In this document: piece after piece, positions 1 through 64,000 of the stretch
Numbering within the stretch: position 1 is the first letter of the stretch
How the letters are laid out: each line of letters begins with the position of its first letter
Assembly: GCA_018702955.1 (NCBI GenBank)
Contig: JABJEK010000058.1
Location: 47,150-111,149 of the forward strand
DNA from: Rhodospirillaceae bacterium
GTDB taxonomy: Bacteria; Pseudomonadota; Alphaproteobacteria; UBA6615
Length of the DNA: 64,000 nt
Direction: 5' to 3'
The notes under the pieces: generated by a model
Databases searched by the model: none
The model's input: only the letters and a program-made list of their open reading frames with translations
Told to the model about the DNA's origin: nothing
Position numbers and translations under genes: made by a program

Positions 1-2
1 CC

Positions 3-467
3 AATCTGTTCGCGGTTTTGACATTCGCACTGGTCGGGATTCTGCCGGCCGCCGGTTTCTGGGAGGGTCAGGCGGCCTACGACACGATCCTGGGTGCAAC
101 CCCGCGAATCCTCGCTGCTTCCTTCCTGGCCTATCTGGTCGGTGAGTTCGCCAATTCGTATATTCTGGCCCGGCTAAAGGTCATTACTGCGGGGCGCATG
201 CTATGGCTGCGCACCATCGGGTCGACCGTGGTGGGCCAGGGGCTCGATTCCATAGTCTTCGTCTTCGTCGCGTTCTGGGGTGTTCTGCCCACAAATGTGC
301 TGTTGGGCACGATCGCGTTGCAGGCCCTCGCAAAGATCGCTTACGAGGTCCTGGCCACACCCATCACCTATGCGGTGATCGGCTGGCTGAAACGGTCCGA
401 GGGCATCGATCACTACGACCGCAAGACCCGGTTTAACCCATTCGCCATCACCCGCCTGCAAGACTGA
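3..467 (+). CDS. Queuosine precursor transporter (YhhQ/VUT family), 5'-truncated by the window edge
   Basis: Hydrophobic ORF with family-like segments ASFLAYLVGEFANSYILARLK and LWLRTIGSTVVGQGLDS; the frame is open from position 3. Confidence 0.85.
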   Translation, partial: NLFAVLTFALVGILPAAGFWEGQAAYDTILGATPRILAASFLAYLVGEFANSYILARLKVITAGRMLWLRTIGSTVVGQGLDSIVFVFVAFWGVLPTNVLLGTIALQALAKIAYEVLATPITYAVIGWLKRSEGIDHYDRKTRFNPFAITRLQD

Positions 468-1471
468 TGCGCCGCGCGGCGGTATTCCTGGCCTGCTTCG
501 CCGGGCTCACCAGCATCGGTAGCGGTCACAGTGCCGCCAACCCCGACACCTATAGCGTCCAGTGGGAAAATGACCGGATCGCCAACACCGACCGCCATTA
601 CACGAACGGTTTCCGCCTTTCCTGGGTATCCGGTGCACGTGACAATGATCCCAAATGGGTCAAGGACGTTCTCGAGACGATCTACCCCTTCGCCAACCTG
701 CGCCAGGGCCGGGTCGGTGCCGCGTTCGGTCAGAGCATCTTCACGCCGGAGAACACCGCCACCTCGGCCCTCGTCACCGACGACCGGCCCTATGCCGGCT
801 GGTTGTACGGCGCCATCTCGGTGCATGCGGAGACCAATGGCAATCCGGTATCCGCCACCGATACGCTCGACACGGTCGAACTCAATCTCGGCATCGTCGG
901 GCCCTGGGCCCTGGGCCGCCAGGTGCAAAACGGCGTGCACGACCTGATCAACGTCGGCCGCTCGAACGGCTGGGGCCATCAACTCGACAACGAACCTGGC
1001 GTCATGCTGATCGGCGAGCGCCGCTGGCGCCCCGCCCCGTGGAAACTGTTCGGGCTGGAAGCCGGCGCGATCCCCCATATTGGAGGCAGCGTCGGTAACG
1101 TCATGACCTTCGCCAGCGCAGGGGCCATTCTCCGCATCGGGCAGAATCTCGACGTCGATTACGGCCCGCCCCTCATCCGCCCGTCCCTCAGCGGTCTCGC
1201 GGCCGTGGAAAAGCGCTCGGGCCTTGCCTGGTACGCGTTCGCTGGTGTCCAGGCGCGGGGGGTCGCCCACGACATCTTCCTCGACGGGAACACTTTCTCC
1301 AGTAGCCACAGCGTCGAGAAAAGACACCTGGTGGGCGATGCACAGTTTGGGCTCGCCTTTGTCTATGAAGGCGTGCGGCTCGCCATAACCCAGATCTTCC
1401 GGACCCGCGAGTTCAAAAGGCAGCGCCAGGCCGATCGGTTCGGTGCGATCAGCCTGTCGGCGAATTTCTAG
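467..1471 (+). CDS. Lipid A 3-O-deacylase LpxR family outer-membrane beta-barrel (DUF2219)
   Basis: Signal peptide; ENDR..DRHYTNG, GQSIFTP, DRPYAGWLY, GW.HQL and IFLDGNTF motifs; C-terminal Phe. Confidence 0.85.
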   Translation: MRRAAVFLACFAGLTSIGSGHSAANPDTYSVQWENDRIANTDRHYTNGFRLSWVSGARDNDPKWVKDVLETIYPFANLRQGRVGAAFGQSIFTPENTATSALVTDDRPYAGWLYGAISVHAETNGNPVSATDTLDTVELNLGIVGPWALGRQVQNGVHDLINVGRSNGWGHQLDNEPGVMLIGERRWRPAPWKLFGLEAGAIPHIGGSVGNVMTFASAGAILRIGQNLDVDYGPPLIRPSLSGLAAVEKRSGLAWYAFAGVQARGVAHDIFLDGNTFSSSHSVEKRHLVGDAQFGLAFVYEGVRLAITQIFRTREFKRQRQADRFGAISLSANF

Positions 1472-1575
1472 GCACGATCGTCACAGCCAAGCCGGTCTTT
1501 TCAGCCCATCTGCGCATGCTAAGCTTCGTGTCCTTGCACGATCCGGTTCACGGCAAAAATCATGGGGGAGGAATT

Positions 1576-2208
1576 ATGACGGCGCTCAACCTCAGCATCG
1601 ACGGCATCGCCGAAGGTCAACGGATACCCGAAGAGTTTGCGTTCGGCGTTCGCACCGACAGCGAGCCCTTTACATTCGGTGCGAATATCAGCCCGGCCAT
1701 CAGCTGGAGCGGCGGCCCAGACGACACCAAATCCTATGCCATCATCATGCTCGACCGCAGCGTCCCGACCGTGTTCGATGACGCCAACCAGGAAGGCCGG
1801 GTCATCCCTGCCGATCTGGCGCGGATGGACTTCATGCATTGGGTTTTGGTCGATATAGCGGCGACGACAACCAGCCTGCCGAAGGGTGCAGAGTCCGACG
1901 CGGTCGTGCCCAAAGGAAAGGCGACCGGGCCTGCGACGCATGGCGTGCGCGGTGCCAACGATTTCGGCATGTTCATGGCCTCGAACCCGGATATGGCGGG
2001 TGATTATGGCGGTTATGACGGACCCGCGCCGCCGTGGAACGACGAGATCATGCACGAGTATGTATTCACCGTTTATGCGCTCGACGTCGAGACGCTCGGC
2101 ATGAGCGGTGTGTTCAGCGGTGCCGACGCGCTGGCTGCGATGGAAGGTCATGTGCTAGCGAGCGGCCAAGTGGTGGGTGAATACACCCTAAACCCCGATC
2201 TCACGTAA
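1576..2208 (+). CDS. YbhB/YbcL (PEBP, Raf kinase inhibitor-like) protein
   Basis: NISPAISWS, FMHWVLVDI, GYDGPAPP and HEYVFTVYALD motifs; GGAG RBS before ATG 1576. Confidence 0.85.
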   Translation: MTALNLSIDGIAEGQRIPEEFAFGVRTDSEPFTFGANISPAISWSGGPDDTKSYAIIMLDRSVPTVFDDANQEGRVIPADLARMDFMHWVLVDIAATTTSLPKGAESDAVVPKGKATGPATHGVRGANDFGMFMASNPDMAGDYGGYDGPAPPWNDEIMHEYVFTVYALDVETLGMSGVFSGADALAAMEGHVLASGQVVGEYTLNPDLT

Positions 2209-2233
2209 TTTCTGGCTGATAGTGCCAAGTTCA

Positions 2234-2265
2234 GCGGCGGATCTGCGGGTCCGCCGCATTTTTTT
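2234..2265 (+). terminator. Rho-independent terminator
   Basis: GCGGCGGATC-TGCG-GGTCCGCCGC stem followed by ATTTTTTT. Confidence 0.8.
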
Positions 2266-2272
2266 GAGACCA

Positions 2273-2288
2273 TGTGACCGGCATCACT
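2273..2288. promoter_or_regulatory. CRP/FNR-family-like box upstream of the RTX gene
   Basis: TGTGA-N6-TCACT, one mismatch from TGTGA-N6-TCACA. Confidence 0.35.
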
Positions 2289-2346
2289 TCAGATCACGGT
2301 GGGCATATGTATCTGTTGGGCAACAACGCATCCAACGGAGAGTACG

Positions 2347-3531
2347 ATGTCCGATCACGCGAAAAACGACGACCGAAAGACGTTCGACCACAACTTCGTT
2401 TACGGCACCGTTGAAGGTGACGAGATCGACGGCACCTTCGAGCACGAGATCATCTTCGGCTACAACGGTGACGACGAGGTTCGCGCCGGCGGCGGTGACG
2501 ACTATGTCTGGGGCGGCAGCGGTAATGATCGCCTTTATGGCGAAGACGGAAACGACCACATCTTCGGGGGTCGGGACGATGACAGACTCTTCGGTGGCGA
2601 CGGCGATGACTGGCTCGACGGCGGCCCCGGGGATGACTGGCTGTACGGAGATCAGGCCGGTGACGTCGGCAACGACACACTCCTCGGCGGCCTTGGTGAC
2701 GACGAGTTGCACGGCGGTGACGGAAACGATCACCTCGAGGGCGGTCAGGGCAACGACGAACTTCATGGTGAGAACGGAGACGACTGGCTCCATGGCGGCC
2801 AGGGCGATGATCGGCTGCACGGCGGCAACGGCAACGACACGCTGTGGGGTCTCGACGGAGATGACCGACTGCTAGGCAGCGATGGTGATGATGAATTGCA
2901 TGGCGGCGACGGCGATGACCAACTCAACGGCGGAAACGATAATGACTGGCTCTTCGGAAACGCTGGCGACGATTCACTCTATGGCGAGAACGGCGACGAC
3001 CAGCTGTTCGGGTGGACCGGGACCGACCTACTCGAAGGCGGAAACGGGAACGACGAACTCCATGGCGGCGAAGACGGCGACACCCTGCGCGGCGAAGCTG
3101 GCAATGACGGGTTATGGGGAGACGTCGGCGATGATGATCTTGCGGGTGGCGCGGGCATCGATGTTCTGGAAGGCGGTGAAGGCAACGACACGCTCGATGG
3201 AGGCGAGGACCAGGATTTCCTTTTTGGAGAAGAAGGCACGGATACGCTCAACGGCGGCAACGGCGACAACGCGGAGGATCATCTCTGGGGCGGTGAAGGC
3301 GACGACCTGTTCCTGTTCTCCGTCAACGGCGGCGACGACTGGGTCGAGGATTTCACGTCCGGCGAAGACTCGCTTGATGTCTCGGCTTTGGGCTTCGTGG
3401 ATTTCGCTGATTTGCTGTCAGGCACGAGTGATGTCAGCGGCAACGCCACCATCGACTATGGCAACAACGACGCGATTACGCTGGTCGGCGTCGCAACAGC
3501 CGACCTGACGGCGGATGACTTCCTCTTCTGA
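2347..3531 (+). CDS. Calcium-binding RTX (hemolysin-type nonapeptide repeat) protein
   Basis: About 30 tandem L/FxGGxGxDx repeats followed by a T1SS-substrate-like C-terminus (DWVEDFTSGEDSLDVS ... DDFLF); GGAGAG RBS before ATG 2347. Confidence 0.9.
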   Translation: MSDHAKNDDRKTFDHNFVYGTVEGDEIDGTFEHEIIFGYNGDDEVRAGGGDDYVWGGSGNDRLYGEDGNDHIFGGRDDDRLFGGDGDDWLDGGPGDDWLYGDQAGDVGNDTLLGGLGDDELHGGDGNDHLEGGQGNDELHGENGDDWLHGGQGDDRLHGGNGNDTLWGLDGDDRLLGSDGDDELHGGDGDDQLNGGNDNDWLFGNAGDDSLYGENGDDQLFGWTGTDLLEGGNGNDELHGGEDGDTLRGEAGNDGLWGDVGDDDLAGGAGIDVLEGGEGNDTLDGGEDQDFLFGEEGTDTLNGGNGDNAEDHLWGGEGDDLFLFSVNGGDDWVEDFTSGEDSLDVSALGFVDFADLLSGTSDVSGNATIDYGNNDAITLVGVATADLTADDFLF

Positions 3532-3534
3532 GAT

Positions 3535-4866
3535 CTAGCCCGCAGCGTCAAAATGGTGCACGAGCTTGGTCTTGTAATCCGTGCGCGGCAGGCTCCCGAA
3601 CGGCACGACCTCGACCCTGGTCGTGACCACGAGTTTCGCGCGGATGGCCTTTTCGATGGCTTCACCGAGGCCGGCGCCAGGGCTGCTGCCCTCCGCCGCC
3701 TCGACGTGAACCGGCAGCGGCGGCAATTGCTGTACGCCCTGCCGGCTCGGGCGCACCAGCATGATCCCGCTGACATCCGGGCGAAACTGGTTCACCACCT
3801 CCCGGATCGCACTGGGGAAGATGTTGACCCCGCGCACGATGAGCATGTCGTCGGTCCGCCCGATGCAACGAATGCGCGGCCCCGTGCGGCCGCTCGCGAC
3901 CGGCCCCATGCTGACCGTGACATGGTCGCGCGAGCGAAAACGCAGCAGGGGCGCGGCTTCCTGCTGCAAATGGGTATAGACCGGCTCGCCCTGGACCCCG
4001 TCCTCGAACGGCAAGGTTTCCCCGGTCTCGGGATCAATCAGCTCCATGTGGATGTAGTCCCGGGCGAGGAAGTTCATGCCCGCCTGTTCCGGCCCCTCCC
4101 CGAACATGGAAATCGACATTTCACCGAGCCCCATCACCTCATGCACCTTGGCGTTGAACGCCGCCTCGATCTGCGCCCGAACTTCCGGTTCACCCCCGCC
4201 TGGCTCACCGCCGGCCACGAGCGTCTCCAGTCCGCACGCCGCCGGATCAATGCCGCGTGCACGCGCGGCTTCGGCGATATACAGGAAATAAGATGGCGTC
4301 CCGGGCATCGCCTGCACCTGAAAACGCTCCAGCGCCGTCAGGAGACGATCGGTGTTGCCGCTGCCCACCGGCACCATGCGCACGCCCAGCGCGATCATGG
4401 ATTCGTGCACCGCACCCGCCACGAAGGGGCCGGAATTATAGGTGGTGACGACCCGGTGATGGGGACGGATACCGGCGGCGAAATAGCTGCGGTTCGATGT
4501 CTGGACCCAGCGCTTGAGGTCACCCTGGGTAACGGGAATATAAAGCGGCGTACCCGACGTCCCGCTGGTTGAATAAATCCGCACCACATCGTCGAGCGGA
4601 GCCGCAAGCTGCTTACCCAGCGGCAGGTGCCCGGCCTGGCTGGCACGCAGTTCATCTTTGACCGTGAACGGCAGGTGCCGCAGATCATCCAGCCCGCCGA
4701 CGGATTCGGGCGTCTTGAAACCGGCCGCCTTGAACTTCTCGCGATAAAACTCGGACCGCGCGAACAGATACTCGATCTGTTTGCGGTAAACCGGCTCGTC
4801 CTTCTGTTTCTGGTCCGCGAGGTCCCGGGTCTCGGCCTCGGGATCAAAGAGATCGGCGGCCGACAT
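3535..4866 (-). CDS. Phenylacetate-CoA ligase (PaaK) family acyl-CoA ligase
   Basis: YSTSGTSGTP AMP-binding loop; GGEPGG, LLRFRSRD and GRTDDMLIVRGVNIFPS motifs. Confidence 0.85.
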   Translation of the reverse strand: MSAADLFDPEAETRDLADQKQKDEPVYRKQIEYLFARSEFYREKFKAAGFKTPESVGGLDDLRHLPFTVKDELRASQAGHLPLGKQLAAPLDDVVRIYSTSGTSGTPLYIPVTQGDLKRWVQTSNRSYFAAGIRPHHRVVTTYNSGPFVAGAVHESMIALGVRMVPVGSGNTDRLLTALERFQVQAMPGTPSYFLYIAEAARARGIDPAACGLETLVAGGEPGGGEPEVRAQIEAAFNAKVHEVMGLGEMSISMFGEGPEQAGMNFLARDYIHMELIDPETGETLPFEDGVQGEPVYTHLQQEAAPLLRFRSRDHVTVSMGPVASGRTGPRIRCIGRTDDMLIVRGVNIFPSAIREVVNQFRPDVSGIMLVRPSRQGVQQLPPLPVHVEAAEGSSPGAGLGEAIEKAIRAKLVVTTRVEVVPFGSLPRTDYKTKLVHHFDAAG

Positions 4867-4871
4867 ATATT

Positions 4872-5657
4872 CTAGTCCCCGTCATAGGTGATGGCTTCTT
4901 CCCCGTGGTGGGCCAGCAGGAAACCGATCGGACGTTCCATTTCCTCGTTTAAATGACCGATCAGGCCCACCGTGCGGGCGAGAATGGGAATCCCCCGGAT
5001 CGCCGCCTTGGGAAAATCCAGGTCGAGAAGCACTGCCGCCATCGGCCCTTGCAAATTCATCGGCAGCGGCTTGCCCCAGACCTCGGCAACAGCATCCGGG
5101 AAGGCCCGCAGCGCGCCAACATGGCGTGCAGACACGCCGCGCTCGTCCGCCAGATCGAGGATGCGTACCGCGCGGGGATCAACCGGGTGGTGGATGGGAT
5201 GGCCGAACCCGGGAATAAACTTGCCGGCGTCCTTGTATTCACGTGCGATGGCGAGCGCCGCCGCCTCGGGAGACTCTCCGCCCTCGATCCGCGTCGCCGC
5301 ATCATCGAGCATTTCGCCGCAAACATCCGCACTGCCCAGAATGACGGAGCCGACCCCGAGGAGGCCGGCCGCAACTGCGCCCTGCATGGCCTCCGGTGCT
5401 GCCGCCAGGGTCATGCGGGCCGCCTGCACACTCGGCGTCAGGCCATGTTCGGCCAGCGCCACCACCAGGACGTCCATGAAGAACGCCTGATCGGCGCTGG
5501 GCTCACGCCCTGTGAGATGAAGAAAGAAAAACTCGGCGATAGAGCTGTGCCCCATAACCTCATTGCATAGATCCTTCCCGCGTACCGTGATCGAGGTGGC
5601 ATCCGCCGTTTCGATGGCAGTTTTCGCCTCGCCCTTCTTACCAATCAGCATCGTCAT
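4872..5657 (-). CDS. Citryl-CoA lyase-like / citrate synthase-fold protein
   Basis: AEHGLTPS, IPGFGHPIH and ARTVGLIGH motifs; start placed at the ATG downstream of a GGGGAG RBS. Confidence 0.8.
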   Translation of the reverse strand: MTMLIGKKGEAKTAIETADATSITVRGKDLCNEVMGHSSIAEFFFLHLTGREPSADQAFFMDVLVVALAEHGLTPSVQAARMTLAAAPEAMQGAVAAGLLGVGSVILGSADVCGEMLDDAATRIEGGESPEAAALAIAREYKDAGKFIPGFGHPIHHPVDPRAVRILDLADERGVSARHVGALRAFPDAVAEVWGKPLPMNLQGPMAAVLLDLDFPKAAIRGIPILARTVGLIGHLNEEMERPIGFLLAHHGEEAITYDGD

Positions 5658-5841
5658 CTCCCCTAAGTGCTGCGCGACGATAGGGTCAAACACGCGCCTA
5701 AACAATATTTCACATATGAGAAGAATAATTCGTAGTGTGGAACGAGATTGACTCTTGCCAACACCCTTCGTCTAGAATGCATCAGGGCCCGATAAATCGC
5801 GGACGACAAGCCGCGAAGGCAGAGGCCAGGGAGATAACGCT

Positions 5842-6957
5842 ATGAAATACGGAATGTTCGCAATGCCGCTCCGTCCGCCCGGGGGGGACGTCACCAAGGA
5901 ATACCATCAGGATATCGAAACCTTCGTCATGGGCGACAAGCTCGGCTACACCGAAGGCTGGATGGGCGAGCATTACACCATTCCGTGGGAGCCGATCCCG
6001 GCCACAGACCTCTTCGCCGCATCCGTATTCGCGCGCACCGAGAACATCCGCATCGGCACCGGCATCGTGCTGTTGCCCATGCACGATCCACGTCAGGTGG
6101 CATTGCGTATCGCTTATCTCGACCATCTGTCGAAAGGCCGCCTGAATTTCGGGATCGGTGCCGGTGGCGCCCCGACCGACTTCCAGTTCTGGGATATCGA
6201 CTACAAGGAAGGCGAGCATCGCGCACGCATGCGTGAATCGATCGACGTGATCAAGCGCTTGTGGACCGAAGACGAGCCGTTCGAACACAATGGCAAATTC
6301 TGGCAGTTCAAGGTGCCGGAACCGATGCCGCAAGTGCCGTTGGGCCATCACATTCGGCCCTATCAGGACCCGCATCCGCCGATCGCTGTATCGGGATTGC
6401 ACAAGGCGTCGGAATCGCTGTTCACGGCGGGGGCCAACGGCTGGATACCGATGAGCATCAACTACCTGCCGGCGGTCAACCTCAACACCCACTGGGATGC
6501 CGTGTGCGAGGGTGCGAAATCCACCGGCCGTCCCGCGCCGCGTCGCAGCGAGTGGCGGATTGCACGTGAGGTGTTTGTCGGCAAGACGGACCAGGAAGCG
6601 CGCGACCATGTGCTGAACGGCCCGATCGGACGTGCGTATACCGACTACATGTACAACGTGCTGAAGTCGCTGGGCGCGACCGATCTCTACAAGGGAGATC
6701 CGGACATGCCCGACGAAGCGCTGACGGCGGAGTATGTTTGCGACAATATCTGGGTTGTCGGCAGCCCCGACACGGTCGCGGAAAAGCTGAGCAAGCTCTA
6801 TGACGACGTGGGCGGTTTCGGCACCGTGCTGCAGATCCAATACACCTACGAACCGCACCAGATTTGGTACGACAACATGGACCTGTTCGCCAACAAGGTG
6901 ATGCCGAGCCTCGCGCACCTCGTGCCCGAAGACGAACCGGCCGCCGCAGCGCAGTAA
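5842..6957 (+). CDS. LLM-class (luciferase-like) flavin-dependent monooxygenase
   Basis: WMGEHY, IRIGTGIVLLP, LDHLSKGRLNFGIGAG, PYQDPHPPI and VVGSPDTV motifs. Confidence 0.9.
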   Translation: MKYGMFAMPLRPPGGDVTKEYHQDIETFVMGDKLGYTEGWMGEHYTIPWEPIPATDLFAASVFARTENIRIGTGIVLLPMHDPRQVALRIAYLDHLSKGRLNFGIGAGGAPTDFQFWDIDYKEGEHRARMRESIDVIKRLWTEDEPFEHNGKFWQFKVPEPMPQVPLGHHIRPYQDPHPPIAVSGLHKASESLFTAGANGWIPMSINYLPAVNLNTHWDAVCEGAKSTGRPAPRRSEWRIAREVFVGKTDQEARDHVLNGPIGRAYTDYMYNVLKSLGATDLYKGDPDMPDEALTAEYVCDNIWVVGSPDTVAEKLSKLYDDVGGFGTVLQIQYTYEPHQIWYDNMDLFANKVMPSLAHLVPEDEPAAAAQ

Positions 6958-6981
6958 CAGGGCACCAAAATGTTCGGCCCA

Positions 6982-7007
6982 CCCCGCATCACGCGCGTGA
7001 TGCGGGG
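6982..7007. other. Perfect 26-bp palindrome (intercistronic hairpin)
   Basis: CCCCGCATCACGC/GCGTGATGCGGGG, no adjacent U-tract. Confidence 0.75.
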
Positions 7008-7037
7008 CTCGCCAACATAAGCATCACGGAGACCTAA

Positions 7038-8069
7038 ATGTCCGTTGCCTCTGAATCGAAATTCCAAGTATCCCCCGATATCGCGGCATGCATTGCTGAA
7101 GAGCGCATTCCGATCATCGATGTCGGCGACTTTCTGTCGGGCGACGCCGATGCGCTGGAGCAGTTCGCGACCGACTTGCGGGCGATCCAGGAAAGCCTCG
7201 GCTTCTACTGCATCGTCAATCATGGCATCGATCAGGGGCTGATCGATCGCAGTTTCGACCAGATTGCGGAACTGTTTGCGCTGCCCGATGAGACCAAGTT
7301 GAAATACCGGGTAGACTTCCACCATCAAGGCTTCATCCCCAACAAATCGCTGATCCTGCGCTGGTCGAAGATTGCGAAGAATGAGAAGAAGGACCTGAAC
7401 GAGGCTTGGGCGTTCATGCGTGAGCGAACCGCCGATGATCCCAAGGTCAAAGACAATATCCGTCACCGAAACCTCAACCAGTGGCCGGAAGAGCTGCCGG
7501 AATTTCGCAAAACGCTTGTCGAGTATCAGGAAACCATGGCCGTATTGGCGACGCGGATGCTACCCGCTTATGCCCGGGCGCTCGAAATGCCGGCGGACTA
7601 TTTCGACGAGAAGTTTTCGCACCCCGAATATTACAACCGTTGTGCCTGGTATCCGCCCGTCGATGCCGAGGAGGGACAATTCTCACTGTCGCCCCATTCC
7701 GACCACAGCTCCATGACCTATCTGCCACTCATGGATGTGGCGGGACTTGAGGTCATGGCACCGTCGGGGAAATGGATGCAGATCGAGCCCCTGCGCGGTG
7801 CGATCGTCGTGAACACCGGTGAGTTCTTCAACCGCTGGACCAACGGACGTTTCATCGCCACGCCGCACCGCGTCGTACCGCCGCTGAAGGACCGCTACGC
7901 GCTGACATTCTTCTACAACTGCAACGACGAAACCGTGGCCGACCCGATCCCGACCTGCATCAATCCCGGAGATAAGCCGGTCTATGTACCCATGTCGTTC
8001 CACGACTTCTTCATCACCTATATGGATGGCAACTACATCTACCGCACGGCGGAGATGGACGGGGACTAG
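7038..8069 (+). CDS. 2-oxoglutarate/Fe(II) oxygenase, isopenicillin N synthase-like family
   Basis: IPIIDV N-terminal DIOX region; HSD...H facial triad (PHSDHS, TPHRV); NTGE..RWTNG motif. Confidence 0.9.
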   Translation: MSVASESKFQVSPDIAACIAEERIPIIDVGDFLSGDADALEQFATDLRAIQESLGFYCIVNHGIDQGLIDRSFDQIAELFALPDETKLKYRVDFHHQGFIPNKSLILRWSKIAKNEKKDLNEAWAFMRERTADDPKVKDNIRHRNLNQWPEELPEFRKTLVEYQETMAVLATRMLPAYARALEMPADYFDEKFSHPEYYNRCAWYPPVDAEEGQFSLSPHSDHSSMTYLPLMDVAGLEVMAPSGKWMQIEPLRGAIVVNTGEFFNRWTNGRFIATPHRVVPPLKDRYALTFFYNCNDETVADPIPTCINPGDKPVYVPMSFHDFFITYMDGNYIYRTAEMDGD

Positions 8070-8117
8070 TGGTCCTGGCCACCCACCCCCAGTATGTCCC
8101 GTGACGAAAGCAGTCGT

Positions 8118-8894
8118 ATGAGCGCTGAGCATATCCTGACCGAAACGCGTGATCGCGTGCTGTATGTGACCATCAACCGGGTGGAGAAACACAACGCGCT
8201 CGCGATTTCGATTATCGACGAAATCGGCGAGACCTTCCGCGCGGCGGCAAAGGACGAGACACTTGTGGCGGGCGTGCTGCGTGGAGCGGGCGAAAAGACC
8301 TTCGCCGCCGGCGGCGACTTGCGTGAACTGGCCGGGCTGCGCACCCAGACGGAAGCCGAAAAAATGGCAATCGATGCCAAGGCAGCATTTAACGCCATCC
8401 GGGATTTCCCCGTCCCGGTTATCGCAGGGCTCAACGGCAACGCCTTCGGCGGCGGGGCCGAGCTCGCCGTATCGTGTGACTTCCGCGTCGCGGCGGCCCA
8501 CGCCAAAATCGGCTTCGTCCAAGGTCGGCTAGCCCTGGCCACGGCATGGGGCGGCGGCCCGGACCTGCTCGACCTGGTCGGCCGCGCGCGGGGCCTGCGG
8601 CTGATGAGCACCGGCGAAATGCTCGACCCGGCAACAGCACTGGAAATTGGCCTGTATGACGCGGTGGGTCAGGCCGCCGAGCCCTTCGACGAAACAATCG
8701 AGGGCTTCCTCGCACCGATCCGCAAGCAGAAGCCGCAATCCATGCGTGCGTTCAAGGCCGTCAGCGATTCACACCGGCGCGGAGATGCTCGCACCGCGAT
8801 GCAAGAGATAGAGACCTGCATGTTCGTGAAGACCTGGGTCCATGACGATCACTGGGAGGCGGCCGAAAAGGTGCTTCCCACGAAGAAGGGCTGA
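8118..8894 (+). CDS. Crotonase-family protein, ECHDC1 (alkylmalonyl-CoA decarboxylase)-like
   Basis: FAAGGDL, GGGAELAVSCDFR and FVQGRLALATAWGGG motifs; the second catalytic Glu position is Gln. Confidence 0.8.
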   Translation: MSAEHILTETRDRVLYVTINRVEKHNALAISIIDEIGETFRAAAKDETLVAGVLRGAGEKTFAAGGDLRELAGLRTQTEAEKMAIDAKAAFNAIRDFPVPVIAGLNGNAFGGGAELAVSCDFRVAAAHAKIGFVQGRLALATAWGGGPDLLDLVGRARGLRLMSTGEMLDPATALEIGLYDAVGQAAEPFDETIEGFLAPIRKQKPQSMRAFKAVSDSHRRGDARTAMQEIETCMFVKTWVHDDHWEAAEKVLPTKKG

Positions 8895-8898
8895 CCCG

Positions 8899-10542
8899 AT
8901 GACCGACAATTCCGCCCCCCGGAAAGACGACGCCGAGGCCGCGCGTCGCGAGCCACCAACCAAACCCTCCACCGCAACTCCCTCGGGCATCGAGGTGCCG
9001 CCGGTGGTGACGCCGGATATGGTGGCAGACCGCGAACCGGAGATGCCGGGCGAATATCCGTTCACCCGCGGCATCTTCCCCGATGGTTTTCGCGGCCGAT
9101 TGTGGACCATTCGCCAGTATTCGGGTTTCGGCACGGCCGAGGAATCGAATGAGCGCTACAGGTTTCTGCTCGATCAGGGACAAACCGGCCTGTCGGTCGC
9201 GCTCGACTTGCCCACCCAGTGCGGCTACGACCCGGTCGATCCGATTGCGAAATCCGAAGTCGGCAAGGTCGGTGTCTCCCTGTCGAGCCTGGCCGAGGCC
9301 GAAATATTGTTCGACGGCATCGATCTGGGCGGAATCTCCACCTCCTTCACGATCAACGGCACCGCGTCGATCATCTACGCCATGTATTGCGCCGTCGCCG
9401 ACAAAAAGGGCGTACCGCGCGAGAAGCTGACCGGCACGATCCAGAACGACATCCTCAAGGAGTATGTCGCGCGCGGCACCTGGATTTTCCCGGTGCGCCC
9501 ATCGATGCGCCTGATCGCCGATACGATCCTGTTCTCCTATGACCAGACACCCCGATTCAACGCGATCAGCATCGCCGGCGCCCATGTGCGCGACGCGGGC
9601 TGCACGGCGGTCGAGGAGATGGGCTACACGCTAGCCAACGGGCTCGCCTATATCGACGAACTGATCCGCCGGGGCGGCGATGTGGAGAAATTCGCACGCC
9701 GGCTCAGTTTCTTCTTCTATGTGCACATGGATTTCTTCGAGGAAGTCTGCAAATTCCGCGCGGGTCGGCGGCTCTGGGCAAAACTCCTCACCGAACGCTA
9801 CGGCGTGAAGGATCCCAAGGCCCTTATGTTTCGTTTCGGCGTTGTCTGCGGCGGCTCGTCCCTGGTCGGCGCCCAGCCTTACAACAACGTCGTCCGCGTC
9901 GGCATCGAGAACATGGCGGCCGTGATGGGCGGCGCCCAATCCATCTTCACCGCCGCATTCGACGAGGCCTACCAGATTCCGACCGAGCATTCTGCGGAGA
10001 TCGCCGTCCGCACCCAGCAAATCGTCGCCCATGAATCCGGCATCGCACGAACCGTCGACCCATTGGGTGGCAGCCACTATGTCGAGTGGCTGACCGACCG
10101 GATGGAGGACGAAGTCATGAAGGTAATCGACGAGATCGAGGCATATGGTGGCGTGACCAAGGCGGTGGAAGACGGCTGGCTGCAGATGAAAATCGCCCAG
10201 CGCGCATCCGAGCGAAAACATAAGATCGACAGCGGTGAAACAGTCGTTGTCGGCCAGAACCACTTCCGTCGCGACGACCAGAATGACGGTGTCGCCGAAT
10301 TATTCAAACTCGACCCGCAAGCATCAGCCCGCGTCATCGGCAAGTTCGAAAAAGTCCGTGACAGCCGTGACAACGACGCGGTCACGGCATCCCTGTCTGC
10401 CCTGGAGGCAGCTGCCGCCAAGGACGATGAGAACCTCATGCCCTATCTGATCGATTGCTGTCATGCCTATGCAACTGTCGGTGAGATGGTGGCGACACTG
10501 AAGTCGCAATGGGGCGAATTCGAAGAACCAGTGAGGCTTTAG
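8899..10542 (+). CDS. B12-dependent acyl-CoA mutase, large (substrate-binding) subunit
   Basis: PGEYPFTRG, WTIRQYSGFG, GTIQNDILKEY, QPYNNVVRV and DPLGGSHYVE motifs; no B12 domain fused. Confidence 0.95.
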   Translation: MTDNSAPRKDDAEAARREPPTKPSTATPSGIEVPPVVTPDMVADREPEMPGEYPFTRGIFPDGFRGRLWTIRQYSGFGTAEESNERYRFLLDQGQTGLSVALDLPTQCGYDPVDPIAKSEVGKVGVSLSSLAEAEILFDGIDLGGISTSFTINGTASIIYAMYCAVADKKGVPREKLTGTIQNDILKEYVARGTWIFPVRPSMRLIADTILFSYDQTPRFNAISIAGAHVRDAGCTAVEEMGYTLANGLAYIDELIRRGGDVEKFARRLSFFFYVHMDFFEEVCKFRAGRRLWAKLLTERYGVKDPKALMFRFGVVCGGSSLVGAQPYNNVVRVGIENMAAVMGGAQSIFTAAFDEAYQIPTEHSAEIAVRTQQIVAHESGIARTVDPLGGSHYVEWLTDRMEDEVMKVIDEIEAYGGVTKAVEDGWLQMKIAQRASERKHKIDSGETVVVGQNHFRRDDQNDGVAELFKLDPQASARVIGKFEKVRDSRDNDAVTASLSALEAAAAKDDENLMPYLIDCCHAYATVGEMVATLKSQWGEFEEPVRL

Positions 10543-10551
10543 GATCGCACC

Positions 10552-10950
10552 ATGAGCCTGAACGGAAAACGTATCCTGATCGCGAAACCGGGCCTCGACG
10601 GGCACGATGTCGGCGCAAAAATCATCGCCCTGGCGCTGCGCGACGCAGGCGCCGACGTGATCTATACCGGCCTCCGGCGCACGCCCGACTATATCGCGCG
10701 GGTCGCGGTCGACGAGGATGTCGACGCGGTCGGACTGTCGATCCTGTCGGGCAGCCACAAGGAGCTGGTCGAGGAGACGGTGCGTTGTCTCAACGAGTTG
10801 GATGCTGGTGATATCCGCCTGTTCGTCGGCGGCACCATTCCGGCGGAGGACCATGACGAACTGCGCGATGCGGGCGCCCGCGGCATTTTCACGGCAGAAA
10901 TGACGATCAATGATGTGGTGGCCGCGCTCGACGCGGAACTGAGCGCGTGA
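10552..10950 (+). CDS. Acyl-CoA mutase small subunit (cobalamin-binding domain)
   Basis: KPGLDGHDVGAKII (DxHxxG), VGLSILSGSH and FVGGTIP motifs. Confidence 0.95.
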   Translation: MSLNGKRILIAKPGLDGHDVGAKIIALALRDAGADVIYTGLRRTPDYIARVAVDEDVDAVGLSILSGSHKELVEETVRCLNELDAGDIRLFVGGTIPAEDHDELRDAGARGIFTAEMTINDVVAALDAELSA

Positions 10951-12089
10951 GTGGAGGCCCCCTTTCCGGCGTTCGGATCATTGAGGTCGCGCATGTTCTC
11001 GCCGGCCCGTTCTGCAGCATGATTCTGGGCGACCTGGGCGCCGACGTGATCAAGGTCGAGCCCCCGGGCGGCGACATGGCCCGCAACATCACCAAGCAGT
11101 TCACGGGGCCCTACAACGACTATTTCGCGAGCCTCAACCGCAACAAGCGCTCCATCGTCCTCGACCTGAATACGCCGGCCGGTCAGGCCCAACTCGGCGC
11201 GCTCGCGGCCGATGCCCAAGGCCTGGTTACCAACCTGCGACCCGCCACCATTCGGCGTTTCGGCCTGACCTATGACGACCTGAAGCCCCACAATCCAAAT
11301 CTGGTTTGCCTGGCGTTGACGGGGTTTGGGCTCGACGGACCCTATGCCGACAAGCCTGCTTACGACTACATCGTCCAGGCGCTCGCCGGTGTCATGACCC
11401 TGACCGGTGACCCGGGCACCGCGCCGACCAAGGCCGGTTACTCCGCCGTCGACAATTCAACCGGCATGATGGGTGCCATCGGCCTGCTGGCGAAGATCAT
11501 CGAGGGCAAGGGTGGCCAGGTCGATGTCTCCCTGTTCGACACCATGCTGGCCCAGCTCAACTATCTGGCCTCGGGCTACCTCAACCACGGCATCGTCCCG
11601 CAACGAACATCGCAAAGTGCGCACCCGTACATGGTCCCGGCCCAGGTCTTCGAGACCAGCGACGGATACCTGATGTTGTTCATCTCGACCGACAAGTTCT
11701 GGAAGAAATTCTGCGAGGTCGTCGGCTGGACCGAACAGGCACGTGACCCGAACCTCGCAACCATGAATGCGCGGACGGAAAACCGCGACGCCGTGATCGG
11801 CGCCGTCGGCGAACTCATGAAGTCACAAACCACCGCATACTGGGTCGAGACACTCGGCAACGAGGGCCTCGTGGTCTCGGGCGTCGAAACCCTCGACCAG
11901 GCACTCGATGGGGACATGGCCGCATCGCGTGAGATGATAGCGGTAATTCCCACACCCGACGGTGCGCTCCGCGTGGTCGGTAATCCGATCAAGATGACCG
12001 ATCATCCGCCCCGGTATGGCCTGCCGCCGCTGCTGGGCGAACATACTGACGAAATCCTGGGCACCTCGCCCGCCGCCGCAGCCAAATGA
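10947..12089 (+). CDS. Family III CoA-transferase (CaiB/BaiF)
   Basis: LAGPFCSMILGDLGADVIKVEPPGGD, NRNKRSI and YSAVDNSTG (catalytic Asp position) motifs. Confidence 0.93.
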   Translation: MSGGPLSGVRIIEVAHVLAGPFCSMILGDLGADVIKVEPPGGDMARNITKQFTGPYNDYFASLNRNKRSIVLDLNTPAGQAQLGALAADAQGLVTNLRPATIRRFGLTYDDLKPHNPNLVCLALTGFGLDGPYADKPAYDYIVQALAGVMTLTGDPGTAPTKAGYSAVDNSTGMMGAIGLLAKIIEGKGGQVDVSLFDTMLAQLNYLASGYLNHGIVPQRTSQSAHPYMVPAQVFETSDGYLMLFISTDKFWKKFCEVVGWTEQARDPNLATMNARTENRDAVIGAVGELMKSQTTAYWVETLGNEGLVVSGVETLDQALDGDMAASREMIAVIPTPDGALRVVGNPIKMTDHPPRYGLPPLLGEHTDEILGTSPAAAAK

Positions 12090-12985
12090 GCGGCACGTCA
12101 CGCAATCCGCGGCGAAACCTCAGCCGCGCGCTGTCGCGCATCGCCAACGCCGATGTCTACGAGACCCTGGCACAGCAGAGCGGACCATCCGCAGAAAACC
12201 TGCCGCGGATCGGCATCACGGGCGCACCGGGCGCGGGCAAAAGCTCCCTCATCGCCAGGCTCGCCAAGCTCCGCAAACGCAACGACCGAAAGATCGCGGT
12301 GCTGGCGGTCGACCCGTCGAGCCCGGTCTCCCAGGGTTCCATCCTCGGCGACCGGATTCGCATGGACGCCATCGCCGACGACCCGGACATCTTCATCCGC
12401 TCGATCCCCTCGCGCCGCGCCCATGACGGCCTGGCGGACAACACCGCCGATCTGCTCAACGCCATGGAAGGGCACGGGTTCGGCGAAATCATTCTTGAGA
12501 CAGTGGGCGTCGGACAGGCCGAGTACACCATCCGCACATTGGTCGACACGGTGGTGCTCATCCTGGTGCCCCATTCCGGCGATGCCATCCAGGCGATGAA
12601 GGCCGGCATTCTCGAAATGGCCGATATCTATGTTGTAAACAAGGCCGACCTGCCCGGCGCCGACCTGATGGCCACCGAAATCGAGCAAGTGGCCGACCAT
12701 CAAAGCGCCGACGGCTGGACCCCACCCGTCATCATGACGTCCCGCAACGATCCCGAGGGCTTTGCCGCGCTCGATGACGCCATCAATGCCCATATGGCCT
12801 GGCAGGTGAACCACGGCGATCCGGCCGCAGCGCGGCGCGCCCGCGCGCGCTACCAGGCCCAGGCGCTCATTTCCCGGCGCATCGACGAAGTGCTCGAGGC
12901 GGCCGGCGAAGATATCCTCGACCAGAATCCCGGCGAGCTGTTCGACGCGATCGTCGCCCGGCTCGGCCGCACAAACGAGGCATGA
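12086..12985 (+). CDS. meaB: MeaB/ArgK mutase-associated GTPase
   Basis: GITGAPGAGKSS, AVDPSSP, LGDRIRM, ETVGVGQ and VNKAD motifs; adjacent to the mutase genes. Confidence 0.92.
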   Translation: MSGTSRNPRRNLSRALSRIANADVYETLAQQSGPSAENLPRIGITGAPGAGKSSLIARLAKLRKRNDRKIAVLAVDPSSPVSQGSILGDRIRMDAIADDPDIFIRSIPSRRAHDGLADNTADLLNAMEGHGFGEIILETVGVGQAEYTIRTLVDTVVLILVPHSGDAIQAMKAGILEMADIYVVNKADLPGADLMATEIEQVADHQSADGWTPPVIMTSRNDPEGFAALDDAINAHMAWQVNHGDPAAARRARARYQAQALISRRIDEVLEAAGEDILDQNPGELFDAIVARLGRTNEA

Positions 12986-13905
12986 CACAAATGTTCGCAC
13001 CACCCCCTGTCATCGAAACCCGGGTCTTCGCCGATGTGAATGCGACCCACGGCATCAATGACCGGGAGTCCGAATGGGCGAAGCTCCTGTTCGGCCGCCC
13101 CAACACGCCGAGTTTCCTCGAGGGACCCTCGTTTGATCGCGCCGGCAATCTCTGGCTCGTCGATGTCGCCTGGGGCCGTCTGTTCCGTATATCGCCGGCC
13201 GGCGATATCGAGCTTGCCTGTACCTATGACGGCGAGCCCAATGGCTTGGCCTTCCACAAGGACGGACACGGCATCATCGCCGACCATTATCACGGGCTGA
13301 TGCGCCTCGATCCCGAGGCCGGCACGGTGGAACCTCACATGGTGCGCAACACCAATGAGCGGTTTCGCGGCACCAACGACCTGACCTTCGCCTCGAACGG
13401 CGACCTCTACTTCACCGACCAGGGCACGTCCGACCTGATTGATCGGTCGGGCCGGGTGTTTTGCCTGCATGCGGATGGCACCCTCGAACTCGTCTGCGCG
13501 GACCTGCCGAGCCCGAACGGGCTGGTCCTGAGTGGCGACGAGAAAATTCTGTATGTGGGCCTGACCCGCGACAACGCGGTCTGGCGCATGCGCCTGGCCG
13601 AACGCGGCCGCGCGGATCAGGTGGGGCGTTTCGCGCGCATGTCGGGCGGCACCGGCCCGGACGGCATGGCCGCGGACGCCGACGACAACCTTCTCGTCTG
13701 CCATGTCGGGTTCGGCGCGATCTGGGTGTTCGCAGCCAACGGAGAGCCGATCTACCGGATCAACTCCTGCGCCGGGCCGTTGATGACCAACTGTGCATTC
13801 GGGGGGCCCGACGGCAAGACCCTCTACATCACGGAATCGGCTACCGGTCAGGTGCTCACGGCCGAGATGCCGACGGCGGGCCGCATTCTATTTTCACACA
13901 TGTAG
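12982..13905 (+). CDS. SMP-30/gluconolactonase family beta-propeller
   Basis: FLEGPSFD, PNGLAF, TNDLTF.LYFTD, PNGLVLS and PDGMAAD motifs. Confidence 0.9.
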   Translation: MTQMFAPPPVIETRVFADVNATHGINDRESEWAKLLFGRPNTPSFLEGPSFDRAGNLWLVDVAWGRLFRISPAGDIELACTYDGEPNGLAFHKDGHGIIADHYHGLMRLDPEAGTVEPHMVRNTNERFRGTNDLTFASNGDLYFTDQGTSDLIDRSGRVFCLHADGTLELVCADLPSPNGLVLSGDEKILYVGLTRDNAVWRMRLAERGRADQVGRFARMSGGTGPDGMAADADDNLLVCHVGFGAIWVFAANGEPIYRINSCAGPLMTNCAFGGPDGKTLYITESATGQVLTAEMPTAGRILFSHM

Positions 13906-13907
13906 AC

Positions 13908-13979
13908 GGGCGGGTTACAAACCCGCCCCTACTGACCACACGCGCGGACCGGATGTAGGGGCAGGTTTCAAACCTGCCC
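13908..13979. repeat. Inverted doublet of GTAG-type REP-like elements
   Basis: GGGCGGGTTACAAACCCGCCCCTAC (13908-13932, reverse) and GTAGGGGCAGGTTTCAAACCTGCCC (13955-13979). Confidence 0.8.
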
Positions 13980-13983
13980 GCGC

Positions 13984-14868
13984 CTACTCCGCCGCCTTCG
14001 TGATTTCACCCTCGAGGATCTCGTAGACCACCGCACACTCATCCTCGAGGCGTCCGGCCTTTTCGATCTTCTTGTAATAGTCGTTGCAGATCCGCAGCAG
14101 CGGCGCCGACAGGCCCAGCGCGTCGGCCTGCTCCTCGACGATATCGAGGTCCTTCCACAACAGCTTGCTCGGGCCCGCGCAGGGCTGCCAGGCCCGGTCC
14201 TTGATGATGCCCGCGCGCATGCCGAAAACGGTCGACCCGGCGGCACTCGGACCCACGATATCGATCATCAACTCGGGGTCGAGGCCCATCTCCGCACCGA
14301 ACAACATGCCTTCTGCCAGGGCCACCGTGTTCGCCCCGACCATAAAGTTGATCATCAGCTTGAGCTTGATGCCGGTGCCGTATTCGCCGACATAGAACGT
14401 CTTCGGGCAGACCTTCTCAAGCATCGGCTTCACGGATTCACAAAGCGTCTCGTCGCCGCTCATCATGATGACGCCCTTGCCCGCCCGAATGATCGGCTGG
14501 GTGCCGCTCAGGGGGCAATCGATGATCTGTGCGGGTGTATCGCCGACCTGGTCGCGGACACGCTCCTTCTCGCCCACCGGGAAGGTGTTCATCTCGATGA
14601 TCGTCAGGCCTTCATGGGCACCGGCCAGCAGGCCGTCAGGACCCTCCAGCGCCGTGCGGGACGCCTGGGTGCTCGGCAGCGCCGAAATCACCACATCGGC
14701 CCATTCAGCAAGCTCACGCGCCGTCTCGAATAATTTGCCGCCGGTGTCCGGGAAGCTCTCGGTGCTCGGGCGACGAACCGCAGCGCATTCGTAACCCTCC
14801 GGCATCAGGATCTCGGCCGTAATACCGCCAATCAGCCCAAGACCCAGAATTCCTACCTTTTCAACCAT
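13984..14868 (-). CDS. NAD(P)-dependent beta-hydroxyacid dehydrogenase (3-hydroxyisobutyrate dehydrogenase family)
   Basis: GILGLGLIGG Rossmann motif, DCPLSG, and KLKLMIN with the catalytic Lys. Confidence 0.85.
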   Translation of the reverse strand: MVEKVGILGLGLIGGITAEILMPEGYECAAVRRPSTESFPDTGGKLFETARELAEWADVVISALPSTQASRTALEGPDGLLAGAHEGLTIIEMNTFPVGEKERVRDQVGDTPAQIIDCPLSGTQPIIRAGKGVIMMSGDETLCESVKPMLEKVCPKTFYVGEYGTGIKLKLMINFMVGANTVALAEGMLFGAEMGLDPELMIDIVGPSAAGSTVFGMRAGIIKDRAWQPCAGPSKLLWKDLDIVEEQADALGLSAPLLRICNDYYKKIEKAGRLEDECAVVYEILEGEITKAAE

Positions 14869-14907
14869 GATGTCCTCCCTCTAGAAGCAATCTCATATGT
14901 CCCGACC

Positions 14908-15498
14908 TCAGGGGCCGGCGCCCAATACCGCCTCGCGGAACCGGGAGCGCAAGTAGGCCCCGTCCCGCGCCGGTAGGACGCGCGGATGCTCACCCGCCTC
15001 GATCTTGATGTTGGCAAACAACGTCCCCTCGCAGCGCTGCATGCGTGTCGCGAGCGTGCCCAGCGCGTTCATGTCCCGGATATCCTCGAGCGCCTCGATC
15101 CCGCAACCCCGTGCCACATCCACCAGGCTGACCCCGCGCGCCGTCGCCGTCGGCTGGGCTCCGGTTTCGCCATAGACCTCGTTGTCGAGCACGATCACCG
15201 ACAGGTTGGCGGGTTGAGCGGCGGCGATCGTCGCCAGGCTGCCGAGACCCATCAGCATGTCCCCATCACCGGTGATGGCGGCGACCGGCCGGTCCGGTTG
15301 TGCCTGCGCCAGCCCGAGCGCCAGGGCGGCGGTGCCTCCCATGGCACCCCAGAGATAGAAATTACGCGGATCGTCGCCCGCGGCCGCGCAGTCATAGGTC
15401 GCCGAGCCGAGCCCGGAGACCACAAGCAGCTCGCCGCGATCCTGCAGCAGTCGCGCGACGGCCTCGCGGCGGTCCAGGCGCGGTTGGGGTCCGGTCAT
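14908..15498 (-). CDS. ThDP-dependent decarboxylase beta subunit (sulfopyruvate/phosphonopyruvate decarboxylase-like)
   Basis: GAMG and GDGDMLMGLGSL...LDNEVYGETG ThDP-binding motif. Confidence 0.85.
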   Translation of the reverse strand: MTGPQPRLDRREAVARLLQDRGELLVVSGLGSATYDCAAAGDDPRNFYLWGAMGGTAALALGLAQAQPDRPVAAITGDGDMLMGLGSLATIAAAQPANLSVIVLDNEVYGETGAQPTATARGVSLVDVARGCGIEALEDIRDMNALGTLATRMQRCEGTLFANIKIEAGEHPRVLPARDGAYLRSRFREAVLGAGP

Positions 15499-15499
15499 G

Positions 15500-16051
15500 T
15501 CAGCCCTCCTCCGTGAAGGCCTTGCGGCCGATCAGACGCTGGGAAAGCAGCACCGCCGAGGCGAGCATCCCGTCAAAGGATTGCCGGATCGCGGCATCGA
15601 GTGTCGGCGCGGCGTCATCGGGGTCGTCGACCCGATGCGCCTGCACGCCCATCCGCGTGAGTATGTCGGGTGTCGCCTGCCCCATCTGGGCCTGCCACGG
15701 GTTGAACTCGCCCCATTCGCCGCGCATCGTGATGAGCGTCACCAGCGGCAGCCGACAATTCTCGATCAGGGTGAACATGTTCACGCAATTGCCCACGCCG
15801 CTCGATTGCATCAGCAGGATCCCGCGATCACCGCCTAGCCAGGCACCAGCCAGCAACGCCACACCGTCCTCTTCCGTGGTCAGGACCGTCGCGGTCATGT
15901 CCGGGTTGTCTTCGCACCGCTCGATCAGCCGCGCATGCCCCGCATCCGGCACATAGGCGACCTGGCGAATATTCTGCTGCACCAGCACGTCGTAGAGCGC
16001 GTCGGCCCAATCCGGCGTCGCGGCATCGGGCCTTATAACCGTGTCGCTCAT
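15500..16051 (-). CDS. ThDP-dependent decarboxylase alpha subunit (ComD-like)
   Basis: AYVPDA, TTEEDGVAL, MQSSGVGN and RGEWGEFNPWQ motifs; paired with the beta subunit. Confidence 0.85.
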   Translation of the reverse strand: MSDTVIRPDAATPDWADALYDVLVQQNIRQVAYVPDAGHARLIERCEDNPDMTATVLTTEEDGVALLAGAWLGGDRGILLMQSSGVGNCVNMFTLIENCRLPLVTLITMRGEWGEFNPWQAQMGQATPDILTRMGVQAHRVDDPDDAAPTLDAAIRQSFDGMLASAVLLSQRLIGRKAFTEEG

Positions 16052-16803
16052 ATGCTCCCCCCGAGAGCCTCAAGCCGGTCCTTCGCGGCCAGCAGCTGTG
16101 CTGCAAGCTTGGTCTCGCCGGCCTCCATTCGCACGAGGGGGCCCGCAATCGCGATCCCCATGATCTCGCCATACACGTCCGCCGTGGTCGCCAGCCCCAT
16201 CACATCGACGACATTCTCGCCACGGGTCACAAAATATCCCTTGGCGATGCCGTCGGCGAGATCGGCCACCAGGCTCGCGCGCTCGGTGATCGTATTCGGG
16301 GTCTGCAGGTCGAGCGACAGGCGCGCCACCAGGGCCGCGCGCTCCCCGTCATTCAGGCGACCGAGAAACGCCTTTCCGATCGCGCTCGAATGCATGGGTT
16401 TGATGTCCCCCGCGCCGGCAGAATAACGCAACGTCTGACCTCCCTCGATCACATCGAGATAGAGGATCGTCTCGCCCTGGCGGCGGCCCAGCAGGATTGT
16501 CTCGTTGGTCTCGTCACGCAGCACCTCCAGCACCGGGACAATGCTTTCGAGAACCGGATCATGGGCGGCAATGGTGTTGGCGATTTCCAGCAGGCGTTTG
16601 GTCGGATAGATCGCCCGGTTTCGTTCGGAGGTGTAGAGATATCCCTTGGCGCTGAGCGTCCGGACCAGCCCGTGGCAGCTGCTGATCGGCGCCGACAGGG
16701 CCTCGGCAATCTGGGTCAGGGTCATGGGACCCTTGCGACGCGAGAACGCCTCAAACAGGTTTACGGTACGTACCGCTGTCTTCACACCATCATTCATATT
16801 CAT
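16048..16803 (-). CDS. IclR family transcriptional regulator
   Basis: N-terminal HTH (VKTAVRTVNLFE...SSCHGLVRTL); HSSAIGKA and IAIAGP effector-domain motifs. Confidence 0.9.
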   Translation of the reverse strand: MNMNDGVKTAVRTVNLFEAFSRRKGPMTLTQIAEALSAPISSCHGLVRTLSAKGYLYTSERNRAIYPTKRLLEIANTIAAHDPVLESIVPVLEVLRDETNETILLGRRQGETILYLDVIEGGQTLRYSAGAGDIKPMHSSAIGKAFLGRLNDGERAALVARLSLDLQTPNTITERASLVADLADGIAKGYFVTRGENVVDVMGLATTADVYGEIMGIAIAGPLVRMEAGETKLAAQLLAAKDRLEALGGSI

Positions 16804-16919
16804 GAAATTGAGTTTGACCGTGTGAAACACAGGGGTCAAGCGCCGCCCACTCTGCTTTTCCGAAGTCCGGCAATGGCGTAAAATCGAAGCAACCGAACAA
16901 CAAATCGCGGTGCGCCTGC

Positions 16920-18125
16920 ATGTCCCCCAACTCCATTGACCGGATCATCGTCGCCGGCGGCGGCCCGACCGGGTTGATCGCCGCGCTGTCGCTCGCCAAC
17001 CAGGATATCCCCGTCCTTCTGCTGGAACAGCAGGACGCGCCGCAGGATCATCGCCGCGCGACGACCTTCCACCCGCCGACCCTCGAATATCTCGACGCGC
17101 TCGGCATGGTCGATGCGGTACTCGATGACGGGCGGATAACGCCGGTCTGGCAGTTCCGCGACCGGCACACGGGCGTCGTCGCCGAGTTCGACCTGTCGGC
17201 GCTCAAGGACGAGACGAAGTATCCCTATCGCGTACAGTGCGAGCAGATGGAACTGAACCGGGCGCTCTACGCGAAGCTCGACAACCATCCCAACGTCGAA
17301 ATTCGTTTCTCCCATGAGGTACTGGGTGCAGAGCAGGATGGCGACAGCGTGACCGTGCGCGCGAAAACACCCAACGGCGAAGAGAGTTTCGCCGGCCGGT
17401 ATGTGTTCGGTGCCGACGGGTCCCGATCCAGCATCCGAAAATCCCTCGGCGTCGGCTTCGACGGCTTCACCTATGACGAGAAGGTGGTGCAATACGGCAC
17501 GACGTTCGACGTCAGCGAGGCGATGCCGGATATCGCCGGGGTGGCCTACATCTCCGATCCCGACGAATGGTGCGTGATCCTGCACCTGCCGGAATACTGG
17601 CGGGTGACGTTTTCGTCGCGCGACGGCGAGGCCGATGACGTGGCGGTGCGCGACGATGTGGCCGAGGCCCGGATGGCGGCCTTCTTCGGCAAATCCGGCG
17701 CCGTGGTCGAGCTGCATCGGAACATCTGGGCCATTCACCAGCGGGTCGCCGAGGATTTCCGCAAGGGACGCATCATCATCGGTGGCGATGCTTCCCACAT
17801 CAATTCGCCCATGGGCGGCATGGGCATGAACTCCGGCGTCCACGACGCGGTGAGCTTCGCCGACAAGATGGGGCAGATCTGGCGCGGCGAGGCCGACGAG
17901 AGCCTGCTCGACCGCTACACCCGCCAGCGCCGCCATGTGGCGCTGGAGGATGTGCGCCAGCAGACCATCCGCAACACCAAATTTATCGCCGAGAAGGACC
18001 CCGGCGAGCGCAAGAACGCCCATGACGCCATGCGCGCGATCGCCGAAGATCCGCAGAAAAGTTATGGTTTCATGATGGGGTCATCGATGATCGCGGGTCT
18101 TCGCGCGGCGAACGCACTCGATTAG
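16920..18125 (+). CDS. FAD-dependent monooxygenase (MhpA/UbiH-like group A)
   Basis: GGGPTG, GADGSRS and GDASHINSPMGGMGMNSG motifs. Confidence 0.9.
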   Translation: MSPNSIDRIIVAGGGPTGLIAALSLANQDIPVLLLEQQDAPQDHRRATTFHPPTLEYLDALGMVDAVLDDGRITPVWQFRDRHTGVVAEFDLSALKDETKYPYRVQCEQMELNRALYAKLDNHPNVEIRFSHEVLGAEQDGDSVTVRAKTPNGEESFAGRYVFGADGSRSSIRKSLGVGFDGFTYDEKVVQYGTTFDVSEAMPDIAGVAYISDPDEWCVILHLPEYWRVTFSSRDGEADDVAVRDDVAEARMAAFFGKSGAVVELHRNIWAIHQRVAEDFRKGRIIIGGDASHINSPMGGMGMNSGVHDAVSFADKMGQIWRGEADESLLDRYTRQRRHVALEDVRQQTIRNTKFIAEKDPGERKNAHDAMRAIAEDPQKSYGFMMGSSMIAGLRAANALD

Positions 18126-18150
18126 TATGTCGCCGTACCGGCGGCACGAC

Positions 18151-18164
18151 TTGATCAAGGTCAG
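18151..18164. promoter_or_regulatory. Putative FNR-type box upstream of the FNT gene
   Basis: TTGAT-N4-GTCAG centred 41.5 bp upstream of ATG 18199; TAGGAT at 18187-18192. Confidence 0.4.
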
Positions 18165-18198
18165 ATGACGTCCCACGCCGCCGCGCTAGGATTATGTC

Positions 18199-19020
18199 AT
18201 GACAAGCACACCGCCCGAGAGCCCGAACACCGGCCGCGACCCCTACGCGCCCGCCGAAATCGCGCACATGGTCGAGAATATCGGGGTCCGGAAGGCGAAC
18301 CTTCCGCTGTTACCGCTGGTCATACTCGGTATTCTCGCGGGTGCCTTCATCGCGTTCGGCGCCATGTTTTTTACCCTTTCGATCACCGGCAGCACGCTGG
18401 GCTTCGGGCCAACCCGCCTGATCGGCGGTCTCGTATTCTCGCTCGGACTGATCCTGGTGATCATCGCCGGGGCCGAGTTGTTTACCGGAAACAACCTGAT
18501 CGTCATGGCCTGGGCGGACCGGAAGGTCACGAGCCTGCAGCTTCTGCGAAACTGGGTGATCGTCTATATCGCCAACTTCATAGGCGCCGGGGCAACCGCG
18601 GTGATGATCTTCTGGTCTGGCTCACTCGGCCTCGGTGACGGGGCCGTCGCGGAGACCGCCGTCGCGATTGCGACAGGCAAGGTTTCAATGCCGTGGTTCG
18701 AGGCCTTCGTCCGCGCCATTCTGTGCAACGCGCTGGTCTGCCTCGCGGTCTGGTTGTCGATGAGCGCGCATCGGGTCACCGGCAAGATTCTGGCGATTGT
18801 TTTCCCGATCACAGCCTTCGTGGCGCTCGGTTTCGAGCATTCGGTCGCGAATATGTACCTCCTGCCGCTGGGGTGGCTGCTCGGTGCCGAGGGGGTCACA
18901 TTCGGCGCGACGATCGCCAATCTGGTGCCTGTCACCCTCGGCAATATCGTCGGCGGCAGCGTGTTCGTCGCCCTGGTGTACTGGCTGGTTTATCTGCGGC
19001 CCGAACACCAGTCAGAATAG
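18199..19020 (+). CDS. Formate/nitrite transporter (FNT) family channel
   Basis: GAELFTGNNL, ILCNALVCLAVW, FEHSVANM and LGNIVGG motifs. Confidence 0.93.
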   Translation: MTSTPPESPNTGRDPYAPAEIAHMVENIGVRKANLPLLPLVILGILAGAFIAFGAMFFTLSITGSTLGFGPTRLIGGLVFSLGLILVIIAGAELFTGNNLIVMAWADRKVTSLQLLRNWVIVYIANFIGAGATAVMIFWSGSLGLGDGAVAETAVAIATGKVSMPWFEAFVRAILCNALVCLAVWLSMSAHRVTGKILAIVFPITAFVALGFEHSVANMYLLPLGWLLGAEGVTFGATIANLVPVTLGNIVGGSVFVALVYWLVYLRPEHQSE

Positions 19021-19126
19021 GCACGGTCCCGGCGGGCTCTGCCGGCAACCAAGGTTTTCTTAACCTAACCCGGTGATTGTGGTCCCTTGCCCGGCGCGCG
19101 AGCGCCGTTTGACGCGGGGACCGCAC

Positions 19127-20575
19127 GTGCTTGACCAAACCACACCAGACATCACCGGTCAGTCCACGACCGGCGAGGGACATGATTTCGACCTGATCGT
19201 CATGGGCTCGGGGCCGGCCGGTCAACGCGCCGCCATCCAGGCGGCAAAACTCGGCAAACGCGCGGCCATCATCGAGCGGCGAACCGTCGTCGGCGGGGTA
19301 TGCATCAACACCGGCACCATCCCGTCCAAGACCTTGCGCGAGGCGGCCATGCACCTGTCGGGCTATCGCGAGCGCAATGTTTACGGCGCGTCTTATGTGG
19401 TGAAGCACGACATCGCCATGTCGGATTTGCTGTTCCGCGCCGATCATGTGATCCGCAACGAGATCGACGTCACCCATCACCAACTCCGGCGCAACGGCGT
19501 CATTGTAATCGAGGCGACGGCCACCTTCGCCAACGCCAACACGGTCCGCCTCGATTATTTCGACACGCGAGGCGGACGCACAGTGACGGCAGACAGGATC
19601 GTCATCGCCGTGGGCACCGAGACCACCAAATCCGCCGACATTCCCTTCGACGGCCAGTCCGTGTTCACCAGTGACGACATCCTCGAACTGGAAGAACTGC
19701 CGCGCACCCTGGTGGTGATCGGTGCCGGGGTGATCGGCCTCGAATATGCGACCATCTTCGCCACACTCGGTGTGCGCGTGACCCTGATCGACAAGCGCCC
19801 GCGCCTGCTCGACTTCGTCGATGGCGAGATCACCGACGCGCTCGCTTATCTGATGCGCCAGAACCGTGTGACGCTGCGTCTGGGTGAAGGCGTGGAATCG
19901 ATAGCGGTGGAAGAAGGCAAGCGCGGCCCCCATGTCCGCGTGGTGCTGGAAAGCGGCAAACAGATCGTCGCCTCCAAGGCGCTCTATAGTGTCGGCCGTA
20001 CCGGTGCGACCGGTGAGCTCAATCTCGACGCAGCCGGCCTTGAGGCCGATGAGCGCGGCCGCCTGACGGTAGACGCGAATTACCGGACCAATGTGCCCAA
20101 CATCTACGCGGCGGGAGACGTCATCGGCTTCCCGAGCCTCGCCTCGACCTCCATGGAACAGGGCCGCCTCGCCGCCTGCCACGCCTTCGACGCGTCGGTG
20201 TCGGGCGTCGCCCAGCTGTTTCCCTACGGCATCTACACGATCCCTGAAATTTCGGTGGTGGGTGCCAATGAAGAAGAACTGACCGCCGCCGGCACCCCCT
20301 ACGAGGTGGGCAAGGCGTTCTACAAGGAAATTTCCCGGGGTCAGATCATCGGTGATTCCACCGGCATGCTGAAAATCCTGTTCCACGTTGAGACCCGTGA
20401 AATCCTTGGGGTCAGCATCCTTGGCGAAGGCGCGTCCGAGCTCATCCATATCGGTCAGGCGGTCATGGCCCACAGCGGCACGCTCGATTATTTCGTGGAC
20501 ACGGTGTTCAACTATCCGACCCTGGCCGAATGCTACAAGACGGCCGCCTTCGACGGCCTCAACCGGCTGGAATAG
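19127..20575 (+). CDS. sthA: Soluble Si-specific NAD(P)+ transhydrogenase
   Basis: GGVCINTGTIPSKTLRE (single Cys), GDVIGFPSLASTSMEQGR, GIYTIPEIS and FNYPTLAECYK motifs; GTG start assumed. Confidence 0.93.
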   Translation: MLDQTTPDITGQSTTGEGHDFDLIVMGSGPAGQRAAIQAAKLGKRAAIIERRTVVGGVCINTGTIPSKTLREAAMHLSGYRERNVYGASYVVKHDIAMSDLLFRADHVIRNEIDVTHHQLRRNGVIVIEATATFANANTVRLDYFDTRGGRTVTADRIVIAVGTETTKSADIPFDGQSVFTSDDILELEELPRTLVVIGAGVIGLEYATIFATLGVRVTLIDKRPRLLDFVDGEITDALAYLMRQNRVTLRLGEGVESIAVEEGKRGPHVRVVLESGKQIVASKALYSVGRTGATGELNLDAAGLEADERGRLTVDANYRTNVPNIYAAGDVIGFPSLASTSMEQGRLAACHAFDASVSGVAQLFPYGIYTIPEISVVGANEEELTAAGTPYEVGKAFYKEISRGQIIGDSTGMLKILFHVETREILGVSILGEGASELIHIGQAVMAHSGTLDYFVDTVFNYPTLAECYKTAAFDGLNRLE

Positions 20576-20592
20576 GAACTACCGTCAAAAGC

Positions 20593-20663
20593 GGGCGGGT
20601 CACAGACCCACCCCTACAGAGGACACCGGGAAACGTTGGTAGGGGCGGGTTTCAAACCCGCCC
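20593..20663. repeat. Second inverted doublet of GTAG-type REP-like elements
   Basis: GGGCGGGTCACAGACCCACCCCTAC (20593-20617, reverse) and GTAGGGGCGGGTTTCAAACCCGCCC (20639-20663). Confidence 0.8.
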
Positions 20664-20677
20664 ATTTCACAAACATC

Positions 20678-20749
20678 GTCATGCGCGGACTTGATCCGCG
20701 CATCTCGTGCGCCGGTCGACAAGATATCCGGGTCAAGCCCGGGTATGAC
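20678..20749. repeat. 72-bp palindromic intergenic repeat (GTCAT...ATGAC type)
   Basis: GTCATGCGCGGACTTGATCCGCGCATC...TCCGGGTCAAGCCCGGGTATGAC; similar copy at 22194-22266. Confidence 0.85.
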
Positions 20750-20763
20750 AGGTGGAGGCTAAA

Positions 20764-21345
20764 TCACCCGATCCCGAGCACCGGCTCCGTGCGCTCAAGG
20801 ATCAGCGGCACAATAATATCTTCCTCGTCATCCAGGTGACGGCCCAACCCGGCACCCAGCGCCACAATCCCGTCACGCGCGGCTGGCGCTGCCGACGCGA
20901 TATCGGCGGGTGTTTCTCGGATCGCGGCATCCAGCGCCACGATCGTCCCGTGGGCCGCGTGCAATAAGTCATGCACCACCCGATGATCGCCCTCTAGCAG
21001 TTCGATCCCGCGGCGCATCTTCTCGTCGGCCTGCGCCAGGGCGGGGAAGTAGTGATATTCCTCGACCTTGTGATGGGTGTCGATCTCGCCGAGATAGAAA
21101 TTCACCCGGGGCACGAACCATTCGTGAAACGCCGGGGCCTCGATCTTGCCGTCGGCGAGTTGCTCGCACGCATCGGCCAGTGCGGCCGAATAATCCCGGA
21201 ACATCTGGTGGCGTTGCAGCCAGAACTGGCACCACTGGCCGTTGTTGGGGTGCCCCTCCCAGACCGCGCGCGGGTAATCCGCGAGCAGGAACGCATAGCC
21301 CTCGGGCAGTGCGGTACGGCTGTTGAGCGAGGAGGCATCAGTCAT
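20764..21345 (-). CDS. Hemerythrin domain-containing protein
   Basis: RHQMFR, HHKVEE..YFP, LEGDH and HLDDEE metal-ligand pattern. Confidence 0.8.
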   Translation of the reverse strand: MTDASSLNSRTALPEGYAFLLADYPRAVWEGHPNNGQWCQFWLQRHQMFRDYSAALADACEQLADGKIEAPAFHEWFVPRVNFYLGEIDTHHKVEEYHYFPALAQADEKMRRGIELLEGDHRVVHDLLHAAHGTIVALDAAIRETPADIASAAPAARDGIVALGAGLGRHLDDEEDIIVPLILERTEPVLGIG

Positions 21346-21403
21346 GGATGCGGGGAATACACGAAGGCCCGCACCGAGGCAAAGACGGGACACTATAAAT
21401 TAC

Positions 21404-21430
21404 GTCATGCCCGCACTTGATGCGGGCATC
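21404..21430. repeat. Half copy of the GTCAT palindromic repeat
   Basis: GTCATGCCCGCACTTGATGCGGGCATC with compensatory stem changes relative to the full copies. Confidence 0.8.
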
Positions 21431-21514
21431 CACGTCTCTCAATCAGTACAATGGGCAACAGGTAGATGGCCGGAACAAATCCGGCCATAACCATATGTGG
21501 AACGGAGACAGGCC

Positions 21515-22168
21515 ATGGATTACAGGGTTTTCAACACCGACGAGATCGACCACCAGCAATGCTACCGGCTGCTGATCGGCTCGATCGTGCCGCGCCCCAT
21601 CGCATGGGTCAGCTCCATCGACGAGGCCGGCGTGCCGAACCTGGCACCCTTCTCCTTCTTCTCCATCGTCTCTCACTACCCGCCGCTGGTCTCGATGGCC
21701 GTCAGCGAGAAGACCCACGCCCCGAAGCACACCTCGGCGAACATCCAGGCGACCAAGGGTTTCGTGGTCCACACGGTCACCGACGATTTCGCGGAAAAAA
21801 TGAACGCCAGTTCGGCCAACTACGAGGCCGATCAGGACGAGTTCGCGGAAATAGGCCTGGAGACCGTGCCGTCGGACCTGGTGGACGCCCCGCGTATCAA
21901 GGGTTGCCCCGTGGCCATGGAATGCACCTTCGAGCAGGTCCTGAAGTTCGGCGACGAGTGGGTCACCGACCTGGTCATCGGCCGGGTCCTGCGCTGGCAT
22001 GTGCGCGAGGACCTGATGCTGGAAGACAAGTACATCAACCCCCACACGCTCCAGCCCGTGGGACGCCTCGGCGGCCCGCGCTACTGCCGGACCCACGATA
22101 TTTATGAGATGCAGGCGCCGTATATCCAACCCGACGTGGCCCACCCGAACACGCCGGTGACGGGGTAA
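21515..22168 (+). CDS. Flavin reductase-like family protein
   Basis: IVPRPIAWVSS, NLAPFSFF, VDAPRIKGCPVAMEC and VGRLGGPRY motifs. Confidence 0.9.
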   Translation: MDYRVFNTDEIDHQQCYRLLIGSIVPRPIAWVSSIDEAGVPNLAPFSFFSIVSHYPPLVSMAVSEKTHAPKHTSANIQATKGFVVHTVTDDFAEKMNASSANYEADQDEFAEIGLETVPSDLVDAPRIKGCPVAMECTFEQVLKFGDEWVTDLVIGRVLRWHVREDLMLEDKYINPHTLQPVGRLGGPRYCRTHDIYEMQAPYIQPDVAHPNTPVTG

Positions 22169-22193
22169 ACGCGTCAACGCCTGACTACACCTC

Positions 22194-22266
22194 GTCATGC
22201 GCGGACTTGATCCGCGCATCTCAGGCACCGGTCAACAAGATGCCAGGGCCAAGGCCCGGGCATGAC
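22194..22266. repeat. 73-bp palindromic intergenic repeat (GTCAT...ATGAC type)
   Basis: GTCATGCGCGGACTTGATCCGCGCATC...CCAGGGCCAAGGCCCGGGCATGAC. Confidence 0.85.
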
Positions 22267-22279
22267 GACGTTGGTTCAC

Positions 22280-22980
22280 TTAGAAAACATAGATACCCGA
22301 AAATGCCTGCTTGAGATCATCTCCGAGAGTAATTCTTCCTGTGTCAGTCGAAATCGTGATCTCCTTGTTGAGCAACACCAAATCGACTGCGCCAAACGCG
22401 CCAGCCAAACTACGAACAAAACAGATTGCCTCATCGCTTTTGCTGAGACGGCTGTTCAGAAAAACTACCGTAGACAAAATGCGACCGTGTGAGCTCACGG
22501 CATTAAGGAAGAAGCAATCTTGTTCCGGCCCGATCAGTCTCCGTGCCTTTTCCTGATAGCCTTCTGCGCCGAAGAAGAATTGGTTCAGAACAGATCTCAC
22601 TAACGGATCGTCTGACTCGATAATCGAATCGAACCCCCGACCCCGTAAAACAATCATGTTGGGCGAGAGATTCGCTTCCTTAACTCTCACCCCACTCCAC
22701 TCCTGCATCCTTACGGCCGCCGCCCTTACGCCAAACTTCTTGTATTCCTCGAAGGCAAAAAAACTGAATGCCTTAGGCGCGAACGCAATGTGCAAATCAG
22801 CTGTTCGGAAATAGACAATTTCCGAGTCAGATTGTGCGATCTGATTTGACGCAGGCTGTAATGTCGCCTCCGCACCAACTGAGGCCGACCAGAGGCCCAT
22901 GACAATCGCGCTGAACACCATCACCACATTCAAGAATATGTTTCGGTTTTTCCGGTCGGGTCGAAGAAACAAGCTTGTAC

Positions 22981-22984
<4 letters not shown>
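22280..22984 (-). CDS. Hypothetical exported protein, AT-rich
   Basis: 234-codon ORF with a signal-peptide-like segment; hand-counted GC of 45-48% on three 60-mers versus ~68% in a flanking gene; ATGA overlap with the upstream stop. Confidence 0.55.
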
Positions 22985-24672
<1,688 letters not shown>

Positions 24673-24720
24673 GAATTCTCTCCCCGGGATCTCTCTGTGC
24701 CGATTCATACCATAGCGGCA

Positions 24721-24760
24721 AAACAAAACCCCACCCGCGGCAGATCGCGGATGGGGCTCT
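24721..24760 (-). terminator. Rho-independent terminator after the selenoprotein gene
   Basis: On the minus strand: CCCCATCCGCG-ATCTGC-CGCGGGTGGGG followed by TTTTGTTT. Confidence 0.7.
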
Positions 24761-24786
24761 GGATCACTCGGAAGCTGTCGGTTCGG

Positions 24787-25431
24787 CTAGAGCGCCTGAA
24801 CGTCCGCCAGCGTCTTCTCCGGCTCCGGCCGGGAGGTGTAGTTCGGGTCGATGTCGGTCGCGCGGACGATGCCGCTGCTGTCGACAACAATCCGGCCCGG
24901 CATCGGCAGCGTCCAGCTGTCGTCGCCGTTCGTACCCGGAATGTCGAGCCCGAAGCCCTGGTAGATCTTCTTGACCTCCGGCGGGATCTCGAACTTGAGA
25001 CCGAGTTCCGACAGATAGCCGTGACCTGGGTCGGAAAGCATATGGAAATTAAGGCCGTGCTTTTCGGTCATGGCCTTGTTGTGCTCAACGAGCTGAGGGG
25101 TGATGGCGACCAGTGTGGCGCCGGCTTCGTCGAGGGAACTTACAATATCGCGCATAGCATACAGCTCTGCATTGCAATACGGTCACCAGTGGCCGCGGAA
25201 CACCGTCAGGACGACAGCTCCCTTGGACAGCAGGTCGGCGGAGTTGATCATCGCTCCGTCGGCGTTCTCAAGACTGAAGGCTGGCAACGTATCGCCGACC
25301 TTGATGGTTCGATCCAGAATGCCGGATTCGCGCAATTCCTGGGTCGCTTTGCCCATGGTCGCGCGGACTTCCTCTGGCATTTTGGCCGCACCCGCAGCGC
25401 TAATCGCCGCAAGCTTCTCTCCTAAACTCAT
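24787..25431 (-). CDS. Peroxiredoxin-like (AhpC/TSA) selenoprotein, 214 aa with Sec at the in-frame TGA 25183-25185
   Basis: The two track ORFs are in frame and join as FRGHW-TGA-PYCNAEL, matching the family motif RGxWCPYCN. Confidence 0.88.
25151..25181 (-). promoter_or_regulatory. Putative bacterial SECIS hairpin
   Basis: Minus strand CGTATTGCAATGCA-GAGC-TGTATGCTATGCG folds into a stem with a G-first tetraloop 15 nt after the UGA. Confidence 0.65.
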
Positions 25432-25570
25432 GAATACCCCTCTTTCTGATCGTCAATCGACCGACCCGAACCCTACACGCCAATAGGGGGACCGGCCAAT
25501 GGTCCACCCGTGACCGGGGAATCAATGACTTGTGACGACCGAGGCATAGACCTCCCGACAAACGGGATTA

Positions 25571-26329
25571 TCACGTGATGGCGTATAGACCGAAGGCCAC
25601 GGCCAGCAGGTTCACGGCGAGCACCGTCAGCAACACTTTCAGGGCGGTCGCAAAGGTACTCGCGGACATGCGGCGCAACACATAGCTGCCGACCAGCGTA
25701 CCGGCCAGCGCGGCCAGCAGCATCAACACGATAAGTCCCAGCCAGTCGGCGAAGGCGAAGCCCAGGAACCCGAAGGCGACGATCTTGAGCGCATGTTGCG
25801 CGCCCATGCACGCCGAATGCGTCCCGATCAACTCCTGGGGTGTGTAACCACGCTGACTGAGAAGCGCCGCCGCGAAGGGTCCGGTCGCGCCGAAAAACAT
25901 GGTCAGCACGCTCGACACCATCCCGACAACCACGATGACCAGATTGCTCTCACCGAAGAATTTCAACTTCGGACCCCAGACGGTGTAGAGGAAGAACAGG
26001 CCCAACGCACCGCGCAGGATATCCGGCGGCAGGGCGACGACGACACTGCCACCCACGGCCACGCCGACAACGCTGCCCATGGCGAACCAGACGAAGGTCA
26101 TCCAGTCGATATGGGCGCGATGGATGGTGCCCCGGAAGATGTTGGCCCCGAACTGCACGATGCCATGGATGGGGATGATCGCCGCGGCAGGCATCAGACT
26201 GGCCATCACCGCCAGCAGGATGATGCCGCCGCCGATGCCCATGGCAGCCGAGAGCATGTTTCCGACGAACGTTGCGGCGATCAGCGCTGCGGCGGCCGTC
26301 GCGTCGATGTCGGCAGGCAGAAATTCCAA
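25571..26329 (-). CDS. TauE/SafE family sulfite exporter-like membrane protein
   Basis: SAAMGIGGGIILL, PIHGIVQ and GATGP motifs; multiple TM helices; TTG start. Confidence 0.85.
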   Translation of the reverse strand: MEFLPADIDATAAAALIAATFVGNMLSAAMGIGGGIILLAVMASLMPAAAIIPIHGIVQFGANIFRGTIHRAHIDWMTFVWFAMGSVVGVAVGGSVVVALPPDILRGALGLFFLYTVWGPKLKFFGESNLVIVVVGMVSSVLTMFFGATGPFAAALLSQRGYTPQELIGTHSACMGAQHALKIVAFGFLGFAFADWLGLIVLMLLAALAGTLVGSYVLRRMSASTFATALKVLLTVLAVNLLAVAFGLYAIT

Positions 26330-26342
26330 GGAAACAGACTCC
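26299..26342. repeat. Degenerate direct repeat, copy A (5' end of tauE)
   Basis: TCGCGTCGATGTCGGCAGG-CAGAAATTCCAAGGAAACAGACTCC; matches 27000-27059. Confidence 0.7.
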
Positions 26343-26460
26343 GGGAACGCGGATTTACGGGGTGGGAAGATGGTGGTTGGCGCAGTTTAACGCGAACCCG
26401 CCTTCAACTGCATGCCCTGCTAACAAGGCCTACAGGGACTAGCCAGGCAGCATGAGGATG

Positions 26461-26862
26461 TCAGCCTTTCATGGTCCGCAAAATGGTTCGTGCGGCAACG
26501 ATAGATATGAAAACCCAAACAACCGCACGCAGGATCATCGCGCCGACAGTGCGCATCTCGTAGGCACCGCCTTGCAGCACATGGGCCGCGAAGGCCAACA
26601 AGACCAGAACCGTGGCTGCCAGAATGACGAAGGACAGCCAGACCGCCCAGCGCTGTCTGCGGATCAGCCCGATCCCGGCCACGACATAGGCAAACCCGGC
26701 CATAAAGTTAAACCAAAGCACAAAAGGCACCGCATCGCCCATCGCCGCACGGGCCTCGGCAGCGCCGAACAGGGCTCGTCCACCCGAAAGCACAGTCAAC
26801 GCGCCAAATGCCAGCGCCACGATGGCTGCGATCAACAAGCCGGTTTTTCGATTCGTAGCCAT
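26461..26862 (-). CDS. Small hypothetical membrane protein (4 TM)
   Basis: 133 aa hydrophobic ORF with VPFVLWFNFMAGFAY; AGGA RBS. Confidence 0.75.
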   Translation of the reverse strand: MATNRKTGLLIAAIVALAFGALTVLSGGRALFGAAEARAAMGDAVPFVLWFNFMAGFAYVVAGIGLIRRQRWAVWLSFVILAATVLVLLAFAAHVLQGGAYEMRTVGAMILRAVVWVFISIVAARTILRTMKG

Positions 26863-26999
26863 GTCTTGTCCTTCGCTCCTGAGTCAGTTTCGGCGCTTTT
26901 CCTGCAACTGAAGGACATATGCGCTGCGAGCACCTGTCAAGACCGGATCGCTCGACGACGCGTCCACACCTCGTCGGAGACGAGCCCGGCAGGCGTATG

Positions 27000-27059
27000 T
27001 CGCGTCGAAGTCGGCAGGGAAAAACGTCGGAGACAGAAATTCCGGGGAAACAGAACTCC
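27000..27059. repeat. Degenerate direct repeat, copy B (just 3' of the tRNA)
   Basis: TCGCGTCGAAGTCGGCAGG[15-nt insert]CAGAAATTCCGGGGAAACAGAACTCC. Confidence 0.7.
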
Positions 27060-27083
27060 AAAACCGCAGAACTGCGGAGAAAT

Positions 27084-27160
27084 TGGTGGGCCCGGCAGGA
27101 CTCGAACCTGCGACATGACCGTTATGAGCGGTCCGTTCTAACCAGCTGAACTACGGGCCC
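27084..27160 (-). tRNA. tRNA-Ile2 (CAU anticodon, lysidine-type)
   Basis: GGGCCCGTAGTTCAGCTGGTTAGAACGGACCGCTCATAACGGTCATGTCGCAGGTTCGAGTCCTGCCGGGCCCACCA: 77-nt cloverleaf with encoded CCA. Paired G1 rules out the initiator; C4-G69/C5-G68 favour Ile2 over elongator Met. Confidence 0.9.
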
Positions 27161-27271
27161 ACATGCGCGTGATGCGGGACTCCTATAGCACAGGCCATCC
27201 GTCCTTGAAGAGTGGCGACGACGAGGCCCAACCAGGCCCCGCCGCCGTACCGAAACGCGTCGCCGAATACC

Positions 27272-28393
27272 CTAGGGACGGCACACGTAGTAACAATTCT
27301 GGACGTCGTGGGAGAGCTCGTTCACCTCGACCGACCCGAAGCCCGCCTCGTTGAATATTTCGATCGCCTTTTGGCGGCCCCACATGGCGCCGAGCCCCTC
27401 ACCGTCCTTCTGGGCGAGCGAAACGGTCATGCAGTGCATGCAGGAGATCGTGTAGAGCAGCGTCCCGATCGGGTGATCGGTATTTTCATGCACATGGCTC
27501 GAACCATTGATGTCCTGGGCCATGTAGACCCCGCCCTCGGCCAGCGTCCGGCGGATTCCCCGCACCATGGCTCGAGGGCTTCCCTGATCATGGACCGCAT
27601 CGAAGGTGGTCACGAAATCGAAGGCTGCCGGCTCGGCGTCCGCGTCGAAAGTGGCGAGATCGCGCATCTCGAACCGGACATTCCCGAGACCGCGTTCTTC
27701 GGCCTCCGCCGTCGCCCAGGCCAACGCCTCGGCCGACAGATCAAACCCGGTGAACCGGCTCGCCGGGTAACGCGCCGCCATATCCATCAGTGCGCGTCCG
27801 CGCCCGCAACCCAGATCGAGCACGCGGATTCCCGACGCGAGCTTTTCCTGGATGCCGGGGATCAACGGCAGGATATGTTCCTCGAGCGCCGGCAGCACCG
27901 ACTGGCCGCTATCCTCGGCCATGATCTCGTGGAACCGGCCAAACCGCTCATAAGGAACGCCGCCGCCATGTTCGAAACAATGGACGATGTCGCCCTCCAC
28001 ACTACCCAACTCGGCGATATACTGCGCGAACATGGCCAGGTTGTTCGGGGTCGCGGCCCGGGTCAGACAGGCCCCATGCTCTGACGGCAAACGATAGGTC
28101 GTGGTTTGGCCATCGCATTCGACGATGCCGCTCGTGACCATCGCGCCCAGCCATTCACGCACATAGCGCTCATCGAGCCCCGCGCGCGTCGCCAGGGCGT
28201 CACTCGACACCCACGCACCGTCCTCCAGCGCATCGAACAATCCCGTGCGGTGCCCGACAGACACCATGAGGCAGGCCGCCCCGCCGTTGAGCATATCGAC
28301 GAACCGTTCCTCGAACGCCTCTGCGCGTGACGGGGAAAAGATCTCGCCGATGGGGGAGCCCCCATCGACCTCATGAATTTCTGCAACCGACAT
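27272..28393 (-). CDS. Class I SAM-dependent methyltransferase with N-terminal winged helix (Rv2258c-like)
   Basis: ERYVREWL HTH, VLDLGCGRG SAM motif, FDAVHDQ and SCMHCMTVSL motifs. Confidence 0.88.
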   Translation of the reverse strand: MSVAEIHEVDGGSPIGEIFSPSRAEAFEERFVDMLNGGAACLMVSVGHRTGLFDALEDGAWVSSDALATRAGLDERYVREWLGAMVTSGIVECDGQTTTYRLPSEHGACLTRAATPNNLAMFAQYIAELGSVEGDIVHCFEHGGGVPYERFGRFHEIMAEDSGQSVLPALEEHILPLIPGIQEKLASGIRVLDLGCGRGRALMDMAARYPASRFTGFDLSAEALAWATAEAEERGLGNVRFEMRDLATFDADAEPAAFDFVTTFDAVHDQGSPRAMVRGIRRTLAEGGVYMAQDINGSSHVHENTDHPIGTLLYTISCMHCMTVSLAQKDGEGLGAMWGRQKAIEIFNEAGFGSVEVNELSHDVQNCYYVCRP

Positions 28394-28432
28394 TGTTCCA
28401 ACTCCGTTTGGGTGATCAGGTCAGTTTTTTCT

Positions 28433-28450
28433 ATACTAACCAGTTGGTAT
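28433..28450. promoter_or_regulatory. Putative TetR operator
   Basis: Imperfect palindrome ATACTAACCAGTTGGTAT (14/18) between the divergent MTase and tetR; a weaker copy near 28575-28589. Confidence 0.55.
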
Positions 28451-28625
28451 TTTTAAACGCAAATAGGACTAATGAGTCAACGTGAAAAGTGCCGACATCA
28501 TACGAAAGGCGTATATTTCATGAGATTTCCGCGCAAATCGCGGACGAACGACCAGAACGCGGGCTTGCCTGTAACAAACCGTATAGTATATATTAGATAC
28601 AGGTAATTCGAACCGGCAGGAACAG

Positions 28626-29240
28626 ATGCCCCGCGACGGCACGATCACACGCGACAAGATCCTCGACACCGCCGAGGCCCTGATCCTCGACCAGGGCTAT
28701 TCCGCTACCTCGATCGACAAGCTGATCAATGCGGTCGGCGTGACAAAGGGCGCGTTCTTCTATCATTTCGACAACAAGGCAGCCCTCGCCTACACCCTAG
28801 TCGAACGCTTCGCGAAAGCGGACCTGAGCCTGCGCGAAGAGTTTCGTGCCCGGGCCGCCAAGCTCTCGCGTGACCCATTGCAGCAGCTCCTGATTTTCAT
28901 CGGGCTCTATGAGGAGCTGATGGAGGGCTTCGACGAGCCCTACCCCGGCTGCCTGTTCGCGTCCTACCTCTACGAAGCCAACCTGTTCGACGACCGGACG
29001 ATGCAGGTCATCGACGATACCTATCGCGACTGGCGTGTCACGCTTGGCGGCATGATCGACACGGTCGCGGAAACCCACGCGCCAAAACTGCCCGTCGACA
29101 CCGCCGACCTCGCGGACATGTTCACGGGCACCATCGAGGGTGCCTTCATCATGTCGAAGACCCTCAAGGAGCCGAAACTGGTCGCCGCCCAGATCGGACT
29201 CTACCGGGATTTCATCGAGCTGCTGTTTTCAGGCGACTGA
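28626..29240 (+). CDS. TetR/AcrR family transcriptional regulator
   Basis: TRDKILDTAEAL..QGYSATSIDKL..VGVTKGAFFYHFDNK HTH. Confidence 0.93.
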   Translation: MPRDGTITRDKILDTAEALILDQGYSATSIDKLINAVGVTKGAFFYHFDNKAALAYTLVERFAKADLSLREEFRARAAKLSRDPLQQLLIFIGLYEELMEGFDEPYPGCLFASYLYEANLFDDRTMQVIDDTYRDWRVTLGGMIDTVAETHAPKLPVDTADLADMFTGTIEGAFIMSKTLKEPKLVAAQIGLYRDFIELLFSGD

Positions 29241-29259
29241 CCCCCGCATCCCCCAAACG

Positions 29260-29289
29260 AAAAAGGCCGGCGAAACCGCCGGCCTTTCT
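29260..29289. terminator. Bidirectional terminator between tetR and rpoD
   Basis: AAAAAGGCCGGCG-AAAC-CGCCGGCCTTTCT. Confidence 0.85.
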
Positions 29290-29311
29290 ATTCGTTCTGC
29301 ATGCAAACGAC

Positions 29312-31348
<2,037 letters not shown>

Positions 31349-31408
31349 ATTTTTCCCTCGCAGCGGCGGCGGACAATGCCGCGCTATCGCGCACTTGCCA
31401 AATTATTC

Positions 31409-33232
31409 CTAAAGACTGCCCGCACCGGATTCTTCGCGGACCAACTCGAGAAGTTTATTGCTGCTCGTCTCGTTGTTGTCGTCCTTAAGTTCGTTCGTTG
31501 CATCAACTCGATCAGGGGCCAAGCGTTCCCGCCGGTATCGATACTGCCCCAGAATTTCATCCAGCGCAGCACGCGCATCGGCGATCGTCGCATCCGGCGC
31601 CGCAAACGACGCCTGCCGGTACACTTGTGTATGCAATACCTGTCCCAGCGGTACTTCATAACCGCTACCGATCAAATGGCGTTGCAGGTCCCGAGTGTCA
31701 AGCGCTGGCTTCGTGACCGCGAGGTTTAAGATCACCCGGAGCAGGGTGTCAAGTTCCTTGCTTTGCAGGGAAATTTCATTCAGCGGCTCCAGGGAGTCGT
31801 GCAAAAGGTCAGGGTGATTGACCAATGTGGCGACCAGCATCCGTTCCTGCTGCAGCTTCATCGCCCCGATATCGCCGCGCGCGCCCAACCCCGGGGCCAA
31901 TTCCGGCCGTTTCGGGCCGTCTCTGCGGCCCCGGAACTGCTGATTTCCGCTCTTTGCGGGTCGGGCGACAAAAAACAGGTCGCGCAGGCGCTGCCGCAGG
32001 CTCTGCTGATAGTGATACTTGACCCCGGGATCCTCGATTTGTGCCAGCCGGGCGTTAATCCGCCGCTCGAGGTCCGCGCGGCGTTCCGGCGTGTCATGAC
32101 TGGCGGCAGACACTTCGGACTGCCACAGCACATCCACGAGTTGGTGGGCGCCCGCGAGAAGCTTGCGGAAGCCCTCCGCACCGCGCGCCTTGATCAGCGT
32201 ATCGGGATCATCGCCCGACGGCAGCGCCATGAAGCGCAGTGTCTTCCCGGGCTGCAACAGGGGCAAGGCGCGTTCGGCTGCGCGCAACGCGGCACGCTCT
32301 CCCGCGGTATCGCCATCGAAGCACAGCACCGGCTCATCCGCGACGCGCCAGACGAGACGCATCTGGTCTTCGGTCAGCGCCGTTCCCAGTGGTGCGACGG
32401 CGTTGGGCAGGCCCGCCTGGGCCAGCGCGATCACGTCGGTGTAGCCCTCTGCGACAATCACCGTGCCGGCATCGCGCGACGCCTCCCGGGCCATCGTGAA
32501 ATTGTACAGGCTGCGGCCCTTGTGAAAGAGCGGCGTCTCGGGGGAGTTGAGATACTTCGGCTGGCCGTCGCCGAGGATACGCCCGCCGAACGCGATCACC
32601 CGGCCGCGGCTGTCGTTGATCGGAAAGATGACCCGGTTGAAGAAATAGTCGCGGGGATTCCCGCCGCCTTCAGGCAGCTTGATCAGCCCGGCCTCGACCA
32701 GCTGGTCCTGGCGCACGCCGCGCGCTTCCATCGCCTGCAGCAGGCGGCCGCGCCCATCGGGCGCAAAGCCCAGGCGAAATCTGCCAATGGTCTCGTCGGT
32801 GAACCCGCGATCGCGCAGATAGTCATAGGCTGCGCGCCCACCCGGCTGGGAAAGCTGCTCCTCGTACCAGGCACAAACTTGTTCAACCACGTCATACAAC
32901 GTCGAGCGCACCTTCGCGCGTTCGCGCTCTTGCGGAGACGATTGCGGCACCTCGAGCCCGGCCTGCCCGGCGAGGCGTTCGATCGCCTCGGGAAAGCTCA
33001 GTCCGTCGGTTTCCATGGCAAAGGTGATGACGTCACCGTGTTGGCCACAGCCGAAGCAGTGATAGAAGGCCTTGTCGTCATTCACCGTGAACGACGGCGT
33101 CTTTTCGTTGTGGAACGGGCACAGGCCGGTGAACTCGCGGCCCTTGCGGGTCAGGCGCACTTTCTTGCCCACGACCTCCGACACCGGAAGCCGCGTGCGC
33201 AACTCATCGAGAAATTGCGGCGGAAAGGCCAT
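31409..33232 (-). CDS. dnaG: DNA primase
   Basis: CPFHNEKTPSF..CFGC zinc finger, KYLNSPET, EGYTD and FDGD TOPRIM motifs. Confidence 0.98.
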   Translation of the reverse strand: MAFPPQFLDELRTRLPVSEVVGKKVRLTRKGREFTGLCPFHNEKTPSFTVNDDKAFYHCFGCGQHGDVITFAMETDGLSFPEAIERLAGQAGLEVPQSSPQERERAKVRSTLYDVVEQVCAWYEEQLSQPGGRAAYDYLRDRGFTDETIGRFRLGFAPDGRGRLLQAMEARGVRQDQLVEAGLIKLPEGGGNPRDYFFNRVIFPINDSRGRVIAFGGRILGDGQPKYLNSPETPLFHKGRSLYNFTMAREASRDAGTVIVAEGYTDVIALAQAGLPNAVAPLGTALTEDQMRLVWRVADEPVLCFDGDTAGERAALRAAERALPLLQPGKTLRFMALPSGDDPDTLIKARGAEGFRKLLAGAHQLVDVLWQSEVSAASHDTPERRADLERRINARLAQIEDPGVKYHYQQSLRQRLRDLFFVARPAKSGNQQFRGRRDGPKRPELAPGLGARGDIGAMKLQQERMLVATLVNHPDLLHDSLEPLNEISLQSKELDTLLRVILNLAVTKPALDTRDLQRHLIGSGYEVPLGQVLHTQVYRQASFAAPDATIADARAALDEILGQYRYRRERLAPDRVDATNELKDDNNETSSNKLLELVREESGAGSL

Positions 33233-33344
33233 GAGCTATCTGTTCCAGGACTGTAACGGCCCTGAGATTACCCGCTCGGCGAGTCGGCGGATACGCCAAC
33301 ACACGCGTGCGGACCAAACAGTGGGTGAATAGCGGGGATAGAAC

Positions 33345-33803
33345 TCAGGCGCCGAGGCGCGTCTTGACGATCGCGCTGGCCTTGCCGAAATCCATCTGGC
33401 CGGCATAGCCCTCACGCAAGGCGCCCATGACGGCACCCATATCCTTGAGCCCGCCCGCACCGACATCGGCGATCACCGTGTCGACGGCGGCCTCGATCGC
33501 ATCATCGTCCAGCTGCGCCGGCAGATAGCGCTCGATGATGGCGATCTCTTCGGCTTCCTGCTGCGCCAGTTCCAGGCGCCCGCCCTTCTCGTACATGGAG
33601 ATGGAGTCACGACGCTGCTTGACCATGGTCTGGAGCATCTGGAGGATCTCGTCTTCGTCGATCCCCTCGTCATTCCCCTTGCCGCGGGCCGCAATGTCAC
33701 GGTCCTTCAGCGCAGCCATGATGAGCCGAAGCGTCGACACCGCACGCTGGTCTTTTTCTTTCAACGCCGTGCGCAGCGCGTCGGGAAGTTGATCGCGAAA
33801 CAT
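33345..33803 (-). CDS. GatB/YqeY domain protein
   Basis: LRLIMAALKD, KQRRDSI..YEKGGR.ELA..E and KDMGAVM motifs. Confidence 0.93.
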   Translation of the reverse strand: MFRDQLPDALRTALKEKDQRAVSTLRLIMAALKDRDIAARGKGNDEGIDEDEILQMLQTMVKQRRDSISMYEKGGRLELAQQEAEEIAIIERYLPAQLDDDAIEAAVDTVIADVGAGGLKDMGAVMGALREGYAGQMDFGKASAIVKTRLGA

Positions 33804-33921
33804 GATTATTTGGGCCTTTTCCAGAAGCGGCAGACGGTAAAGGATTTGAGTTGTGAACGCAATCGGATCGGCGACCCCGTAAGTTACTGTTTTTTATACA
33901 TTTTTTCTTTCTCGCCCGTGC

Positions 33922-33950
33922 TTGACGACTCCCGCACGGTGCCGTAAACA
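33922..33950 (+). promoter_or_regulatory. Putative sigma70 promoter for carAB
   Basis: TTGACG-N17-TAAACA. Confidence 0.45.
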
Positions 33951-34065
33951 ACGCGGCAATTTGCGCCCCCGACAGGTGCTTCCGGCCCCACAACGGTCGG
34001 CCCAGGAACAAATTTGCCCCGGCGGCCCCGCGATTGCGGCCCCGCCACCCCGAGGATCGGAAGAC

Positions 34066-35238
34066 ATGGCCGTTGCCGCGCCACAAGACCGGAGCCAGCC
34101 TGAATGGGCGACCGGCGCATTGGTCCTGCCTGACGGGTCCGTATTCTGGGGCCGCGGGATCGGCGCCACGGGTGTCGCCGTCGCCGAGGTGTGCTTCAAC
34201 ACCTCGCTGACCGGGTATCAGGAAATTCTGACCGACCCGTCCTATGCCGGCCAGATCATCACCTTCACCTTCCCCCATATCGGCAATGTCGGCGCGAATC
34301 CGGAAGACATCGAGACGACAACACCCGCGGCACGCGGCTGCGTCCTGCGCGCCAATATCACCGACCCGTCCAATTGGCGCGCCGTCGAGCATCTGGATGC
34401 CTGGCTCAAATCGAACGACATGGTCGGCATTGCGGGCGTCGACACACGCCGCCTGACCCGACATATCCGCGACGCGGGCGCGCCCAACGGCGCCATCGCC
34501 CACCAGCCCGACACCCCCATCAACGCGGCCACCTTGCGCGCCGCGGCCAGCGACTGGCCCGGCCTCGAAGGGGCTGACCTCGCCAAGGACGTGTCCTGCA
34601 CGCAGACATATGAGTGGACGGAGACCCCCTGGGCGCTCGGCACCGGCCATGGCGAGATGACCAAACCGGCCCGCCATGTGGTGGCGGTCGACTTCGGCGC
34701 CAAGCGCAACATCCTGCGCTCACTCGCCGGCCTGGGTTGCAAGGTGACCGTCGTCCCCGCCTCAGCCAGTGCCGACGATATCCTGCGCCACAAGCCCGAC
34801 GGGGTGTTCCTGTCGAACGGCCCGGGTGATCCGGCGGCGACCGGCAAATATGCCGTGCCGACAATCAAGGCGATCGTCGACGCCGGTGTGCCGACCTTCG
34901 GGATATGTCTGGGCCACCAGATGCTTTGCCTCGCACTGGGTGCGAAGACCGAAAAAATGCATCACGGCCATCGCGGTGCGAACCACCCGGTCAAGGATCT
35001 GGCGACCGGCAAGGTGGAGATCACCAGCCAGAACCACGGCTTCGTGGTGCTCGAGAAATCCCTGCCCGCGAATGTGGAGATGAGCCACCAGTCCCTGTTC
35101 GACGGCTCACTCGAGGGCATCCGGGTGAAAGACGCGCCGGTCTTCTCGGTCCAGTACCACCCCGAGGCCTCCCCCGGCCCCCATGACAGCCACTACCTGT
35201 TCGAACGGTTCGTGGAAATGATCGACGGACAAGGCTGA
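34066..35238 (+). CDS. carA: Carbamoyl-phosphate synthase small subunit
   Basis: [35 protein letters not shown] and [12 protein letters not shown] motifs. Confidence 0.98.
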
Positions 35239-35240
35239 CC

Positions 35241-38200
35241 ATGCCCAAACGCACAGACATCAAATCCATCATGATCGTCGGCGCCGGGCCGATCATCATC
35301 GGCCAGGCCTGCGAGTTCGACTATTCGGGCACCCAGGCCGTGAAGGCGCTGAAGGACGAGGGCTACCGGGTCATCCTGGTGAACTCGAACCCGGCGACGA
35401 TCATGACCGATCCGGAATTCGCCGACGCCACCTATATCGAGCCGATCACGCCGGAGATGGTGACCAAGATCCTCGAGGCCGAGCGGCCCGACGCGATCCT
35501 GCCGACCATGGGCGGCCAGACCGCGCTCAACACCTGTCTGACCCTGGCGCGCGACGGCACCTTCGACCGGCTCGGCATCGAGATGATCGGCGCGCGCGCC
35601 GACGTCATCGACAAGGCCGAAGACCGGCTGCAGTTCCGCGAGGCGATGGACAAGATCGGGCTGGAATCACCGCGCTCCATGCAGGTGAACAATCGCGTGG
35701 ACGCCGAGACCGCACTCGACATGGTGCGCCTGCCCGCGATCATCCGGCCGAGCTTCACCCTGGGCGGCCAGGGCGGCGGCATCGCCTACAACCGCGACGA
35801 ATTCTTCGAGATCGTCATGGGCGGGATCGACGCGTCGCCGGTCAGCGAAGTGCTGGTCGAGGAATCGGTCCTCGGCTGGAAGGAGTATGAGATGGAGGTC
35901 GTCCGCGACAAGGCGGACAACTGCATCATCATCTGCGCCATCGAGAACATCGACCCGATGGGCGTGCATACGGGCGATTCCATCACGGTCGCGCCAGCGC
36001 TGACCCTGACGGACAAGGAATACCAGATCATGCGCGACGCCTCGATCGCGTGTCTGCGCGAGATCGGGGTCGAGACCGGCGGGTCGAATGTTCAGTTCGC
36101 CATCAACCCGAAAAATGGCCGCATGGTTGTGATCGAGATGAACCCCCGGGTCAGCCGTTCCTCCGCACTGGCCTCCAAAGCCACCGGGTTCCCGATCGCC
36201 AAGATCGCGGCGAAACTCGCGGTCGGCTATACCCTCGACGAGCTGACCAACGAGATCACCGGCACCACCCCGGCCAGCTTCGAGCCGACCATCGACTATG
36301 TCGTCACCAAGATGCCGCGCTTCACGTTTGAGAAGTTCCCGGGCACCGAGGCGACCCTGACCACGTCGATGAAGTCCGTCGGCGAAGTCATGTCGATCGG
36401 CCGCACCTTCGCCGAGAGCCTGCAGAAGGCCTATCGCTCGATGGAAACCGGGCTGACCGGCCTCAACGAGGTCACGATCCCCGGCGCGCACACCGGCAAG
36501 GGCGTCGACGAGGACGCGGTGTTCGCCGCACTCGGACAGCCCACACCCGAACGTCTTCTCAATATCGCCCAGGCCTTCCGGCTCGGTATTTCCGCCGACG
36601 ACATCCAGCGTGTCACCCATTTCGACCCGTGGTTCCTGGGCCAGATTTCGGCGATCGTGCAGGCCGAAACCCATGTGCGCGAGACAGGGCTCCCCGACAA
36701 TTTCGACAGCCTGATGCGCTTGAAGCGGATGGGCTTTTCCGACGAACGGCTGGCCGAGCTGTCGGACAAGACCGAGGCCGACGTGGCAGCCCTGCGCGAC
36801 AAGCTCGACCTGCACCCGGTGTTCAAGCGGATCGACACCTGCGCGGCTGAGTTCCCGAGCCTGACGCCGTATATGTATTCCGCCTATGAGGGAGATTCCT
36901 CCCAGCCGGGCGAATGCGAGGCCGAGCCAAGCGACCGCGAGAAGATCATGATCCTTGGCGGCGGGCCGAACCGCATCGGCCAGGGGATCGAGTTCGACTA
37001 TTGCTGCGTCCACGCCGTCTTCGCACTTGAGGAAGCCGGCTATGAAACGATCATGGTCAACTGCAACCCGGAAACCGTCTCGACCGATTACGACACGTCC
37101 GACCGGCTCTATTTCGAGCCGCTGACCGCCGAAGACGTGATCGAGATTTGTCGGCTCGAGCAGACAAACGGCACCCTCAAGGGCGTCATCGTGCAGTTCG
37201 GCGGCCAGACGCCGCTCAAATTGGCACACGCGCTGGAAGCGGCCGGCATCCCGATCCTCGGCACCTCGCCCGACGCGATCGATCTGGCCGAAGATCGCAA
37301 ACGGTTCCAGAAACTGCTTCAGGATTTGGAACTGCGCCAGCCCGAGAACGCGATCGCGACCAGTGCGGAAGAAGCGCTGGCCGCGGCCGAGGAACTCGGC
37401 TTCCCGATCCTGATCCGGCCCTCCTATGTGCTGGGCGGCCGGGCCATGGAACTGGTCCATGAAATGGACGCGCTGACCCGCTACATCAACGAGGCCGTGC
37501 GCGTGTCGGGCACCAGCCCGGTGTTGCTCGACCGGTATCTGCAGGACGCCATCGAAGTCGATGTGGATGCGCTCTGCGACAGCGCGGGCAACGTCCACGT
37601 GGCGGGCATCATGGAGCATATCGAGGAAGCCGGTATTCATTCCGGCGACAGCGCATGTTCCCTGCCCCCCTATTCGCTCAGCGCGCCCGTGCTGGTCGAG
37701 ATCCGACGCCAGACCGAAGTGCTGGCGCAGGCGCTGAATGTTCTGGGCCTGATGAATGTCCAGTATGCGGTGAAGGATGAAGAGGTCTACCTGATCGAGG
37801 TCAACCCGCGCGCCAGCCGCACCGTCCCCTTCGTGGCCAAGGCAACCGGGGTGGCGATCGCCAAGGTCGCGGCGCGTCTGATGGCGGGCGAGATGATCGC
37901 CGACTTCGATCTGCCGGATACGTCCAAGCCCAGCGGCCATGTTGCGGTCAAGGAAGCGGTCTTCCCCTTCGCGCGGTTCCCGGGGGTCGACACGCTCCTG
38001 GGCCCGGAGATGAAATCCACCGGTGAGGTCATGGGGCTCGACCGCGATTTCGGTCACGCCTTCGCGAAATCCCAGATCGGCAGCGGCACCGTGGTGCCCG
38101 TCAGCGGCCGGGTGTTTATCTCGGTGCGCGAGCGTGACAAGGAGGCCATGGTCGAAATGTCACGCGGGCTCGTCGATATGGGTTTCGAGATTGTCGCGAC

Positions 38201-38507
38201 GAGCGGCACCGCACGTCACCTCGCCGACAACGGCATTCCCGTCGACACCATCAACAAGGTGCTCGAGGGACGCCCGCACATCGTCGATGCGATGCAGAAC
38301 GGCGAAATCCAGCTGGTCTTCAACACCACAGAGGGTGCACGCTCGATTGCCGATAGCTACAGCCTGCGCCGCACAGCCCTGAATCAGCGCATCCCCTACT
38401 ACACCACAGTCGCGGGCGCGCGGGCCGCGGTGGCATCAATTAACGCGATGCGCAGCGGCGCACTTGAAGTCGCGCCACTTCAGTCGTATTTTAGTATCGA
38501 CTTTTGA
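35241..38507 (+). CDS. carB: Carbamoyl-phosphate synthase large subunit
   Basis: [25 protein letters not shown]-terminus; duplicated ATP-grasp domains. Confidence 0.99.
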
Positions 38508-38631
38508 ACGGCTTAGGCCCGCTGGATGTCCGCGTCATGCCAAAATGGCTGGTGCGGCCCGAGGCGGGTGTTTTAGTCTGTCGTTCGTAACAATTTATCG
38601 TTCGTAAAAACGATCGAACAGCGGTCGGACC

Positions 38632-39105
38632 ATGGATAAAATCCCAATGACTCCGGAGGGCCACGAAGCCCTCCAAGAAGAACTGAAAAACCTCAAGACC
38701 GTCGAACGCCCGGCGATCGTGAAGGCCATCGCGGCAGCGCGCGAGCACGGTGATCTCTCCGAGAACGCCGAGTATCATGCTGCACGTGAGCGCCAGAGCT
38801 TTGTTGAGGGCCGGATCGGCGAGCTTGAGGACACCACCAAGCGCGCCGAGATCATCGACACGACGAAGCTCAAGGGCAAGACCGTGCGCTTCGGCGCCAA
38901 GGTGAAGCTCGCCGACGAAGAAACCGACGAGGAAGCCACCTATCAGCTGGTCGGCGAATTCGAGGCCGATATCGAGAAGCGCAAGATTTCGATCATGTCG
39001 CCCCTCGGCAAGGCCCTGATTGGCCGTGAGATGGGCGACAGTGTCGAGGTCACCACGCCCAACGGCGTGCGCTATTTCGAAGTCGTGTCGGTCCGCTTCC
39101 GCTAG
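38632..39105 (+). CDS. greA: Transcription elongation factor GreA
   Basis: [15 protein letters not shown] and [13 protein letters not shown] motifs. Confidence 0.98.
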
Positions 39106-39115
39106 ACCAGGACCG

Positions 39116-39143
39116 AAAAAAGGGCCGTTAAACGGCCCGTTTT
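39116..39143. terminator. Bidirectional terminator between greA and lrp
   Basis: AAAAAAGGGCCGTTAAACGGCCCGTTTT. Confidence 0.8.
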
Positions 39144-39156
39144 CTATCCCTTGCTG

Positions 39157-39672
39157 CTATCCCTCGGGGTCGTCCACCGGGACGCCGGAGGCATATTTCG
39201 AACTCCGGATCACCTGGAACGTCTGCACCGTCGAGACATGTGCGACGGCCGTCAGGCGCGTTGTGAGTTCATTCTCGTGGGCGGTGTTGCGTGCCACGAA
39301 ACGCAGCATGAAGTCGCCACCACCGCGGATCATGTCGCAGCGGCGCACTTCAGGCCAACCTTCAACCACCCGCTCGAATTCCGACAATACGGCATCCGAC
39401 TGGCTGTCGAGCCCGACCAGAGCATGAAACGCGACCTCGTAGCCAAGCTGCTCGGCCTCGAGTTCGGCGTGATAGCCCGTTATGTATCCCGCCGATTCCA
39501 GGGCGCGGACTCGGCGCAGACATGGCGGTGCAGAAATACCCGCACGCCGCGCAAGTTCGACATTGGTGATACGGCCCTCATCGCGGAGATTGCGGAGAAT
39601 GCGCCGGTCTATCGCATCAAGTTTCACTTTGCGGTTCAGGGCGCCTTCGCCCCCCCGATCACTGTCCGGCAT
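39157..39672 (-). CDS. Lrp/AsnC family transcriptional regulator
   Basis: LDAIDRRIL..GRITNVELARRAGISAPPCLRRVRALE HTH. Confidence 0.93.
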   Translation of the reverse strand: MPDSDRGGEGALNRKVKLDAIDRRILRNLRDEGRITNVELARRAGISAPPCLRRVRALESAGYITGYHAELEAEQLGYEVAFHALVGLDSQSDAVLSEFERVVEGWPEVRRCDMIRGGGDFMLRFVARNTAHENELTTRLTAVAHVSTVQTFQVIRSSKYASGVPVDDPEG

Positions 39673-39850
39673 TCTGTGTACGCTCCAGGATGGCTCGGCT
39701 TCTGATTTCGCAGGACCCGCAATGGGAATCACCCATTGCCCCGCCTATAGTCACCGTTAAAGCCGAACCGGATGCTAGCAGATTGAAATTATATTTCAAA
39801 CGCAAGCTTGCTCAAATTGCGCCGAATTCCCGGCGATATAACCATTGTCG

Positions 39851-40828
39851 ATGACCTTGCCACCCAACTCACATTCCTGCTGGATTCTCACCGATGGTAA
39901 AATCGGCATGGTGAACCAGTGCCTCGGCCTCGCCCGTGCCCTGGGCCATGACCCGGACATCAAGACCATCGATCTGCGCCGGCCCTGGGCATGGCTGCCA
40001 CCGACATTGATCCCGGCAAAAACCGGTGTGATCACCGCCGGTTCCACACCGCTCGTGCCGCCATGGCCCGACTTGTTGATTGCGTCGGGCCGAAAATCGG
40101 TGGCGCCGGCACAGGCGATCCGCCGCGCGAGCGGCAGAAAGACCTTTTGTGTTCAGATCCAGGACCCGGGCATCGCGACCAATTCGTTTGATCTCGTTGT
40201 CGCGCCCGCCCATGACCGCCTGCGCGGCGACAATGTGGTCACAACGATAGGGGCCATGCAGGGCGTCGATCCCGCGGCACTTGAGGCTGCGCGTATGGCG
40301 TTCGCCAATCGGGTGGGAGGTCTGCCCCGACCGCTCGCGGGTGTCCTCCTGGGGGGCGACAACGCGGTCTACCGGATGACGCCGGCGCTGGGTGAAACCC
40401 TAGCGGCACAGTTACGCACACTGGCGGCCGATCAGGGCTGGGGCCTTGCCATCACGCCGTCCCGGCGCACGCCCGAATTCGTGCTCGACGCGATCCGGGC
40501 GGCGCTCACCGGGCTGGATGCCGACATCTGGGATGAAACCGGCCCGAACCCCTATCTGGGTTTTCTGGCCCACGCGGACTCGATTATCGTGACAGGGGAT
40601 TCGGTGAACATGGTCAGCGAGGCAGCGGCCACGGGCAAGCCGGTGCATGTGGTCCACCTCGAGGGCGGGTCGAAAAAATTCACCCGCTTCCACGAAGCGA
40701 TGGTCGCGCGCGGCATCACGCGGCCATTTGCCGGCACACTGGAGCAGTGGAGCTACGAACCGCCGGACGACATGGCGGCGGTCGTGGGTGAGATTCAGCG
40801 TCGTATGGCCGCATCTGATCGGGCCTAG
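39851..40828 (+). CDS. ELM1-like (DUF1022) protein
   Basis: CWILTDGKIGMVNQCLGLA, PPWPDLLIASGR, VAPAHD, TPSRRTP and VTGDSVNMVSEA motifs. Confidence 0.88.
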   Translation: MTLPPNSHSCWILTDGKIGMVNQCLGLARALGHDPDIKTIDLRRPWAWLPPTLIPAKTGVITAGSTPLVPPWPDLLIASGRKSVAPAQAIRRASGRKTFCVQIQDPGIATNSFDLVVAPAHDRLRGDNVVTTIGAMQGVDPAALEAARMAFANRVGGLPRPLAGVLLGGDNAVYRMTPALGETLAAQLRTLAADQGWGLAITPSRRTPEFVLDAIRAALTGLDADIWDETGPNPYLGFLAHADSIIVTGDSVNMVSEAAATGKPVHVVHLEGGSKKFTRFHEAMVARGITRPFAGTLEQWSYEPPDDMAAVVGEIQRRMAASDRA

Positions 40829-40869
40829 CATCGTTTGCATTCGCGCGAGTCGCGATCTAAGAAATATGT

Positions 40870-41508
40870 ATGTCAGTCATCGACTTCGCCGCCTTGGGGT
40901 CAGCCCCCGTTGGACATGACCCGTTCGATCATGTCCTCGTTCCGGGCCTGATTTCGCAGGACGCCTTGCGCGCGGCCAATGAAGATTTTCCCTCCATTGA
41001 ACGTCCGGGCAGCTTTCCCACGGCCCAACTCAGCTATGGACCCGGGTTCGCGGCCCTGTTGAAGGCGCTCGAGGGCCCCGAGATGGCTGCCGCCCTGGGC
41101 GATAAACTGGGTATCGATCTGACCAACAAACCCACCATGGTCACGGTGCGCGGGCGCGCGCGGCCGACGGATGGGAAGATCCACATCGATTCGTCGGGCA
41201 AACTGGTCACGGTGCTGCTCTACATGAACCCATCCTGGGAAGATTCCGGCGGGCAACTCCGGCTGCTACGCAGCCCCGACGATCTCGAGGATTACGCCGT
41301 CGAGGTTCCGCCTGATGAGGGGACCCTGCTGGCGTTCCCCTGCATCCCCAATGCCTGGCACGGCCATCAACCTTTTGACGGTGAACGCCGGACGATCCAG
41401 CTGAACTGGGTAACCAGCCGCCGCTACAAATTGCGCGAGCAGGTACGGCACACGATTTCCGCGTTCTTCAAGAAACTGGCGGGCAAGCAGGCGCATCATG
41501 ACGCTTAA
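40870..41508 (+). CDS. 2OG-Fe(II) oxygenase (prolyl-hydroxylase-like)
   Basis: IHIDS..VTVLLYMN, AWHGH and RRTIQLNW motifs (HxD...H...R). Confidence 0.85.
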   Translation: MSVIDFAALGSAPVGHDPFDHVLVPGLISQDALRAANEDFPSIERPGSFPTAQLSYGPGFAALLKALEGPEMAAALGDKLGIDLTNKPTMVTVRGRARPTDGKIHIDSSGKLVTVLLYMNPSWEDSGGQLRLLRSPDDLEDYAVEVPPDEGTLLAFPCIPNAWHGHQPFDGERRTIQLNWVTSRRYKLREQVRHTISAFFKKLAGKQAHHDA

Positions 41509-43483
41509 CATCGACACCTTCTCGAACATCAAGGGCGGTTTCCCGTTCTTCAAGGCCGCCGGCCACCCGGCAGCCGCCCCGCTGGCAAAGGACATGATCT
41601 CGCGCCTTGCCGCCGCCCGCGCCATCGCGATCTATGATCCTTCGGGGTTCGCGCCGGCGCTCGCGGAGCTGTTTCCGCTCGCCACGCTCCCGGTCCAGGA
41701 AGTCCTGGTCCAGGATTTATCCGCACTCGGCCAGCCGGTGTTGGGCAAAACAGCCCAGCCCGTGACCGATCTGGCATCATCCACTGCATCGCACCTTCTG
41801 GTCGTTGCCTTCGACGCGGACAAAGTGCTGCGCGACATCTCGCAGCTCGTACCGGATGGCATGGAAATCATCACACTCGATGAACTTCGGTTGCCAAAGG
41901 ACCGGCAGACCAACAAGCAGCGCTACCTCGATCCGCAGAACTTCGCGACCAACTACGCCTTCTTCCGCGACGTCCCCGACGGGCGCGGCGGGCGCCTGCA
42001 CACCCGGGTGGCAACCGCCAACTACTGGCACCGCTATGGCGGTGCGAATGTCACGCTGTGGCTGACCCTCATCGACGAACAGGGCGAGACCTGCGCCCAG
42101 TGGGATCTGGCATTGCCCGACGCGCCGGGCGGCGTGACCATCGACAGCGCGGAAGTCTGCACGCGGTTCGGGCTCGAGGACTTCACCGGCCAATTGTTTA
42201 TCCACGCGATCGGCGCGACCGGGCACGACATCGTCAAATACGCACTCGACACCTATGGCGACGACCCGCGTGACCTGTCATGCACCCATGACGCCAATGC
42301 CTGGCCTGCGGATTATTTTGCCGGTCTTCCCGCGCCAAAGCCCGACGAACGGGTGGTCCTGTGGATTCAGAACAGCCACCCCTGCCCCATCCCGTCGGGG
42401 ACCGTCGGCCTCAACCTCATGGGCGACGACCAGACCGTCTGGCTCGACCGCGAGATCGAACCCTTCGGGACCTATGCGCTCGACGCCGCGGACCTGCTAC
42501 CGGATGCGCAATGGCCCGCGCAGATCGAGGTCAATGCCGGCAAGCATTTCGTGCGCCCGCGCTATGAGATCGAATCCCTGTCCAACGGGACCGGCGACCA
42601 GGTCGAACGTCGACGCACCGCTCATATGAACGTCGAGCGCACGGACCTCGAGCCCGACCCCCGGATCGCCGAGATCGGCAATCTGATGGGCAAGGGCTTC
42701 ATCTTGCCCGCGCCGATCCTACCACGTGACAGCTTCCGGTCCATCGCGCTACCGACGCCCATGTCGACAACCCAGGAAACCCTGCCGCTGCGCGCGCTGA
42801 TCTACGATGCCGCCGGGCAGGAGGTCGGCCAGCATGCCTTCGGCGAGCTCGCACGCGCGGACAGTGTCGCACTCGACGTGGACGATGTTCTCAACGGCTC
42901 GGATGCGCTCCGCGACACCGCCGGCCATATGGAACTGATCTATGATTTCGGGGTCGCCACCCGCGGGGTCGACGGCTGGCTGCACGGGCTGTTCCGCTAT
43001 GAGGCCCGCGGATCGGGACACGCGGCGGAGACCAGCTTCGGCGCGCATATCTTCAACACCGTCCTGACCTGGAACAACGAGCCGCAATCCTACTCCGGCG
43101 CGCCGCCGGGGCTGTCGACGCGGCTGTATCTGCGCACCGACCCTGCGATGGCGGTCGCCGAAGACGACCATGACACCTTCTGCCAACTGATCTATCCCGC
43201 CTCGACGCCGTGGCACGCGACCTCGGAGACCCAGCTGCTGCTGCACGACGGCGCCGGCCATGTTGTGGCCGAGGAGAGCCTGCAGATCGCCTGCGGCGGG
43301 TCGGTCCATTTCCGGCTCAGTGAGACCTTCGATGCCAAGGCACGCGCGGCGGCGGCCGAACCCGGTGCCGCCGGCGGCGGCTACGTGCTGATCCGTGACA
43401 CGACTTGCCGCCTTTTCGGGTATCATGGCCTGATCGCGCGCGATGGCAATGCCTTCTCGCTCGATCATATGTTCGGGTTCTAG
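41498..43483 (+). CDS. Large hypothetical protein (661 aa) with repeated beta-rich modules
   Basis: Long ORF with genome-typical GC3; overlaps the oxygenase stop by 11 nt; no family recognised. Confidence 0.8.
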   Translation: MTLNIDTFSNIKGGFPFFKAAGHPAAAPLAKDMISRLAAARAIAIYDPSGFAPALAELFPLATLPVQEVLVQDLSALGQPVLGKTAQPVTDLASSTASHLLVVAFDADKVLRDISQLVPDGMEIITLDELRLPKDRQTNKQRYLDPQNFATNYAFFRDVPDGRGGRLHTRVATANYWHRYGGANVTLWLTLIDEQGETCAQWDLALPDAPGGVTIDSAEVCTRFGLEDFTGQLFIHAIGATGHDIVKYALDTYGDDPRDLSCTHDANAWPADYFAGLPAPKPDERVVLWIQNSHPCPIPSGTVGLNLMGDDQTVWLDREIEPFGTYALDAADLLPDAQWPAQIEVNAGKHFVRPRYEIESLSNGTGDQVERRRTAHMNVERTDLEPDPRIAEIGNLMGKGFILPAPILPRDSFRSIALPTPMSTTQETLPLRALIYDAAGQEVGQHAFGELARADSVALDVDDVLNGSDALRDTAGHMELIYDFGVATRGVDGWLHGLFRYEARGSGHAAETSFGAHIFNTVLTWNNEPQSYSGAPPGLSTRLYLRTDPAMAVAEDDHDTFCQLIYPASTPWHATSETQLLLHDGAGHVVAEESLQIACGGSVHFRLSETFDAKARAAAAEPGAAGGGYVLIRDTTCRLFGYHGLIARDGNAFSLDHMFGF

Positions 43484-43570
43484 CCGCCTCTCACGAAGGC
43501 AACTCGCCACACCCCAGACCCGGTGCTAACCTCTGTCCGAGGGACAAAGCATTTCTTTCTGGGGGATCAC

Positions 43571-44422
43571 ATGAAAATCCGATTTATTGCACCGGCGTTC
43601 GCGCTGGCGCTGCTGGGCACTCTCGGTCTCGGCTCGACCGTCGCCACTGCCGAAACGCTGCTGGAACGCGGCACTTATCTGATGCAGTCGATCGTCGCCT
43701 GCGGCAACTGCCATACGCCGAAGGGGCCCAATGGAGACATTCCGGGCATGGAACTGGCCGGCATGGCGCCGTTCGAAAAGACACCGGCCTTTGACGCCAA
43801 TGCGCCAAACATCACCCAGGACAAGGAAACCGGGATCGGCAACTGGACCGACGCACAGATCATCGCATCTATCCGCGAGGGCAAACGCCCGGACGGCTCG
43901 ATCATCGGTCCGCCGATGCCGATCGGTCTGTACCGCGGCTTGTCCGACTGGGACGTGCAGGCGATTGTTGCCTATCTGCGCACAGTAAAACCAATCAAAA
44001 ACGAGATTCCCAAGTCGGTCTACCGAATCCCGCTGCCGCCGGCCTATGGCCCACCGGTTGGGTCAGTGCCGTCCATCTCGCCCGACGACCGGGTTGCCTA
44101 TGGCGCCTATCTCGCCGGTCCGGCCGGACATTGTGTCGAATGCCATTCGCCGCTCGGCGACAAGGGTCCCGACTGGGTCAACAATCTGGGTGCGGGCGGG
44201 TTCGAGTTTCACGGCCCCTGGGGCGTGAGCATCTCGTCGAACATCACCCCGAAGGGTTTGGGGGACCGCAGCTACGCGGAGATTCGCCAGATGATCACAA
44301 CCGGCACGCGACCCGACGGCTCGCGGATGCTGCCGCCGATGGCATATGCGTACTACGCCAACATCAAGGAGGAAGATCTGCTCGCCATCGTCGCCTATCT
44401 GCGAACGCTGCCCGTGAAATAG
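43571..44422 (+). CDS. Periplasmic di-haem cytochrome c
   Basis: Signal peptide; CGNCH and CVECH motifs in an internal duplication. Confidence 0.9.
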   Translation: MKIRFIAPAFALALLGTLGLGSTVATAETLLERGTYLMQSIVACGNCHTPKGPNGDIPGMELAGMAPFEKTPAFDANAPNITQDKETGIGNWTDAQIIASIREGKRPDGSIIGPPMPIGLYRGLSDWDVQAIVAYLRTVKPIKNEIPKSVYRIPLPPAYGPPVGSVPSISPDDRVAYGAYLAGPAGHCVECHSPLGDKGPDWVNNLGAGGFEFHGPWGVSISSNITPKGLGDRSYAEIRQMITTGTRPDGSRMLPPMAYAYYANIKEEDLLAIVAYLRTLPVK

Positions 44423-44433
44423 GAAAACCAGTC

Positions 44434-45177
44434 ATGGCCGAGAAAGAGTTCGACATCACGACCCCCGACGGGACCATGTCCACCTTCGCGGCGTGGCCCG
44501 ACCCGGGTGAGCATGGCGAAGGCCCCTACCCGGTGATCGTCATGTATATGGACGCGCCGGGCATCCGCGAGGAACTGCGGGACTTCGCACGGCGCATCGC
44601 GGGTCAGGGTTACTACGCGGTGCTGCCGGACCTCTACTACCGGCTCGGGTTGCTGCGTTTCAATCTGGCGGAGCGCACCGAGAAGATGGGCGAGATGATC
44701 TTTGCCGCCTGGCACAGCCTGACGAATGCGGGCGTCGCCAGCGACACGGGCGCGATCCTGTCGGCACTCGGCGACGAAGCGGCGGCCTCGGACGGCCCGA
44801 TGGGCTGCGTCGGCTATTGCATGAGCGGCGCCTTCATCACCACGGTCGCGGGCCGATTTCCCGACCGCTTTGCCGCCAGTGTCTCGCTCTACGGGGTCTG
44901 GATCGTCACAGAGCATGAGGATTCCCCCCACCTGCTGGTACCGCAAATCGAGGGTGAGCTGTACTACGCGTTTGCCGAGCATGATCAGTGGGTGCCGGAC
45001 AATGTGATCCCCGACCTTAAGGCGACACTCGACGCAAACGGGGTACCCCATGAGATCGAAACGTTCCCCGGCACCGAGCACGGCTTCGCGTTTCCACAGC
45101 GCCCGATCTATCACGAGCCGTCGGCCGAGATCGTCTGGGGCAAGATGTTCGAGCTCTACGCGCGGGTGTTGGGTTAG
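44434..45177 (+). CDS. Dienelactone hydrolase family protein
   Basis: GYCMSG nucleophile elbow, LPDLYYR and HGFAFP motifs. Confidence 0.9.
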   Translation: MAEKEFDITTPDGTMSTFAAWPDPGEHGEGPYPVIVMYMDAPGIREELRDFARRIAGQGYYAVLPDLYYRLGLLRFNLAERTEKMGEMIFAAWHSLTNAGVASDTGAILSALGDEAAASDGPMGCVGYCMSGAFITTVAGRFPDRFAASVSLYGVWIVTEHEDSPHLLVPQIEGELYYAFAEHDQWVPDNVIPDLKATLDANGVPHEIETFPGTEHGFAFPQRPIYHEPSAEIVWGKMFELYARVLG

Positions 45178-45279
45178 CCCCAAAACCGTACCTCATAGCC
45201 GTGTTGCCGGATCAGGTCGCGCAAGGCAAACGGCAGAAAGAACTGTCGGTTCCAGAACAGGCATATTCGGGAGAACATC

Positions 45280-46089
45280 ATGGAATACTCACTTTCGGTA
45301 AACCACTACATCTGCGACGAGAAAACGCCGTTTCCCAGATTTGCCGAGATGGTTCAAAAAGCCGGTATTGGCTCGGTCGGCGTTACCCGTGCGGCGTTGT
45401 TTGAAATGGGTGTACCCGCGCTTGGCCAATGCCTGAAAGACAACGGCCTGGGCGTATCGTCGCTCTGCAGCGCGGGATACTTCACCGGCACGCAACCGGA
45501 GACAAAGGCAAAATTCGACGATGGCGAAATGATCGACATCGCCGCGGAACTCGGCGCTGCGACCCTGACAGTCATCAGCGACGGCGCCGGCGATCCGGCC
45601 CAGCCCTTTGCCGATGCCTACGCTCTCGTCGAAACCGGCCTGGCGAAGATGGCAGCACAGGCTGAGGCAAAAGGGGTGATCCTGGGCGTTGAGCCAATTC
45701 ATCCCAATCACATCCTGGCGAGGGGCTGTATCAACACGATCGCCCATGCGCTGAAGATCGTGGAACCTCATGCCAGCGCCAGGTTATTGCTCGACTTCAA
45801 TCATTCCTGGTGGGACCCCGACTTTCCGGATTTGCTGACCCGGGCACCGGAAACGGTCGCGCTGATCCAGATGTGCAATCTGAAATTCAAAGATGGTTAT
45901 GCCGTCGGACGTGAAACATTGTCCGGTGGCGATCTGGATATGGGACAGATGATACGTGAACTGACGGCCGGTGGATTCCAAGGCCCTTTCGAGTTCGAGC
46001 TTTTCCCGGGCGATCTGCGCGGCCGGGATATCCAGACGCTGATTTCCGATTATGCAAAGGAATTCGCAGAGAGCGTTGCTGCGGTGTAA
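45280..46089 (+). CDS. Sugar phosphate isomerase/epimerase (xylose isomerase-like TIM barrel)
   Basis: LGVEPIHP, CINT, LDFNHSWWD and FEFELF motifs. Confidence 0.8.
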   Translation: MEYSLSVNHYICDEKTPFPRFAEMVQKAGIGSVGVTRAALFEMGVPALGQCLKDNGLGVSSLCSAGYFTGTQPETKAKFDDGEMIDIAAELGAATLTVISDGAGDPAQPFADAYALVETGLAKMAAQAEAKGVILGVEPIHPNHILARGCINTIAHALKIVEPHASARLLLDFNHSWWDPDFPDLLTRAPETVALIQMCNLKFKDGYAVGRETLSGGDLDMGQMIRELTAGGFQGPFEFELFPGDLRGRDIQTLISDYAKEFAESVAAV

Positions 46090-46218
46090 CGCCGTGCCGG
46101 AAGCGCGTGGGTTCGCACCACGGCGTCCAGACACCCTCACCGTCAGGCTTGCACTCCCCCGCCCGCCTTGGGAAACTCGGCGGCAACGAAAACATCCGTG
46201 TCCCCGGGAGAAAACACC

Positions 46219-47328
<1,110 letters not shown>

Positions 47329-47387
47329 CTTGACTGCCTGACGTGGCATTCTGAACCTGACTTCACGGGTGAGTTTCCCCCAGACGG

Positions 47388-47416
47388 CTTGCCACCCGCC
47401 GGTGTGCCAACTATCT
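47388..47416 (+). promoter_or_regulatory. Possible RpoH-type promoter for trxB
   Basis: CTTGCC-N16-ACTATCT resembles the alphaproteobacterial RpoH consensus as recalled (CTTGAA-N16-CCTATAT). Confidence 0.35.
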
Positions 47417-47490
47417 AACTATCAGCAACAGGGCAGGCCCGCGCCGCAGCGCACACCGCCGCAACAAACAACCCAGAGGACGCTCGCACC

Positions 47491-48462
47491 ATGTCCGAGA
47501 CCCATCACACCAAGGTTCTGATCCTTGGTTCCGGCGCCGCCGGCTGCACCGCGGCCATCTACGCCGCCCGCGCCAACCTGAAACCCATGATGGTGCACGG
47601 CATGCAGCCGGGTGGTCAGCTGACGATCACGACGGAAGTCGAGAACTATCCCGGCTTTGCCGACGTAATCCAGGGCCCCTGGCTCATGGAACAGATGGTC
47701 GAACAGGCCGAGAAAGTCGGTACGGAGATCTTCGACGATCTGATCGTTGATGTGGATTTCAGCACCCGGCCCTTCACCTGCACCGGAGATTCCGGCGATA
47801 TTTACACCGGCGACACGGTCATCGTGGCAACGGGCGCATCGGCCAAGTGGCTGGGCCTCGAAAGCGAACAGAAGTTCTCGGGCTTCGGCGTGTCGGCTTG
47901 TGCGACCTGCGACGGGTTTTTCTACCGCGACAAACCGGTCGCCGTGATCGGCGGCGGCAACACGGCCGTCGAGGAAGCGCTGTTCCTCACCAATTTCGCC
48001 TCCAAGGTGACCCTGATCCATCGGCGCGACGAACTTCGTGCCGAAAAGATCATGCAGGATCGCCTGATGCGTCACGAGAAGATCGACGTTGCCTGGGATA
48101 CGGTCCTGGAAGAGGTCGTGGGCACCGAAGACCCGCCGGGCGTGACCGGGGCCAAGCTCAAGAACATCAAAAGCGGCGACAGCCAGGATCTGGAAGTGGA
48201 CGGCGTCTTCATCGCCATCGGGCATGACCCGAACACCAAGATATTCCAGGGCAAACTGGACATGGACGACGAAGGCTACCTCATCACCGCGCCCGACAGC
48301 ACCGAGACCAACATTCCCGGTGTGTTCGCCGCAGGCGACGTCAAAGACAAGATTTATCGTCAGGCCGTGACCGCAGCCGGGATGGGCTGCATGGCCGCAC
48401 TCGAAGCCGCGAAGTATGTTGCGGAGCATGAAGACGCGGCCACGCAGAACGCGGCCGAATAA
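47491..48462 (+). CDS. trxB: Thioredoxin-disulfide reductase
   Basis: [28 protein letters not shown] and GVFAAGDV motifs. Confidence 0.98.
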
Positions 48463-48514
48463 ACCAGCGCACACGCAATATCGCATCGCGCACCTCCCCG
48501 GGGGGAACGGCCTT

Positions 48515-49414
48515 ATGGCCATGGATTGGGACAAACTGCGGATTTTTCATGCCGTCGCAGACGCCGGCAGCTTCACCCATGCGGGCGAAGCCCTGCATCT
48601 GAGCCAGTCGGCGGTCAGCCGGCAAATCAGCTCCCTCGAGGACAGCCTTGGTTCGCGGCTGTTCCACCGCCATGCGCGCGGCCTGATCCTGACCGAACAG
48701 GGCGAGCTGTTGTACCGCACCGTGCACGATGTTTTCGCCAAACTGACGATGGTCGAGGCCCGGCTGACGGATTCCCAGGAACGCCCCCAGGGGCCGCTGA
48801 AGATCGCCACGACCGTCGGTCTGGGATCACTTTGGCTGACGCCGAGAATCAACGAGTTCATCGACCTGTACCCGGATATCGAGGTGAACCTGATCACCAC
48901 CGACGAAGAGCTCGATGTCTCCATGCGAGAGGCCGATTGTGCGATCCGGCTAACCCCGCCGACCCAGGGCGACCTGATCCAGCGCCGCCTCACCCGGGTC
49001 CACACCCATGTCTTCGCGTCACCGGAATACCTGCAAAGCCGGGGCATGCCCGAGAAAGTCAGGGATCTGGCGAACCACGACCTGATCGTCTACGGCGAGG
49101 ATGTCGCAATGCCCGCGCCAAATATCAACTGGCTGCTGAACGCCGTGCGTGACGCGACCAACGAGGAACCCCGCAAGGTCCTGACCCTGAATAACCTGTA
49201 CGGCATGTTCCGCGCGGTTGAGGCGGGGATCGGGGTGGCCGGATTACCGGACTTTCTTGCCCGGGAAGCGAAGAATCTGGTGCGAATCCTGCCTGAACTC
49301 GAGGGGCCGGGAAACGATGCGTATTTCGTATATCCGGAAGAAATGCGGAGTTCCAAGCGAATTGCGGTTTTCCGCGATTTTCTGCTCGGAAAAGTCGCCG
49401 AAACCCGCTTCTAA
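48515..49414 (+). CDS. LysR family regulator, probable LsrB/VtlR orthologue
   Basis: MDWDKLRIFHAVADAGSFTHAG HTH; lies directly downstream of trxB, as lsrB does in rhizobia. Confidence 0.9.
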   Translation: MAMDWDKLRIFHAVADAGSFTHAGEALHLSQSAVSRQISSLEDSLGSRLFHRHARGLILTEQGELLYRTVHDVFAKLTMVEARLTDSQERPQGPLKIATTVGLGSLWLTPRINEFIDLYPDIEVNLITTDEELDVSMREADCAIRLTPPTQGDLIQRRLTRVHTHVFASPEYLQSRGMPEKVRDLANHDLIVYGEDVAMPAPNINWLLNAVRDATNEEPRKVLTLNNLYGMFRAVEAGIGVAGLPDFLAREAKNLVRILPELEGPGNDAYFVYPEEMRSSKRIAVFRDFLLGKVAETRF

Positions 49415-49458
49415 AATACGGGCTTCTCCCAAGCCGCTGAAATCAAACAATTTTAAGG

Positions 49459-49475
49459 TATGCAATACGCGCATA
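49459..49475. promoter_or_regulatory. LysR-type binding box
   Basis: Perfect TATGC-N7-GCATA (T-N11-A core), about 66 bp upstream of the inferred sRNA start. Confidence 0.65.
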
Positions 49476-49532
49476 TCTGGTTAACGGTTTAGCGGCCGCC
49501 TCCTCAGGGCGTTGGCGCACTATCATTGGGTA

Positions 49533-49681
49533 CACACGGTGCGACACGCACCACGCCGCTGGTTTGTCCCTCCCAGTAAACCAGTGGCTTCGAGGCCCCT
49601 GAACACGGCCTCGGCGTCTCCCAAAGACGTAACGCCTCCCTGTTCACCTGCCGGGCCCTTCGGGGCCCGGCTTTATTTTTT
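49533..49681 (+). ncRNA. Putative AbcR-like anti-Shine-Dalgarno sRNA (~150 nt)
   Basis: -10 TATCAT at 49521-49526; successive hairpins with CUCCCA in or next to two loops (49570-49575, 49618-49623); terminator at 49650-49681. Confidence 0.65.
49650..49681 (+). terminator. Rho-independent terminator of the putative sRNA
   Basis: GCCGGGCC-TTCGG-GGCCCGGC followed by TTTATTTTTTT. Confidence 0.85.
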
Positions 49682-49750
49682 GGATTTCGGGTTTGCGCAA
49701 GCACGCGCCTGAACACGCAGTCGGGCGTAGCCGCGACGCCGTGTCGGCGC

Positions 49751-50734
49751 CTAGCGGAAGTAGGAGTCGCCCGCGTCGGATGGATACATGCCGGCGACAA
49801 ACTCGGCATAACCATTGTAGAGCCTGGTCGGCACCCGGTCGTTCTGGCGACCGCCCAACAGCCACTCGGACGCCTGGCTCCAGCGCGGATGATCGATCTC
49901 CGGATTGACGTTGGCCCAGAAGCCGTACTCCTTGTCCTGCAGCGATTCCCAGAAGGTCGTGGGCTGCTTGTCCGTGAACGAGAAGCGGATGATCGACTTG
50001 ATGGATTTGAAACCATACTTCCACGGCACCGCCAGGCGGATCGGCGCGCCGTTTTGCGGCCGCACGGGCTTGCCGTACATGCCGGTGACCATGAAGGCGA
50101 GATCATTGGTCGCCTCTTCCATCGTCAGGCCTTCCTGATAAGGCCACGGATACCAGAACTGCCGCAGACCCGGCATCTCTGCCTTGCTCTCGGCGATTGT
50201 CTGCATCATCACATACTTCGCACCCGACGTCGGCTTGGCCAGATCGACCAGCTGCTTCATCGGAAATCCGGACCAGGGCACCGTCATTGCCCAGGCTTCG
50301 ACGCAGCGATGGCGATAGACCCGCTCCTCGAGCGAGACCTGTTTCAGCAGATCATCGATCCCGATCTCGAACTCCTTGTCGACCATGCCGTCGATGATGA
50401 TGTTCCAGGGGCGGGTCTCGAGGCGCTGTGCGGCGCGCGAAATCTGTTTGTGGGAGCCAAACTCATAGAAATTATTGTAGGTCGTCGCCTCTTTCTCTTC
50501 CGTCAGCGCGCGATCGACCGTGTATTTCTCGTTGCGCGGCACGGGATAGAGGCCAGCGGACGGATCGGGATCGGTCGCGGCCATCGCCATACCGGCGGGC
50601 AGCATGCTCGCGGTCGCCGCGATGGCGGGTGCGACACCCAGCGCTTTCACGATCTGACGGCGATTAAGATAGATATCCTCGGGCGTCACCGCGCTCTCCG
50701 GCAGCTCCCAGCCCCGCTTCACCTTCACAAGCAT
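49751..50734 (-). CDS. msrP: Protein-methionine-sulfoxide reductase catalytic subunit
   Basis: Tat signal NRRQIVK; TTYNNFYEFG, RHRCVEAW, NGAPIRLAVPWKYGFKSIK and PRWSQASE motifs. Confidence 0.95.
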   Translation of the reverse strand: MLVKVKRGWELPESAVTPEDIYLNRRQIVKALGVAPAIAATASMLPAGMAMAATDPDPSAGLYPVPRNEKYTVDRALTEEKEATTYNNFYEFGSHKQISRAAQRLETRPWNIIIDGMVDKEFEIGIDDLLKQVSLEERVYRHRCVEAWAMTVPWSGFPMKQLVDLAKPTSGAKYVMMQTIAESKAEMPGLRQFWYPWPYQEGLTMEEATNDLAFMVTGMYGKPVRPQNGAPIRLAVPWKYGFKSIKSIIRFSFTDKQPTTFWESLQDKEYGFWANVNPEIDHPRWSQASEWLLGGRQNDRVPTRLYNGYAEFVAGMYPSDAGDSYFR

Positions 50735-50868
50735 GTCAGTCTCCGTTTATTCGTGCGTGACCATACGATGGGGGTGCGCACGCCCGAAAACAAGTCACGG
50801 CTGCTTGAATTAAGCCAAACGGAATAAACTAGTGGTTCCGGTGTTATCCACCGGAAATCCAGGTGAAA

Positions 50869-52080
50869 TCAGGCAGATTGCGGGGACGAAAGCCGGGCGA
50901 CCGGCTCGTCACGTATCGGCCAGTGGAGTGCCGCCGCCAGCAGGCCGAGCAGGATCGAGGTGTACCAGACCGCGTTGTAGTTGCCGGTCACATCGAAGTT
51001 CAGGCCGCCAAGCCAGGACCCCAGGAATGCACCAATCTGGTGGCTGAGGAAGACCAGACCGAACAGCAACCCGAGATGGCGTGCGCCAAACATCTTGGCA
51101 ACCACACCGCTGGTCAGCGGCACGGTCGAGAGCCAGAGAAGACCGAATACACCCGAGAAGACCAATATCGTCGTCGCGGTCTTGGGCATCAGCATCATCC
51201 ACGCGATCAACAAAGCGCGCGCCAGATAGATCAGGGAGAGCAGATTCTTCTGCTTGAACCGGTTGCTGAGCACACCCGCTGCATAGGTGCCGAGTATGTT
51301 GCCGCCGCCAATGGCGAACAGCGCCCAACCCCCAACCGTCGCCGCGAGCCCGCACCAGGCGACGAAACCGGGCAGATGGGTGCCGATAAATGTGACGTGG
51401 AAACCGCACACAAAGAAGCCTGCGACCAGGAGCAGATAGCCGCGATTCTTGCGCGCCTCGCCGAGTGCCAGGGTCCAGCTCTGAGCTGCCACACCGGCCT
51501 CTTCGGAAGCCTTACCGCGGATCATCGCGCCAAGAGGGATCATCAACGCCACGATCACTGCGGTCGCCACGAGCGAAATTTCCCAGCCGAAGCCGCCAAT
51601 CACGATCTGGGTAAACGGGGGTATCAGGAACGGCCCGAGCGCCCCGATGGTACTGACAATCGCCATGGCGTAGGTGCGCCGCTCGGGTGCCACCATACGA
51701 GCGATCGCCCCGTAGACGACCGACATACCGACACCGCTCATCCCGAGCCCGATGAGAACGCCGCCAGTGATCAAAAGTTCCGTCGGCGTGACCGCACTCG
51801 CCATCCCGAGCACACCGAGCGCATAGAGGATCGCGCCCCCGACGATGACGCGGCCGGAGCCGTAACGGTCGGCGAGCCCGCCGGAAAATGGCTGTGCCAG
51901 CCCCCAAAGAAGATTTTGGATGGCCATCGCCAGGCCAAACAACCCGCGACTCCATTCAAGGTCGATCGTCATCGGCACCAGATACAGGCCAAACGCCTGG
52001 CGCACGCCGAGCACGACCGCGAGAAGGCCCGCACCCGCACCCATCACCATTATCTGTTGCCGGTTGAGTGCGAGGGACAT
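50869..52080 (-). CDS. MFS transporter
   Basis: GLADRYGSGRV motif A, AGFFVCGFHV and WLSTVPLTSG motifs; about 12 TM helices. Confidence 0.92.
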   Translation of the reverse strand: MSLALNRQQIMVMGAGAGLLAVVLGVRQAFGLYLVPMTIDLEWSRGLFGLAMAIQNLLWGLAQPFSGGLADRYGSGRVIVGGAILYALGVLGMASAVTPTELLITGGVLIGLGMSGVGMSVVYGAIARMVAPERRTYAMAIVSTIGALGPFLIPPFTQIVIGGFGWEISLVATAVIVALMIPLGAMIRGKASEEAGVAAQSWTLALGEARKNRGYLLLVAGFFVCGFHVTFIGTHLPGFVAWCGLAATVGGWALFAIGGGNILGTYAAGVLSNRFKQKNLLSLIYLARALLIAWMMLMPKTATTILVFSGVFGLLWLSTVPLTSGVVAKMFGARHLGLLFGLVFLSHQIGAFLGSWLGGLNFDVTGNYNAVWYTSILLGLLAAALHWPIRDEPVARLSSPQSA

Positions 52081-52218
52081 GACGACCTTCCGGTGTTTGG
52101 AACTACAAGCATGCACCGAGTATCGCTGCACTGAGCACAAAATTATGTGATTTCGAGAACATCGGACGCGCGACACCAAAAGTCGAGCCCGAACGCTGCA
52201 AGACAGCCGGACTTGTGC

Positions 52219-52773
52219 TTACAGTTCCTGTCCGCGCACCCGCTGTTTCAGGTCACGTATGAGGGCGTGCATGCCCGCCAGCCGCGGGTGAACCTTCACC
52301 GCGCCCTCGAACGCCTTTAGCGCCGCATCGCCGTTGCCACGCAGCATCTCGATCTGTCCCAGACCGCTGAGGGCACCGAAATGCCGGGGCTCCAGCGCCA
52401 GCGTCTGTTCCACATCCGCCGTCGACAGGGCGAGCTTGCCCAAAATGAAATAGACGGTGGCGCGCTTGTTCCAGGCCTCCGCGTAGTCGGGCGCCTGGTC
52501 GATCAGCGCGGTATAAACCTCGACGGCGTCGTCGAAGCGCCGATCCGCCATAGCCTTGATGCCGATATGCATCAGGCGGGTGTTGGCGCTGTTCTCGTGC
52601 GCGATCCACGTCGTCCAGATCAGGTTTTCAGCCGCCCGGACCTCGAGTTGCTCGTCGCTCGACTGCAGTATCGAAAAGAGGTTGTCGAGGCGTGGGTCTG
52701 TCTGATCCGCGCGCACGGGTTGCGACCCGGAGACGGCGAACACGATCAGGACGGCGAGGCACAGAATGCGCAT
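52219..52773 (-). CDS. TPR-repeat exported protein
   Basis: Signal peptide; PDYAEAWNKRATVYF and EPRHFGALSGLG motifs. Confidence 0.85.
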   Translation of the reverse strand: MRILCLAVLIVFAVSGSQPVRADQTDPRLDNLFSILQSSDEQLEVRAAENLIWTTWIAHENSANTRLMHIGIKAMADRRFDDAVEVYTALIDQAPDYAEAWNKRATVYFILGKLALSTADVEQTLALEPRHFGALSGLGQIEMLRGNGDAALKAFEGAVKVHPRLAGMHALIRDLKQRVRGQEL

Positions 52774-52841
52774 GGGTGAATTATGCGACGACACGCGTCA
52801 GCGGCTCAAGGGGGCACATTCGGGGCTACAAAGAAGTGATT

Positions 52842-53945
52842 CTATTGTGGTGCCAGCGCATAAACGAAGCCGGTGTGGCTGCCGAAATAGATACGCCCGC
52901 CCACCACGCTCGGCGACGTCCAGACGCGGTCACCTGCCTCAAAACGCCAGGCGATGGTGCCGTCATTGCGGCGCAACGCGTACAAATGCCCGTCACTTGA
53001 GCCGATATAGATATGCTCATCGGTCACCGCGGGAGACGAGAAGACCGGCCCGTTGATCTGGGTCTTCCAGCGTTCCGTGCCGCTTGCCGCATCGAGGGCA
53101 TACACAAAGCCGGTATGCGCGCCGATATAGACCGTCCCGTCGATGATCGAGGGTGACGAAAATACCTCGCGCCGCGTGGGGAAGGTCCAGCGTTTCTCGC
53201 CCGTCAGCGCATCGCGCGCATAGATGTTGCCATCGTCCGATCCAACCACGACCATCCCGTCGGCCACGGCGGGCGAAGAGAATATCCCGCCGCGCGCGCG
53301 CATCTGCCAGATGCGTGTGCCGGTCTTGGTATCGATCGCGTAGAGAATGCCGCCGATCGAACTGATGTAGACGATCCCGTCCACGACTGCCGGGGACGCC
53401 AGCACCCCGCCGCCGCTGCGAAACTTCCAGCGGACCGTGCCGGTACCGGCATTCAGCGCATAAAAGAATTGGTCGAAGGCGCCGAAATACACCACGTCAT
53501 CGATAACGGCGGGCGAGGATTGCTCACCGCCCGGGCCCAGATCGAAGGACCATTTCGTCGCCCCTGTCGCCGCATCCACCGCATAGAACCGGTTATCGTC
53601 GGCGCCGAAGTACACTGCCCCGTCGGCCACCGCCGGCGACGCGCGCAACAGGCCGCCGACAGGGAATTTCCAGATTTCCTCGCCTGTCGCCCCATCAATC
53701 GCAAAAAGCACCTGCGCGAAGCTGCCCGCATAGACGACCCCGTCGACGACGGCGGGCGATGATTCCACGACAGCACCGGTATCGAACTGCCACAGGAGCT
53801 TTGGCGGGGAGGCGATATCCCCCTGCCCGTCCCACGCGCTGTGGGCGGGGTCGAGCCGGAACGCGGGCCAGTCGTCGGCCAGCGCCGGAACCGCACCAAA
53901 CGAAAACAGGGAAATGAATATTGAGGCCAGGAACGTGCGTACCAT
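52842..53945 (-). CDS. PQQ-like (BamB-type) beta-propeller repeat protein
   Basis: Signal peptide; about 8 repeats of W.F...G.V.SSPAV.DG.VY.G..D...YA.DA.TG. Confidence 0.88.
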   Translation of the reverse strand: MVRTFLASIFISLFSFGAVPALADDWPAFRLDPAHSAWDGQGDIASPPKLLWQFDTGAVVESSPAVVDGVVYAGSFAQVLFAIDGATGEEIWKFPVGGLLRASPAVADGAVYFGADDNRFYAVDAATGATKWSFDLGPGGEQSSPAVIDDVVYFGAFDQFFYALNAGTGTVRWKFRSGGGVLASPAVVDGIVYISSIGGILYAIDTKTGTRIWQMRARGGIFSSPAVADGMVVVGSDDGNIYARDALTGEKRWTFPTRREVFSSPSIIDGTVYIGAHTGFVYALDAASGTERWKTQINGPVFSSPAVTDEHIYIGSSDGHLYALRRNDGTIAWRFEAGDRVWTSPSVVGGRIYFGSHTGFVYALAPQ

Positions 53946-54053
53946 GGTCCGGAGTGTTCCCGAGCGCCGCGCACCCGGCCAGTCACAGCTTCGTGCACCG
54001 CCGGCTTGGCTTATAATGGCGGTTGGATCATTTCTGCTCAGGACACACAGCTC

Positions 54054-54485
54054 ATGCCTCTCAAACCCGAAGACATCATCGGTGCCTGGAACCTCGTCGA
54101 CACGTTCCGGGAGAACCCGGACGGCACCCGGACCCAGCATCAGGGCGCCGACCCCATGGGCATCATCATGTACACCGCCGACGGCCATATGAGCGCGATC
54201 ACCCGCGCACGCAGCCGCCCGTTCCCCGCCGACGCCACCGATGCCGACAAGGCCCGCATGTTCGACAGCTATCTGAGTTACGCCGGACGCTGGTCCCTCG
54301 ACGGCGACACCGTCACGCACCATGTCGAACATGCCTTGAACGAAAATCTCGTCGGCAAGGATCGCAAGCGGGTGATCGACCATCAGGGCGATCGCATGGT
54401 GCTGCAGGGTGAAGGGGGTGCCGGTGGCGAAGGTTCGTCGATCGCCACGATTATCTGGGAGCGTCCGAAACCGACCGGCGGCTGA
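54054..54485 (+). CDS. Lipocalin-like domain protein
   Basis: IGAWNLV, GIIMYTADGHMS and YLSYAGRW motifs. Confidence 0.8.
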   Translation: MPLKPEDIIGAWNLVDTFRENPDGTRTQHQGADPMGIIMYTADGHMSAITRARSRPFPADATDADKARMFDSYLSYAGRWSLDGDTVTHHVEHALNENLVGKDRKRVIDHQGDRMVLQGEGGAGGEGSSIATIIWERPKPTGG

Positions 54486-54488
54486 GCC

Positions 54489-55781
54489 CTATCCAAGCTT
54501 TTTCGGCTTCGGACCGCCTGTCGCCCAGTCGAGCAACTCGACCGTGTGGACCACAGGCGCATCCAGCGCGCCGGCGAGCTGCGTGATGCAGCCGATGTTT
54601 CCGGTCGCAACCACCTCGGGCGTGGTGCGGGCGATGTTCGCCGCCTTGCGGTCACGCAGACGCCCCGCGATCTCCGGCTGCAGGATATTGTAGGTCCCCG
54701 CAGAGCCGCAGCACAGATGCCCCTCGCCCGGCTCGCTCACCGTGAAACCGGCCGATGTGAGCAATGTCTTCGGCGGCGTGCGGATCTGCTGGCCATGCTG
54801 CATCGAGCAGGCCGAATGATAGGTCACGCGTAGTTCTGGAATATTTTCGACAGGCTTCAGTTCCGGCTCGAGCTCGGCCAGATACTCGCTGACGTCCCGC
54901 GTTAGGTCGGAGATGCGCGCGGCCTTGTCGGCATAGGCTGCATCCTCGCGGAACATGAACCCGTAATCCTTGACCTGGGTCCCGCAGCCGCTGGTGTTGA
55001 TGATGATGGCGTCGAGGCCCTCACCGTCCGCCTCGGCGATCCAGGCGTCGATGTTTGCGGCTGCCTGGGCATGGGACGCATCGGTCTTGCCCATATGGTG
55101 GACGAGTGAACCGCAACAGCCCGCGCCGTCGGCAACCACGACCTCGACACCGAGCCGGGTCAGCAACCGTACGGTCGCCTCGTTAATCTGCGGCGCGATC
55201 ACGGTCTGCGCGCAACCATTCAACAGCGCGACCCGGCCCTTTCGTGTGCCTTCGGCCGGAATGACCTGAGGTACATCCACCGGGGACGGCGGCCCGAGAT
55301 CGGTCGGGGCGAGCTCCAGCATGGCGCGCGTGCGGCCACGGAACAGCCCGCGCAGGGGTCGGGCCAGCGACGCGGCGGCCAGCAAGGTGCGGAACCGTAG
55401 CGGATAGGGGATCGACCAGGCCAGCGTCCAGCGGATCATCCGCTCGAACATGGGCCGGGTATAGGTCTCTTCGATATGCTTGCGGCCGTGATCGACCAGA
55501 TGCTGGTAGTGCACCCCCGACGGGCATGTGGTCATGCAAGACAGGCAGGACAGGCAGCGATCGACATGGCGGACGGTTTTTTCGTCGGCCGGCGCGTCCG
55601 CTTCGAGCATCTGCTTCATCAGGTAGATACGCCCGCGTGGGCTGTCGAGCTCGTCACCCAGCAACGCATAGGTCGGACAGGTCGCGGTGCAGAAGCCGCA
55701 ATGAACGCAGGCGCGCAGAATGTCGTTGGCGACAGCGATATCAGGATCGGCGAGCTGGGCCAGTGAGAAGTGGGTTTGCAT
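54489..55781 (-). CDS. glcF: Glycolate oxidase iron-sulfur subunit
   Basis: CVHCGFCTATCPT and CLSCLSCMTTCP clusters; CCG domains. Confidence 0.96.
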   Translation of the reverse strand: MQTHFSLAQLADPDIAVANDILRACVHCGFCTATCPTYALLGDELDSPRGRIYLMKQMLEADAPADEKTVRHVDRCLSCLSCMTTCPSGVHYQHLVDHGRKHIEETYTRPMFERMIRWTLAWSIPYPLRFRTLLAAASLARPLRGLFRGRTRAMLELAPTDLGPPSPVDVPQVIPAEGTRKGRVALLNGCAQTVIAPQINEATVRLLTRLGVEVVVADGAGCCGSLVHHMGKTDASHAQAAANIDAWIAEADGEGLDAIIINTSGCGTQVKDYGFMFREDAAYADKAARISDLTRDVSEYLAELEPELKPVENIPELRVTYHSACSMQHGQQIRTPPKTLLTSAGFTVSEPGEGHLCCGSAGTYNILQPEIAGRLRDRKAANIARTTPEVVATGNIGCITQLAGALDAPVVHTVELLDWATGGPKPKKLG

Positions 55782-55784
55782 CGG

Positions 55785-56993
55785 CTAGACCCCGCTATAC
55801 ATGCGGCCGGGGTTAAGAATGTGGCGCGGATCGAAGCTCTCCTTGACCCGGCTCGACAGGGCCGCGAGCGGTGCGGGCTGAGGCTCGAATACATCGACCG
55901 TACGGCGAATATTATTCGACGCACGCACCAGGGTGGCATGGCCACCGCCGTTTGCGGCAAGTGCGCCTCGGATGGCCCCATGTCCGGCGCCCTCGACATC
56001 ACTGTCGACGCAGAACCAGATCAACCCGCCGCCCCAATCATAGAGCGCCTTCCCCGGGATACTGGCCGAGATTTCAGCCACGATAATGCCCGCCCTGTCA
56101 GGTGTGACCGAGAGACGCCAGAGCGGCGTACCACCATCACCCACACCCTCGACATCGCGCACCGATGCCCAGAATGCCTGAGAGGCCTCGCGGTCGAGCG
56201 TCGTGACATGCCCGCGTGCACCCACCAGTTCGCGTAACGCATCGGCACGTGCCGCGACCGAGGGAACAAAGCCCTCCACCCGGAACGCCGTGACCGGCCC
56301 CGGTATAGATGCCAGCCCAACAGGCAAATGCGCCGCGCCGGAGGCCTCGTTGCTGGAGTTAAGCGCCGCCGACATGATCTCGACCGCAACCGCGTCATCT
56401 ACACCAGCGACCAGAATTGTTTCCTCGGTCTCCGCCGCCGGCAGAACCTTGATCGTGATCTGGGTCAGGGCCGCCAGGGTGCCGAACGACCCGGTCAACA
56501 GTTTCGACAGGTCATAACCGGTGACGTTCTTGACCACCCGGCCGCCGCTCTTCACCAGATCGCCGCGCCCGGTGACTGCCTCGATCCCCAATATATGATC
56601 GCGCGCCGCACCCGCCTTGACCCGCCGCGGGCCGGCCAGGTTGCAGGCGATCATGCCGCCCAGCGTGCCGCCCTCGTTTCCGTACAAGCGCGCGAAACGC
56701 GGCGGTTCGAAGGCCAGCATCTGGCCTTTCGCCGCGACGGCGGCCTCGATCTCGGCCAGCGGCGTGCCCGCCCACGCGGACAGGACAAGCTCTTCTGGCT
56801 CGTACAGGGTAATGCCGGTCAGGCCGGACAGGTCGACGGCGTGGGCGATGGTCCGGTTGCCGTCGCCCATGGGCCGGCCGAAGCCGCGCTTGGTGCCGGT
56901 GCCGACGATCTCGAGAGGGGTCTCCTCGCCGGTCGCCCAGGCGATCGCCTCGACGACCTGCTCGGTGGTTTCGGGTTTGAGGGTTTCAACCAT
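55785..56993 (-). CDS. glcE: Glycolate oxidase FAD-binding subunit
   Basis: YEPEELV, GAARDHILG and GGRVVKNVTGYDLSKL motifs. Confidence 0.93.
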   Translation of the reverse strand: MVETLKPETTEQVVEAIAWATGEETPLEIVGTGTKRGFGRPMGDGNRTIAHAVDLSGLTGITLYEPEELVLSAWAGTPLAEIEAAVAAKGQMLAFEPPRFARLYGNEGGTLGGMIACNLAGPRRVKAGAARDHILGIEAVTGRGDLVKSGGRVVKNVTGYDLSKLLTGSFGTLAALTQITIKVLPAAETEETILVAGVDDAVAVEIMSAALNSSNEASGAAHLPVGLASIPGPVTAFRVEGFVPSVAARADALRELVGARGHVTTLDREASQAFWASVRDVEGVGDGGTPLWRLSVTPDRAGIIVAEISASIPGKALYDWGGGLIWFCVDSDVEGAGHGAIRGALAANGGGHATLVRASNNIRRTVDVFEPQPAPLAALSSRVKESFDPRHILNPGRMYSGV

Positions 56994-57001
56994 CGTCGGG
57001 C

Positions 57002-58489
57002 TCAGAACCGCGGCAAATCGGGGAACGGCATCTTGCCGCGATGAATATGCATGCGGCCGAGCTCGGCGCAGCGGTGCAGGGTCGGGAAGACCTTGCCCGG
57101 ATTGAGCAGCTGGTTCGGGTCGAACGCGCATTTGACCCGCTGCTGCTGGTTCAGATCATCCTCGGTAAAGACCTCCGACATCAGGTCGCGCTTCTCGACG
57201 CCCACGCCGTGTTCGCCGGTCAGGACGCCCCCCACCTCGACGCACAGGCGCAGGATGTCGGAGCCAAAATTCTCCGCCCGATCCAGCTCACCCGGCTTGT
57301 TGGCGTCATACATGATCAGCGGATGCAGGTTGCCGTCACCGGCATGGAACACGTTGGCCACGCCAAGACCGTATTTATCCGACAGAACCGACATGCGCTC
57401 GAGCACCTCGGGCAGGCGGTGGCGCGGAATGGTGCCGTCCATGCAGTAATAATCGGGTGTGAGCCGGCCAATCGCCGGGAACGCGGCCTTGCGGCCGGCC
57501 CAGAACTGATTGCGTTCGTCCTCGCTCTCGGAGACCCGGATCGAGACCGCGCCCAGCCCCTCGGCGATCTCGCGCACCCGGCCGATCAGGTAATCGACCT
57601 CGACCGGCGGACCGTCGAGTTCGACCAGCAGCAGCGCCTCGACATCGAGGGGATAGCCGACCTGCACGAAGGCCTCGGCGGCCTTGATCGCGGGCCGGTC
57701 CATCATCTCCATGCCGCCGGGGATGATGCCCGCGCCGATAATATCGGCGACGCACTGGCCGCCGGCGGTGCTGGATTCAAAGCCGATCATCAGCGCGCGC
57801 GCCGTGGCCGGTTTCGGCAATATGCGCACCGTCACTTCGGTGATCACGCCGAGCAGGCCTTCCGAGCCGGTCATCAGGCCCAGCAGGTCATAGCCTTCGG
57901 AATCCATATGCTTGCCGCCGAGACGCAAGATCTCGCCGTCCGGCAACACCATCTCGATGCCCAGGATATTGTTCGTGGTCAGGCCATACTTCAGGCAATG
58001 CACGCCACCGGAATTCTCGGCGACGTTACCGCCGATCGTGCAGGCGATCTGGCTCGACGGGTCGGGGGCGTAATAGAAGCCGTCGGCCTCGACCGCATGG
58101 GTGATCCCCAGATTGGTGACGCCCGGCTGGACCACGGCGCAGCGATTGTCATAGTCGATCTCAAGCACCCGGTTGAACTTGCCCAGGCCGAGCGTGATCG
58201 CGTCGGCTGCGGGTAACGCGCCGCCCGAGAGGGACGTGCCGGCGCCGCGCGGGACGATCTTCACGGCATTCTCGTTGCAGTAGCGCATGATCGCCGAGAC
58301 CTGGCCGACCGTCTCGGGCAGGACAACGATCATCGGCAGTTGCCGGTAGGCGGTCAGCCCGTCGGATTCATAGACCGCCATGCCTGTCTCGTCGGCGATC
58401 ACCCCCTCGCCCGGCACGAACGCGCGCATGGCCGCGACGATCTCGTCGCGCCGCGCGAGGGTCTGGGCATCGGGATCAGGCATCTTCAT
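57002..58489 (-). CDS. glcD: Glycolate oxidase subunit
   Basis: YAPDPSSQIACTIGGNVAENSGG, HAGDGNLHP and GEHGVGVEK motifs. Confidence 0.95.
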   Translation of the reverse strand: MKMPDPDAQTLARRDEIVAAMRAFVPGEGVIADETGMAVYESDGLTAYRQLPMIVVLPETVGQVSAIMRYCNENAVKIVPRGAGTSLSGGALPAADAITLGLGKFNRVLEIDYDNRCAVVQPGVTNLGITHAVEADGFYYAPDPSSQIACTIGGNVAENSGGVHCLKYGLTTNNILGIEMVLPDGEILRLGGKHMDSEGYDLLGLMTGSEGLLGVITEVTVRILPKPATARALMIGFESSTAGGQCVADIIGAGIIPGGMEMMDRPAIKAAEAFVQVGYPLDVEALLLVELDGPPVEVDYLIGRVREIAEGLGAVSIRVSESEDERNQFWAGRKAAFPAIGRLTPDYYCMDGTIPRHRLPEVLERMSVLSDKYGLGVANVFHAGDGNLHPLIMYDANKPGELDRAENFGSDILRLCVEVGGVLTGEHGVGVEKRDLMSEVFTEDDLNQQQRVKCAFDPNQLLNPGKVFPTLHRCAELGRMHIHRGKMPFPDLPRF

Positions 58490-58536
58490 GGGGCATCTCC
58501 ATAACGCTGCCCGGAGTATAGCGGGCGGCGGGCAAC

Positions 58537-58565
58537 AAAAAACCGCGCATAACGCGCGGCTTTTT
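58537..58565 (-). terminator. Terminator after rpmJ
   Basis: On the minus strand: CCGCGC-GTTAT-GCGCGG followed by TTTTTT. Confidence 0.75.
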
Positions 58566-58589
58566 CATCACTTCGTTACGTGCGTAGGC

Positions 58590-58715
58590 TCAGCCCTGGC
58601 GCGCCTTGAAGCGGGGGTTGCGCTTGTTGATCACGTAGATGCGTCCACGCCGGCGTACGACCTGGCAGCCACGACCGCGCTTCTTGAGTGTCTTCAGCGA
58701 ACTTGCGACCTTCAT
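58590..58715 (-). CDS. rpmJ: 50S ribosomal protein L36 (zinc-independent type), absent from the ORF track
   Basis: [41 protein letters not shown] (41 aa); GGGAG RBS. Confidence 0.97.
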
Positions 58716-58766
58716 AGGACCGCTCCCAAATATGAAAATCCCGCCCCAAATGGCGGAAACGCGCGG

Positions 58767-58795
58767 AAACTAGCCGCGCGGCACCACCATGTCAA
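58767..58795 (-). promoter_or_regulatory. Sigma70 promoter of rpmJ
   Basis: Minus strand TTGACA-N17-TAGTTT. Confidence 0.75.
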
Positions 58796-58811
58796 CGGTC
58801 CAAACCCCGAT

Positions 58812-59393
58812 TCAACGCGCCTTGGCGTGATATTCCGGGTTGGGCATCCGGTCCAGCGCCGTCGAGGCCCGGTTGGTCATGTTGAAGAAGGCCGCGACAC
58901 TGGCGATATCCATGATGTCGCGCTCGGCAAAACCCGCGTCACGCAGGGCCTGGCGGTCGGTTTCCTCAACTTCGGCCGGGGCGTTGGTCATCTTCACGGC
59001 GAAGTCCAGCATCGCGCGCTGGCGCGGCGAAAGCTCCGCCGCGCGGTAGTTGATCGCCATCAACTCCCCCAGTGCGGGGTCACCGGACAGCTCACGCACC
59101 GCCGAGCCATGCGCCACCACGCAATAGAAACACTTGTTCTCCGACGACACGGCGGTGGCGATCATCTCGCGCTCCAGGCGGCTCAACCCCATCTCGGACA
59201 GCATCAGTTCGTTGTACATGGCGATGAAGCCACGCAGGCGTTCGGGCACAACCGCGTAGCTCTGCAGCACATTCGGCACCATGCCAAGCTTGTCCTGGCA
59301 GACGGCGAAATACTTCCGCAGATCCTCGTCCAGCTCTTCGGCGCCGGGAATCCGTAGGTCCACGGCATGAATATGGTCGGGTTGGGCGGTCAT
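58812..59393 (-). CDS. AhpD-like peroxidase-related enzyme
   Basis: LGMVPNV, EREMIATAVS..NKCFYCVVAHG and FNMTNR motifs. Confidence 0.9.
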   Translation of the reverse strand: MTAQPDHIHAVDLRIPGAEELDEDLRKYFAVCQDKLGMVPNVLQSYAVVPERLRGFIAMYNELMLSEMGLSRLEREMIATAVSSENKCFYCVVAHGSAVRELSGDPALGELMAINYRAAELSPRQRAMLDFAVKMTNAPAEVEETDRQALRDAGFAERDIMDIASVAAFFNMTNRASTALDRMPNPEYHAKAR

Positions 59394-59617
59394 CTCGGGG
59401 GTTCCTCACAATTGTGGCCACGATCAATGGCCGGGCGGCCAATTATAGATCGCGTCGTGGAAAACTCCCGCGAAACAGACAATTCGCTCAAATTAAGGGC
59501 GACATTACGAATCGGTGCCCGACCCCCGATACTTGACGGCAGGGGTCGAAGGTCACTAACACCATCCACCTGCTCCTGCGCTATATTGCGCAAGCATCAG
59601 CAATCGGAGCGCAAGGC

Positions 59618-60595
59618 GTGAGTGAATCGCACCCTTGGAACCTGAACCTCGGACGACATCCGAAACCTGACGAAGTGTCATTCGATCTGGAGCGCACGCT
59701 CTCTTCGGTCGTGGCGCTGCAGTCGCGCGTGCCCGATGACGCCTTCACGGCCCCGATCCTCGGCACGGAGCGCGAGGGACAGGGCGTCGTCATCAGCGAC
59801 GACGGCATGGTCCTGACGATCGGGTATCTGGTCACCGAGGCCGAGGACGTCTGGTTGATCGACAACCATGGCGGTGCTCATGCCGCCCATGTCGTCGGCT
59901 ATGATCAGGAAACCGGTTTCGGGCTGGTGCAGGCGCTGGGCGTGCTGAACCTGCCGGCCATGCCGCTCGGCGAGTCGGCGGATATCTCCACCGGAGACTC
60001 ACTGATCGTCGCCGGACAGGGCGGGGGTGAGGCTGCCATCAACACCCAGGTCATTTCGGTCCGCGAGTTCGCCGGTTCATGGGAATATGTGCTCGACAGC
60101 GCCATTTTCACGGTGCCCGCGCATCCACGCTGGAGCGGTGCCGCCGTGATCAACCAGGCGGGCCATCTCGCCGGGATCGGCTCGCTCTATATTCAGCAGG
60201 CCGCCGGCGACGATGACGAGATCGACGGCAACATGATCGTGCCGATCGACCTGCTCAAACCCATTCTCCAGGAAATCATCGAGTTCGGCAGACGCCGCCG
60301 CGCGGCGCGACCCTGGCTCGGAATGACGACCGCGGAGGCCGAAAACCATCTGGTCGTCGCCGGCATCGCCGAGGGCGGGCCCGCCATGCGCGCCGGGGTC
60401 GAACCCGGCGATATGGTGCTGGGCGTCGACGGCGAGGAAATCTCGGGGCTCTCTACCCTGTTCCGCAAGATCTGGTCTCTGGGCGACGCCGGGGTGATGG
60501 TCCCGCTGACCCTGCACCGTGACAGCCAGGTCGTCTCGGTCAGTGTCGAAAGTGCGGCACGCGCGGACTACCTCAAGAAGCCTCGGGTCAACTGA
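59618..60595 (+). CDS. HtrA/S1C-fold protein with PDZ domain, degenerate catalytic triad
   Basis: GQGVVI, LTIGYLV, YDQETGFGLV and HPRWSGAAV; C-terminal PDZ (PWLGM..GPAMRAGVEPGD). Confidence 0.85.
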   Translation: MSESHPWNLNLGRHPKPDEVSFDLERTLSSVVALQSRVPDDAFTAPILGTEREGQGVVISDDGMVLTIGYLVTEAEDVWLIDNHGGAHAAHVVGYDQETGFGLVQALGVLNLPAMPLGESADISTGDSLIVAGQGGGEAAINTQVISVREFAGSWEYVLDSAIFTVPAHPRWSGAAVINQAGHLAGIGSLYIQQAAGDDDEIDGNMIVPIDLLKPILQEIIEFGRRRRAARPWLGMTTAEAENHLVVAGIAEGGPAMRAGVEPGDMVLGVDGEEISGLSTLFRKIWSLGDAGVMVPLTLHRDSQVVSVSVESAARADYLKKPRVN

Positions 60596-60620
60596 CCATC
60601 AACCGATCCAGAAGGCCGCG

Positions 60621-61601
60621 CTAGAAGGCCGCAACGTCGAATATCCTCGACGCATCCGGGTCAATTCGAATCTGGACCGCACGAATATCGAGCGCACCGG
60701 GCACTTCGACCCGCCACACATTGTCCAATGGATTGCCGACGACGTCCTGAAACGGGGTATCGACGGTGAATACATGCCCGTCGCCATGGATCACGAGCAC
60801 CGGCCCGCCAAAAGCGATCGCACCCTCCGTGATCGCAGCCAAGGTCGCGTGAAAGCCCCCGCCCAGCCCGTAAAGCAGGTAGGGATCGGCCTGGAAGGCC
60901 AGGACGACCGCGGTCGATCGGTCGGCCCGCGCGATCTCAAACAGTTCATTGATCCACTCGATGTTGGCCGCGTCACGCCGCTCAAACTCCGCGATCGCCG
61001 CCGTATCACCCGCCCTGCGCCCATTGTTCGAACCGACGACATGAGCCGTCGCGAACAACACGCCGCCGATACGCCAGCGGGCATTCTCGACCATCACCTG
61101 GTGGACCGGCGAGCGATCGGACTGGCGCTCGAGGGTGATCGGGTCACGGCCGAGGCTCTCCGGTGCGGCAAAGAACAGATCGCGCAAGACCGCCAGACGT
61201 TCACGCGGGTCATAGTCACCCCAGCCACGCCGGTGGCAGTCGGTCCACTCGTTGTCGCCGGGGGTATAGACCAGCGGCCCATCAACGCTGTTCATGTAGT
61301 CGCGTTGACGCAGGTAAATCGCCTCGTCGCACGGCCCGCCGCCCTTGATATCACCCACGTTGATGGTGACGTCCGGCGCTTCGGCGCTAATCATCCGAAG
61401 CAGCTGCTCATAGGCCGGAATATCGACCTTGCGGTAAGGCATATCGCCGAACGCGACAACCGTGACGGGGTTCGTCGCGTCCGGGTTGCGCGGCGTGGAT
61501 TTCTGGTGCGGTGACGCACAGGCGGCCAGTCCGAGGCAGAACACCAATGCGGCGACACGCCAACACCGCCGATCCCACGCAAATACTTGAAATCTCTCCA
61601 T
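60621..61601 (-). CDS. Calcineurin-like metallophosphoesterase lipoprotein
   Basis: Lipobox LAAC; FGDMPY, VGDIK, PGDNEW and HGDGH motifs. Confidence 0.8.
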   Translation of the reverse strand: MERFQVFAWDRRCWRVAALVFCLGLAACASPHQKSTPRNPDATNPVTVVAFGDMPYRKVDIPAYEQLLRMISAEAPDVTINVGDIKGGGPCDEAIYLRQRDYMNSVDGPLVYTPGDNEWTDCHRRGWGDYDPRERLAVLRDLFFAAPESLGRDPITLERQSDRSPVHQVMVENARWRIGGVLFATAHVVGSNNGRRAGDTAAIAEFERRDAANIEWINELFEIARADRSTAVVLAFQADPYLLYGLGGGFHATLAAITEGAIAFGGPVLVIHGDGHVFTVDTPFQDVVGNPLDNVWRVEVPGALDIRAVQIRIDPDASRIFDVAAF

Positions 61602-61757
61602 TCCCAGAGTCTGCCCCCGACGAGCCGCATCAATCAATTTTTTTGATAACCCGGTTGTCGGGGGCCGCCCGATGAAGGCAAGATCATCGCAATAAAACAA
61701 GAACGAACCGCCTAATGGGGGAAATCCAACAGCGGACACCAAACAGGGAGAATCGAG

Positions 61758-62789
61758 ATGAAAGCTAAACTACTGACAGGTGCCATTGCGGCCGCCGGCC
61801 TTATGGCAATCAGCGCCACGGCAAACACCGCACATGCGGGCACGCTGGACGACGTGCGCGCCGCGGGTGAATTGAAGTGTGGCATTAACACCGGCCTTCC
61901 CGGCTTTGCCTTCACCGACGACAAGGGCAACTGGACCGGCTTCGACGTCGCCTACTGCCGCGCACTTGCCGGCGCCGTGCTCGGCGACCCGGACAAGGTG
62001 AAATGGGTCAACCTGACCGGCAAGAACCGTTTCCCGGCACTGACCTCGGGCGAAATCGACGTCCTTTCACGTAACACGACGTGGACCTTCTCGCGCGATG
62101 TCGACCTCGGCTTCACATTTGTCGGCGTGAACTATTATGACGGCCAGGGCTTCATCGGCCGGACCGCGCTGGACGCCAAGAGCGCCCGGGAACTCGATGG
62201 CGCGTCCGTCTGCATCCAGACAGGCACAACCACCGAGTTGAACCTCGCCGACTTCTTCCGGATCAACAAAATCGATTATGAGCCGGTGCCGATCGAGACC
62301 AACGAAGAAGCCCGCAAGGCCTATGAGGCCGAGCGTTGCGACGTTTACACGACGGATGCCTCGGGCCTCGCGGCGACGCGCTCGACCTTCCCGGACGCGG
62401 ACGCGCACATGGTCTTTCCGGAGATCATCTCCAAGGAGCCACTCGGACCGCTGGTCCGCCATGGCGACGATCAGTGGGCGGATGTCGCGCGCTGGACCCT
62501 GAACGCTCTGATCAATGCCGAAGAGCTGGGCGTGACCCAGGAAAATGTCGCAGACCTCGCCAAGGGCAGCGACAATCCGGAGATCAACCGGATGCTCGGT
62601 TCCGAGGGTTCGCTGGCCGAGATGCTGGGCCTGTCCACGGATTGGGCGGTCAACGCGATCCGGGCTGAAGGCAACTACAGCGAGATTTTCGAGCGGTATC
62701 TCGGAACGAACACCTCGCTGGGCATTTCCCGCGGCCTGAACGCGCTGTGGAAAGATGGCGGCATCCTGTACGCGCCGCCGATGCGCTAA
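61758..62789 (+). CDS. aapJ: General L-amino acid ABC transporter substrate-binding protein
   Basis: GFDVAYCRALA, RNTTWTFSRD, VNYYDGQGF, GTTTELN and ISKEPLGP motifs. Confidence 0.95.
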   Translation: MKAKLLTGAIAAAGLMAISATANTAHAGTLDDVRAAGELKCGINTGLPGFAFTDDKGNWTGFDVAYCRALAGAVLGDPDKVKWVNLTGKNRFPALTSGEIDVLSRNTTWTFSRDVDLGFTFVGVNYYDGQGFIGRTALDAKSARELDGASVCIQTGTTTELNLADFFRINKIDYEPVPIETNEEARKAYEAERCDVYTTDASGLAATRSTFPDADAHMVFPEIISKEPLGPLVRHGDDQWADVARWTLNALINAEELGVTQENVADLAKGSDNPEINRMLGSEGSLAEMLGLSTDWAVNAIRAEGNYSEIFERYLGTNTSLGISRGLNALWKDGGILYAPPMR

Positions 62790-62798
62790 GAAAATGAT

Positions 62799-62830
62799 GA
62801 AGGCCCGCGAGCAACCGTTCGCGGGCCTTC
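62799..62830 (+). other. Intercistronic stem-loop between aapJ and aapQ
   Basis: GAAGGCCCGCGA-N8-TCGCGGGCCTTC. Confidence 0.75.
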
Positions 62831-62861
62831 GACGTTTCTTTGATGCAAAGAACATAATTCT

Positions 62862-64000
62862 TTGTCGACCCCGGCGCTGAACGACAAGGGCGAACAATTC
62901 GACGTTCGCCGATTGCTGACCGACGAACGCAGCCGCGGCATCGTCCTGCAGTTGGCTGTCCTTCTCGCCGTCGCACTCGTAATTGCATTCATTACCTCGA
63001 ATACGCTGGCGAACCTGCAACGCGCCGGGCTGGCTTCAGGGTTCGGCTTTCTCGACGACACCGCCTTCTTCGACATCAATCAGAAGCTGATCGACTACAC
63101 CTCCCAATCGACCTTCGGGAGGGCGCTGGTGGTCGGCTTCCTGAACACAATTCTGGTGTCTGCCCTGGGCATTATTGCGGCCACATTGATTGGCTTCAGC
63201 GCCGGGGTTCTGCGCCTATCACCGAATTGGCTGATCAGCCGCGTCGTGACCGCCTATGTGGAATTCACACGCAACGTGCCGGTGCTGCTGCAGATCATCT
63301 TCTGGTGGGCCACCCTGACCGCGCTGCCGAAGGTGCGAGATAGCCTGTCCCTCGGGGACGCGGCCTTCCTCAATAACCGGGGTATCCGCTTGCCGGCCCC
63401 GATTTTCGAACCCGGCATGGAATGGGTCATCGGCGCCGCCGTCGTCGGCATCGTCGCCGCAGTCATTCTGGGCCGCTGGGCGCGCAAGCGCCAGGATCAG
63501 ACGGGCCAGATATTCCCGTCCGGATGGGCCGGGCTCGGCCTGATCATCGGCCTGCCGCTGATTGTCTATTTCCTCCTCGGCCAGCCACTCGAATGGGACG
63601 TGCCGGTCCGCAAGCGCTTCAACTTCCAGGGCGGCTTCAACATCACCCCTGAGCTGATCGCGCTCTGGCTGGCGCTTGCGACCTACACCGGCGCCTTCAT
63701 CTCGGAAATCGTGCGGTCGGGTATCCTTTCGGTTAGTCGCGGCCAATCCGAGGCGGCGTTCGCGCTCGGTCTGCGCTCGAACCAGACCATGCGCATGATC
63801 GTCATCCCGCAGGCGCTGCGGGTGATCATCCCACCCCTGACAAGCCAGTATCTCAACCTGACCAAGAACTCGTCGCTGGCGGTTGCGATCGGCTATCAGG
63901 ATCTGGTCTCGATCGGTGGCACGATCCTGTTCCAGAGCGGTCAGACTCTCGAAGTCGTCGGCATCTGGATGGCGGTCTATCTGTCGCTCAGCCTGCTCAC
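62862..64000 (+). CDS. aapQ: General L-amino acid ABC transporter permease, 3'-truncated
   Basis: TTG start read by hand; SGFGFL, RALVVGFLNT, EFTRNVPVLLQI, SEIVRSGI and LTKNSSLAVAIGY motifs. Confidence 0.93.
   Translation, partial: MSTPALNDKGEQFDVRRLLTDERSRGIVLQLAVLLAVALVIAFITSNTLANLQRAGLASGFGFLDDTAFFDINQKLIDYTSQSTFGRALVVGFLNTILVSALGIIAATLIGFSAGVLRLSPNWLISRVVTAYVEFTRNVPVLLQIIFWWATLTALPKVRDSLSLGDAAFLNNRGIRLPAPIFEPGMEWVIGAAVVGIVAAVILGRWARKRQDQTGQIFPSGWAGLGLIIGLPLIVYFLLGQPLEWDVPVRKRFNFQGGFNITPELIALWLALATYTGAFISEIVRSGILSVSRGQSEAAFALGLRSNQTMRMIVIPQALRVIIPPLTSQYLNLTKNSSLAVAIGYQDLVSIGGTILFQSGQTLEVVGIWMAVYLSLSLL

Follow-up and report, generated by a model that had tools for sequence, protein, structure and literature searches.

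CoA transfer, B12-dependent rearrangement and decarboxylation are already joined in two described operons, scpA-argK-scpB-scpC of Escherichia coli and the iaa operon of Aromatoleum (PMC8360864). In the latter, IaaH is the large subunit of a (2-aminophenyl)succinyl-CoA/benzylmalonyl-CoA mutase (PMC8360864). The locus described here lies in a 64,000-nt stretch of DNA from a Rhodospirillaceae bacterium, called the window below. It carries an island that is a composite of two modules. Module B, consisting of genes for a crotonase-fold enzyme, a split mutase, a family III CoA-transferase and a MeaB chaperone, is functionally like the scp operon and can be likened to the IaaL/IaaGH part of the iaa operon. 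Module A consists of genes for a luciferase-like monooxygenase (LLM) resembling Baeyer-Villiger monooxygenases (BVMOs), a 2-oxoglutarate (2OG) oxygenase, an acid-CoA ligase, a citryl-CoA-lyase (CCL)-like protein, a thiamine diphosphate (TPP) enzyme and a dehydrogenase. Given the scp and iaa operons, the pathway logic is less unprecedented than the first-pass annotation of this DNA had implied. The island probably encodes a previously undescribed B12-dependent breakdown route, and we give about even weight to the fuller reading that it is an IclR-controlled catabolic island whose two modules serve a route via a bulky substituted succinyl-CoA.

All ten genes listed in the first-pass annotation were found to be intact ORFs of the families it had named (Pfam and NCBIfam searches; Table 1). 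From their coordinates, 4-base start/stop overlaps couple the small mutase subunit gene (mutS) to the CoA-transferase gene, the latter to the MeaB gene, and MeaB to the SMP30/gluconolactonase-fold (SGL) gene. The conserved unit exceeds positions 3535-13905, adding the PEBP gene and a convergent operon (13984-16839) that encodes the split TPP decarboxylase, the β-hydroxyacid dehydrogenase and an IclR-family protein. About 25 species-level genomes of uncultured marine Alphaproteobacteria share the block, with mutase identities of 79-94% and varying flanks, and because it recurs with different flanks the gene arrangement is not due to chance. In the divergent control region, a TTTC-N8-GAA(A) palindrome was largely kept in an alignment of 23 sequences (the window and 22 related loci, mutase-less loci included) and was degenerate in L210 and L212. 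Four matches to it were observed in the window against 0.24 expected, these being both strands of the site at 5708 and a second site at 49324. The promoter of the LLM operon was found by alignment, an automatic scan having overlooked it owing to its spacer length; its TTGAC.C and TA.AAT elements were kept in at least 85% of the sequences from the window and the 22 loci. No internal promoter was evident, and a search for a cobalamin riboswitch found none. The first-pass reading is supported by the co-conservation of these genes in about 25 species with a common promoter and operator. The IclR protein, whose top NCBIfam match was BhcR (110 bits, under the cut-off), is the probable regulator of the island. 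Two hairpins between the convergent operons (-50.2 kcal/mol; z = -5.2; 0 of 200 shuffles folding as well) are probably either terminators acting in both directions or a repeat element.

Table 1. Features of the island and its surroundings (window positions).
Feature	Position	Strand	Evidence or motif
PEBP/YbhB-YbcL family protein	1516..2208	+	Pfam PBP
PaaK/HCL-like AMP-forming acid-CoA ligase	3535..4866	-	AMP-binding + AMP-binding_C_2
Citryl-CoA-lyase-like protein, citrate synthase fold	4872..5651 (ORF to 5705)	-	NF004868
Candidate IclR operator in divergent control region	5708..5723		Palindrome TTTC-N8-GAA(A)
Sigma-70-like promoter of LLM operon	5748..5778	+	TTGACTC, 18-19 nt spacer, TAGAAT
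Luciferase-like monooxygenase (LLM)	5842..6957	+	Bac_luciferase 151.9 bits
Fe(II)/2OG oxygenase, DIOX_N/IPNS-like family	7038..8069	+	DIOX_N + 2OG-FeII_Oxy
Crotonase-fold enzyme	8094..8894	+	ECH_1 124.9 bits
Large (substrate-binding) subunit of split AdoCbl acyl-CoA mutase	8899..10542 (ORF 8842-10542)	+	MM_CoA_mutase 651.8 bits
Small B12-binding subunit	10552..10950	+	B12-binding + TIGR00640 at 139 bits
Family III (CaiB/BaiF) CoA-transferase, dicarboxylate type	10947..12089	+	CoA_transf_3 367.5 bits
MeaB-type G-protein chaperone of mutase	12086..12985	+	PF03308 236 bits
SMP30/gluconolactonase-fold protein	12982..13905	+	SGL 147.8 bits
Two GC-rich hairpins between convergent operons	13908..13979		RNA fold
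β-Hydroxyacid dehydrogenase, HIBADH/tartronate-semialdehyde-reductase family	13984..14868	-	NAD_binding_2 + NAD_binding_11
Split two-domain TPP decarboxylase	14908..16051 (beta 14908-15498, alpha 15500-16051)	-	TPP_enzyme_C + TPP_enzyme_N
IclR-family regulator	16048..16839	-	HTH_IclR + IclR_C
Flavin reductase	21497..22168	+	Flavin_Reduct 94.6 bits

The mutase large subunit probably starts at 8899 rather than 8842, because its homologs span 546-547 aa, and the small subunit carries the base-off/His-on motif DxHxxG as DGHDVG. The large subunit belongs to a clade with the signature RQYSGF, DLPTQCGYD, ARGTW, AGAH, FGVVCGG and SIFTAA. Tyr89, Arg207 and His244 are retained, and three elements are changed: Tyr243 to Ala, HxQT to GVVC and LHTN to IFTA. 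These changes were present in every clade member aligned (the window, L001-L016, L018, L081-L085, and Marinobacter, Sulfitobacter and Paraburkholderia), and the AGAH signature recovered 99 further mutase loci. They were absent from the solved methylmalonyl-CoA mutase (MCM) and HCM and from ~60 aligned MCM-, ICM- and HCM-like relatives, save that LHTN is missing in L075 and L077; the comparison covered these types and IaaH. IaaH, at 43% identity, likewise lacks HxQT and LHTN and has RGTW in common with the clade. By analogy with MCM structures and with IaaH, the changed motifs would line the substrate cavity. Retention of Tyr89, Arg207 and His244 makes a carboxylate on the substrate probable. 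The sequence suggests an enlarged, hydrophobic-looking site, which would fit conversion of a substituted succinyl-CoA to a substituted malonyl-CoA; the retained carboxylate-binding residues and IaaH-like site agree with the skeleton rearrangement proposed at first pass. The clade is an uncharacterized, widespread kind of B12 acyl-CoA mutase, and the same signatures suggest a bulky substituted succinyl/malonyl-CoA as its substrate.

The crotonase is a constant companion of the mutase, and in nearly all proteobacterial loci its gene lies directly upstream. The enzyme keeps GGGAE, and the second catalytic hydratase Glu is missing; its position is occupied by Gln in 51 of 53 aligned crotonases and by His in the other two, and E. 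coli ScpB, which served as the yardstick, has neither. With 24% identity to ScpB, the decarboxylase used for comparison, the likeness is that of crotonases in general, and the label "ECHDC1-like" given at first pass is not supported. Family-profile searches matched the protein to no decarboxylase family, and it does not match the catalytic residues of ScpB. We propose that it may act as a substituted-malonyl-CoA decarboxylase; a role as epimerase or isomerase is equally possible. The top NCBIfam matches of the CoA-transferase were succinate-glutarate and then succinyl-CoA:mesaconate transferases, both under cut-off, and its PDB relatives were the formyl-CoA-transferase-like 10uh, SUGCT 9br7 and YfdE. 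MeaB scored 241.9 with TIGR00750 (cut-off, 240.75). In the proposed pathway, CoA would be transferred onto a 2-substituted succinate, a dicarboxylic acid with a bulky and probably hydrophobic substituent; the mutase would shift the thioester group (1,2), presumably in the direction of the matching substituted malonyl-CoA; and the crotonase-fold enzyme would strip the free carboxyl to leave an ordinary acyl-CoA for β-oxidation or CoA recycling. Module A, with the optional lactonase and PEBP, would oxidize and open an alicyclic or branched compound, pass the resulting acid to module B and handle small oxo-acid or aldehyde fragments.

Among solved structures, the LLM was closest over its full length to 3,6-diketocamphane 1,6-monooxygenase (4uwm; 1.6e-47; runner-up, 3.8e-21). 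This nearest relative is a lactone-forming type II BVMO, in keeping with the oxygenation or lactone formation first suggested. LLM homologs with 47-67% identity are carried by SAR202/Dehalococcoidia, and alicyclic ring opening via lactones has been proposed for homologous marine FMNOs (PMC5395668). The lactonase of the same suggestion fared less well: the SGL gene is present and translationally coupled to MeaB in the window, but lactone hydrolysis by its product is not an obligatory step, as the gene is missing from about every second cluster that is identical in other respects (L081, L082, L204, L208, L213, L214 and L223). The 2OG oxygenase has the HxD...H triad, with RxS replaced by RxA; its top PDB match was 9ovh (6.7e-42), and L082 and L213 have two copies. 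The ligase scored 235 bits with the PaaK profile (cut-off, 646) and is therefore not PaaK itself, its best solved relatives being PaaK 4r1l (3.6e-59) and 2-hydroxyisobutyryl-CoA synthetase 6hdw (3.3e-54). The genes for the ligase and the CCL-like protein make up a two-gene cassette, which in Bosea and Pseudaminobacter adjoins LIV-type ABC importers. A start at 5651 is suggested for the CCL-like protein, since homologs span 259-260 aa. Its assignment as citryl-CoA lyase-like holds at the level of the subfamily (NF004868, 307 bits against a cut-off of 193; top PDB match 6hxp, the H. thermophilus CCL, 3.8e-25), but not for the catalytic residues: in 30 of 30 orthologs the catalytic Asp and first catalytic His are missing (NVD to NLQ/NLT; HGGA to ILGSA), and GFGH, DPR and ART..GH are retained. 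Also conserved with the island are the PEBP (TIGR00481, 90.6; cut-off, 57.75), whose gene lies between those for the 2OG oxygenase and crotonase in L230 and L244 (ORF 12185-12853 in L244); the dehydrogenase, with 2-hydroxy-3-oxopropionate reductase as top NCBIfam match (127 bits; cut-off, 397); and the TPP decarboxylase, which is sulfopyruvate/phosphonopyruvate-decarboxylase-like (TIGR03846, 130.8 with cut-off 221.5; TIGR03845, 109 with cut-off 148).

Module B stands alone in many Proteobacteria, accompanied by IclR and by TRAP, TTT, MFS or LIV importers (e.g., Billgrantia, Ramlibacter, Sulfitobacter dubius, Paraburkholderia, an Azospirillum MAG and a Rhizobiales MAG), and in Marinobacter it also has a PduO-type adenosyltransferase. 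These genes and an importer are what a cassette would require to take up a substrate, transfer CoA to it, rearrange it and carry out one more reaction. Many Actinobacteria carry a variant; in Actinobacteria a different LLM is also wedged between mutS and the CoA-transferase, and Mce lipid importers lie with the module. A Rhizobiales variant has a CoA-transferase of butyryl-CoA:acetate type, which fits a plain acyl-CoA as product. Module A also occurs without module B; two genomes, L226 and L218, lack the mutase cassette and have a TauD dioxygenase at its position. Because the modules occur apart, B is not essential to A. Accordingly, the single ten-gene pathway envisaged at first pass is upheld as regards co-conservation, but not as one established linear route. 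Lyases of the RraA-like and ICL families are found with related cassettes, an SNF-family transporter lies within the operon of L230, and the window contains a TauE/SafE exporter at 25571-26329.

This modularity raises the question of whether a mobile dicarboxylate module B simply landed in an LLM operon, leaving two unrelated cassettes side by side with separate substrates. Module B alone is found in many phyla, IS elements lie near it on Marinobacter (both sides) and Sulfitobacter plasmids, and module A lacks it in L226, L218, L230 and L244; moreover, IclR genes adjoining module B in L001, L004, L006, L205 and L206 are homologous to that of the window (43-52% identity), so that the regulator may have come with B. 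However, more than 20 species have B between the 2OG oxygenase and the remaining island, behind a single conserved promoter, the crotonase retained in the A-only loci L218, L230 and L244 blurs the module boundary, and the position of the actinobacterial LLM argues for a recurring functional link between LLM and mutase. We consider unrelated cassettes unlikely. An ordinary methylmalonyl-CoA mutase of propionate/succinate metabolism in a plain Sbm-type operon is hardly credible, even though public annotation reads "methylmalonyl-CoA mutase (family protein)", Pfam and TIGR00641 give strong matches, and the locus has MeaB and a mutase that retains Tyr89, Arg207 and His244. The score with NF006944 (MCM) is 570 against an equivalog cut-off of 876, the pocket motifs lost clade-wide are kept in the MCM-, ICM- and HCM-like relatives, Paraburkholderia and Diaphorobacter replicons have a second mutase homolog, and the mutase genes lie among genes for oxygenases and organic-acid importers. 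Nor was a VOC-type epimerase or propionyl-CoA carboxylase found among the window candidates scanned with Pfam (chosen by length and codon-position GC), and the first-pass view that this is not a standard propionate operon stands.

Two further readings assign other chemistry to the same genes. An ethylmalonyl-CoA-pathway-like route would have the mutase form methyl- or alkyl-succinyl-CoA; oxidation by the LLM or the 2OG oxygenase, together with the crotonase reaction, would convert this to a malyl-CoA-type ester; CCL-like cleavage would follow, and the TPP enzyme and dehydrogenase would process the resulting glyoxylate or 2-oxoacid. The mesaconate transferase match, the tartronate semialdehyde reductase and glyoxylate-responsive BhcR as top matches of the dehydrogenase and IclR, the oxo-acid-binding His and Arg kept in the CCL-like protein, and the RraA-like and ICL-family lyases all agree with it. 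It is nevertheless quite improbable: the NCBIfam matches lie well under their cut-offs, the enolizing Asp and first His of the CCL-like protein and the second hydratase Glu of the crotonase are missing, methylsuccinyl-CoA dehydrogenase is absent, and the two-domain TPP enzyme belongs to the ComDE/Ppd type rather than to the glyoxylate carboligases. Alternatively, the mutase Arg/Tyr site could bind a sulfonate analog of succinyl-CoA, with LLM and 2OG/TauD enzymes desulfonating an organosulfonate (or phosphonate) and the TPP enzyme being a genuine sulfopyruvate decarboxylase. Alkanesulfonate monooxygenases do belong to the LLM enzymes, the TPP subunits are nearest to the sulfopyruvate decarboxylase alpha and beta families, L226 and L218 have the taurine-dioxygenase-like TauD at the module B position, and the TauE/SafE and SNF-family transporters would suit such a substrate. 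Yet the LLM is far nearer to diketocamphane monooxygenase than to SsuD-type models (~30 bits), the TPP and TauD scores fall under family cut-offs, the island lacks Xsc, SuyAB and sulfite dehydrogenase, and module B elsewhere lies beside dicarboxylate-type importers or, in Actinobacteria, Mce lipid importers. Sulfonate breakdown is thus very unlikely.

In the favored reading, a two-module island with a B12-dependent route via a substituted succinyl-CoA, the flavin reductase downstream is a possible supplier of FMNH2 to the LLM. Its membership of the island is uncertain; a flavin reductase is also found near the island in L081, L226 and L245.

Gene candidates in the window (G+C content, 62%) were chosen by length and codon-position GC and assigned to families with Pfam and NCBIfam. 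Every gene named in the first-pass annotation was confirmed in this way, and the conserved unit was found to extend past its earlier limits, taking in a PEBP gene upstream and dehydrogenase, TPP decarboxylase and IclR genes downstream. This block, hereafter the island, contains a split B12-dependent mutase together with oxygenases. Overlaps of 4 bases link the mutase small-subunit gene to the CoA-transferase gene, the latter to MeaB, and MeaB to the gene of the gluconolactonase-fold protein (SGL). Scores of the TPP enzyme and the dehydrogenase fell under all family cut-offs. Two strong hairpins, similar to each other and GC-rich (GGGCGGGTTACAAACCCGCCC and GGGCAGGTTTCAAACCTGCCC; z = -5.2), separate the convergent operons and may be terminators or a REP-like repeat. 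A search for a cobalamin riboswitch across the window returned none.

Features of the island and of the surrounding window, with the score or observation that supports each
Feature	Position	Strand	Remarks
PEBP/YbhB-family gene	1516-2208		upstream; accompanies the island
RTX calcium-binding repeat protein	2299-3531		11 HemolysinCabind stretches
PaaK-like ligase	3535-4866	-	235 bits against the 646 cut-off of PaaK itself
Citrate-synthase-fold "citryl-CoA lyase" subfamily (CCL-like)	4872-5705	-	NF004868, 306.9 bits, cut-off 193
Palindrome TTTC-N8-GAAA	5708-5723		CCL-LLM intergenic region
Luciferase-like monooxygenase (LLM)	5842-6957	+	Pfam/NCBIfam
DIOX_N/2OG-Fe(II) oxygenase	7038-8069	+	Pfam/NCBIfam
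Crotonase	8094-8894	+	Pfam/NCBIfam
Acyl-CoA mutase, large subunit	ORF from 8842; start placed at 8899	+	homologues of 546-547 aa; PF01642, 651.8 bits
Mutase, B12-binding small subunit	10552-10950	+	DxHxxG as DGHDVG; PF02310, 75.7 bits
Family III CoA-transferase	10947-12089	+	Pfam/NCBIfam
MeaB	12086-12985	+	TIGR00750, 241.9 bits, cut-off 240.75
SMP30/gluconolactonase-fold protein (SGL)	12982-13905	+	SGL domain, 147.8 bits
Two hairpins	13908-13979		between convergent operons
Beta-hydroxyacid dehydrogenase	13984-14868	-	convergent with mutase operon
Split two-domain TPP decarboxylase, sulfopyruvate/phosphonopyruvate-decarboxylase type	14908-16051	-	
IclR regulator	16048-16839	-	convergent with mutase operon
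Monooxygenase-to-flavin-reductase gene set	16920-22168		
Flavin reductase	21497-22168		last gene of the preceding set
tRNA gene	27087-27160	-	sole Rfam match over gathering threshold
Imperfect palindrome, TTTC-N8-GAA type	49324-49339		in 3' end of LysR gene

With the LLM protein as query, 38 loci were retrieved. The full island order was found in about 25 species-level marine Alphaproteobacteria, with mutase identities of 79-94% and flanks that vary by lineage, and the co-conserved neighbourhood anticipated by the first-pass annotation is thereby borne out. The order is PEBP, ligase and CCL-like (both on the minus strand), LLM, 2OG oxygenase, crotonase, mutase large and small subunits, CoA-transferase, MeaB, an optional SGL and then, on the minus strand, dehydrogenase, two TPP genes and IclR. 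As only about half of the full clusters carry SGL, the lactonase once taken for a pathway step is dispensable to the arrangement. The window matches a protein of a marine Rhodospirillaceae MAG with 100% identity, and relatives are frequent in Tara, ENA and JGI marine assemblies. Alignment of the CCL-LLM intergenic region from the window and 22 of the 38 loci revealed a conserved promoter (TTGACxC ... TAnAAT), which an automatic promoter scan did not detect, and upstream of it the palindrome TTTC-N8-GAAA. We take this palindrome to be typical of IclR half-sites and thus a candidate operator. Counting both strands, the window holds four matches, at this site and one other (49324), against 0.24 expected. 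The conserved order, the varying flanks and the shared promoter and palindrome therefore mark the cluster as a real, regulated unit. The second, imperfect palindrome (TTTCGTATATCCGGA) precedes a molybdopterin oxidoreductase gene that is encoded on the strand opposite to the LysR gene. The RTX gene between PEBP and ligase looks like a lineage-specific insertion, because PEBP adjoins the ligase directly in two related loci (L081 and L082) and, according to a tblastn map, in most other related clusters.

The mutase has the features of the AdoCbl acyl-CoA mutase superfamily, namely a TIM-barrel subunit, a B12 domain with DxHxxG, and an accompanying MeaB. Its best solved relatives were HcmA (4r3u, 2.4e-142, the top PDB match) and human MCM (1.8e-137), while its score of 570.6 bits with the MCM equivalog NF006944 was below the cut-off of 876. 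When the sequence was aligned to 1req, 2xij and 6oxc, Tyr89, Arg207 and His244 (P. shermanii MCM numbering), which we take to be the carboxylate-binding and catalytic residues of MCM, were found to be kept (IRQYSGF, VARGTW and GAH), as they are throughout the clade to which it belongs. In the window mutase and in all clade members, Tyr243 is replaced by Ala (AGAH), the HxQT strand (His328/Gln330) reads GVVC (FGVVCGG), and the LHTN strand, whose Asn366 lies just before the ribose-contacting Glu370, reads IFTA (SIFTAA). An 85-locus alignment confined the signature RQYSGF, DLPTQCGYD, ARGTW, AGAH, FGVVCGG, SIFTAA to one discrete clade. By the same alignment, about 60 MCM-, ICM- and HCM-like relatives (~50% identity) keep GYH and, except in L077, HxQT, with LHTN missing in L075 and L077; all three motifs are also present in ScpA of E. 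coli and in MCM and HCM of solved structure. The two exceptions, from a Deltaproteobacteria MAG (L075) and a Fusicatenibacter MAG (L077), are of ~50% identity, have SLAACS and SMACCA in place of LHTN and keep Tyr243; HxQT is kept in L075, and L077 has VHVHT there. Further pocket variants exist.

An initial search for relatives with a generic peptide pattern saturated at 17 clade members. A clade-specific DNA pattern for AGAH[VF]RDAG, run against species-representative genomes, then gave at least 120 matches, and 99 of the loci listed, all additional, have a clade mutase. Carriers among the matches listed include many Mycobacterium, Mycolicibacterium, Nocardia, Streptomyces, Amycolatopsis and Frankia, as well as Alpha-, Beta- and Gammaproteobacteria, Archangium, NC10 and Nitrospinota. 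In public annotation these proteins are called only "methylmalonyl-CoA mutase family protein". Our literature search found no paper on the clade, and nothing relevant on this gene combination, on dimethylmalonyl-, glutaryl- or alkylsuccinyl-CoA mutases, on the residue names or on MSMEG_4877-4882.

Among known mutases, MCM in a propionate operon was rejected on the NF006944 score, the altered active-site motifs and the gene context: a Pfam scan found neither a VOC-type epimerase nor a propionyl-CoA carboxylase among the window's candidate genes. The earlier statement that this is not a standard propionate operon was therefore upheld. An HCM or ICM identity was considered on the strength of the top PDB match. 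In HCM and ICM, Tyr89 is replaced by Ile or Phe and Arg207 by Gln, and HCM carries Asp117. The window mutase keeps Tyr89 and Arg207, on which ground an HCM- or ICM-type specificity was rejected, and has Ala at the Asp117 position (LSVALD vs STDFD). Ecm/MeaA was compared by architecture and gene context: it is a fused single polypeptide associated with crotonyl-CoA carboxylase/reductase, and the window mutase is split and has no ccr nearby. Two plasmid matches (H19 and H31) examined as Ecm candidates proved to be other mutases. A further, uncharacterised mutase cluster, on plasmid pC101c of Sinorhizobium sp. C101 (L284:4117-11015), encodes an aminotransferase, a B12-binding subunit, MeaB, a mutase, a crotonase, an AMP-ligase and an MFS transporter; its mutase has RQVAGF and AQKEW and at the Tyr89 position is neither MCM-like nor classic ICM/HCM-like. 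Split mutases that resemble the HCM subclass, MatB-MatQ and ActD of the matlystatin and actinonin clusters, have been proposed to interconvert hexylmalonyl-CoA and 2-pentylsuccinyl-CoA (PMC5719088). Compared by description only, they share with the window mutase the split architecture and offer an alkylmalonyl-CoA/alkylsuccinyl-CoA precedent, but they are biosynthetic, lie beside CCR, epimerase and NRPS genes, and have few close orthologues (PMC5719088).

The iaa operon of Aromatoleum serves anaerobic indoleacetate degradation and encodes a family III phenylsuccinyl-CoA transferase (IaaL), a split (2-aminophenyl)succinyl-CoA/benzylmalonyl-CoA mutase (IaaGH) and a decarboxylating acyl-CoA dehydrogenase (IaaF), which acts oxidatively after the mutase (PMC8360864). 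For comparison, an iaa cluster was recovered via the IaaE homologue P0121; an iaaF primer search matched Aromatoleum buckelii. Like iaa, the island pairs a family III CoA-transferase with a split AdoCbl mutase, and in its proposed route a succinyl-CoA with a bulky substituent would likewise be followed by decarboxylation of a substituted malonyl-CoA. The window mutase has Tyr89, Arg207 and RGTW in common with IaaH, and in both enzymes the same two motifs have given way to small or hydrophobic residues (IAAG for HxQT and MALC for LHTN in IaaH). Tyr243 is kept in IaaH, in contrast to the Ala of the window clade. The large subunits are 43% identical, less than the ~50% found with generic split MCMs, and the CoA-transferases 28%. 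In the role of IaaF the island would use its crotonase, IaaB belongs to another ligase class (AMP-binding_C) than the island ligase, and the hydantoinase-like and molybdenum enzymes of the anaerobic route contrast with the O2-dependent oxygenases of the island; IaaF, the hydantoinase-like IaaCE and the Mo-hydroxylase are all absent from the window. Orthology with IaaH was accordingly rejected on identity, Tyr243 and the missing iaa context. Since IaaH, the one mutase biochemically supported for a bulky substituted succinyl-CoA, shows parallel remodelling, the window mutase would by analogy also take a substituted succinyl- or malonyl-CoA, and this parallel is the strongest evidence here for such a substrate. 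A mutase on a Halopenitus plasmid (H13), considered as a further iaa-like case, was not iaa-like.

Four functions of the island (crotonase, split mutase, family III CoA-transferase and MeaB; module B) correspond one to one to the B12 mutase, MeaB/ArgK, crotonase-fold enzyme and CoA-transferase of the E. coli scpA(sbm)-argK-scpB-scpC operon, which converts succinate to propionate. The enzymes themselves differ. ScpA is a fused, canonical MCM with GYH, HCQT and LHTN, as against the split, altered window mutase; ScpC is a family I transferase; and the predicted substrate of the island is bulkier than succinyl-CoA. Between ScpB and the window crotonase we found 24% identity (E 3e-14), a generic similarity, with Gly at the ScpB His66 position and Tyr140 unaligned. 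The "ECHDC1-like" label given to the crotonase thus finds no support, no specific similarity having been found with E. coli ScpB as the yardstick. In nearly every proteobacterial locus the crotonase gene immediately precedes the mutase. Canonical enoyl-CoA hydratases have a pair of catalytic glutamates, Glu144 and Glu164 in the rat enzyme. In an alignment of 53 sequences (the window, 51 relatives and ScpB), the first is kept (GGGAE), and at the position of the second 51 sequences have Gln and two have His; the crotonase is therefore not a canonical hydratase. The NCBIfam matches shown for it include no decarboxylase model, and a decarboxylase function is suggested by the scpB analogy and by gene logic alone. 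The CoA-transferase resembles dicarboxylate-type enzymes (SUGCT, YfdE and formyl-CoA-transferase-like).

The other part of the island (module A) comprises the LLM, the 2OG oxygenase, the optional SGL, the ligase/CCL-like pair, the split TPP decarboxylase, the dehydrogenase and PEBP. By a wide margin, the closest solved relative of the LLM was 3,6-diketocamphane monooxygenase (4uwm, 1.6e-47, full length), and a separate flavin reductase gene lies nearby, features from which a type II Baeyer-Villiger activity is predicted. The comparison with the 2,5- and 3,6-diketocamphane monooxygenases of the camphor pathway ends there: the island has no P450, diketone-making dehydrogenase or OTEMO-type enzyme, and Baeyer-Villiger activity of this LLM subfamily is putative. 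LLM homologues of 47-67% identity occur in SAR202/Dehalococcoidia; the FMNOs of marine SAR202 are expanded, and for the homologues there alicyclic ring opening through lactones has been proposed (PMC5395668). The 2OG oxygenase has an intact facial triad (HSD...H) and the 2OG-binding Arg, with Ala for the RxS serine. The CCL-like protein is most similar, among solved structures, to the H. thermophilus citryl-CoA lyase (6hxp, 3.8e-25); it has the fold of that enzyme and of the CCL module of ATP-citrate lyase and keeps GFGH, DPR and the Arg/His oxo-acid-binding residues. Across all 30 orthologues, however, Gln or Thr takes the place of the enolising Asp, and the His of HGGA, the first catalytic one, is lost. 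If, as we assume, the CCL triad corresponds to His274, His320 and Asp375 of citrate synthase, only the His320 equivalent, in GFGH, survives, and the protein earlier called citryl-CoA lyase-like is probably no lyase. It is always paired with the PaaK-like ligase, not with a succinyl-CoA-synthetase-like CCS. In Bosea and Pseudaminobacter, the CCL-like/ligase cassette adjoins LIV-type ABC importers and RraA/ICL-family lyases.

The island is a composite of these two modules, each of which was also found alone. In several genomes module B stands alone; a homologous IclR and an importer of organic acids usually accompany it, and the CoA-transferase is usually present. Its partners are TAXI-TRAP and MFS transporters in Billgrantia pellis; TctC, an FMN-dependent 2-hydroxyacid dehydrogenase, TauD and an RraA-like aldolase in a Ramlibacter MAG; a LIV-type ABC importer, an SDR, an aldehyde dehydrogenase and a butyryl-CoA:acetate-type transferase in a Rhizobiales MAG; TRAP in a metagenome contig (L205) and an Azospirillum MAG; TAXI-TRAP on a Sulfitobacter dubius plasmid; and MFS and TRAP on a Paraburkholderia chromid. 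On a plasmid of Marinobacter sp. M3C, a PduO-type ATP:cob(I)alamin adenosyltransferase gene (L246:16296-16865) follows the MeaB-like gene. IS5, IS630 and IS21 elements lie close by on either side of this cassette, suggesting that it is mobile.

In Actinobacteria the order is mutase large subunit, mutase small subunit, F420-type LLM (TIGR03564) and CoA-transferase. At L009, the only actinobacterial locus annotated in full, the gene between the small subunit and the CoA-transferase (L009:12021-12974) encodes an F420-dependent LLM of the MSMEG_4879 type (TIGR03564, 340 bits, cut-off 234), and the other actinobacterial loci have a similar-sized gap at this position. An LLM is thus paired with this mutase in a second phylum as well, where it belongs to another LLM subfamily. 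L009 adjoins genes for an MlaE/YrbE-type (Mce-system) permease, thiolase/DUF35, a P450 and a crotonase, and acyl-CoA-ligase homologues lie near many of the actinobacterial loci. Module A without a mutase occurs at L230 and L244; there one strand carries the genes for the dehydrogenase, the TPP enzyme, the ligase and the CCL-like protein, and the other those for the LLM, the 2OG oxygenase, PEBP and the crotonase. L230 additionally carries an SNF-family transporter. Two marine Alphaproteobacteria (L226 and L218) have no mutase, CoA-transferase or MeaB gene; in that place, between their 2OG oxygenase and SGL genes, lies a taurine-dioxygenase-like TauD (L226:12232-13083 and L218:12232-13083; 241 bits, cut-off 313), which may be a B12-independent replacement.

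The most economical reading is that module B mirrors, by analogy, the function of scpA-argK-scpB-scpC and of IaaL/IaaGH. A substituted succinate, imported or made in the cell, would be the entry compound; CoA would be transferred onto it, the B12 enzyme would rearrange the product to a substituted malonyl-CoA, and the crotonase-fold enzyme would then remove CO2. Module A would supply oxygenase-driven entry and clean-up reactions for an alicyclic or branched compound, and would in this way be linked to module B. Gene content, conservation, modularity and sequence signatures are established here; the class of substrate, the flux direction, the role of the crotonase and the coupling of the two modules are inferred. 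The first-pass annotation had proposed a pathway of this general kind and is supported in part: the cluster itself, a mutase most likely acting on substituted succinyl-CoA and an O2-dependent setting all stood, while the pathway is a mosaic and its core logic has precedents in the scp and iaa operons. Against this reading stand two independent cassettes that merely lie together, an EMC-like route yielding glyoxylate, a sulfonate-linked route and a plain MCM. These retain appreciable weight, since the two modules can be separated and the CCL-like protein, the TPP enzyme and the dehydrogenase lack an assignment. Probably none of the names "methylmalonyl-CoA mutase", "enoyl-CoA hydratase" and "citryl-CoA lyase" describes the function of the protein that bears it.

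Returning to the substituted-succinyl-CoA reading, a broader proposal can be offered as a tentative one that we consider rather unlikely to hold in full: that Proteobacteria of sea and soil, many Actinobacteria, NC10 and Nitrospinota share a large, unrecognised AdoCbl mutase family which, together with a dedicated decarboxylase of crotonase fold and a CoA-transferase, rearranges alkyl-, cycloalkyl- or gem-dialkyl-succinyl-CoA; that in the marine island this cassette is coupled to a monooxygenase of Baeyer-Villiger type and to a 2OG oxygenase; and that some lineages bypass the B12 step via a TauD-type dioxygenase. If this were true, vitamin B12 would be required for degrading branched or alicyclic dissolved organic matter aerobically. 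To our knowledge, only a handful of acyl-CoA mutase specificities are known (methylmalonyl-, ethylmalonyl-, isobutyryl-, pivalyl-, 2-hydroxyisobutyryl- and benzyl- or hexyl-malonyl-CoA), and the clade, which spans well over 100 species and combines a distinct pocket with a partner crotonase of its own, would contribute a further substrate class. The marine cassette stands behind oxygenases of the type invoked for recalcitrant alicyclic dissolved organic matter and would link the turnover of this carbon to the availability of B12, while the TauD swap would give a natural B12-dependent versus B12-independent comparison. The clade is large, uncharacterised and present in cultivable strains, the cultured carriers including Sulfitobacter dubius, Marinobacter sp. 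M3C, Paraburkholderia caribensis, Billgrantia pellis and Mycolicibacterium species, and it may link B12 to degradation of branched and alicyclic carbon.

Downstream of the island, the set at 16920-22168 encodes an FAD aromatic-type monooxygenase, a FocA-like formate channel, an SthA transhydrogenase (641 bits, cut-off 465), a hemerythrin and the flavin reductase. The whole set is common only to the closest relatives, being complete in L081; the monooxygenase also occurs in L208 and L223, and hemerythrin and flavin reductase lie near the island in L226 and L245. As a whole the set is probably not an island member, with the flavin reductase alone a possible exception. Ordinary housekeeping genes at 54489-58489 and 33922-39105 include those of a glycolate oxidase resembling GlcDEF, with two FAD-linked oxidase subunits and one CCG/Fe-S subunit, as well as carAB and greA. 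In L230 and L244, carAB and greA abut the IclR gene, so that 16.9-33.9 kb of the window looks inserted relative to those genomes.

What the first reader, a model, noticed from the sequence alone, without database searches (positions are those of the whole stretch)
8118..8894. Crotonase resembles the ethylmalonyl-CoA decarboxylase ECHDC1 rather than a hydratase
The second catalytic Glu of true enoyl-CoA hydratases (PE..LG) is replaced (FVQGRL). The stretch GGGAELAVSCDFR...KIGFVQGRLALATAWGGG parallels ECHDC1 as recalled (GGGAEFTTACDFR...KIRFVHKEMGIIPSWGG). Its position immediately before the mutase suggests it decarboxylates the mutase product.
Basis: partly seen in the sequence, partly recalled or inferred. 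Interest (0 to 1): 0.6.

Follow-up and report, generated by a model that had tools for sequence, protein, structure and literature searches.

The report
ECHDC1-like crotonase wired to B12 mutase
This gene encodes a crotonase-fold enzyme whose closest relatives are the animal ethylmalonyl-CoA decarboxylase ECHDC1, not hydratases. Across about 70 bacterial species it sits directly in front of an unusual vitamin-B12 mutase, so it most likely removes CO2 from that mutase's product in an undescribed pathway for breaking down a branched dicarboxylic acid.

Summary
No biochemistry was done.

**The gene.** Window 8118-8894(+) encodes a 258-aa crotonase. It keeps the first hydratase Glu (E115, GGGAEL), but Gln135 (GFVQGRL) replaces the second.

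**Link to ECHDC1.**
- The signature GGGAE…CDFR…F-[VI]-[Q/H]-x-[R/K]…WGG is fixed in all 84 related loci.
- It is also the signature of the ECHDC1 family: of 108 representatives, 53 have His, 49 have Gln and 78 have Arg/Lys at +2.
- None of 18 paralogues from the same genome or 6 E. coli crotonases has it.
- ML trees place the bacterial family as sister to ECHDC1 (95/84, then 100/96 with denser sampling). E. coli ScpB falls elsewhere.

**Gene context.**
- In 67 of 74 species loci the gene lies no more than 150 nt upstream of a distinct split mutase. That mutase keeps its carboxylate-binding residues and has an enlarged pocket.
- A family III CoA-transferase and MeaB usually follow. These are the same four functions as the E. 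coli sbm operon.
- In several lineages isovaleryl-CoA dehydrogenase and methylcrotonyl-CoA carboxylase genes are adjacent.

**Best reading (about 0.6).** It is an alkylmalonyl-CoA decarboxylase that pulls the mutase reaction forward. The substrate is unknown; 2,2-dimethylsuccinate is a speculative candidate.

The scan noted the same motif and operon earlier in two other genomes.

The parts
8118..8894 (+). ECHDC1-like crotonase gene (258 aa; an alternative upstream ATG at 8094 would give 266 aa)
   Evidence: ORF and translation. Pfam ECH_1 at 125 bits. Most of the 43 aligned homologues are 255-258 aa. AF2 model has pLDDT 93.8 and a crotonase fold, TM 0.90 to 5z7r.
8448..8465 (+). GGGAEL: second oxyanion-hole glycines and the retained first catalytic Glu (E115, 8460-8462)
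   Evidence: Invariant in the family and in 107/107 ECHDC1 representatives. Coordinates checked.
8514..8528 (+). F133-V134-Q135-G136-R137: Gln in place of the second hydratase Glu, with the F-V-[Q/H]-x-[R/K] signature shared with ECHDC1
   Evidence: Alignments to hydratases. Family conservation. ECHDC1 family statistics.
8547..8558 (+). W144-G-G-G, the WGG motif shared with ECHDC1 (97/108 representatives have Trp)
8899..10542 (+). Large subunit of a split B12 acyl-CoA mutase of a distinct subfamily, starting 4 nt after the crotonase stop
   Evidence: Pfam MM_CoA_mutase at 652 bits. PDB alignments. Y89, R207 and H244 are kept; Y243A, H328G, Q330V, T331C and S332G are fixed in 76/77 partner mutases.
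10552..10950 (+). B12-binding small subunit of the mutase
   Evidence: Pfam B12-binding and TIGR00640 at 139 bits.
10947..12089 (+). Family III CoA-transferase of the dicarboxylate type
   Evidence: Pfam CoA_transf_3 at 367 bits. Nearest NCBIfam models are the succinate-glutarate and succinyl-CoA:mesaconate transferases, both below cut-off. Nearest solved structures are transferases including SUGCT, not racemases.
12086..12985 (+). MeaB-type G-protein chaperone of the mutase
   Evidence: TIGR00750 at 241.9 bits, above the 240.75 cut-off.

Best explanation
**What it is (shown).** The gene encodes a member of a bacterial sister clade of ECHDC1, the crotonase-fold ethylmalonyl/methylmalonyl-CoA decarboxylase.

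**Proposed pathway (inferred).**
1. The family III CoA-transferase puts CoA on an imported, substituted succinate.
2. The MeaB-assisted split B12 mutase shifts the thioester. This makes a 2-substituted malonyl-CoA that still carries the carboxylate held by the Tyr89/Arg207 equivalents.
3. The crotonase binds this alkylmalonyl-CoA. Its oxyanion hole polarises the thioester and CO2 is lost.
4. The retained Glu115 protonates the resulting enolate, giving a plain acyl-CoA.

Because decarboxylation is irreversible, it pulls the unfavourable mutase equilibrium forward, as ScpB does in the E. coli sbm operon.

**Residue roles (inferred).** Gln/His135 replaces the water-activating Glu, so hydration is disabled. 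Arg/Lys137 may position the leaving carboxylate.

**Fate of the product (inferred).** The acyl-CoA enters ordinary catabolism. In lineages where isovaleryl-CoA dehydrogenase and methylcrotonyl-CoA carboxylase genes are adjacent, the product may be isovaleryl-CoA. That would make the substrate pair 2,2-dimethylsuccinyl-CoA and isopropylmalonyl-CoA; this part is speculative.
For: **Active-site signature**
- GGGAE…CDFR…F-[VI]-[Q/H]-x-[R/K]…WGG is present in all 84 loci.
- The same signature marks the ECHDC1 family: 53 His and 49 Gln of 108 representatives, 78 Arg/Lys at +2, 97 Trp.
- It is absent from 18 same-genome paralogues and 6 E. coli crotonases.

**Similarity scores**
- Human-type ECHDC1 scores 96-100 bits against family members, against 93.7 for its best PDB chain.
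- Family members score 111-137 bits against ECHDC1 representatives. Their best PDB chains score 105-120, and other crotonases 99 or less.

**Phylogeny**
- The family plus ECHDC1 forms a clade at 95/84 and 100/96 with 18 ECHDC1 rows.

**ECHDC1 biochemistry**
- ECHDC1 decarboxylates ethyl- and methylmalonyl-CoA. Its knockout accumulates 2,2-dimethylmalonyl-CoA (PMC8473548).

**Gene context**
- In 67 of 74 loci the special mutase starts within 150 nt downstream. Of 62 loci with enough flank, 58 have both mutase subunits, 42 the CoA-transferase and 38 MeaB.
- The mutase keeps Y89, R207 and H244.
- The E. coli sbm operon holds the same four functions.
- The genome has its own canonical MCM and VOC epimerase elsewhere.
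- IVD and MCC genes are adjacent in locus L044. MCC genes are adjacent in six deltaproteobacterial loci and one Binataceae locus.
- L020 and L021 keep crotonase plus CoA-transferase without the mutase. That fits a decarboxylase acting on an activated alkylmalonate.
Against: - No enzymatic data exist for any member.
- Only the His-type mammalian ECHDC1 has been assayed (my knowledge of the literature). The Gln-type eukaryotic proteins are named by orthology only.
- The window protein's own scores against solved hydratases (104.7 bits) are close to its best ECHDC1-family score (110.9).
- In the sparser tree, an AU test did not reject ECHDC1 grouping with FadB instead (p = 0.18).
- The outgroup sample is limited to one genome's paralogues plus E. 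coli.
- ECHDC1 is listed as acting on the (S)-epimer (EC 4.1.1.94, my knowledge), whereas MCM-type mutases handle the (2R)-epimer.
- Three genomes keep the crotonase without the special mutase.
- The substrate is unknown.
Confidence: 0.6

Rival explanations
1. It is a hydratase, dehydratase or double-bond isomerase acting on an unsaturated or hydroxy dicarboxylyl-CoA. An example is a LiuC-like 3-methylglutaconyl-CoA hydratase, using Glu115 alone as the base.
For: - Overall fold and best solved matches are short-chain hydratases and LiuC.
- In deltaproteobacterial and Binataceae loci the gene sits where liuC usually sits, right after the methylcrotonyl-CoA carboxylase genes.
- Single-acid crotonase isomerases and hydratase/lyases exist (my knowledge).
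Against: - The second Glu is never present in 84 loci.
- All hydratase NCBIfam models score below cut-off.
- The family groups with ECHDC1, not with PaaF, CaiD, FadB or the genome's hydratase-like paralogues.
- HMG-CoA and 3-methylglutaconyl-CoA are not chemically suited to a 1,2 acyl shift (inference), so the universal mutase partner would be unexplained.
Confidence: 0.15
2. It is an alkylmalonyl-CoA epimerase or racemase, an enolate-forming enzyme that does not decarboxylate. It would supply the mutase with the correct 2-epimer after CoA transfer or carboxylation.
For: - The gene lies between substrate-forming genes and the mutase. That is the slot the VOC epimerase fills in the propionyl-CoA pathway.
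- An oxyanion hole plus one acid/base could support epimerisation (inference).
Against: - The neighbouring carboxyltransferase is MCC-type: 763 bits to 3u9r, against about 230 to true PccB. It therefore does not make a 2-alkylmalonyl-CoA.
- The genome already has a canonical VOC epimerase (155.8 bits) and a canonical MCM.
- The nearest characterised relative is a decarboxylase.
Confidence: 0.1
3. It is a metabolite-proofreading decarboxylase, as ECHDC1 is in mammals. It would destroy off-pathway alkylmalonyl-CoAs made by the mutase or by carboxylases, rather than carrying the main flux.
For: - ECHDC1's known role is proofreading (PMC8473548, PMC6717113).
- A prokaryote-like ECHDC1-family gene exists with no mutase nearby.
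- The crotonase persists in three genomes that lack the special mutase.
Against: A 4-nt gap, likely translational coupling and adjacency in 67 of 74 loci across at least four phyla look more like a stoichiometric pathway partner than a repair enzyme.
Confidence: 0.1

Closest known systems
ECHDC1, ethylmalonyl-CoA decarboxylase (EC 4.1.1.94) of animals and other eukaryotes
   Same: - Crotonase fold.
- Invariant GGGAE Glu.
- F-V-[H/Q]-x-[R/K] in place of the hydratase P-E.
- CDFR and WGG motifs.
- Sister position in ML trees (100/96).
- Mutually highest phmmer scores.
- 28-36% identity.
   Different: - It is a separate bacterial clade: 75-137 bits, against at least 150 among ECHDC1 orthologues.
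- It has no N-terminal extension.
- Family-specific features include Asp149 where ECHDC1 has Arg, and a C-terminal HDDHW motif.
- It is encoded in a catabolic operon with a B12 mutase rather than acting as a stand-alone repair enzyme.
- Its activity is untested.
E. coli ScpB/YgfG methylmalonyl-CoA decarboxylase in the sbm (scpA-argK-scpB-scpC) operon
   Same: The operon logic is the same: mutase, MeaB/ArgK GTPase, crotonase-fold enzyme and CoA-transferase. The proposed role is also the same, decarboxylating the mutase's malonyl-type product.
   Different: - Only 24% identity and 57 bits.
- YgfG's His66 and Tyr140 align with Gly66 and Thr142 here.
- ScpB lies elsewhere in the tree.
- The CoA-transferase here is family III, whereas ScpC belongs to another transferase family (my knowledge).
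- The mutase here is split and has a remodelled pocket.

The arrangement therefore looks like convergent recruitment.
Short-chain enoyl-CoA hydratases (crotonase, ECHS1, LiuC/AUH)
   Same: Fold (TM 0.87-0.90), the oxyanion-hole motifs and the first Glu.
   Different: The second catalytic Glu is replaced by Gln or His in every family member. No NCBIfam hydratase model reaches its cut-off.

Membership tests
ECHDC1-like alkylmalonyl-CoA decarboxylases | Crotonase fold with the conserved Glu in GGGAE | tested here: met
   Pfam ECH_1. AF2 model and Foldseek. E115 is invariant in the family and in 107/107 ECHDC1 representatives.
ECHDC1-like alkylmalonyl-CoA decarboxylases | F-V-[H/Q]-x-[R/K] at the position of the hydratase P-E, plus WGG | tested here: met
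   The window has FVQGR and AWGGG. ECHDC1 representatives have FVH in 40 and FVQ in 39, with 53 His and 49 Gln overall, Arg/Lys in 78 and Trp in 97 of 108. The motif is absent from 24 other crotonases.
ECHDC1-like alkylmalonyl-CoA decarboxylases | Phylogenetic grouping with ECHDC1 to the exclusion of hydratases, isomerases, MenB and ScpB | tested here: met
   ML trees give 95/84 and 100/96. Caveats: the outgroup set is limited, and the AU test on the sparse tree did not reject one alternative.
ECHDC1-like alkylmalonyl-CoA decarboxylases | Orthology to ECHDC1 proper | tested here: not met
   The family forms its own clade (100/100). It scores 75-137 bits, whereas the 150 best ECHDC1 relatives all score at least 150.
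ECHDC1-like alkylmalonyl-CoA decarboxylases | Decarboxylation of ethyl- or methylmalonyl-CoA | not testable with these tools
   This needs an enzyme assay.
Enoyl-CoA hydratase (EC 4.2.1.17) | Two catalytic glutamates (rat Glu144 and Glu164) | tested here: not met
   E115 is present. The second position is Gln135, or His in 5 loci, and never Glu in 84 loci.
Enoyl-CoA hydratase (EC 4.2.1.17) | Score above a curated NCBIfam hydratase model cut-off | tested here: not met
   The best model, NF004781, scores 132.6 bits against a cut-off of 291. All 25 models listed are below cut-off.
ScpB/YgfG methylmalonyl-CoA decarboxylase | YgfG active-site His66 and Tyr140, and close sequence relationship | tested here: not met
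   These residues align with Gly66 and Thr142. Identity is 24% at 57 bits, and ScpB is distant in the trees.

The most novel reading that the evidence does not exclude
The crotonase, mutase, CoA-transferase and MeaB genes encode a widespread, undescribed bacterial route for degrading dicarboxylic acids with a quaternary (gem-dimethyl) carbon, such as 2,2-dimethylsuccinate.

1. CoA transfer activates the acid.
2. B12-dependent rearrangement converts 2,2-dimethylsuccinyl-CoA to isopropylmalonyl-CoA.
3. The ECHDC1-like enzyme decarboxylates this to isovaleryl-CoA.
4. The leucine (IVD/MCC) pathway finishes the breakdown.

This would make a bacterial ECHDC1 relative a main-flux catabolic enzyme rather than a repair enzyme.
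Probability: 0.15. Interest if true: 0.8.

Novelty: new variant of a known kind. Interest (0 to 1): 0.6.

Why it matters
ECHDC1 is known only as a eukaryotic metabolite-repair enzyme, and its catalytic residues have not been defined structurally.

A large bacterial sister family hard-wired to a B12 mutase would matter in three ways:
- It would show that this decarboxylase lineage was recruited as a pathway enzyme, convergently with ScpB in the E. coli sbm operon.
- It would give a handle on the substrate of an uncharacterised mutase subfamily found in marine and soil Proteobacteria, Myxococcota, Binatota and Nitrospirota.
- The His/Gln alternation and the Arg/Lys at +2 are ready-made targets for mutagenesis, to work out how crotonase-fold decarboxylases function.

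It would also correct the blanket 'enoyl-CoA hydratase' annotation these genes carry.

Tried and rejected
- **NCBIfam naming.** It gave only below-cut-off hydratase hits and no name.
- **Foldseek on the AF2 model.** It returned generic crotonases and could not discriminate function.
- **Epimerase idea.** I first read the carboxylase genes upstream of the crotonase in deltaproteobacterial loci as propionyl-CoA carboxylase, and the crotonase as an epimerase analogue. I dropped this when the carboxyltransferase proved to be MCC-type and the genome proved to have its own VOC epimerase and canonical MCM.
- **1.84-billion representative search with ECHDC1.** Its top 150 were all ECHDC1 orthologues at 150 bits or more, so it could not rank the bacterial family directly. 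It did supply the ECHDC1 diversity used for the motif statistics and the second tree.
- **AU test on the first, sparse tree.** It did not reject ECHDC1+FadB (p = 0.18), so I resampled ECHDC1 more densely.
- **Literature.** Searches for the operon, for dimethylsuccinyl-, isopropylmalonyl- or dimethylmalonyl-CoA mutases, and for bacterial ECHDC1 homologues found no description. Linster et al. 2011 is not held.
- **Other scans.** Rfam found no B12 riboswitch near the operon. The promoter and terminator scans gave nothing above chance.
- **3-D inspection.** Model coordinates are not exposed, so distances between E115, Q135, R137 and the oxyanion hole could not be measured.

Full report
**Observation.** Window 8118-8894(+) is an open frame of 258 codons. 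Pfam assigns it to ECH_1 (125 bits) and more weakly to ECH_2. All NCBIfam hydratase, isomerase and related models score far below their curated cut-offs; the best is 132.6 bits against 291. HMMER alignments to solved hydratases place Glu115 opposite the first catalytic Glu, and Gln135 opposite the Glu of the hydratase 'PE' motif. Codon positions were checked. The stop codon is 8892-8894, and the in-frame ATG of the mutase large subunit is 8899-8901, a 4-nt gap.

**Is the ECHDC1 resemblance real?** I fished real ECHDC1 sequences out of the protein collection with a 71-residue fragment. Plain pairwise identity is unremarkable:
- 28% to primate ECHDC1;
- 24% to E. coli ScpB;
- about 38% over the aligned region to the best solved hydratases.

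The active-site signature is more telling. In 43 aligned homologues (at least 50% identity), E115, C120, D121, R123, F133, Q135, G136, W144, G145-147 and D149 are invariant. In all 84 loci examined, the segment reads GGGAEL…CDFR…IGF[VI][QH]G[RK]L…[ST]AWGGG. Five loci carry His instead of Gln.

I then took the 150 best relatives of ECHDC1 from 1.84 billion cluster representatives. Those that carry names are eukaryotic proteins, mostly labelled ethylmalonyl-CoA decarboxylase, from molluscs, nematodes, a bryozoan, ticks and a green alga. Among the 108 that are at least 240 aa long:
- the first Glu is invariant;
- the second-Glu position is His in 53 and Gln in 49;
- the two preceding residues are F-V (FVH 40, FVQ 39);
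- the residue at +2 is Arg or Lys in 78;
- the WGG tryptophan is present in 97.

One nematode protein even reads GFVQGRLG. None of 18 crotonase paralogues from the window's own genome has this signature, and none of six E. coli crotonases (PaaF, PaaG, MenB, CaiD, FadB, ScpB) does either. The bona fide hydratases among them have G-[LQ]-P-E.

**Scores and trees.** With ECHDC1 as the query, family members score 96-100 bits. That is more than any of the 177,635 PDB sequences, where the best is 93.7. In the other direction, family members score 111-137 bits against ECHDC1 representatives. Their best PDB chains score 105-120, and same-genome and E. coli crotonases 99 or less.

A first ML tree (51 rows, LG+C20+F+G4) recovered the family (100/99) as sister to ECHDC1 (100/100) with 95/84 support. 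ScpB fell elsewhere. An AU test did not reject ECHDC1+FadB in that sparse tree (p = 0.18). After I added 15 diverse ECHDC1 representatives to break the long branch, the family+ECHDC1 split rose to 100/96 with a branch length of 0.43. The bootstrap had not fully converged. The outgroup is limited to one genome's paralogues plus E. coli, so a broader tree is still desirable. The family is a sister clade, not an orthologue of ECHDC1.

**Structure.** The AF2 model (pLDDT 93.8) is a standard crotonase fold with TM 0.90 to Clostridium crotonase and 0.87 to LiuC. This does not discriminate function. No ECHDC1 entry appeared among the 60 PDB matches listed for the ECHDC1 query.

**Context.** Eighty species-level loci were fetched. 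They come from Alpha- (52), Delta- (8), Gamma- (7) and Betaproteobacteria (6), plus Myxococcota, Binatota, Nitrospirota and others.
- Of 74 loci with at least 2 kb downstream, 67 have the same mutase large subunit (69-94% identical) starting within 150 nt on the same strand. Another two have it within 1.5 kb.
- Of 62 loci with at least 5.5 kb downstream, 58 have both mutase subunits, 42 the family III CoA-transferase and 38 MeaB.
- An IclR regulator lies directly upstream in 23 loci.

The partner mutase keeps the P. shermanii MCM carboxylate and carbonyl ligands Tyr89, Arg207 and His244. It has Y243A, H328G, Q330V, T331C and S332G fixed in 76 of 77 copies. It therefore binds a carboxylated acyl-CoA in a roomier pocket. 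The CoA-transferase resembles dicarboxylate transferases such as SUGCT and YfdE, not racemases. The genome separately encodes a canonical fused MCM and a canonical VOC methylmalonyl-CoA epimerase, so this is a second, specialised system. Crotonase, mutase, MeaB and CoA-transferase are the same four functions found in the E. coli scpA-argK-scpB-scpC operon.

**Links to leucine catabolism.** In six deltaproteobacterial loci and one Binataceae locus, the crotonase-mutase pair is preceded in one tight operon by a carboxyltransferase, a biotin carboxylase and a BCCP. The carboxyltransferase is of the methylcrotonyl-CoA carboxylase type: 763 bits to P. aeruginosa MCC-beta, against about 230 to true PccB. 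In alphaproteobacterial locus L044, MeaB is followed directly by an isovaleryl-CoA dehydrogenase (416 bits to IVD 4kto), MCC-beta and a biotin carboxylase. This argues against my interim epimerase idea. It suggests that, at least in these lineages, the pathway product feeds in at isovaleryl-CoA. By the chemistry of 1,2 acyl shifts, isovaleryl-CoA would arise by decarboxylating isopropylmalonyl-CoA, which is the mutase isomer of 2,2-dimethylsuccinyl-CoA. This is inference only. ECHDC1-knockout mice accumulate 2,2-dimethylmalonyl-CoA, so the ECHDC1 type of active site probably tolerates branched alkylmalonyl-CoAs (PMC8473548).

**Exceptions.** Three genomes (loci L013, L020, L021) have only a 45%-identical fused MCM and lack the special mutase. 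They still keep the crotonase, with a TauD-like gene inserted upstream. L020 and L021 also keep the CoA-transferase directly after it. One SAR324 locus (L079) has no mutase nearby. A Methylococcus MAG (L057) pairs the crotonase with a different mutase. An ECHDC1-family gene on a compact, prokaryote-like contig has no mutase neighbour. The crotonase activity is therefore not strictly dependent on the mutase. That is easier to reconcile with a decarboxylase acting on any activated alkylmalonate than with an epimerase.

**Mechanism and verdict.**
- *Shown:* the second hydratase Glu is lost; the active-site signature is that of ECHDC1; the family is sister to ECHDC1; and the gene is part of a conserved operon with a carboxylate-binding B12 mutase.
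- *Inferred:* the enzyme decarboxylates the mutase's 2-substituted malonyl-CoA product through an enolate stabilised by the oxyanion hole and protonated by Glu115. This pulls the mutase reaction forward, as ScpB does in E. coli.
- *Untested:* the activity, the stereospecificity and the substrate.

The rivals are a hydratase or isomerase, an epimerase, and a pure proofreading role. All three remain possible but fit the data less well. No paper in the library describes this operon or a bacterial ECHDC1-like pathway enzyme. The scan had already noted the same motif and operon in two other genomes, and the mutase subfamily in this window. I class the finding as a new variant of a known kind, of moderate to good interest.

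Noticed in passing
window 8899-10950: The partner split mutase belongs to a subfamily with a rigid active-site signature. Y89, R207 and H244 are kept, while Y243A, H328G, Q330V, T331C and S332G occur in 76 of 77 copies next to this crotonase. Its substrate is unknown.
   Followed up: partly
L038, L049, L050, L055, L058, L068 (about 6370-12800) and L030: In deltaproteobacterial and Binataceae MAGs, an MCC-type carboxyltransferase, a separate biotin carboxylase (about 502 aa) and a separate BCCP (about 170 aa) precede the crotonase and mutase in one tight operon. There is no CoA-transferase or MeaB.
   Followed up: partly
L044:7885-19023: In this alphaproteobacterial locus the gene order is CoA-transferase, unknown gene, crotonase, mutase, second CoA-transferase, MeaB, isovaleryl-CoA dehydrogenase, MCC-beta, biotin carboxylase.
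   Followed up: partly
L001/L013 (9139-11707), L020, L021: Three marine alphaproteobacterial genomes have lost the special mutase and MeaB. They keep the crotonase with a TauD-like dioxygenase inserted just upstream. L020 and L021 keep the CoA-transferase right after the crotonase.
   Followed up: partly
window 3535-8069 and 12982-16839: The crotonase operon is extended by a luciferase-like monooxygenase and a 2OG/Fe(II) oxygenase upstream and an SMP-30/gluconolactonase-like gene downstream. It is flanked by a divergent PaaK-like ligase plus a citryl-CoA-lyase-like gene. On the other side lies a ComDE-like split ThDP decarboxylase, a beta-hydroxyacid dehydrogenase and an IclR gene. This set is conserved only in the closest marine relatives.
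   Followed up: no
L053:4959-12790: Three mutase large-subunit paralogues and two small subunits lie in a row around the crotonase position.
   Followed up: no
L057:2111-7028: A Methylococcus MAG pairs a family crotonase with a different mutase: 43% identity, Asn at the Tyr89 position and Cys at 243.
   Followed up: no
L123:3736-4542: An ECHDC1-family protein (P0359; 158 bits to the primate ECHDC1 query P0126, FVH type) lies on a compact, prokaryote-like contig with no mutase nearby. This hints that ECHDC1-type enzymes also exist as stand-alone genes in bacteria.
   Followed up: partly
P0122 (tick protein, 528 aa): The 'ethylmalonyl-CoA decarboxylase-like' protein of Dermacentor andersoni is a tandem of two complete ECHDC1-like domains.
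   Followed up: no
window 27087-27160 (-): This tRNA gene was the only Rfam match in the window. No cobalamin riboswitch lies near the mutase operon.
   Followed up: no

Follow-up and report, generated by a model that had tools for sequence, protein, structure and literature searches.

Characterised B12-dependent acyl-CoA mutases are few (MCM, ICM, ECM, HCM and PCM), and each new specificity has revealed both a new pathway and a carbon-skeleton rearrangement of biotechnological interest. The window considered here, by which we mean the whole 64,000-nucleotide stretch of DNA that was analysed, encodes a predicted mutase of this kind whose active site departs markedly from that of methylmalonyl-CoA mutase (MCM). 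The question that this locus raises is which acyl-CoA such an enzyme would rearrange, and in the service of what metabolism. We propose, with a probability of roughly 0.62, that the mutase belongs to a module for the catabolism of a substituted succinate, which would be imported, activated by CoA transfer, rearranged with adenosylcobalamin (AdoCbl) to a substituted malonyl-CoA, and then probably decarboxylated by a crotonase-fold protein.

The mutase and its conserved neighbours

The open reading frame in question, called identically by independent gene callers on 10 metagenome contigs, is assigned from its sequence as the large subunit of a B12-dependent acyl-CoA mutase, for which an AdoCbl-dependent 1,2-rearrangement is predicted. 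Its product matches the Pfam family PF01642 from end to end (positions 2-512 of 512, E 8e-196) and scores 660 bits on TIGR00641, where the cut-off is 304. Its identity to the structures of HCM and MCM is 43-45%, and HCM (4r3u) is the top-scoring solved structure (E 2e-142). An AlphaFold2 model, built from a family alignment of 34 sequences, supports the fold only, as its mean pLDDT is 65 and falls below 50 in the active-site loops (44-77, 102-126, 319-329 and 352-371); with a model of that confidence, Foldseek returned TMq values of 0.74-0.77 to HCM and MCM. The hallmarks of the AdoCbl acyl-CoA mutase superfamily are present at this locus, namely a full-length TIM-barrel domain, a B12 subunit with the DxHxxG motif (found in all 62 of the 62 small-subunit orthologues), the conserved catalytic and cofactor residues H244 and E370 (MCM numbering) with Q197 and the wedge position 89, and a MeaB-type chaperone. 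The genes of the module and its surroundings are collected in the table.

Table. Predicted features of the mutase locus, with positions in the window and the matches on which each assignment is based.
Feature	Position	Strand	Basis and remarks
PaaK-like aryl/acyl-CoA ligase, lineage-specific accessory	3535-4866	-	TIGR02155 235 bits, far under cut-off 646; in 13/80 loci
Citryl-CoA-lyase-like protein, lineage-specific accessory	4872-5705	-	NF004868 307 bits vs cut-off 193; in 11/80 loci
Luciferase-like FMN monooxygenase, lineage-specific accessory	5842..6957	+	PF00296; 4uwm E 1.6e-47, full length
2-oxoglutarate/Fe(II) oxygenase (IPNS/EFE-like), lineage-specific accessory	7038..8069	+	PF14226, PF03171; 9ovh E 6.7e-42
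Crotonase-fold protein	8094..8894 (gene callers: start 8118)	+	PF00378; NCBIfam matches all under cut-offs
Acyl-CoA mutase large (substrate-binding) subunit, 547 aa	8899..10542	+	PF01642, TIGR00641, residue map
B12-binding small subunit, 132 aa	10552..10950	+	PF02310, TIGR00640 (E 6.6e-41); DGHDVG (DxHxxG), SxL-type SILSGSH, VGG
Family III (CaiB/BaiF) CoA-transferase	10947..12089	+	PF02515 E 1e-109; 4-nt overlaps with neighbours
MeaB-type G-protein chaperone, AdoCbl loading	12086..12985	+	PF03308 E 4e-70; TIGR00750 241.9 vs cut-off 240.75
SMP-30/gluconolactonase-like (lactonase) protein, lineage-specific accessory	12982..13905	+	PF08450 E 5e-43
IclR-family regulator	16048..16839	-	homologous to IclR genes directly upstream of module in other genomes

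The crotonase gene stops 4 nt before the mutase, and this compact arrangement recurs well beyond the window. Across 80 related genome loci the usual module comprises an IclR regulator (homologues in 42 loci, with a median identity of 51%), the crotonase-fold protein (70), the mutase large and small subunits (the latter in 62), a family III CoA-transferase (55) and MeaB (44), adjoined by organic-acid transporters. Loci without the family III enzyme have a CoA-transferase of the ScpC type nearby. Transporters are the commonest neighbours: when the neighbours were clustered by blast, and 129 neighbour proteins were scanned against Pfam, nothing but transporters recurred and no additional enzyme showed a consistent link. 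Searches for a cobalamin riboswitch and for promoter or terminator signals gave nothing of note.

By sequence, the mutase belongs to a distinct and widespread subfamily, within which identities range from 71 to 100%; the nearest clade stands at 55% and all others at or below 50%. Close relatives occur in at least 184 species genomes, and the cultured carriers include Halomonas/Billgrantia, Bradyrhizobium, Paraburkholderia, Sulfitobacter and Marinobacter. The module is sometimes plasmid-borne; annotated IclR/KdgR genes adjoin it on plasmids, and on a Marinobacter plasmid it is flanked by IS elements.

Residues of the active site

An earlier, sequence-only reading of this DNA had called the protein one half of a two-subunit AdoCbl mutase served by MeaB, and had listed which pocket residues of MCM it retains and which it replaces. 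The profile matches described above support the former call. As to the latter, a MAFFT alignment with P. shermanii MCM (1req_A, whose chain index plus 1 gives the literature numbering), human MUT and HCM (4r3u) reproduced every residue exactly, including the numbering offset of 15 that becomes 14 past a one-residue gap. Retained are Y74 (Y89 of MCM), Q182 (Q197), R192 (R207), H229 (H244) and E356 (E370); altered are A228 (Y243), G314 (H328), V316 (Q330) and A352 (N366), which lie in the motifs SIAGAH (224-229), RFGVVCGGS (312-320) and FTAAFDE (350-356). Further active-site changes relative to MCM are Y75F, M78G, F117L, N208G, S241A, E247D, S329V, T331C, S332G, W334S, H364F and S367A. The carboxylate-binding pair Y74/R192, which the same reading had held to be kept, is aligned and invariant throughout the subfamily, as are H229, E356 and Q182.

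This pattern is under constraint and is not a product of chance, because 20 of 23 active-site positions are invariant across 120 homologues that are 71-100% identical to one another, compared with 41.5% of all columns (hypergeometric p = 6e-6). The active-site string recurs in 74 species-level genomes, where variation is confined to positions 352 (A/C), 354 (F/Y/L) and, in one genome, 60 (Y for F).

One alternative is that the protein is an ordinary methylmalonyl-CoA or ethylmalonyl-CoA mutase (ECM) whose substitutions leave specificity unaffected. Its homologues are indeed named 'methylmalonyl-CoA mutase (family)' throughout the databases, an uninformative label; Y89, R207, H244, Q197 and E370 are all retained; and the pair H328G and S329V is common to ECM. 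Despite a shared fold and catalytic core with P. shermanii MutB, human MMUT and E. coli ScpA, however, the active site departs here at more than 12 of the positions that MCM holds constant, and each replacement is in turn invariant in the subfamily. The seven-residue MCM set Y243/S241/H328/Q330/W334/H364/N366 has become A/A/G/V/S/F/A, and the score on the MCM equivalog NF006944 is 570.5 bits, under the cut-off of 876; on these two grounds identity as MCM was rejected.

The comparison with ECM (Ecm/MeaA), whose residues were read from a ccr-adjacent Methylobacterium gene, is closer in some respects. ECM is likewise an AdoCbl mutase that acts on a dicarboxylyl-CoA larger than methylmalonyl-CoA, it keeps Y89, R207, H244 and E370, and it carries N208G in addition to the glycine and valine noted above. 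It is nevertheless only 37% identical to the window's protein and retains Y243 and Q330 (as the sequence-only reading had correctly stated, along with H328G), while bearing N366P, S241C, T331V and W334L. In ECM, moreover, the B12 domain is fused to the C-terminal end of the same chain and the gene lies beside ccr, whereas the window's mutase is split into two subunits whose genes accompany transporters, a CoA-transferase and a crotonase; neither the checked genes of the 3.5-18 kb cluster nor the sampled neighbours in related loci include a ccr. Identity as ECM was rejected on the differences at 243, 330 and 366, the split subunits and the missing ccr. Given also that the constant linkage to CoA-transferase, crotonase and transporters is foreign to either an MCM or an ECM context, we consider an ordinary mutase of these two kinds very unlikely.

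As judged from the alignment, the cavity lined in MCM by Y243, S241, H328-W334, H364 and N366 would here be lined by A, A, G-V-V-C-G-G-S, F and A/C, and would thus be small in its side chains and apolar; an enlarged pocket is a prediction from these side-chain sizes. Because of this lining, the substrate is most likely a succinyl- or malonyl-CoA with one or more hydrocarbon substituents, be they alkyl, branched, aryl or ring. A bulkier dicarboxylic acyl-CoA, which we infer much as the earlier reading did, is consistent with the linked dicarboxylate-type CoA-transferase and organic-acid transporters. Glycine-rich strands at 328-334 are also seen in further clades associated with bulky substrates, such as a mutase encoded in an iaa-like cluster. 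In MCM structures, Q330, N366 and H328 presumably adjoin both the substrate and the ribose of the deoxyadenosyl group, so that some of the remodelling might serve the handling of the cofactor and not the accommodation of a larger substrate.

Another reading is a substrate that is not a dicarboxylate, with the Tyr/Arg pair binding a hydroxyl, keto, sulfonate or other polar group, and a neighbouring split TPP decarboxylase and HIBADH-like genes do resemble sulfonate or hydroxy-acid metabolism, in close relatives only. We regard this as quite unlikely: the characterised mutases for non-carboxylated substrates all lack Y89 and/or R207, both of which are invariant here, the linked CoA-transferase is nearest to dicarboxylate transferases, and the TRAP, TTT and TAXI systems typically carry carboxylates.

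A proposed catabolic route

In the route that we favour, the module would stand under IclR control and the free acid would be imported by a TRAP, TAXI, TTT, MFS or ABC transporter. Its CoA ester would be formed by the family III CoA-transferase, which by sequence probably activates a free dicarboxylate; the best NCBIfam matches of this protein are succinate-glutarate and succinyl-CoA:mesaconate CoA-transferases (both under cut-off), and its PDB matches include SUGCT and YfdE. The mutase would then convert the substituted succinyl-CoA to a substituted malonyl-CoA by the radical chemistry expected from its family membership, in which Co-C homolysis yields a 5'-deoxyadenosyl radical that takes a hydrogen from the substrate, whose thioester carbonyl then shifts by one carbon before the hydrogen is given back. 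In this scheme the free carboxylate would be bound by Y74 and R192, while H229 would hold the carbonyl of the thioester and E356 the ribose of the adenosyl group. As particular substrates, 2,2-dimethylsuccinate, cyclohexane-1,2-dicarboxylate, methylsuccinate and phenylsuccinate are guesses.

The last step would fall to the crotonase-fold protein, which probably decarboxylates the substituted malonyl-CoA to an ordinary acyl-CoA, by analogy with the Sbm-type succinate-to-propionate system of E. coli, ScpA-ArgK-ScpB-ScpC, also named Sbm-YgfDGH. The first catalytic Glu of the crotonase fold is kept (GGGAELA), and a C-terminal W-H-x-DHW motif is conserved. At the position of the second hydratase Glu there is a Gln, judged against what we take to be the rat enoyl-CoA hydratase sequence. 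ScpB, with 24% identity, likewise possesses the first Glu and lacks the second, and equivalents of what we take to be its His66 and Tyr140 are missing from the window's protein. Roles as an isomerase, epimerase, hydratase or thioesterase could also be envisaged. In a related clade, a MeaB-ECH (crotonase) fusion adjoins a mutase that also carries Y243A.

The rearrangement can proceed either way, and decarboxylation is a proposed role for the crotonase; the module might accordingly run from substituted malonyl-CoA to substituted succinyl-CoA in an assimilatory or biosynthetic setting such as the ethylmalonyl-CoA pathway or that of MatB/ActD, with the crotonase as epimerase or hydratase. Precedent lies in the MatB/ActD-type mutases, which are proposed to make 2-pentylsuccinyl-CoA (PMC5719088). 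The module, however, has no linked CCR, NRPS/PKS or biotin carboxylase, one locus with a liu-like carboxyltransferase downstream aside, and its regular partners (uptake transporters, the IclR regulator and the CoA-transferase) are typical of catabolism. We consider the opposite direction unlikely, and catabolism of a substituted succinate remains the preferred reading.

In the window's marine alphaproteobacterial lineage, additional genes probably supply a precursor to the module, perhaps a cyclic ketone or lactone. Candidates for such a feeding role are the FMN monooxygenase, which is related to the type II Baeyer-Villiger enzyme 3,6-diketocamphane 1,6-monooxygenase and occurs in only 15 of the 80 loci; the 2-oxoglutarate oxygenase, whose gene lies 24 nt upstream of the crotonase gene (also 15/80); the lactonase-like protein, whose gene overlaps the end of meaB by 4 nt (8/80); and the CoA ligase. 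An IPNS-family oxygenase is also found near the module in Diaphorobacter. In a single case (locus L044), an isovaleryl-CoA-dehydrogenase-like ACAD and the liu-like carboxyltransferase lie downstream of the module, which hints at a branched acyl-CoA product.

A bolder version of the proposal, which we put forward tentatively and think more doubtful than probable, is that the rearrangement itself is new to acyl-CoA mutases. With Y243 lost together with the polar wall at 328-334 and 366, a 2,3-disubstituted or ring-bearing succinyl-CoA could, for example, become a 2,2-disubstituted (quaternary) malonyl-CoA. Such a step would lie at the heart of a widespread and horizontally mobile shunt of three enzymes (CoA-transferase, mutase and crotonase decarboxylase), by which aerobic bacteria of sea and soil would convert to an ordinary acyl-CoA some branched or cyclic dicarboxylate that is common in the environment.

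The subfamily is well suited to follow-up, being common, present in cultured carriers and defined by a sharply invariant active site. Because the compact operon carries its own transporter and regulator, screening ligands against the binding protein or the regulator should reveal the substrate. The subfamily would also add a B12-dependent step to the turnover of organic acids in sea and soil, with a bearing on community cobalamin demand.

Comparison with known mutases

Literature searches covering alkyl- and dimethylsuccinyl-CoA mutases, isopropylmalonyl-CoA mutases and methylsuccinate catabolism found no characterisation of this clade. The sequence-only reading had held that the residue combination fits no characterised subfamily, and A243/G328/V330/A(C)366 is indeed unlike MCM, HCM, ICM-type enzymes and ECM. 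HcmAB (4r3u) resembles the window's enzyme in its separate large and small subunits and its MeaB-type chaperone, but its pocket shows the opposite pattern: I90 and Q208 replace the carboxylate-binding Tyr/Arg, while Y243, H328, Q330 and N366 are kept. The ICM, HCM and PCM identities were rejected on the retention of Y74/R192, where HCM has I/Q and ICM-like representatives have F/Q. The distinctiveness of the combination was nonetheless overstated, because a representative search returned dozens of uncharacterised clades in which Y89/R207 are kept and 243/328-334/366 are remodelled, and because mutases for bulky substrates have already been proposed. This tempers the novelty of the subfamily. 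A CoA-transferase accompanies many of these remodelled clades and a crotonase some of them, which suggests a general and largely unexplored 'mutase shunt' strategy.

Two of the proposed bulky-substrate systems bear directly on the present one. IaaGH is a proposed phenylsuccinyl-CoA/benzylmalonyl-CoA mutase of anaerobic auxin degradation, paired with a family III CoA-transferase (PMC8360864), and MatB/ActD are proposed hexylmalonyl-CoA mutases that would supply 2-pentylsuccinyl-CoA for the matlystatin/actinonin warhead (PMC5719088). Both are of the MCM family and would rearrange succinyl- or malonyl-CoA bearing aryl or long alkyl substituents. Their contexts differ from that of the window: iaa clusters have an ACAD, a molybdenum hydroxylase and a hydantoinase, and mat/act clusters have CCR, epimerase and NRPS genes. 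The window's enzyme was compared with MatB/ActD by this gene context, and with IaaG by context together with a surrogate, the mutase of an iaa-like cluster (ACAD, XDH-family enzyme and CoA-transferase).

An IaaGH-type mutase of indoleacetate or other aryl-acid degradation deserves weighing in its own right, as an aryl group would suit an apolar, glycine-rich pocket, and the window's PaaK-like CoA ligase and family III CoA-transferase resemble IaaB and IaaL (PMC8360864). Yet genes for an IaaF-type acyl-CoA dehydrogenase, a molybdenum hydroxylase and a hydantoinase-like enzyme are absent from the window's cluster; no iaa-marker gene is regularly linked in related loci, where acyl-CoA dehydrogenases make up 3 of 129 neighbour proteins; and the ligase is found with the module at no more than 13 of 80 loci. 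The surrogate mutase bears a different signature, keeping Y243 and having M-A-G-G-G-G-G at 328-334. We judge an IaaGH-type identity highly improbable.

The nearest relative is a likewise uncharacterised sister clade in Actinomycetota (P0121, with a match on a Streptomyces sp. N50 plasmid), which at 55% identity has the GAAHD / GVVCGG / F-AA signature in common with the window's enzyme and the same neighbours (family III CoA-transferase, crotonase and small subunit), and differs in Y75 to H, F117 to A, L368 to W and a retained W334. In operon logic a parallel is E. coli scpA-argK-scpB-scpC, which analogously unites a mutase, a G-protein chaperone, a crotonase-fold enzyme and a CoA-transferase; the window's module differs from it in the divergence of its crotonase from ScpB, in a transferase of family III rather than of the ScpC type, and in a B12 domain carried on a separate subunit.

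The mutase and its active site

The large subunit of the AdoCbl-dependent acyl-CoA mutase is encoded by the only mutase gene within the 64-kb window, the translation of which runs uninterrupted for 547 aa. On ten metagenome contigs, gene callers working independently place its start at 8899; the alternative ATG at 8842 gives a longer product but runs into the upstream gene. The Pfam family PF01642 spans its entire model on the protein (E 8e-196) and TIGR00641 is matched as well, with a score of 570 bits against the NCBIfam equivalog for methylmalonyl-CoA mutase (MCM), under the cut-off of 876. Residues were mapped with a MAFFT alignment of the query with P. shermanii MCM (1req_A, in which the chain index is the literature numbering minus one), human MUT and the 2-hydroxyisobutyryl-CoA mutase (HCM) 4r3u, using sequences from HMMER output. 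The sequence-only reading had described a retained carboxylate-binding set and four pocket residues replaced by small or hydrophobic ones, and the alignment reproduces both: Y74, Q182, R192, H229 and E356 correspond to Y89, Q197, R207, H244 and E370 of P. shermanii MCM, and A228, G314, V316 and A352 stand in place of Y243, H328, Q330 and N366. The remodelling is more extensive than that description, with further changes at Y75F, M78G, F117L, N208G, S241A, E247D, S329V, T331C, S332G, W334S, H364F and S367A, such that the MCM motifs SISGYH, RTHSQTSGW and HTNSLDE read SIAGAH, RFGVVCGGS and FTAAFDE in the query. In MCM structures, some of the changed positions also contact the deoxyadenosyl ribose. 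The AlphaFold model of the query is of low quality precisely in the active site.

Conservation and place in the superfamily

Among the 120 best homologues (74-100% identity to the query, 71-100% pairwise), 20 of 23 active-site positions are invariant, as against 41.5% of all columns (p = 6e-6). Position N366, occupied by Cys in 70 and Ala in 50, is the sole variable one among the residues originally singled out, and 74 species-representative genomes, which come from Alpha-, Beta- and Gammaproteobacteria, carry the identical signature string. Because active-site invariance exceeds the column average and the signature recurs so often, the residue pattern is a selected family trait. The original observation as a whole is borne out. 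Close relatives occur in at least 184 species genomes scanned, and in cultured Marinobacter, Sulfitobacter, Diaphorobacter and Paraburkholderia some are plasmid- or chromid-borne; the 80 related loci kept for comparison include single MAGs labelled Nitrospira and Acidimicrobiales.

When 1.84 billion cluster representatives were searched, the nearest neighbouring clade (P0121, Actinomycetota) proved 55% identical, with the signature GAAHD / GVVCGG / F-AA in common with the query, and all other matches reached at most 50% identity. Many unnamed clades in the superfamily retain Y89 and R207 and have positions 243, 328-334 and 364-368 rewritten. The query clade is one among many remodelled clades, yet an unusually widespread one. 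The earlier claim of a novel combination holds insofar as the query is set apart from the MCM, HCM, ICM-like (isobutyryl-CoA mutase) and ethylmalonyl-CoA mutase (ECM) signatures; its uniqueness was somewhat overstated, given these other clades. We regard the family as a specificity variant of a known enzyme type, both new and widespread, and its conserved operon makes it open to experiment.

Gene context in the window and across relatives

Features of the window
Feature	Position	Strand	Remarks
RTX-type calcium-binding repeat-like ORF	2299-3531	+	410 aa; nearly all GGxGxD / 'GNDxL' nonapeptide repeats
Luciferase-like monooxygenase	5842-6957	+	full-length match to 3,6-diketocamphane 1,6-monooxygenase 4uwm, E 1.6e-47
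Crotonase-fold protein	8094-8894	+	subfamily traits common to 70 related loci
Mutase large subunit	8899-10542	+	
B12-binding small subunit	10552-10950	+	
IclR regulator, split TPP-dependent decarboxylase (183 + 196 aa), HIBADH-like dehydrogenase	13984-16839	-	convergent operon
tRNA gene	27087-27160	-	sole Rfam match in window

The mutase operon is tightly packed, with gaps of 24 nt between the 2OG oxygenase and crotonase genes, 4 nt between crotonase and large subunit and 9 nt between the two subunits, followed by 4-nt overlaps that link the small subunit, CoA-transferase, MeaB and SGL-like genes in series. Rfam detected no cobalamin riboswitch upstream of the operon in the window. Across the 80 related loci, the conserved partners are the crotonase (70), the small subunit (62), a family III CoA-transferase (55), MeaB (44) and IclR (42), and an ScpC-type CoA-transferase lies nearby in loci devoid of the family III enzyme. 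The crotonase, small subunit and CoA-transferase genes of the P0121 clade are orthologous to those of the module. The commonest additional neighbours are organic-acid uptake systems (DctPQM TRAP, TAXI-TRAP, TctC/TctA, MFS, ABC), and no further recurrent enzyme was found among the related-locus neighbours examined. Confined to 8-18 close marine relatives are the PaaK-like ligase, citryl-CoA-lyase-like protein, luciferase-like monooxygenase (co-oriented with the mutase operon; about 15 relatives), 2OG oxygenase, SGL lactonase-like protein, split TPP decarboxylase and HIBADH-like protein; the convergent operon accompanies the mutase operon in just 14-18 close relatives. By its length and split layout, the TPP decarboxylase looks sulfopyruvate/phosphonopyruvate-decarboxylase-like.

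Individual loci are informative as well. On a 210-kb plasmid of Marinobacter sp. M3C (L088, 8022-19940), the crotonase, both subunits, CoA-transferase, MeaB and a PduO-type adenosyltransferase lie between IS5/IS630 and IS21 elements, so that the module looks like a mobile catabolic cassette. Bradyrhizobium manausense SZCCT0118 carries two paralogous copies 31 kb apart on one contig (L040 and L079), one with an ABC transporter and without a family III transferase, the other with IclR, DctPQM and two such transferases, which suggests two related substrates. In one alphaproteobacterial MAG (L044, 14063-16971), an acyl-CoA dehydrogenase and a liu-like carboxyltransferase directly follow the module, hinting at a branched acyl-CoA product. 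Separately, a fused B12-mutase (P0134; L087, 1458-9145) sits beside a family III CoA-transferase, a dihydropyrimidinase-like amidohydrolase, a glyoxalase-fold protein and PreT/PreA-like dihydropyrimidine dehydrogenase subunits, which would tie a mutase to a reductive pyrimidine-type route, a so far unreported connection.

The crotonase retains the first catalytic glutamate (motif GGGAELA), has an invariant Gln at the second-Glu position (judged against a rat hydratase sequence) and, at its C-terminal end, carries W-H-x-DHW as a conserved motif. It reaches none of the NCBIfam crotonase equivalogs, and its activity is therefore probably an uncharacterised one. E. coli ScpB, a methylmalonyl-CoA decarboxylase, likewise retains the first Glu and has lost the second; at 24% identity, and with every equivalog missed, a decarboxylase role is a reasoned guess. 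Cooperation with the mutase is favoured by a Rosetta-stone argument, since in a related clade with Ala at Y243 (P0136-related, 44% identity) MeaB and an enoyl-CoA hydratase domain form a single fused protein of 537 aa (JGI metagenome 3300050821, genes 5590-10506), adjoining an ScpC-type CoA-transferase. This fusion sits within a Rieske dioxygenase / extradiol / meta-cleavage hydrolase cluster.

Comparison with known mutases and a proposed route

HCM has I/Q at 89/207 and is otherwise MCM-like, and ICM-like representatives have F/Q; the query retains Y/R and is therefore of neither type. As the ECM reference we used the 672-aa fused mutase of Methylobacterium aquaticum, a divergent neighbour of crotonyl-CoA carboxylase/reductase (TIGR01751, 619 bits). 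It retains Y89, R207, Y243, H244, Q330 and E370 and carries H328G, S329V, T331V, S332N, W334L, H364Q, N366P and S241C, which confirms the earlier statement that ECM has Gly at H328 and keeps Tyr243 and Gln330. ECM is 37% identical to the query and shares only G-V at 328-329, and the query pocket may be read as an ECM-like opening extended by Q330V, N366A/C, Y243A and S241A. The literature describes two further bulky-substrate mutases, proposed but with little biochemical study: IaaGH, a phenylsuccinyl-/benzylmalonyl-CoA mutase of anaerobic auxin degradation (PMC8360864), and MatB/ActD, a hexylmalonyl-CoA mutase of matlystatin/actinonin biosynthesis (PMC5719088). The fused mutase P0183 is a different solution, since it retains Y243 (Ala in the query) and reads M-A-G-G-G-G-G at 328-334 (G-V-V-C-G-G-S in the query). 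Its locus (L085, 1456-9969) also holds an acyl-CoA dehydrogenase, xanthine-dehydrogenase-family molybdoenzyme subunits and a family III CoA-transferase, a layout that resembles the anaerobic indoleacetate (iaa) operon.

Acyl-CoA mutases proceed by AdoCbl homolysis, hydrogen abstraction, a 1,2-shift of the thioester carbonyl and hydrogen return, and the query would follow the same radical chemistry. Its Y74 and R192 would anchor a free carboxylate, as is established for the family, and, judging from the side chains, the apolar, small-residue wall would accommodate hydrocarbon substituents on a succinyl/malonyl skeleton. The first interpretation is largely right, its substrate assignment being a prediction. 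3,6-Diketocamphane 1,6-monooxygenase acts in camphor degradation as a Baeyer-Villiger enzyme of type II; in the window lineage only, the Baeyer-Villiger-type homologue, lactonase-like protein, 2OG oxygenase and CoA ligase lead us to speculate that the dicarboxylate might be made from a terpenoid-like precursor, either a cyclic ketone or a lactone. Going by the operon, the free acid would be imported and converted to its CoA ester by the family III transferase, the mutase would turn the substituted succinyl-CoA into a substituted malonyl-CoA, and decarboxylation would yield an acyl-CoA for ordinary beta-oxidation. Such a route would be the counterpart, for a bulky substrate, of E. coli ScpA-ArgK-ScpB-ScpC.

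Follow-up and report, generated by a model that had tools for sequence, protein, structure and literature searches.

The Prx-like UxxC selenoproteins of bacteria were reportedly predicted by Kryukov and Gladyshev in 2004, and to our knowledge the insertion of selenium has never been demonstrated experimentally for this family. The consensus model of the bacterial SECIS element (bSECIS), for its part, is said to come from Zhang and Gladyshev in 2005. The Sargasso Sea data contain 22 sequences of the Prx-like selenoprotein (Zhang et al. 2005, PMC1088965), which occurs in the genomes of Geobacter, Syntrophus and Desulfotalea (Zhang et al. 2006, PMC1794560), and under the name 'Prx-like 1' (pfam00578, UxxC) accounts for 225 sequences in the GOS data (Zhang et al. 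2008, PMC2398784). A 2026 review gives the family as 'Prx-like thiol:disulfide oxidoreductase, PF00578, UxxC/UxxU', 'predicted with high confidence' (PMC13188914).

In the 64-kb stretch of DNA analysed here (the window, 64,000 nucleotides), positions 25431..24787 of the minus strand very probably hold a single Prx-like gene with the motif U83-P-Y-C86, whose UGA is predicted to be recoded as selenocysteine (Sec) by means of a hairpin in the coding sequence. Membership of the Prx-like UxxC family, whose type member is WP_010940744.1 of Geobacter, rests on the domain, the motif and the description in the literature. Compared in this way, the window protein and the family do not differ qualitatively. 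The domain is PF00578, the motif is a thioredoxin-like UxxC as opposed to the TxxU of the Sec-peroxiredoxins, and the Cys homologues carry CxxC; marine metagenomes are rich in members of the family, Deltaproteobacteria such as Desulfotalea are known carriers, and the loci described below include Desulfobulbales MAGs. With every testable defining feature of the family present, the sequence places the window gene within it. The subfamily studied here is marked by an N-terminal helical hairpin of about 40 residues and by the strict motif W-U-P-Y/F-C.

Three further groups are close enough to be compared. The Sec-peroxiredoxins (Prx, TxxU) are also selenoproteins with an AhpC/TSA fold and are found in similar organisms, but in them Sec replaces the peroxidatic Cys, whereas the window protein keeps C86 at that place and would have its Sec three residues upstream; in terms of the PxxxT/SxxC motif of Prx, the Thr/Ser position is taken by the predicted Sec and the Pro position by Arg79. 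SelL (eukaryotic Prx-like2, UxxU) likewise has a CxxC-type motif containing Sec on a thioredoxin fold of the Prx-like kind, but its Sec residues are two, whereas one is predicted here, together with a bacterial SECIS inside the coding sequence. Finally, ResA/TlpA/DsbE, BCP/PrxQ and AhpE (3c71, 2cx3, 5epf and 1xvw) share the fold, and the WCPHC of ResA aligns with WCPxC; they use Cys, however, and are without the N-terminal helical extension, and ResA, TlpA and DsbE are membrane-anchored or periplasmic while a cytoplasmic location is proposed for the window protein.

A 214-codon frame with one internal TGA

The gene occupies 24787..25431 on the minus strand, 214 codons running from an ATG at 25431..25429 to a TAG stop at 24789..24787. 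Its translation contains one internal stop, at codon 83 (...AVVLTVFRGHW*PYCNAELYAMRD...). This TGA (25183..25185, minus strand) stands at the first position of the UxxC motif, where it would be read as Sec, and the partner position is the TGC codon of Cys86 (25174..25176, minus strand), the putative resolving residue, which is invariant in all alignments. In the mechanical list of ORFs the gene appears as two separate entries, an 82-aa ORF at 25183..25431 and a 122-aa ORF at 24787..25155. The initial annotation had joined these two into one frame, and translation bears this out, the TGA being the sole interruption; the string on which it relied, TTC CGC GGC CAC TGG TGA CCG TAT TGC AAT, is correct as the reverse complement of 25203..25174. 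The Cys86 codon comes after the TGA but before the next ATG, and so it would be translated only upon read-through of the TGA.

A Shine-Dalgarno-like GAGGGG is found in the sequence at 25437..25442 (minus strand), 5 nt before the ATG at 25431. Downstream, 31 nt past the stop codon, there is an intrinsic-terminator-like hairpin at 24720..24756 (minus strand), with arms CCCCAUCCGCG and CGCGGGUGGGG of about 11 bp followed by UUUUGUUUU; a terminator scan gave the stem 24744..24730 plus the T run, and the longer stem comes from reading the sequence directly. With this Shine-Dalgarno motif and strong terminator-like hairpin, the transcription unit looks monocistronic.

Two ORFs run antisense to the coding strand here, one of 292 aa at 24547-25425 (plus strand) and one of 518 aa at 22975-24531 (plus strand), overlapping the selenoprotein and acyl-CoA ligase genes. 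Both have the low GC3 that marks shadow ORFs when a genome has 62% G+C, and on this basis we judge that they are not genes.

Conservation of the TGA codon and selection on both sides of it

The best 120 matches from a search of a 5.8-billion-protein collection included full-length relatives of 214-233 aa (40-63% identity), and about 50 of the 120 were C-terminal fragments of 122-141 aa, which matched no more than the final 57% of the query, with 63-98% identity; some of the fragment clusters bear the name 'redoxin domain-containing protein'. On the contigs of matches P0006 and P0076 the public calls are split in the same way as in the window, an 82-aa gene (uncalled domain) being followed after 27 nt by a 122/123-aa gene, and the flanks are also those of the window, with a TauE-family membrane protein and an AMP-binding acyl-CoA ligase on opposite sides. 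The description of the selenoprotein as hidden thus holds for annotation, where those 50 or so fragments stand among the best 120 matches, but not for the family as such, which is well known to selenoprotein researchers.

Some entries in the public collection are irregular. In match P0015 (L084:352-1011) the use of genetic code 4 has turned the TGA into Trp, so that the protein reads WWPYC where Sec would stand, and a second TGA near the C-terminus is likewise read through in the public translation. Match P0017 (141 aa, from a 678-bp contig) is permuted, the C-terminal part of the family coming first and the N-terminal part second, with the end ...FRGHW; the probable origin is a reading across the stop of either a tandem copy or an artefact of assembly.

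A scan of 185,579 species-representative genomes yielded 80 loci, 79 of them from MAGs and the remaining one, a Cys form, from a Janthinobacterium isolate (L078). At the position marked x in the motif [FY]RG.W-x-P[YF]C, TGA is present in 74 of the 80 loci and in the window. The other six, which are the most distant (40-45% identity), have Cys codons there (TGC in five, TGT in one) and provide the Cys-containing homologues for which the initial annotation had proposed to search. As it had also stated, the TGA falls on the first Cys of CPYC, aligning with the WCPYC of full-length Cys homologues. By their record titles, the TGA carriers belong to Rhodospirillaceae, Rhodospirillales, other Alphaproteobacteria, Methyloligellaceae and Hyphomicrobiales, and further to Gammaproteobacteria, Betaproteobacteria (a Hydrogenophaga MAG), Desulfobulbales, Nitrospirota, Rokubacteria and Acidobacteria. 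Because 74 of the 80 loci share a TGA at that very codon, its placement is far beyond chance. Two MAGs with a Sec-form gene (L052 and L057, 53-57% identity) are titled 'Klebsiella sp.' and 'Klebsiella pneumoniae', names that look doubtful for environmental bins.

Both parts of the gene are under purifying selection, in agreement with the earlier view that both halves are intact. Against relatives, dN/dS was 0.09-0.20 in the first part (codons 1-82) and 0.09-0.38 in the second (codons 84-214), the latter range narrowing to 0.09-0.25 without the distant gammaproteobacterial locus L039. For the nine codons from the TGA to the next ATG (PYCNAELYA), dN was 0 against all the relatives compared except the most distant, L062, for which it was 0.10.

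A TGA is only one base away from TGC or TGT, so the window might hold a pseudogene, a Cys-type gene broken by a recent nonsense mutation or by an error of sequencing or assembly; the initial annotation had itself considered mutation and sequencing error. However, the same TGA recurs in 74 genomes that were assembled independently of one another, with protein identities of 40-92%, the two halves are both held by purifying selection, and the nearest full-length relatives have no Cys at position 83. Because the TGA is conserved in 74 orthologues, we regard such an error or mutation as practically excluded.

The second explanation to be weighed is that of a split redoxin, in which translation would stop at the TGA to give a protein of 82 aa and start again at the ATG at 25155 to give another of 122 aa. 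Gene callers do annotate two genes in the relatives of the window, and in the window itself an ATG does lie nine codons past the TGA, but the segment that these two proteins would leave out, PYCNAELYA, contains the invariant Cys86 and is the one in which dN is 0 except against L062. Nor does the second protein have a conserved start, since codon 93, its putative first codon, encodes Leu in 86% of the orthologues, and direct reading of the sequence found no Shine-Dalgarno motif ahead of the internal ATG comparable to that of the gene. Moreover, the Cys and Ser homologues of full length each form one chain, and a fragment of 122 aa would, by the structural model, miss the active site and the first beta-strands. 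Taken with these points, a pair of small proteins appears extremely improbable, and we continue with a single protein of 214 codons.

The closest full-length relatives, P0001, P0002 and P0003 (61-63% identity), have Ser at the Sec position and therefore an SxxC motif like that of peroxiredoxins.

A SECIS-type hairpin downstream of the TGA

Within the coding sequence, a SECIS-like stem-loop was located at 25146..25179 (minus strand) from the minimum free energy (MFE) fold, covariation and synonymous constraint. Its upper stem of seven positions (25170..25164 with 25158..25152) begins 12 nt after the TGA and closes on an apical loop of 5 nt, UGUAU (25163..25159), while a lower stem (25179..25174 with 25151..25146) is clade-specific. 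The hairpin could be aligned without gaps in 68 distinct sequences, and in these most Proteobacteria show the loop UGUAU, whereas Desulfobulbales and others show UGGAA or UGGAU.

RNAalifold recovered the 7-bp helix from the 68-sequence alignment. Standard pairs made up 95.6% of the positions in register, compared with 25-53% when the 3' arm was slid by 1-3 columns, and two pairs had changed on both sides (six cells, with two changes from G-C to C-G and four from C-G to U-A); none of 500 shuffles matched the observed pairing or covariation score. The codons that form the hairpin are constrained as well. Over 71 distinct genes the synonymous entropy was 0 at E89 (always GAG) and at L90 (always CTG), and at A92 it was 0.40 bits, compared with 1.4-2.3 bits at the remaining conserved Leu codons. 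The control was a pair of Cys-type homologues with the same peptide, CNAEL.AL, which use other codons and pair at three and five of the seven positions in register; in the six distant Cys loci, three or four of the seven are paired.

In the window the hairpin is part of the MFE fold (-10.5 kcal/mol for the 40 nt from the UGA), as it is in the MFE folds of six relatives; the fold of the window sequence by itself is not significant (z -0.94). The fourth pair of the window hairpin is a G.A mismatch, because codon 93 is ATG. The same mismatch is found in 11 of the 68 sequences, the window and ten others, among them its nearest relative, L003; the close relatives L004 and L005 have TTG at codon 93 and a paired fourth position. 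A long-range pairing seen in an initial fold of 74 nt was also considered as a SECIS and rejected, the short hairpin being preferred because it is the only one of the two that is conserved.

The bSECIS consensus has a loop of 3-9 nt, a stem of 4-16 bp, an MFE of -7.5 kcal/mol or lower, a G at loop position 1 or 2 (then usually G/U) and a distance of 16-37 nt from UGA to loop (PMC13188914). All of these are found in the window, with its loop of 5 nt, stem of seven positions, UG at the start of the loop, spacing of 19 nt and -10.5 kcal/mol. The hairpin also resembles the E. coli fdhF-type SECIS in lying inside the ORF right after the UGA, in its small loop with G then U on the 5' side, and in its spacing (about 11-12 nt from UGA to stem and 19 nt from UGA to loop), but its sequence is unrelated and no bulged U is evident. 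A search of Rfam gave no match to a SECIS family, either at the gathering threshold or at E <= 10.

One of the Ser-type relatives, P0002 (L083:79-726), has the Ser codon TCG at the Sec position and yet retains a perfect hairpin of this type (7/7), which suggests a recent replacement of Sec by Ser and not the usual exchange between Sec and Cys.

Selenocysteine machinery in orthologous loci

In the 64-kb window ARAGORN detected no tRNA-Sec, its only hit being a tRNA-Met at 27084-27160 (minus strand), and no SelA, SelB or SelD turned up when its 20 largest coding ORFs were scanned with Pfam. Orthologues of the gene are, however, physically linked to sel genes in other genomes. In the Hydrogenophaga MAG (L051, region 6298-13950) the order is selA (Pfam SelA 3e-157), selB (with SelB-specific domains), tRNA-Sec (9826-9919) and the orthologue (10001-10642), and directly beyond the orthologue, on the opposite strand, comes a Pyr_redox_2-SelD fusion of the Ndh-SelD type, about 947 aa long. 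In a gammaproteobacterial MAG (L046, 3401-10642), selA, selB and tRNA-Sec (9880-9975) lie directly upstream of the orthologue. A Rhodospirillaceae MAG (L034) has selD about 8 kb from the orthologue on the same contig. In MAG JABIXB01 the Sec-form gene is on one contig (L041) and selB and selD are on another (L089); four SelD clusters were traced to contigs, and JABIXB01 was the sole assembly among them that also carries a Sec-form gene. With the SelD of L034 as query, none of the best 120 matches came from the large contigs of the closest relatives of the window (85-92% identity). Since the window has no sel genes, we infer, as the initial annotation had done, that the source genome carries selABCD outside it.

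Read-through of the UGA could also be imagined to insert an amino acid other than Sec, by a near-cognate Trp or Cys tRNA or by a local reassignment, with the hairpin acting as a mere stimulator. That no Sec machinery is seen in the window would fit this, as would the public call that rendered the orthologous TGA of P0015 as Trp under code 4. A general reassignment of TGA (code 4 or 25) was rejected, since TGA is the ordinary stop of 22 of the 53 other predicted genes in the window and the code is therefore not reassigned; the same count speaks against the insertion of another amino acid. Beyond this, the homologous position holds a redox-active Cys in relatives, which makes a classic Sec/Cys pair, the hairpin fits the SelB-type bSECIS model, and orthologues sit within selA-selB-selC clusters. 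We consider insertion of another amino acid very unlikely. Our reading remains that the in-frame TGA almost certainly encodes selenocysteine, as judged from the codon and its surroundings.

Two scans of the window for a second gene split by TGA, based on in-frame TGA codons with coding-like GC3 in their flanks, brought up nothing but the ends of genes and antisense frames. Another split gene was met elsewhere. In L089 of MAG JABIXB01 (4081-5307), directly after selD, an ORF of 153 aa of the GRDB family ends in a TGA and is in frame with the next called gene, of 248 aa, the junction reading ...MLIPV-TGA-PFCTRAVG...; the same arrangement is found beside selD in L087-L118. By its frame and motif, the split gene of JABIXB01 is evidently a second selenoprotein cut by gene callers, GrdB/PrdB-like and with UxxC.

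Protein fold and predicted mechanism

When C is put in place of U, a Pfam search of the protein gives AhpC-TSA (PF00578) over residues 45-191 (2.4e-23, 82.8 bits against a cut-off of 26) and Redoxin (8.6e-18), the two together spanning residues 45-200, and the initial description of a peroxiredoxin-like enzyme is borne out by the first of these domains. Among NCBIfam models none reached its cut-off. The top ones were a BCP-type thiol peroxidase, ResA and the SelL-related redox protein, and the scores stayed well below the thresholds for the SelL-related redox protein NF040769 (28.3 bits against 120, so that the window protein does not belong to it), ResA (37.1 against 170), DsbE (21.8 against 123) and TlpA (17.8 against 230).

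When the protein was aligned with solved structures, W-U-P-Y-C fell on the W-C-P-H-C of ResA, and Cys86 aligned with the peroxidatic Cys of BCP 2cx3 (FSPVC), so that the predicted Sec occupies the conserved Ser/Thr position of the peroxiredoxin motif. The canonical PxxxT/SxxC context is absent, with Sec in place of Thr/Ser at -3 and Arg79 in place of Pro at -7. The structure was approached through an AF2 model (pLDDT 96.1) of the Cys homologue P0009, the nearest of the Cys type at 50% identity, which stood in for the window protein. In this model a thioredoxin/peroxiredoxin fold follows two N-terminal helices, with the CxxC at the N-terminus of helix 84-102. Its top PDB matches were BcpB 5epf, Bcp4 3hjp and AhpE 1xvw (TM, target, 0.86-0.89), followed by ResA, and a Prx/BCP-type fold was thereby recovered, for the homologue.

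Taken together with the motif, this suggests the following course of events. The product would be a cytoplasmic, Prx-like thioredoxin-fold oxidoreductase of the AhpC/TSA type. The stem-loop, with its 7-bp upper stem, its UGUAU loop and the G and U at loop positions 2-3, would serve as a bacterial SECIS that brings SelB.GTP.Sec-tRNA(Sec) to the ribosome and leads to the recoding of the UGA at codon 83 as Sec. The selenolate of U83, at the N-terminus of the active-site helix, may then attack a peroxide or a disulfide as its oxidised substrate, giving a selenenylsulfide with C86, which would in turn be reduced by a thioredoxin- or glutathione-type system; the enzyme would thus work as a CxxC-type thiol oxidoreductase whose nucleophile is a selenolate. 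The insertion of selenium and the nature of the substrate are here, like selABCD of the source genome, what we infer for this protein. A thioredoxin-reductase-like Pyr_redox_2 gene at 47491-48462 (plus strand), about 22 kb away, is a possible candidate for the reductant system.

Implications

Read as a whole, the window gene is by its sequence, and in support of the initial annotation, a genuine selenoprotein gene and an ordinary member of the known Prx-like UxxC family, and it brings no new principle. Its value is chiefly one of annotation, as a widespread selenoprotein is systematically cut in two in the protein sets of public MAGs and metagenomes. As a consequence of the split annotation, inventories of redox proteins and estimates of selenium use are biased, in marine Alphaproteobacteria and in other lineages. 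The by-products of the analysis are a view of the extent of this misannotation, a SECIS alignment, and the gene order selA-selB-selC-prx in two lineages. The alignment in question, 68 in-ORF SECIS sequences with covariation and a control of Cys homologues, could seed a covariance model by which the family might be recognised automatically.

The position of the gene directly behind selA-selB-tRNA-Sec, in line with their transcription, in two loci, together with its many carriers among aerobic marine Alphaproteobacteria, hints that its role perhaps goes beyond that of a generic antioxidant. One could imagine, as an unlikely prospect, that the Prx-like protein is a dedicated part of selenium handling, or else an anchor selenoprotein that maintains the Sec trait in its carrier lineages. 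If the first were true, the protein might protect or deliver reactive selenium species, or keep SelD and SelA reduced; under such a scheme, the U, C and S variants at one position, including a Ser form with a SECIS, would record repeated gain and loss of the Sec trait.

Other features of the window

Apart from the genes already mentioned, Pfam scans identified rpoD-dnaG at 29312-33232 (minus strand), carA, which is followed by an ORF of 1088 aa that is probably carB (33922-38507, plus strand), and genes of the glycolate-oxidase type, GlcD/GlcF, at 54489-58489 (minus strand). TAG is unusually frequent as a stop codon in the window, ending 22 of the 53 predicted genes.
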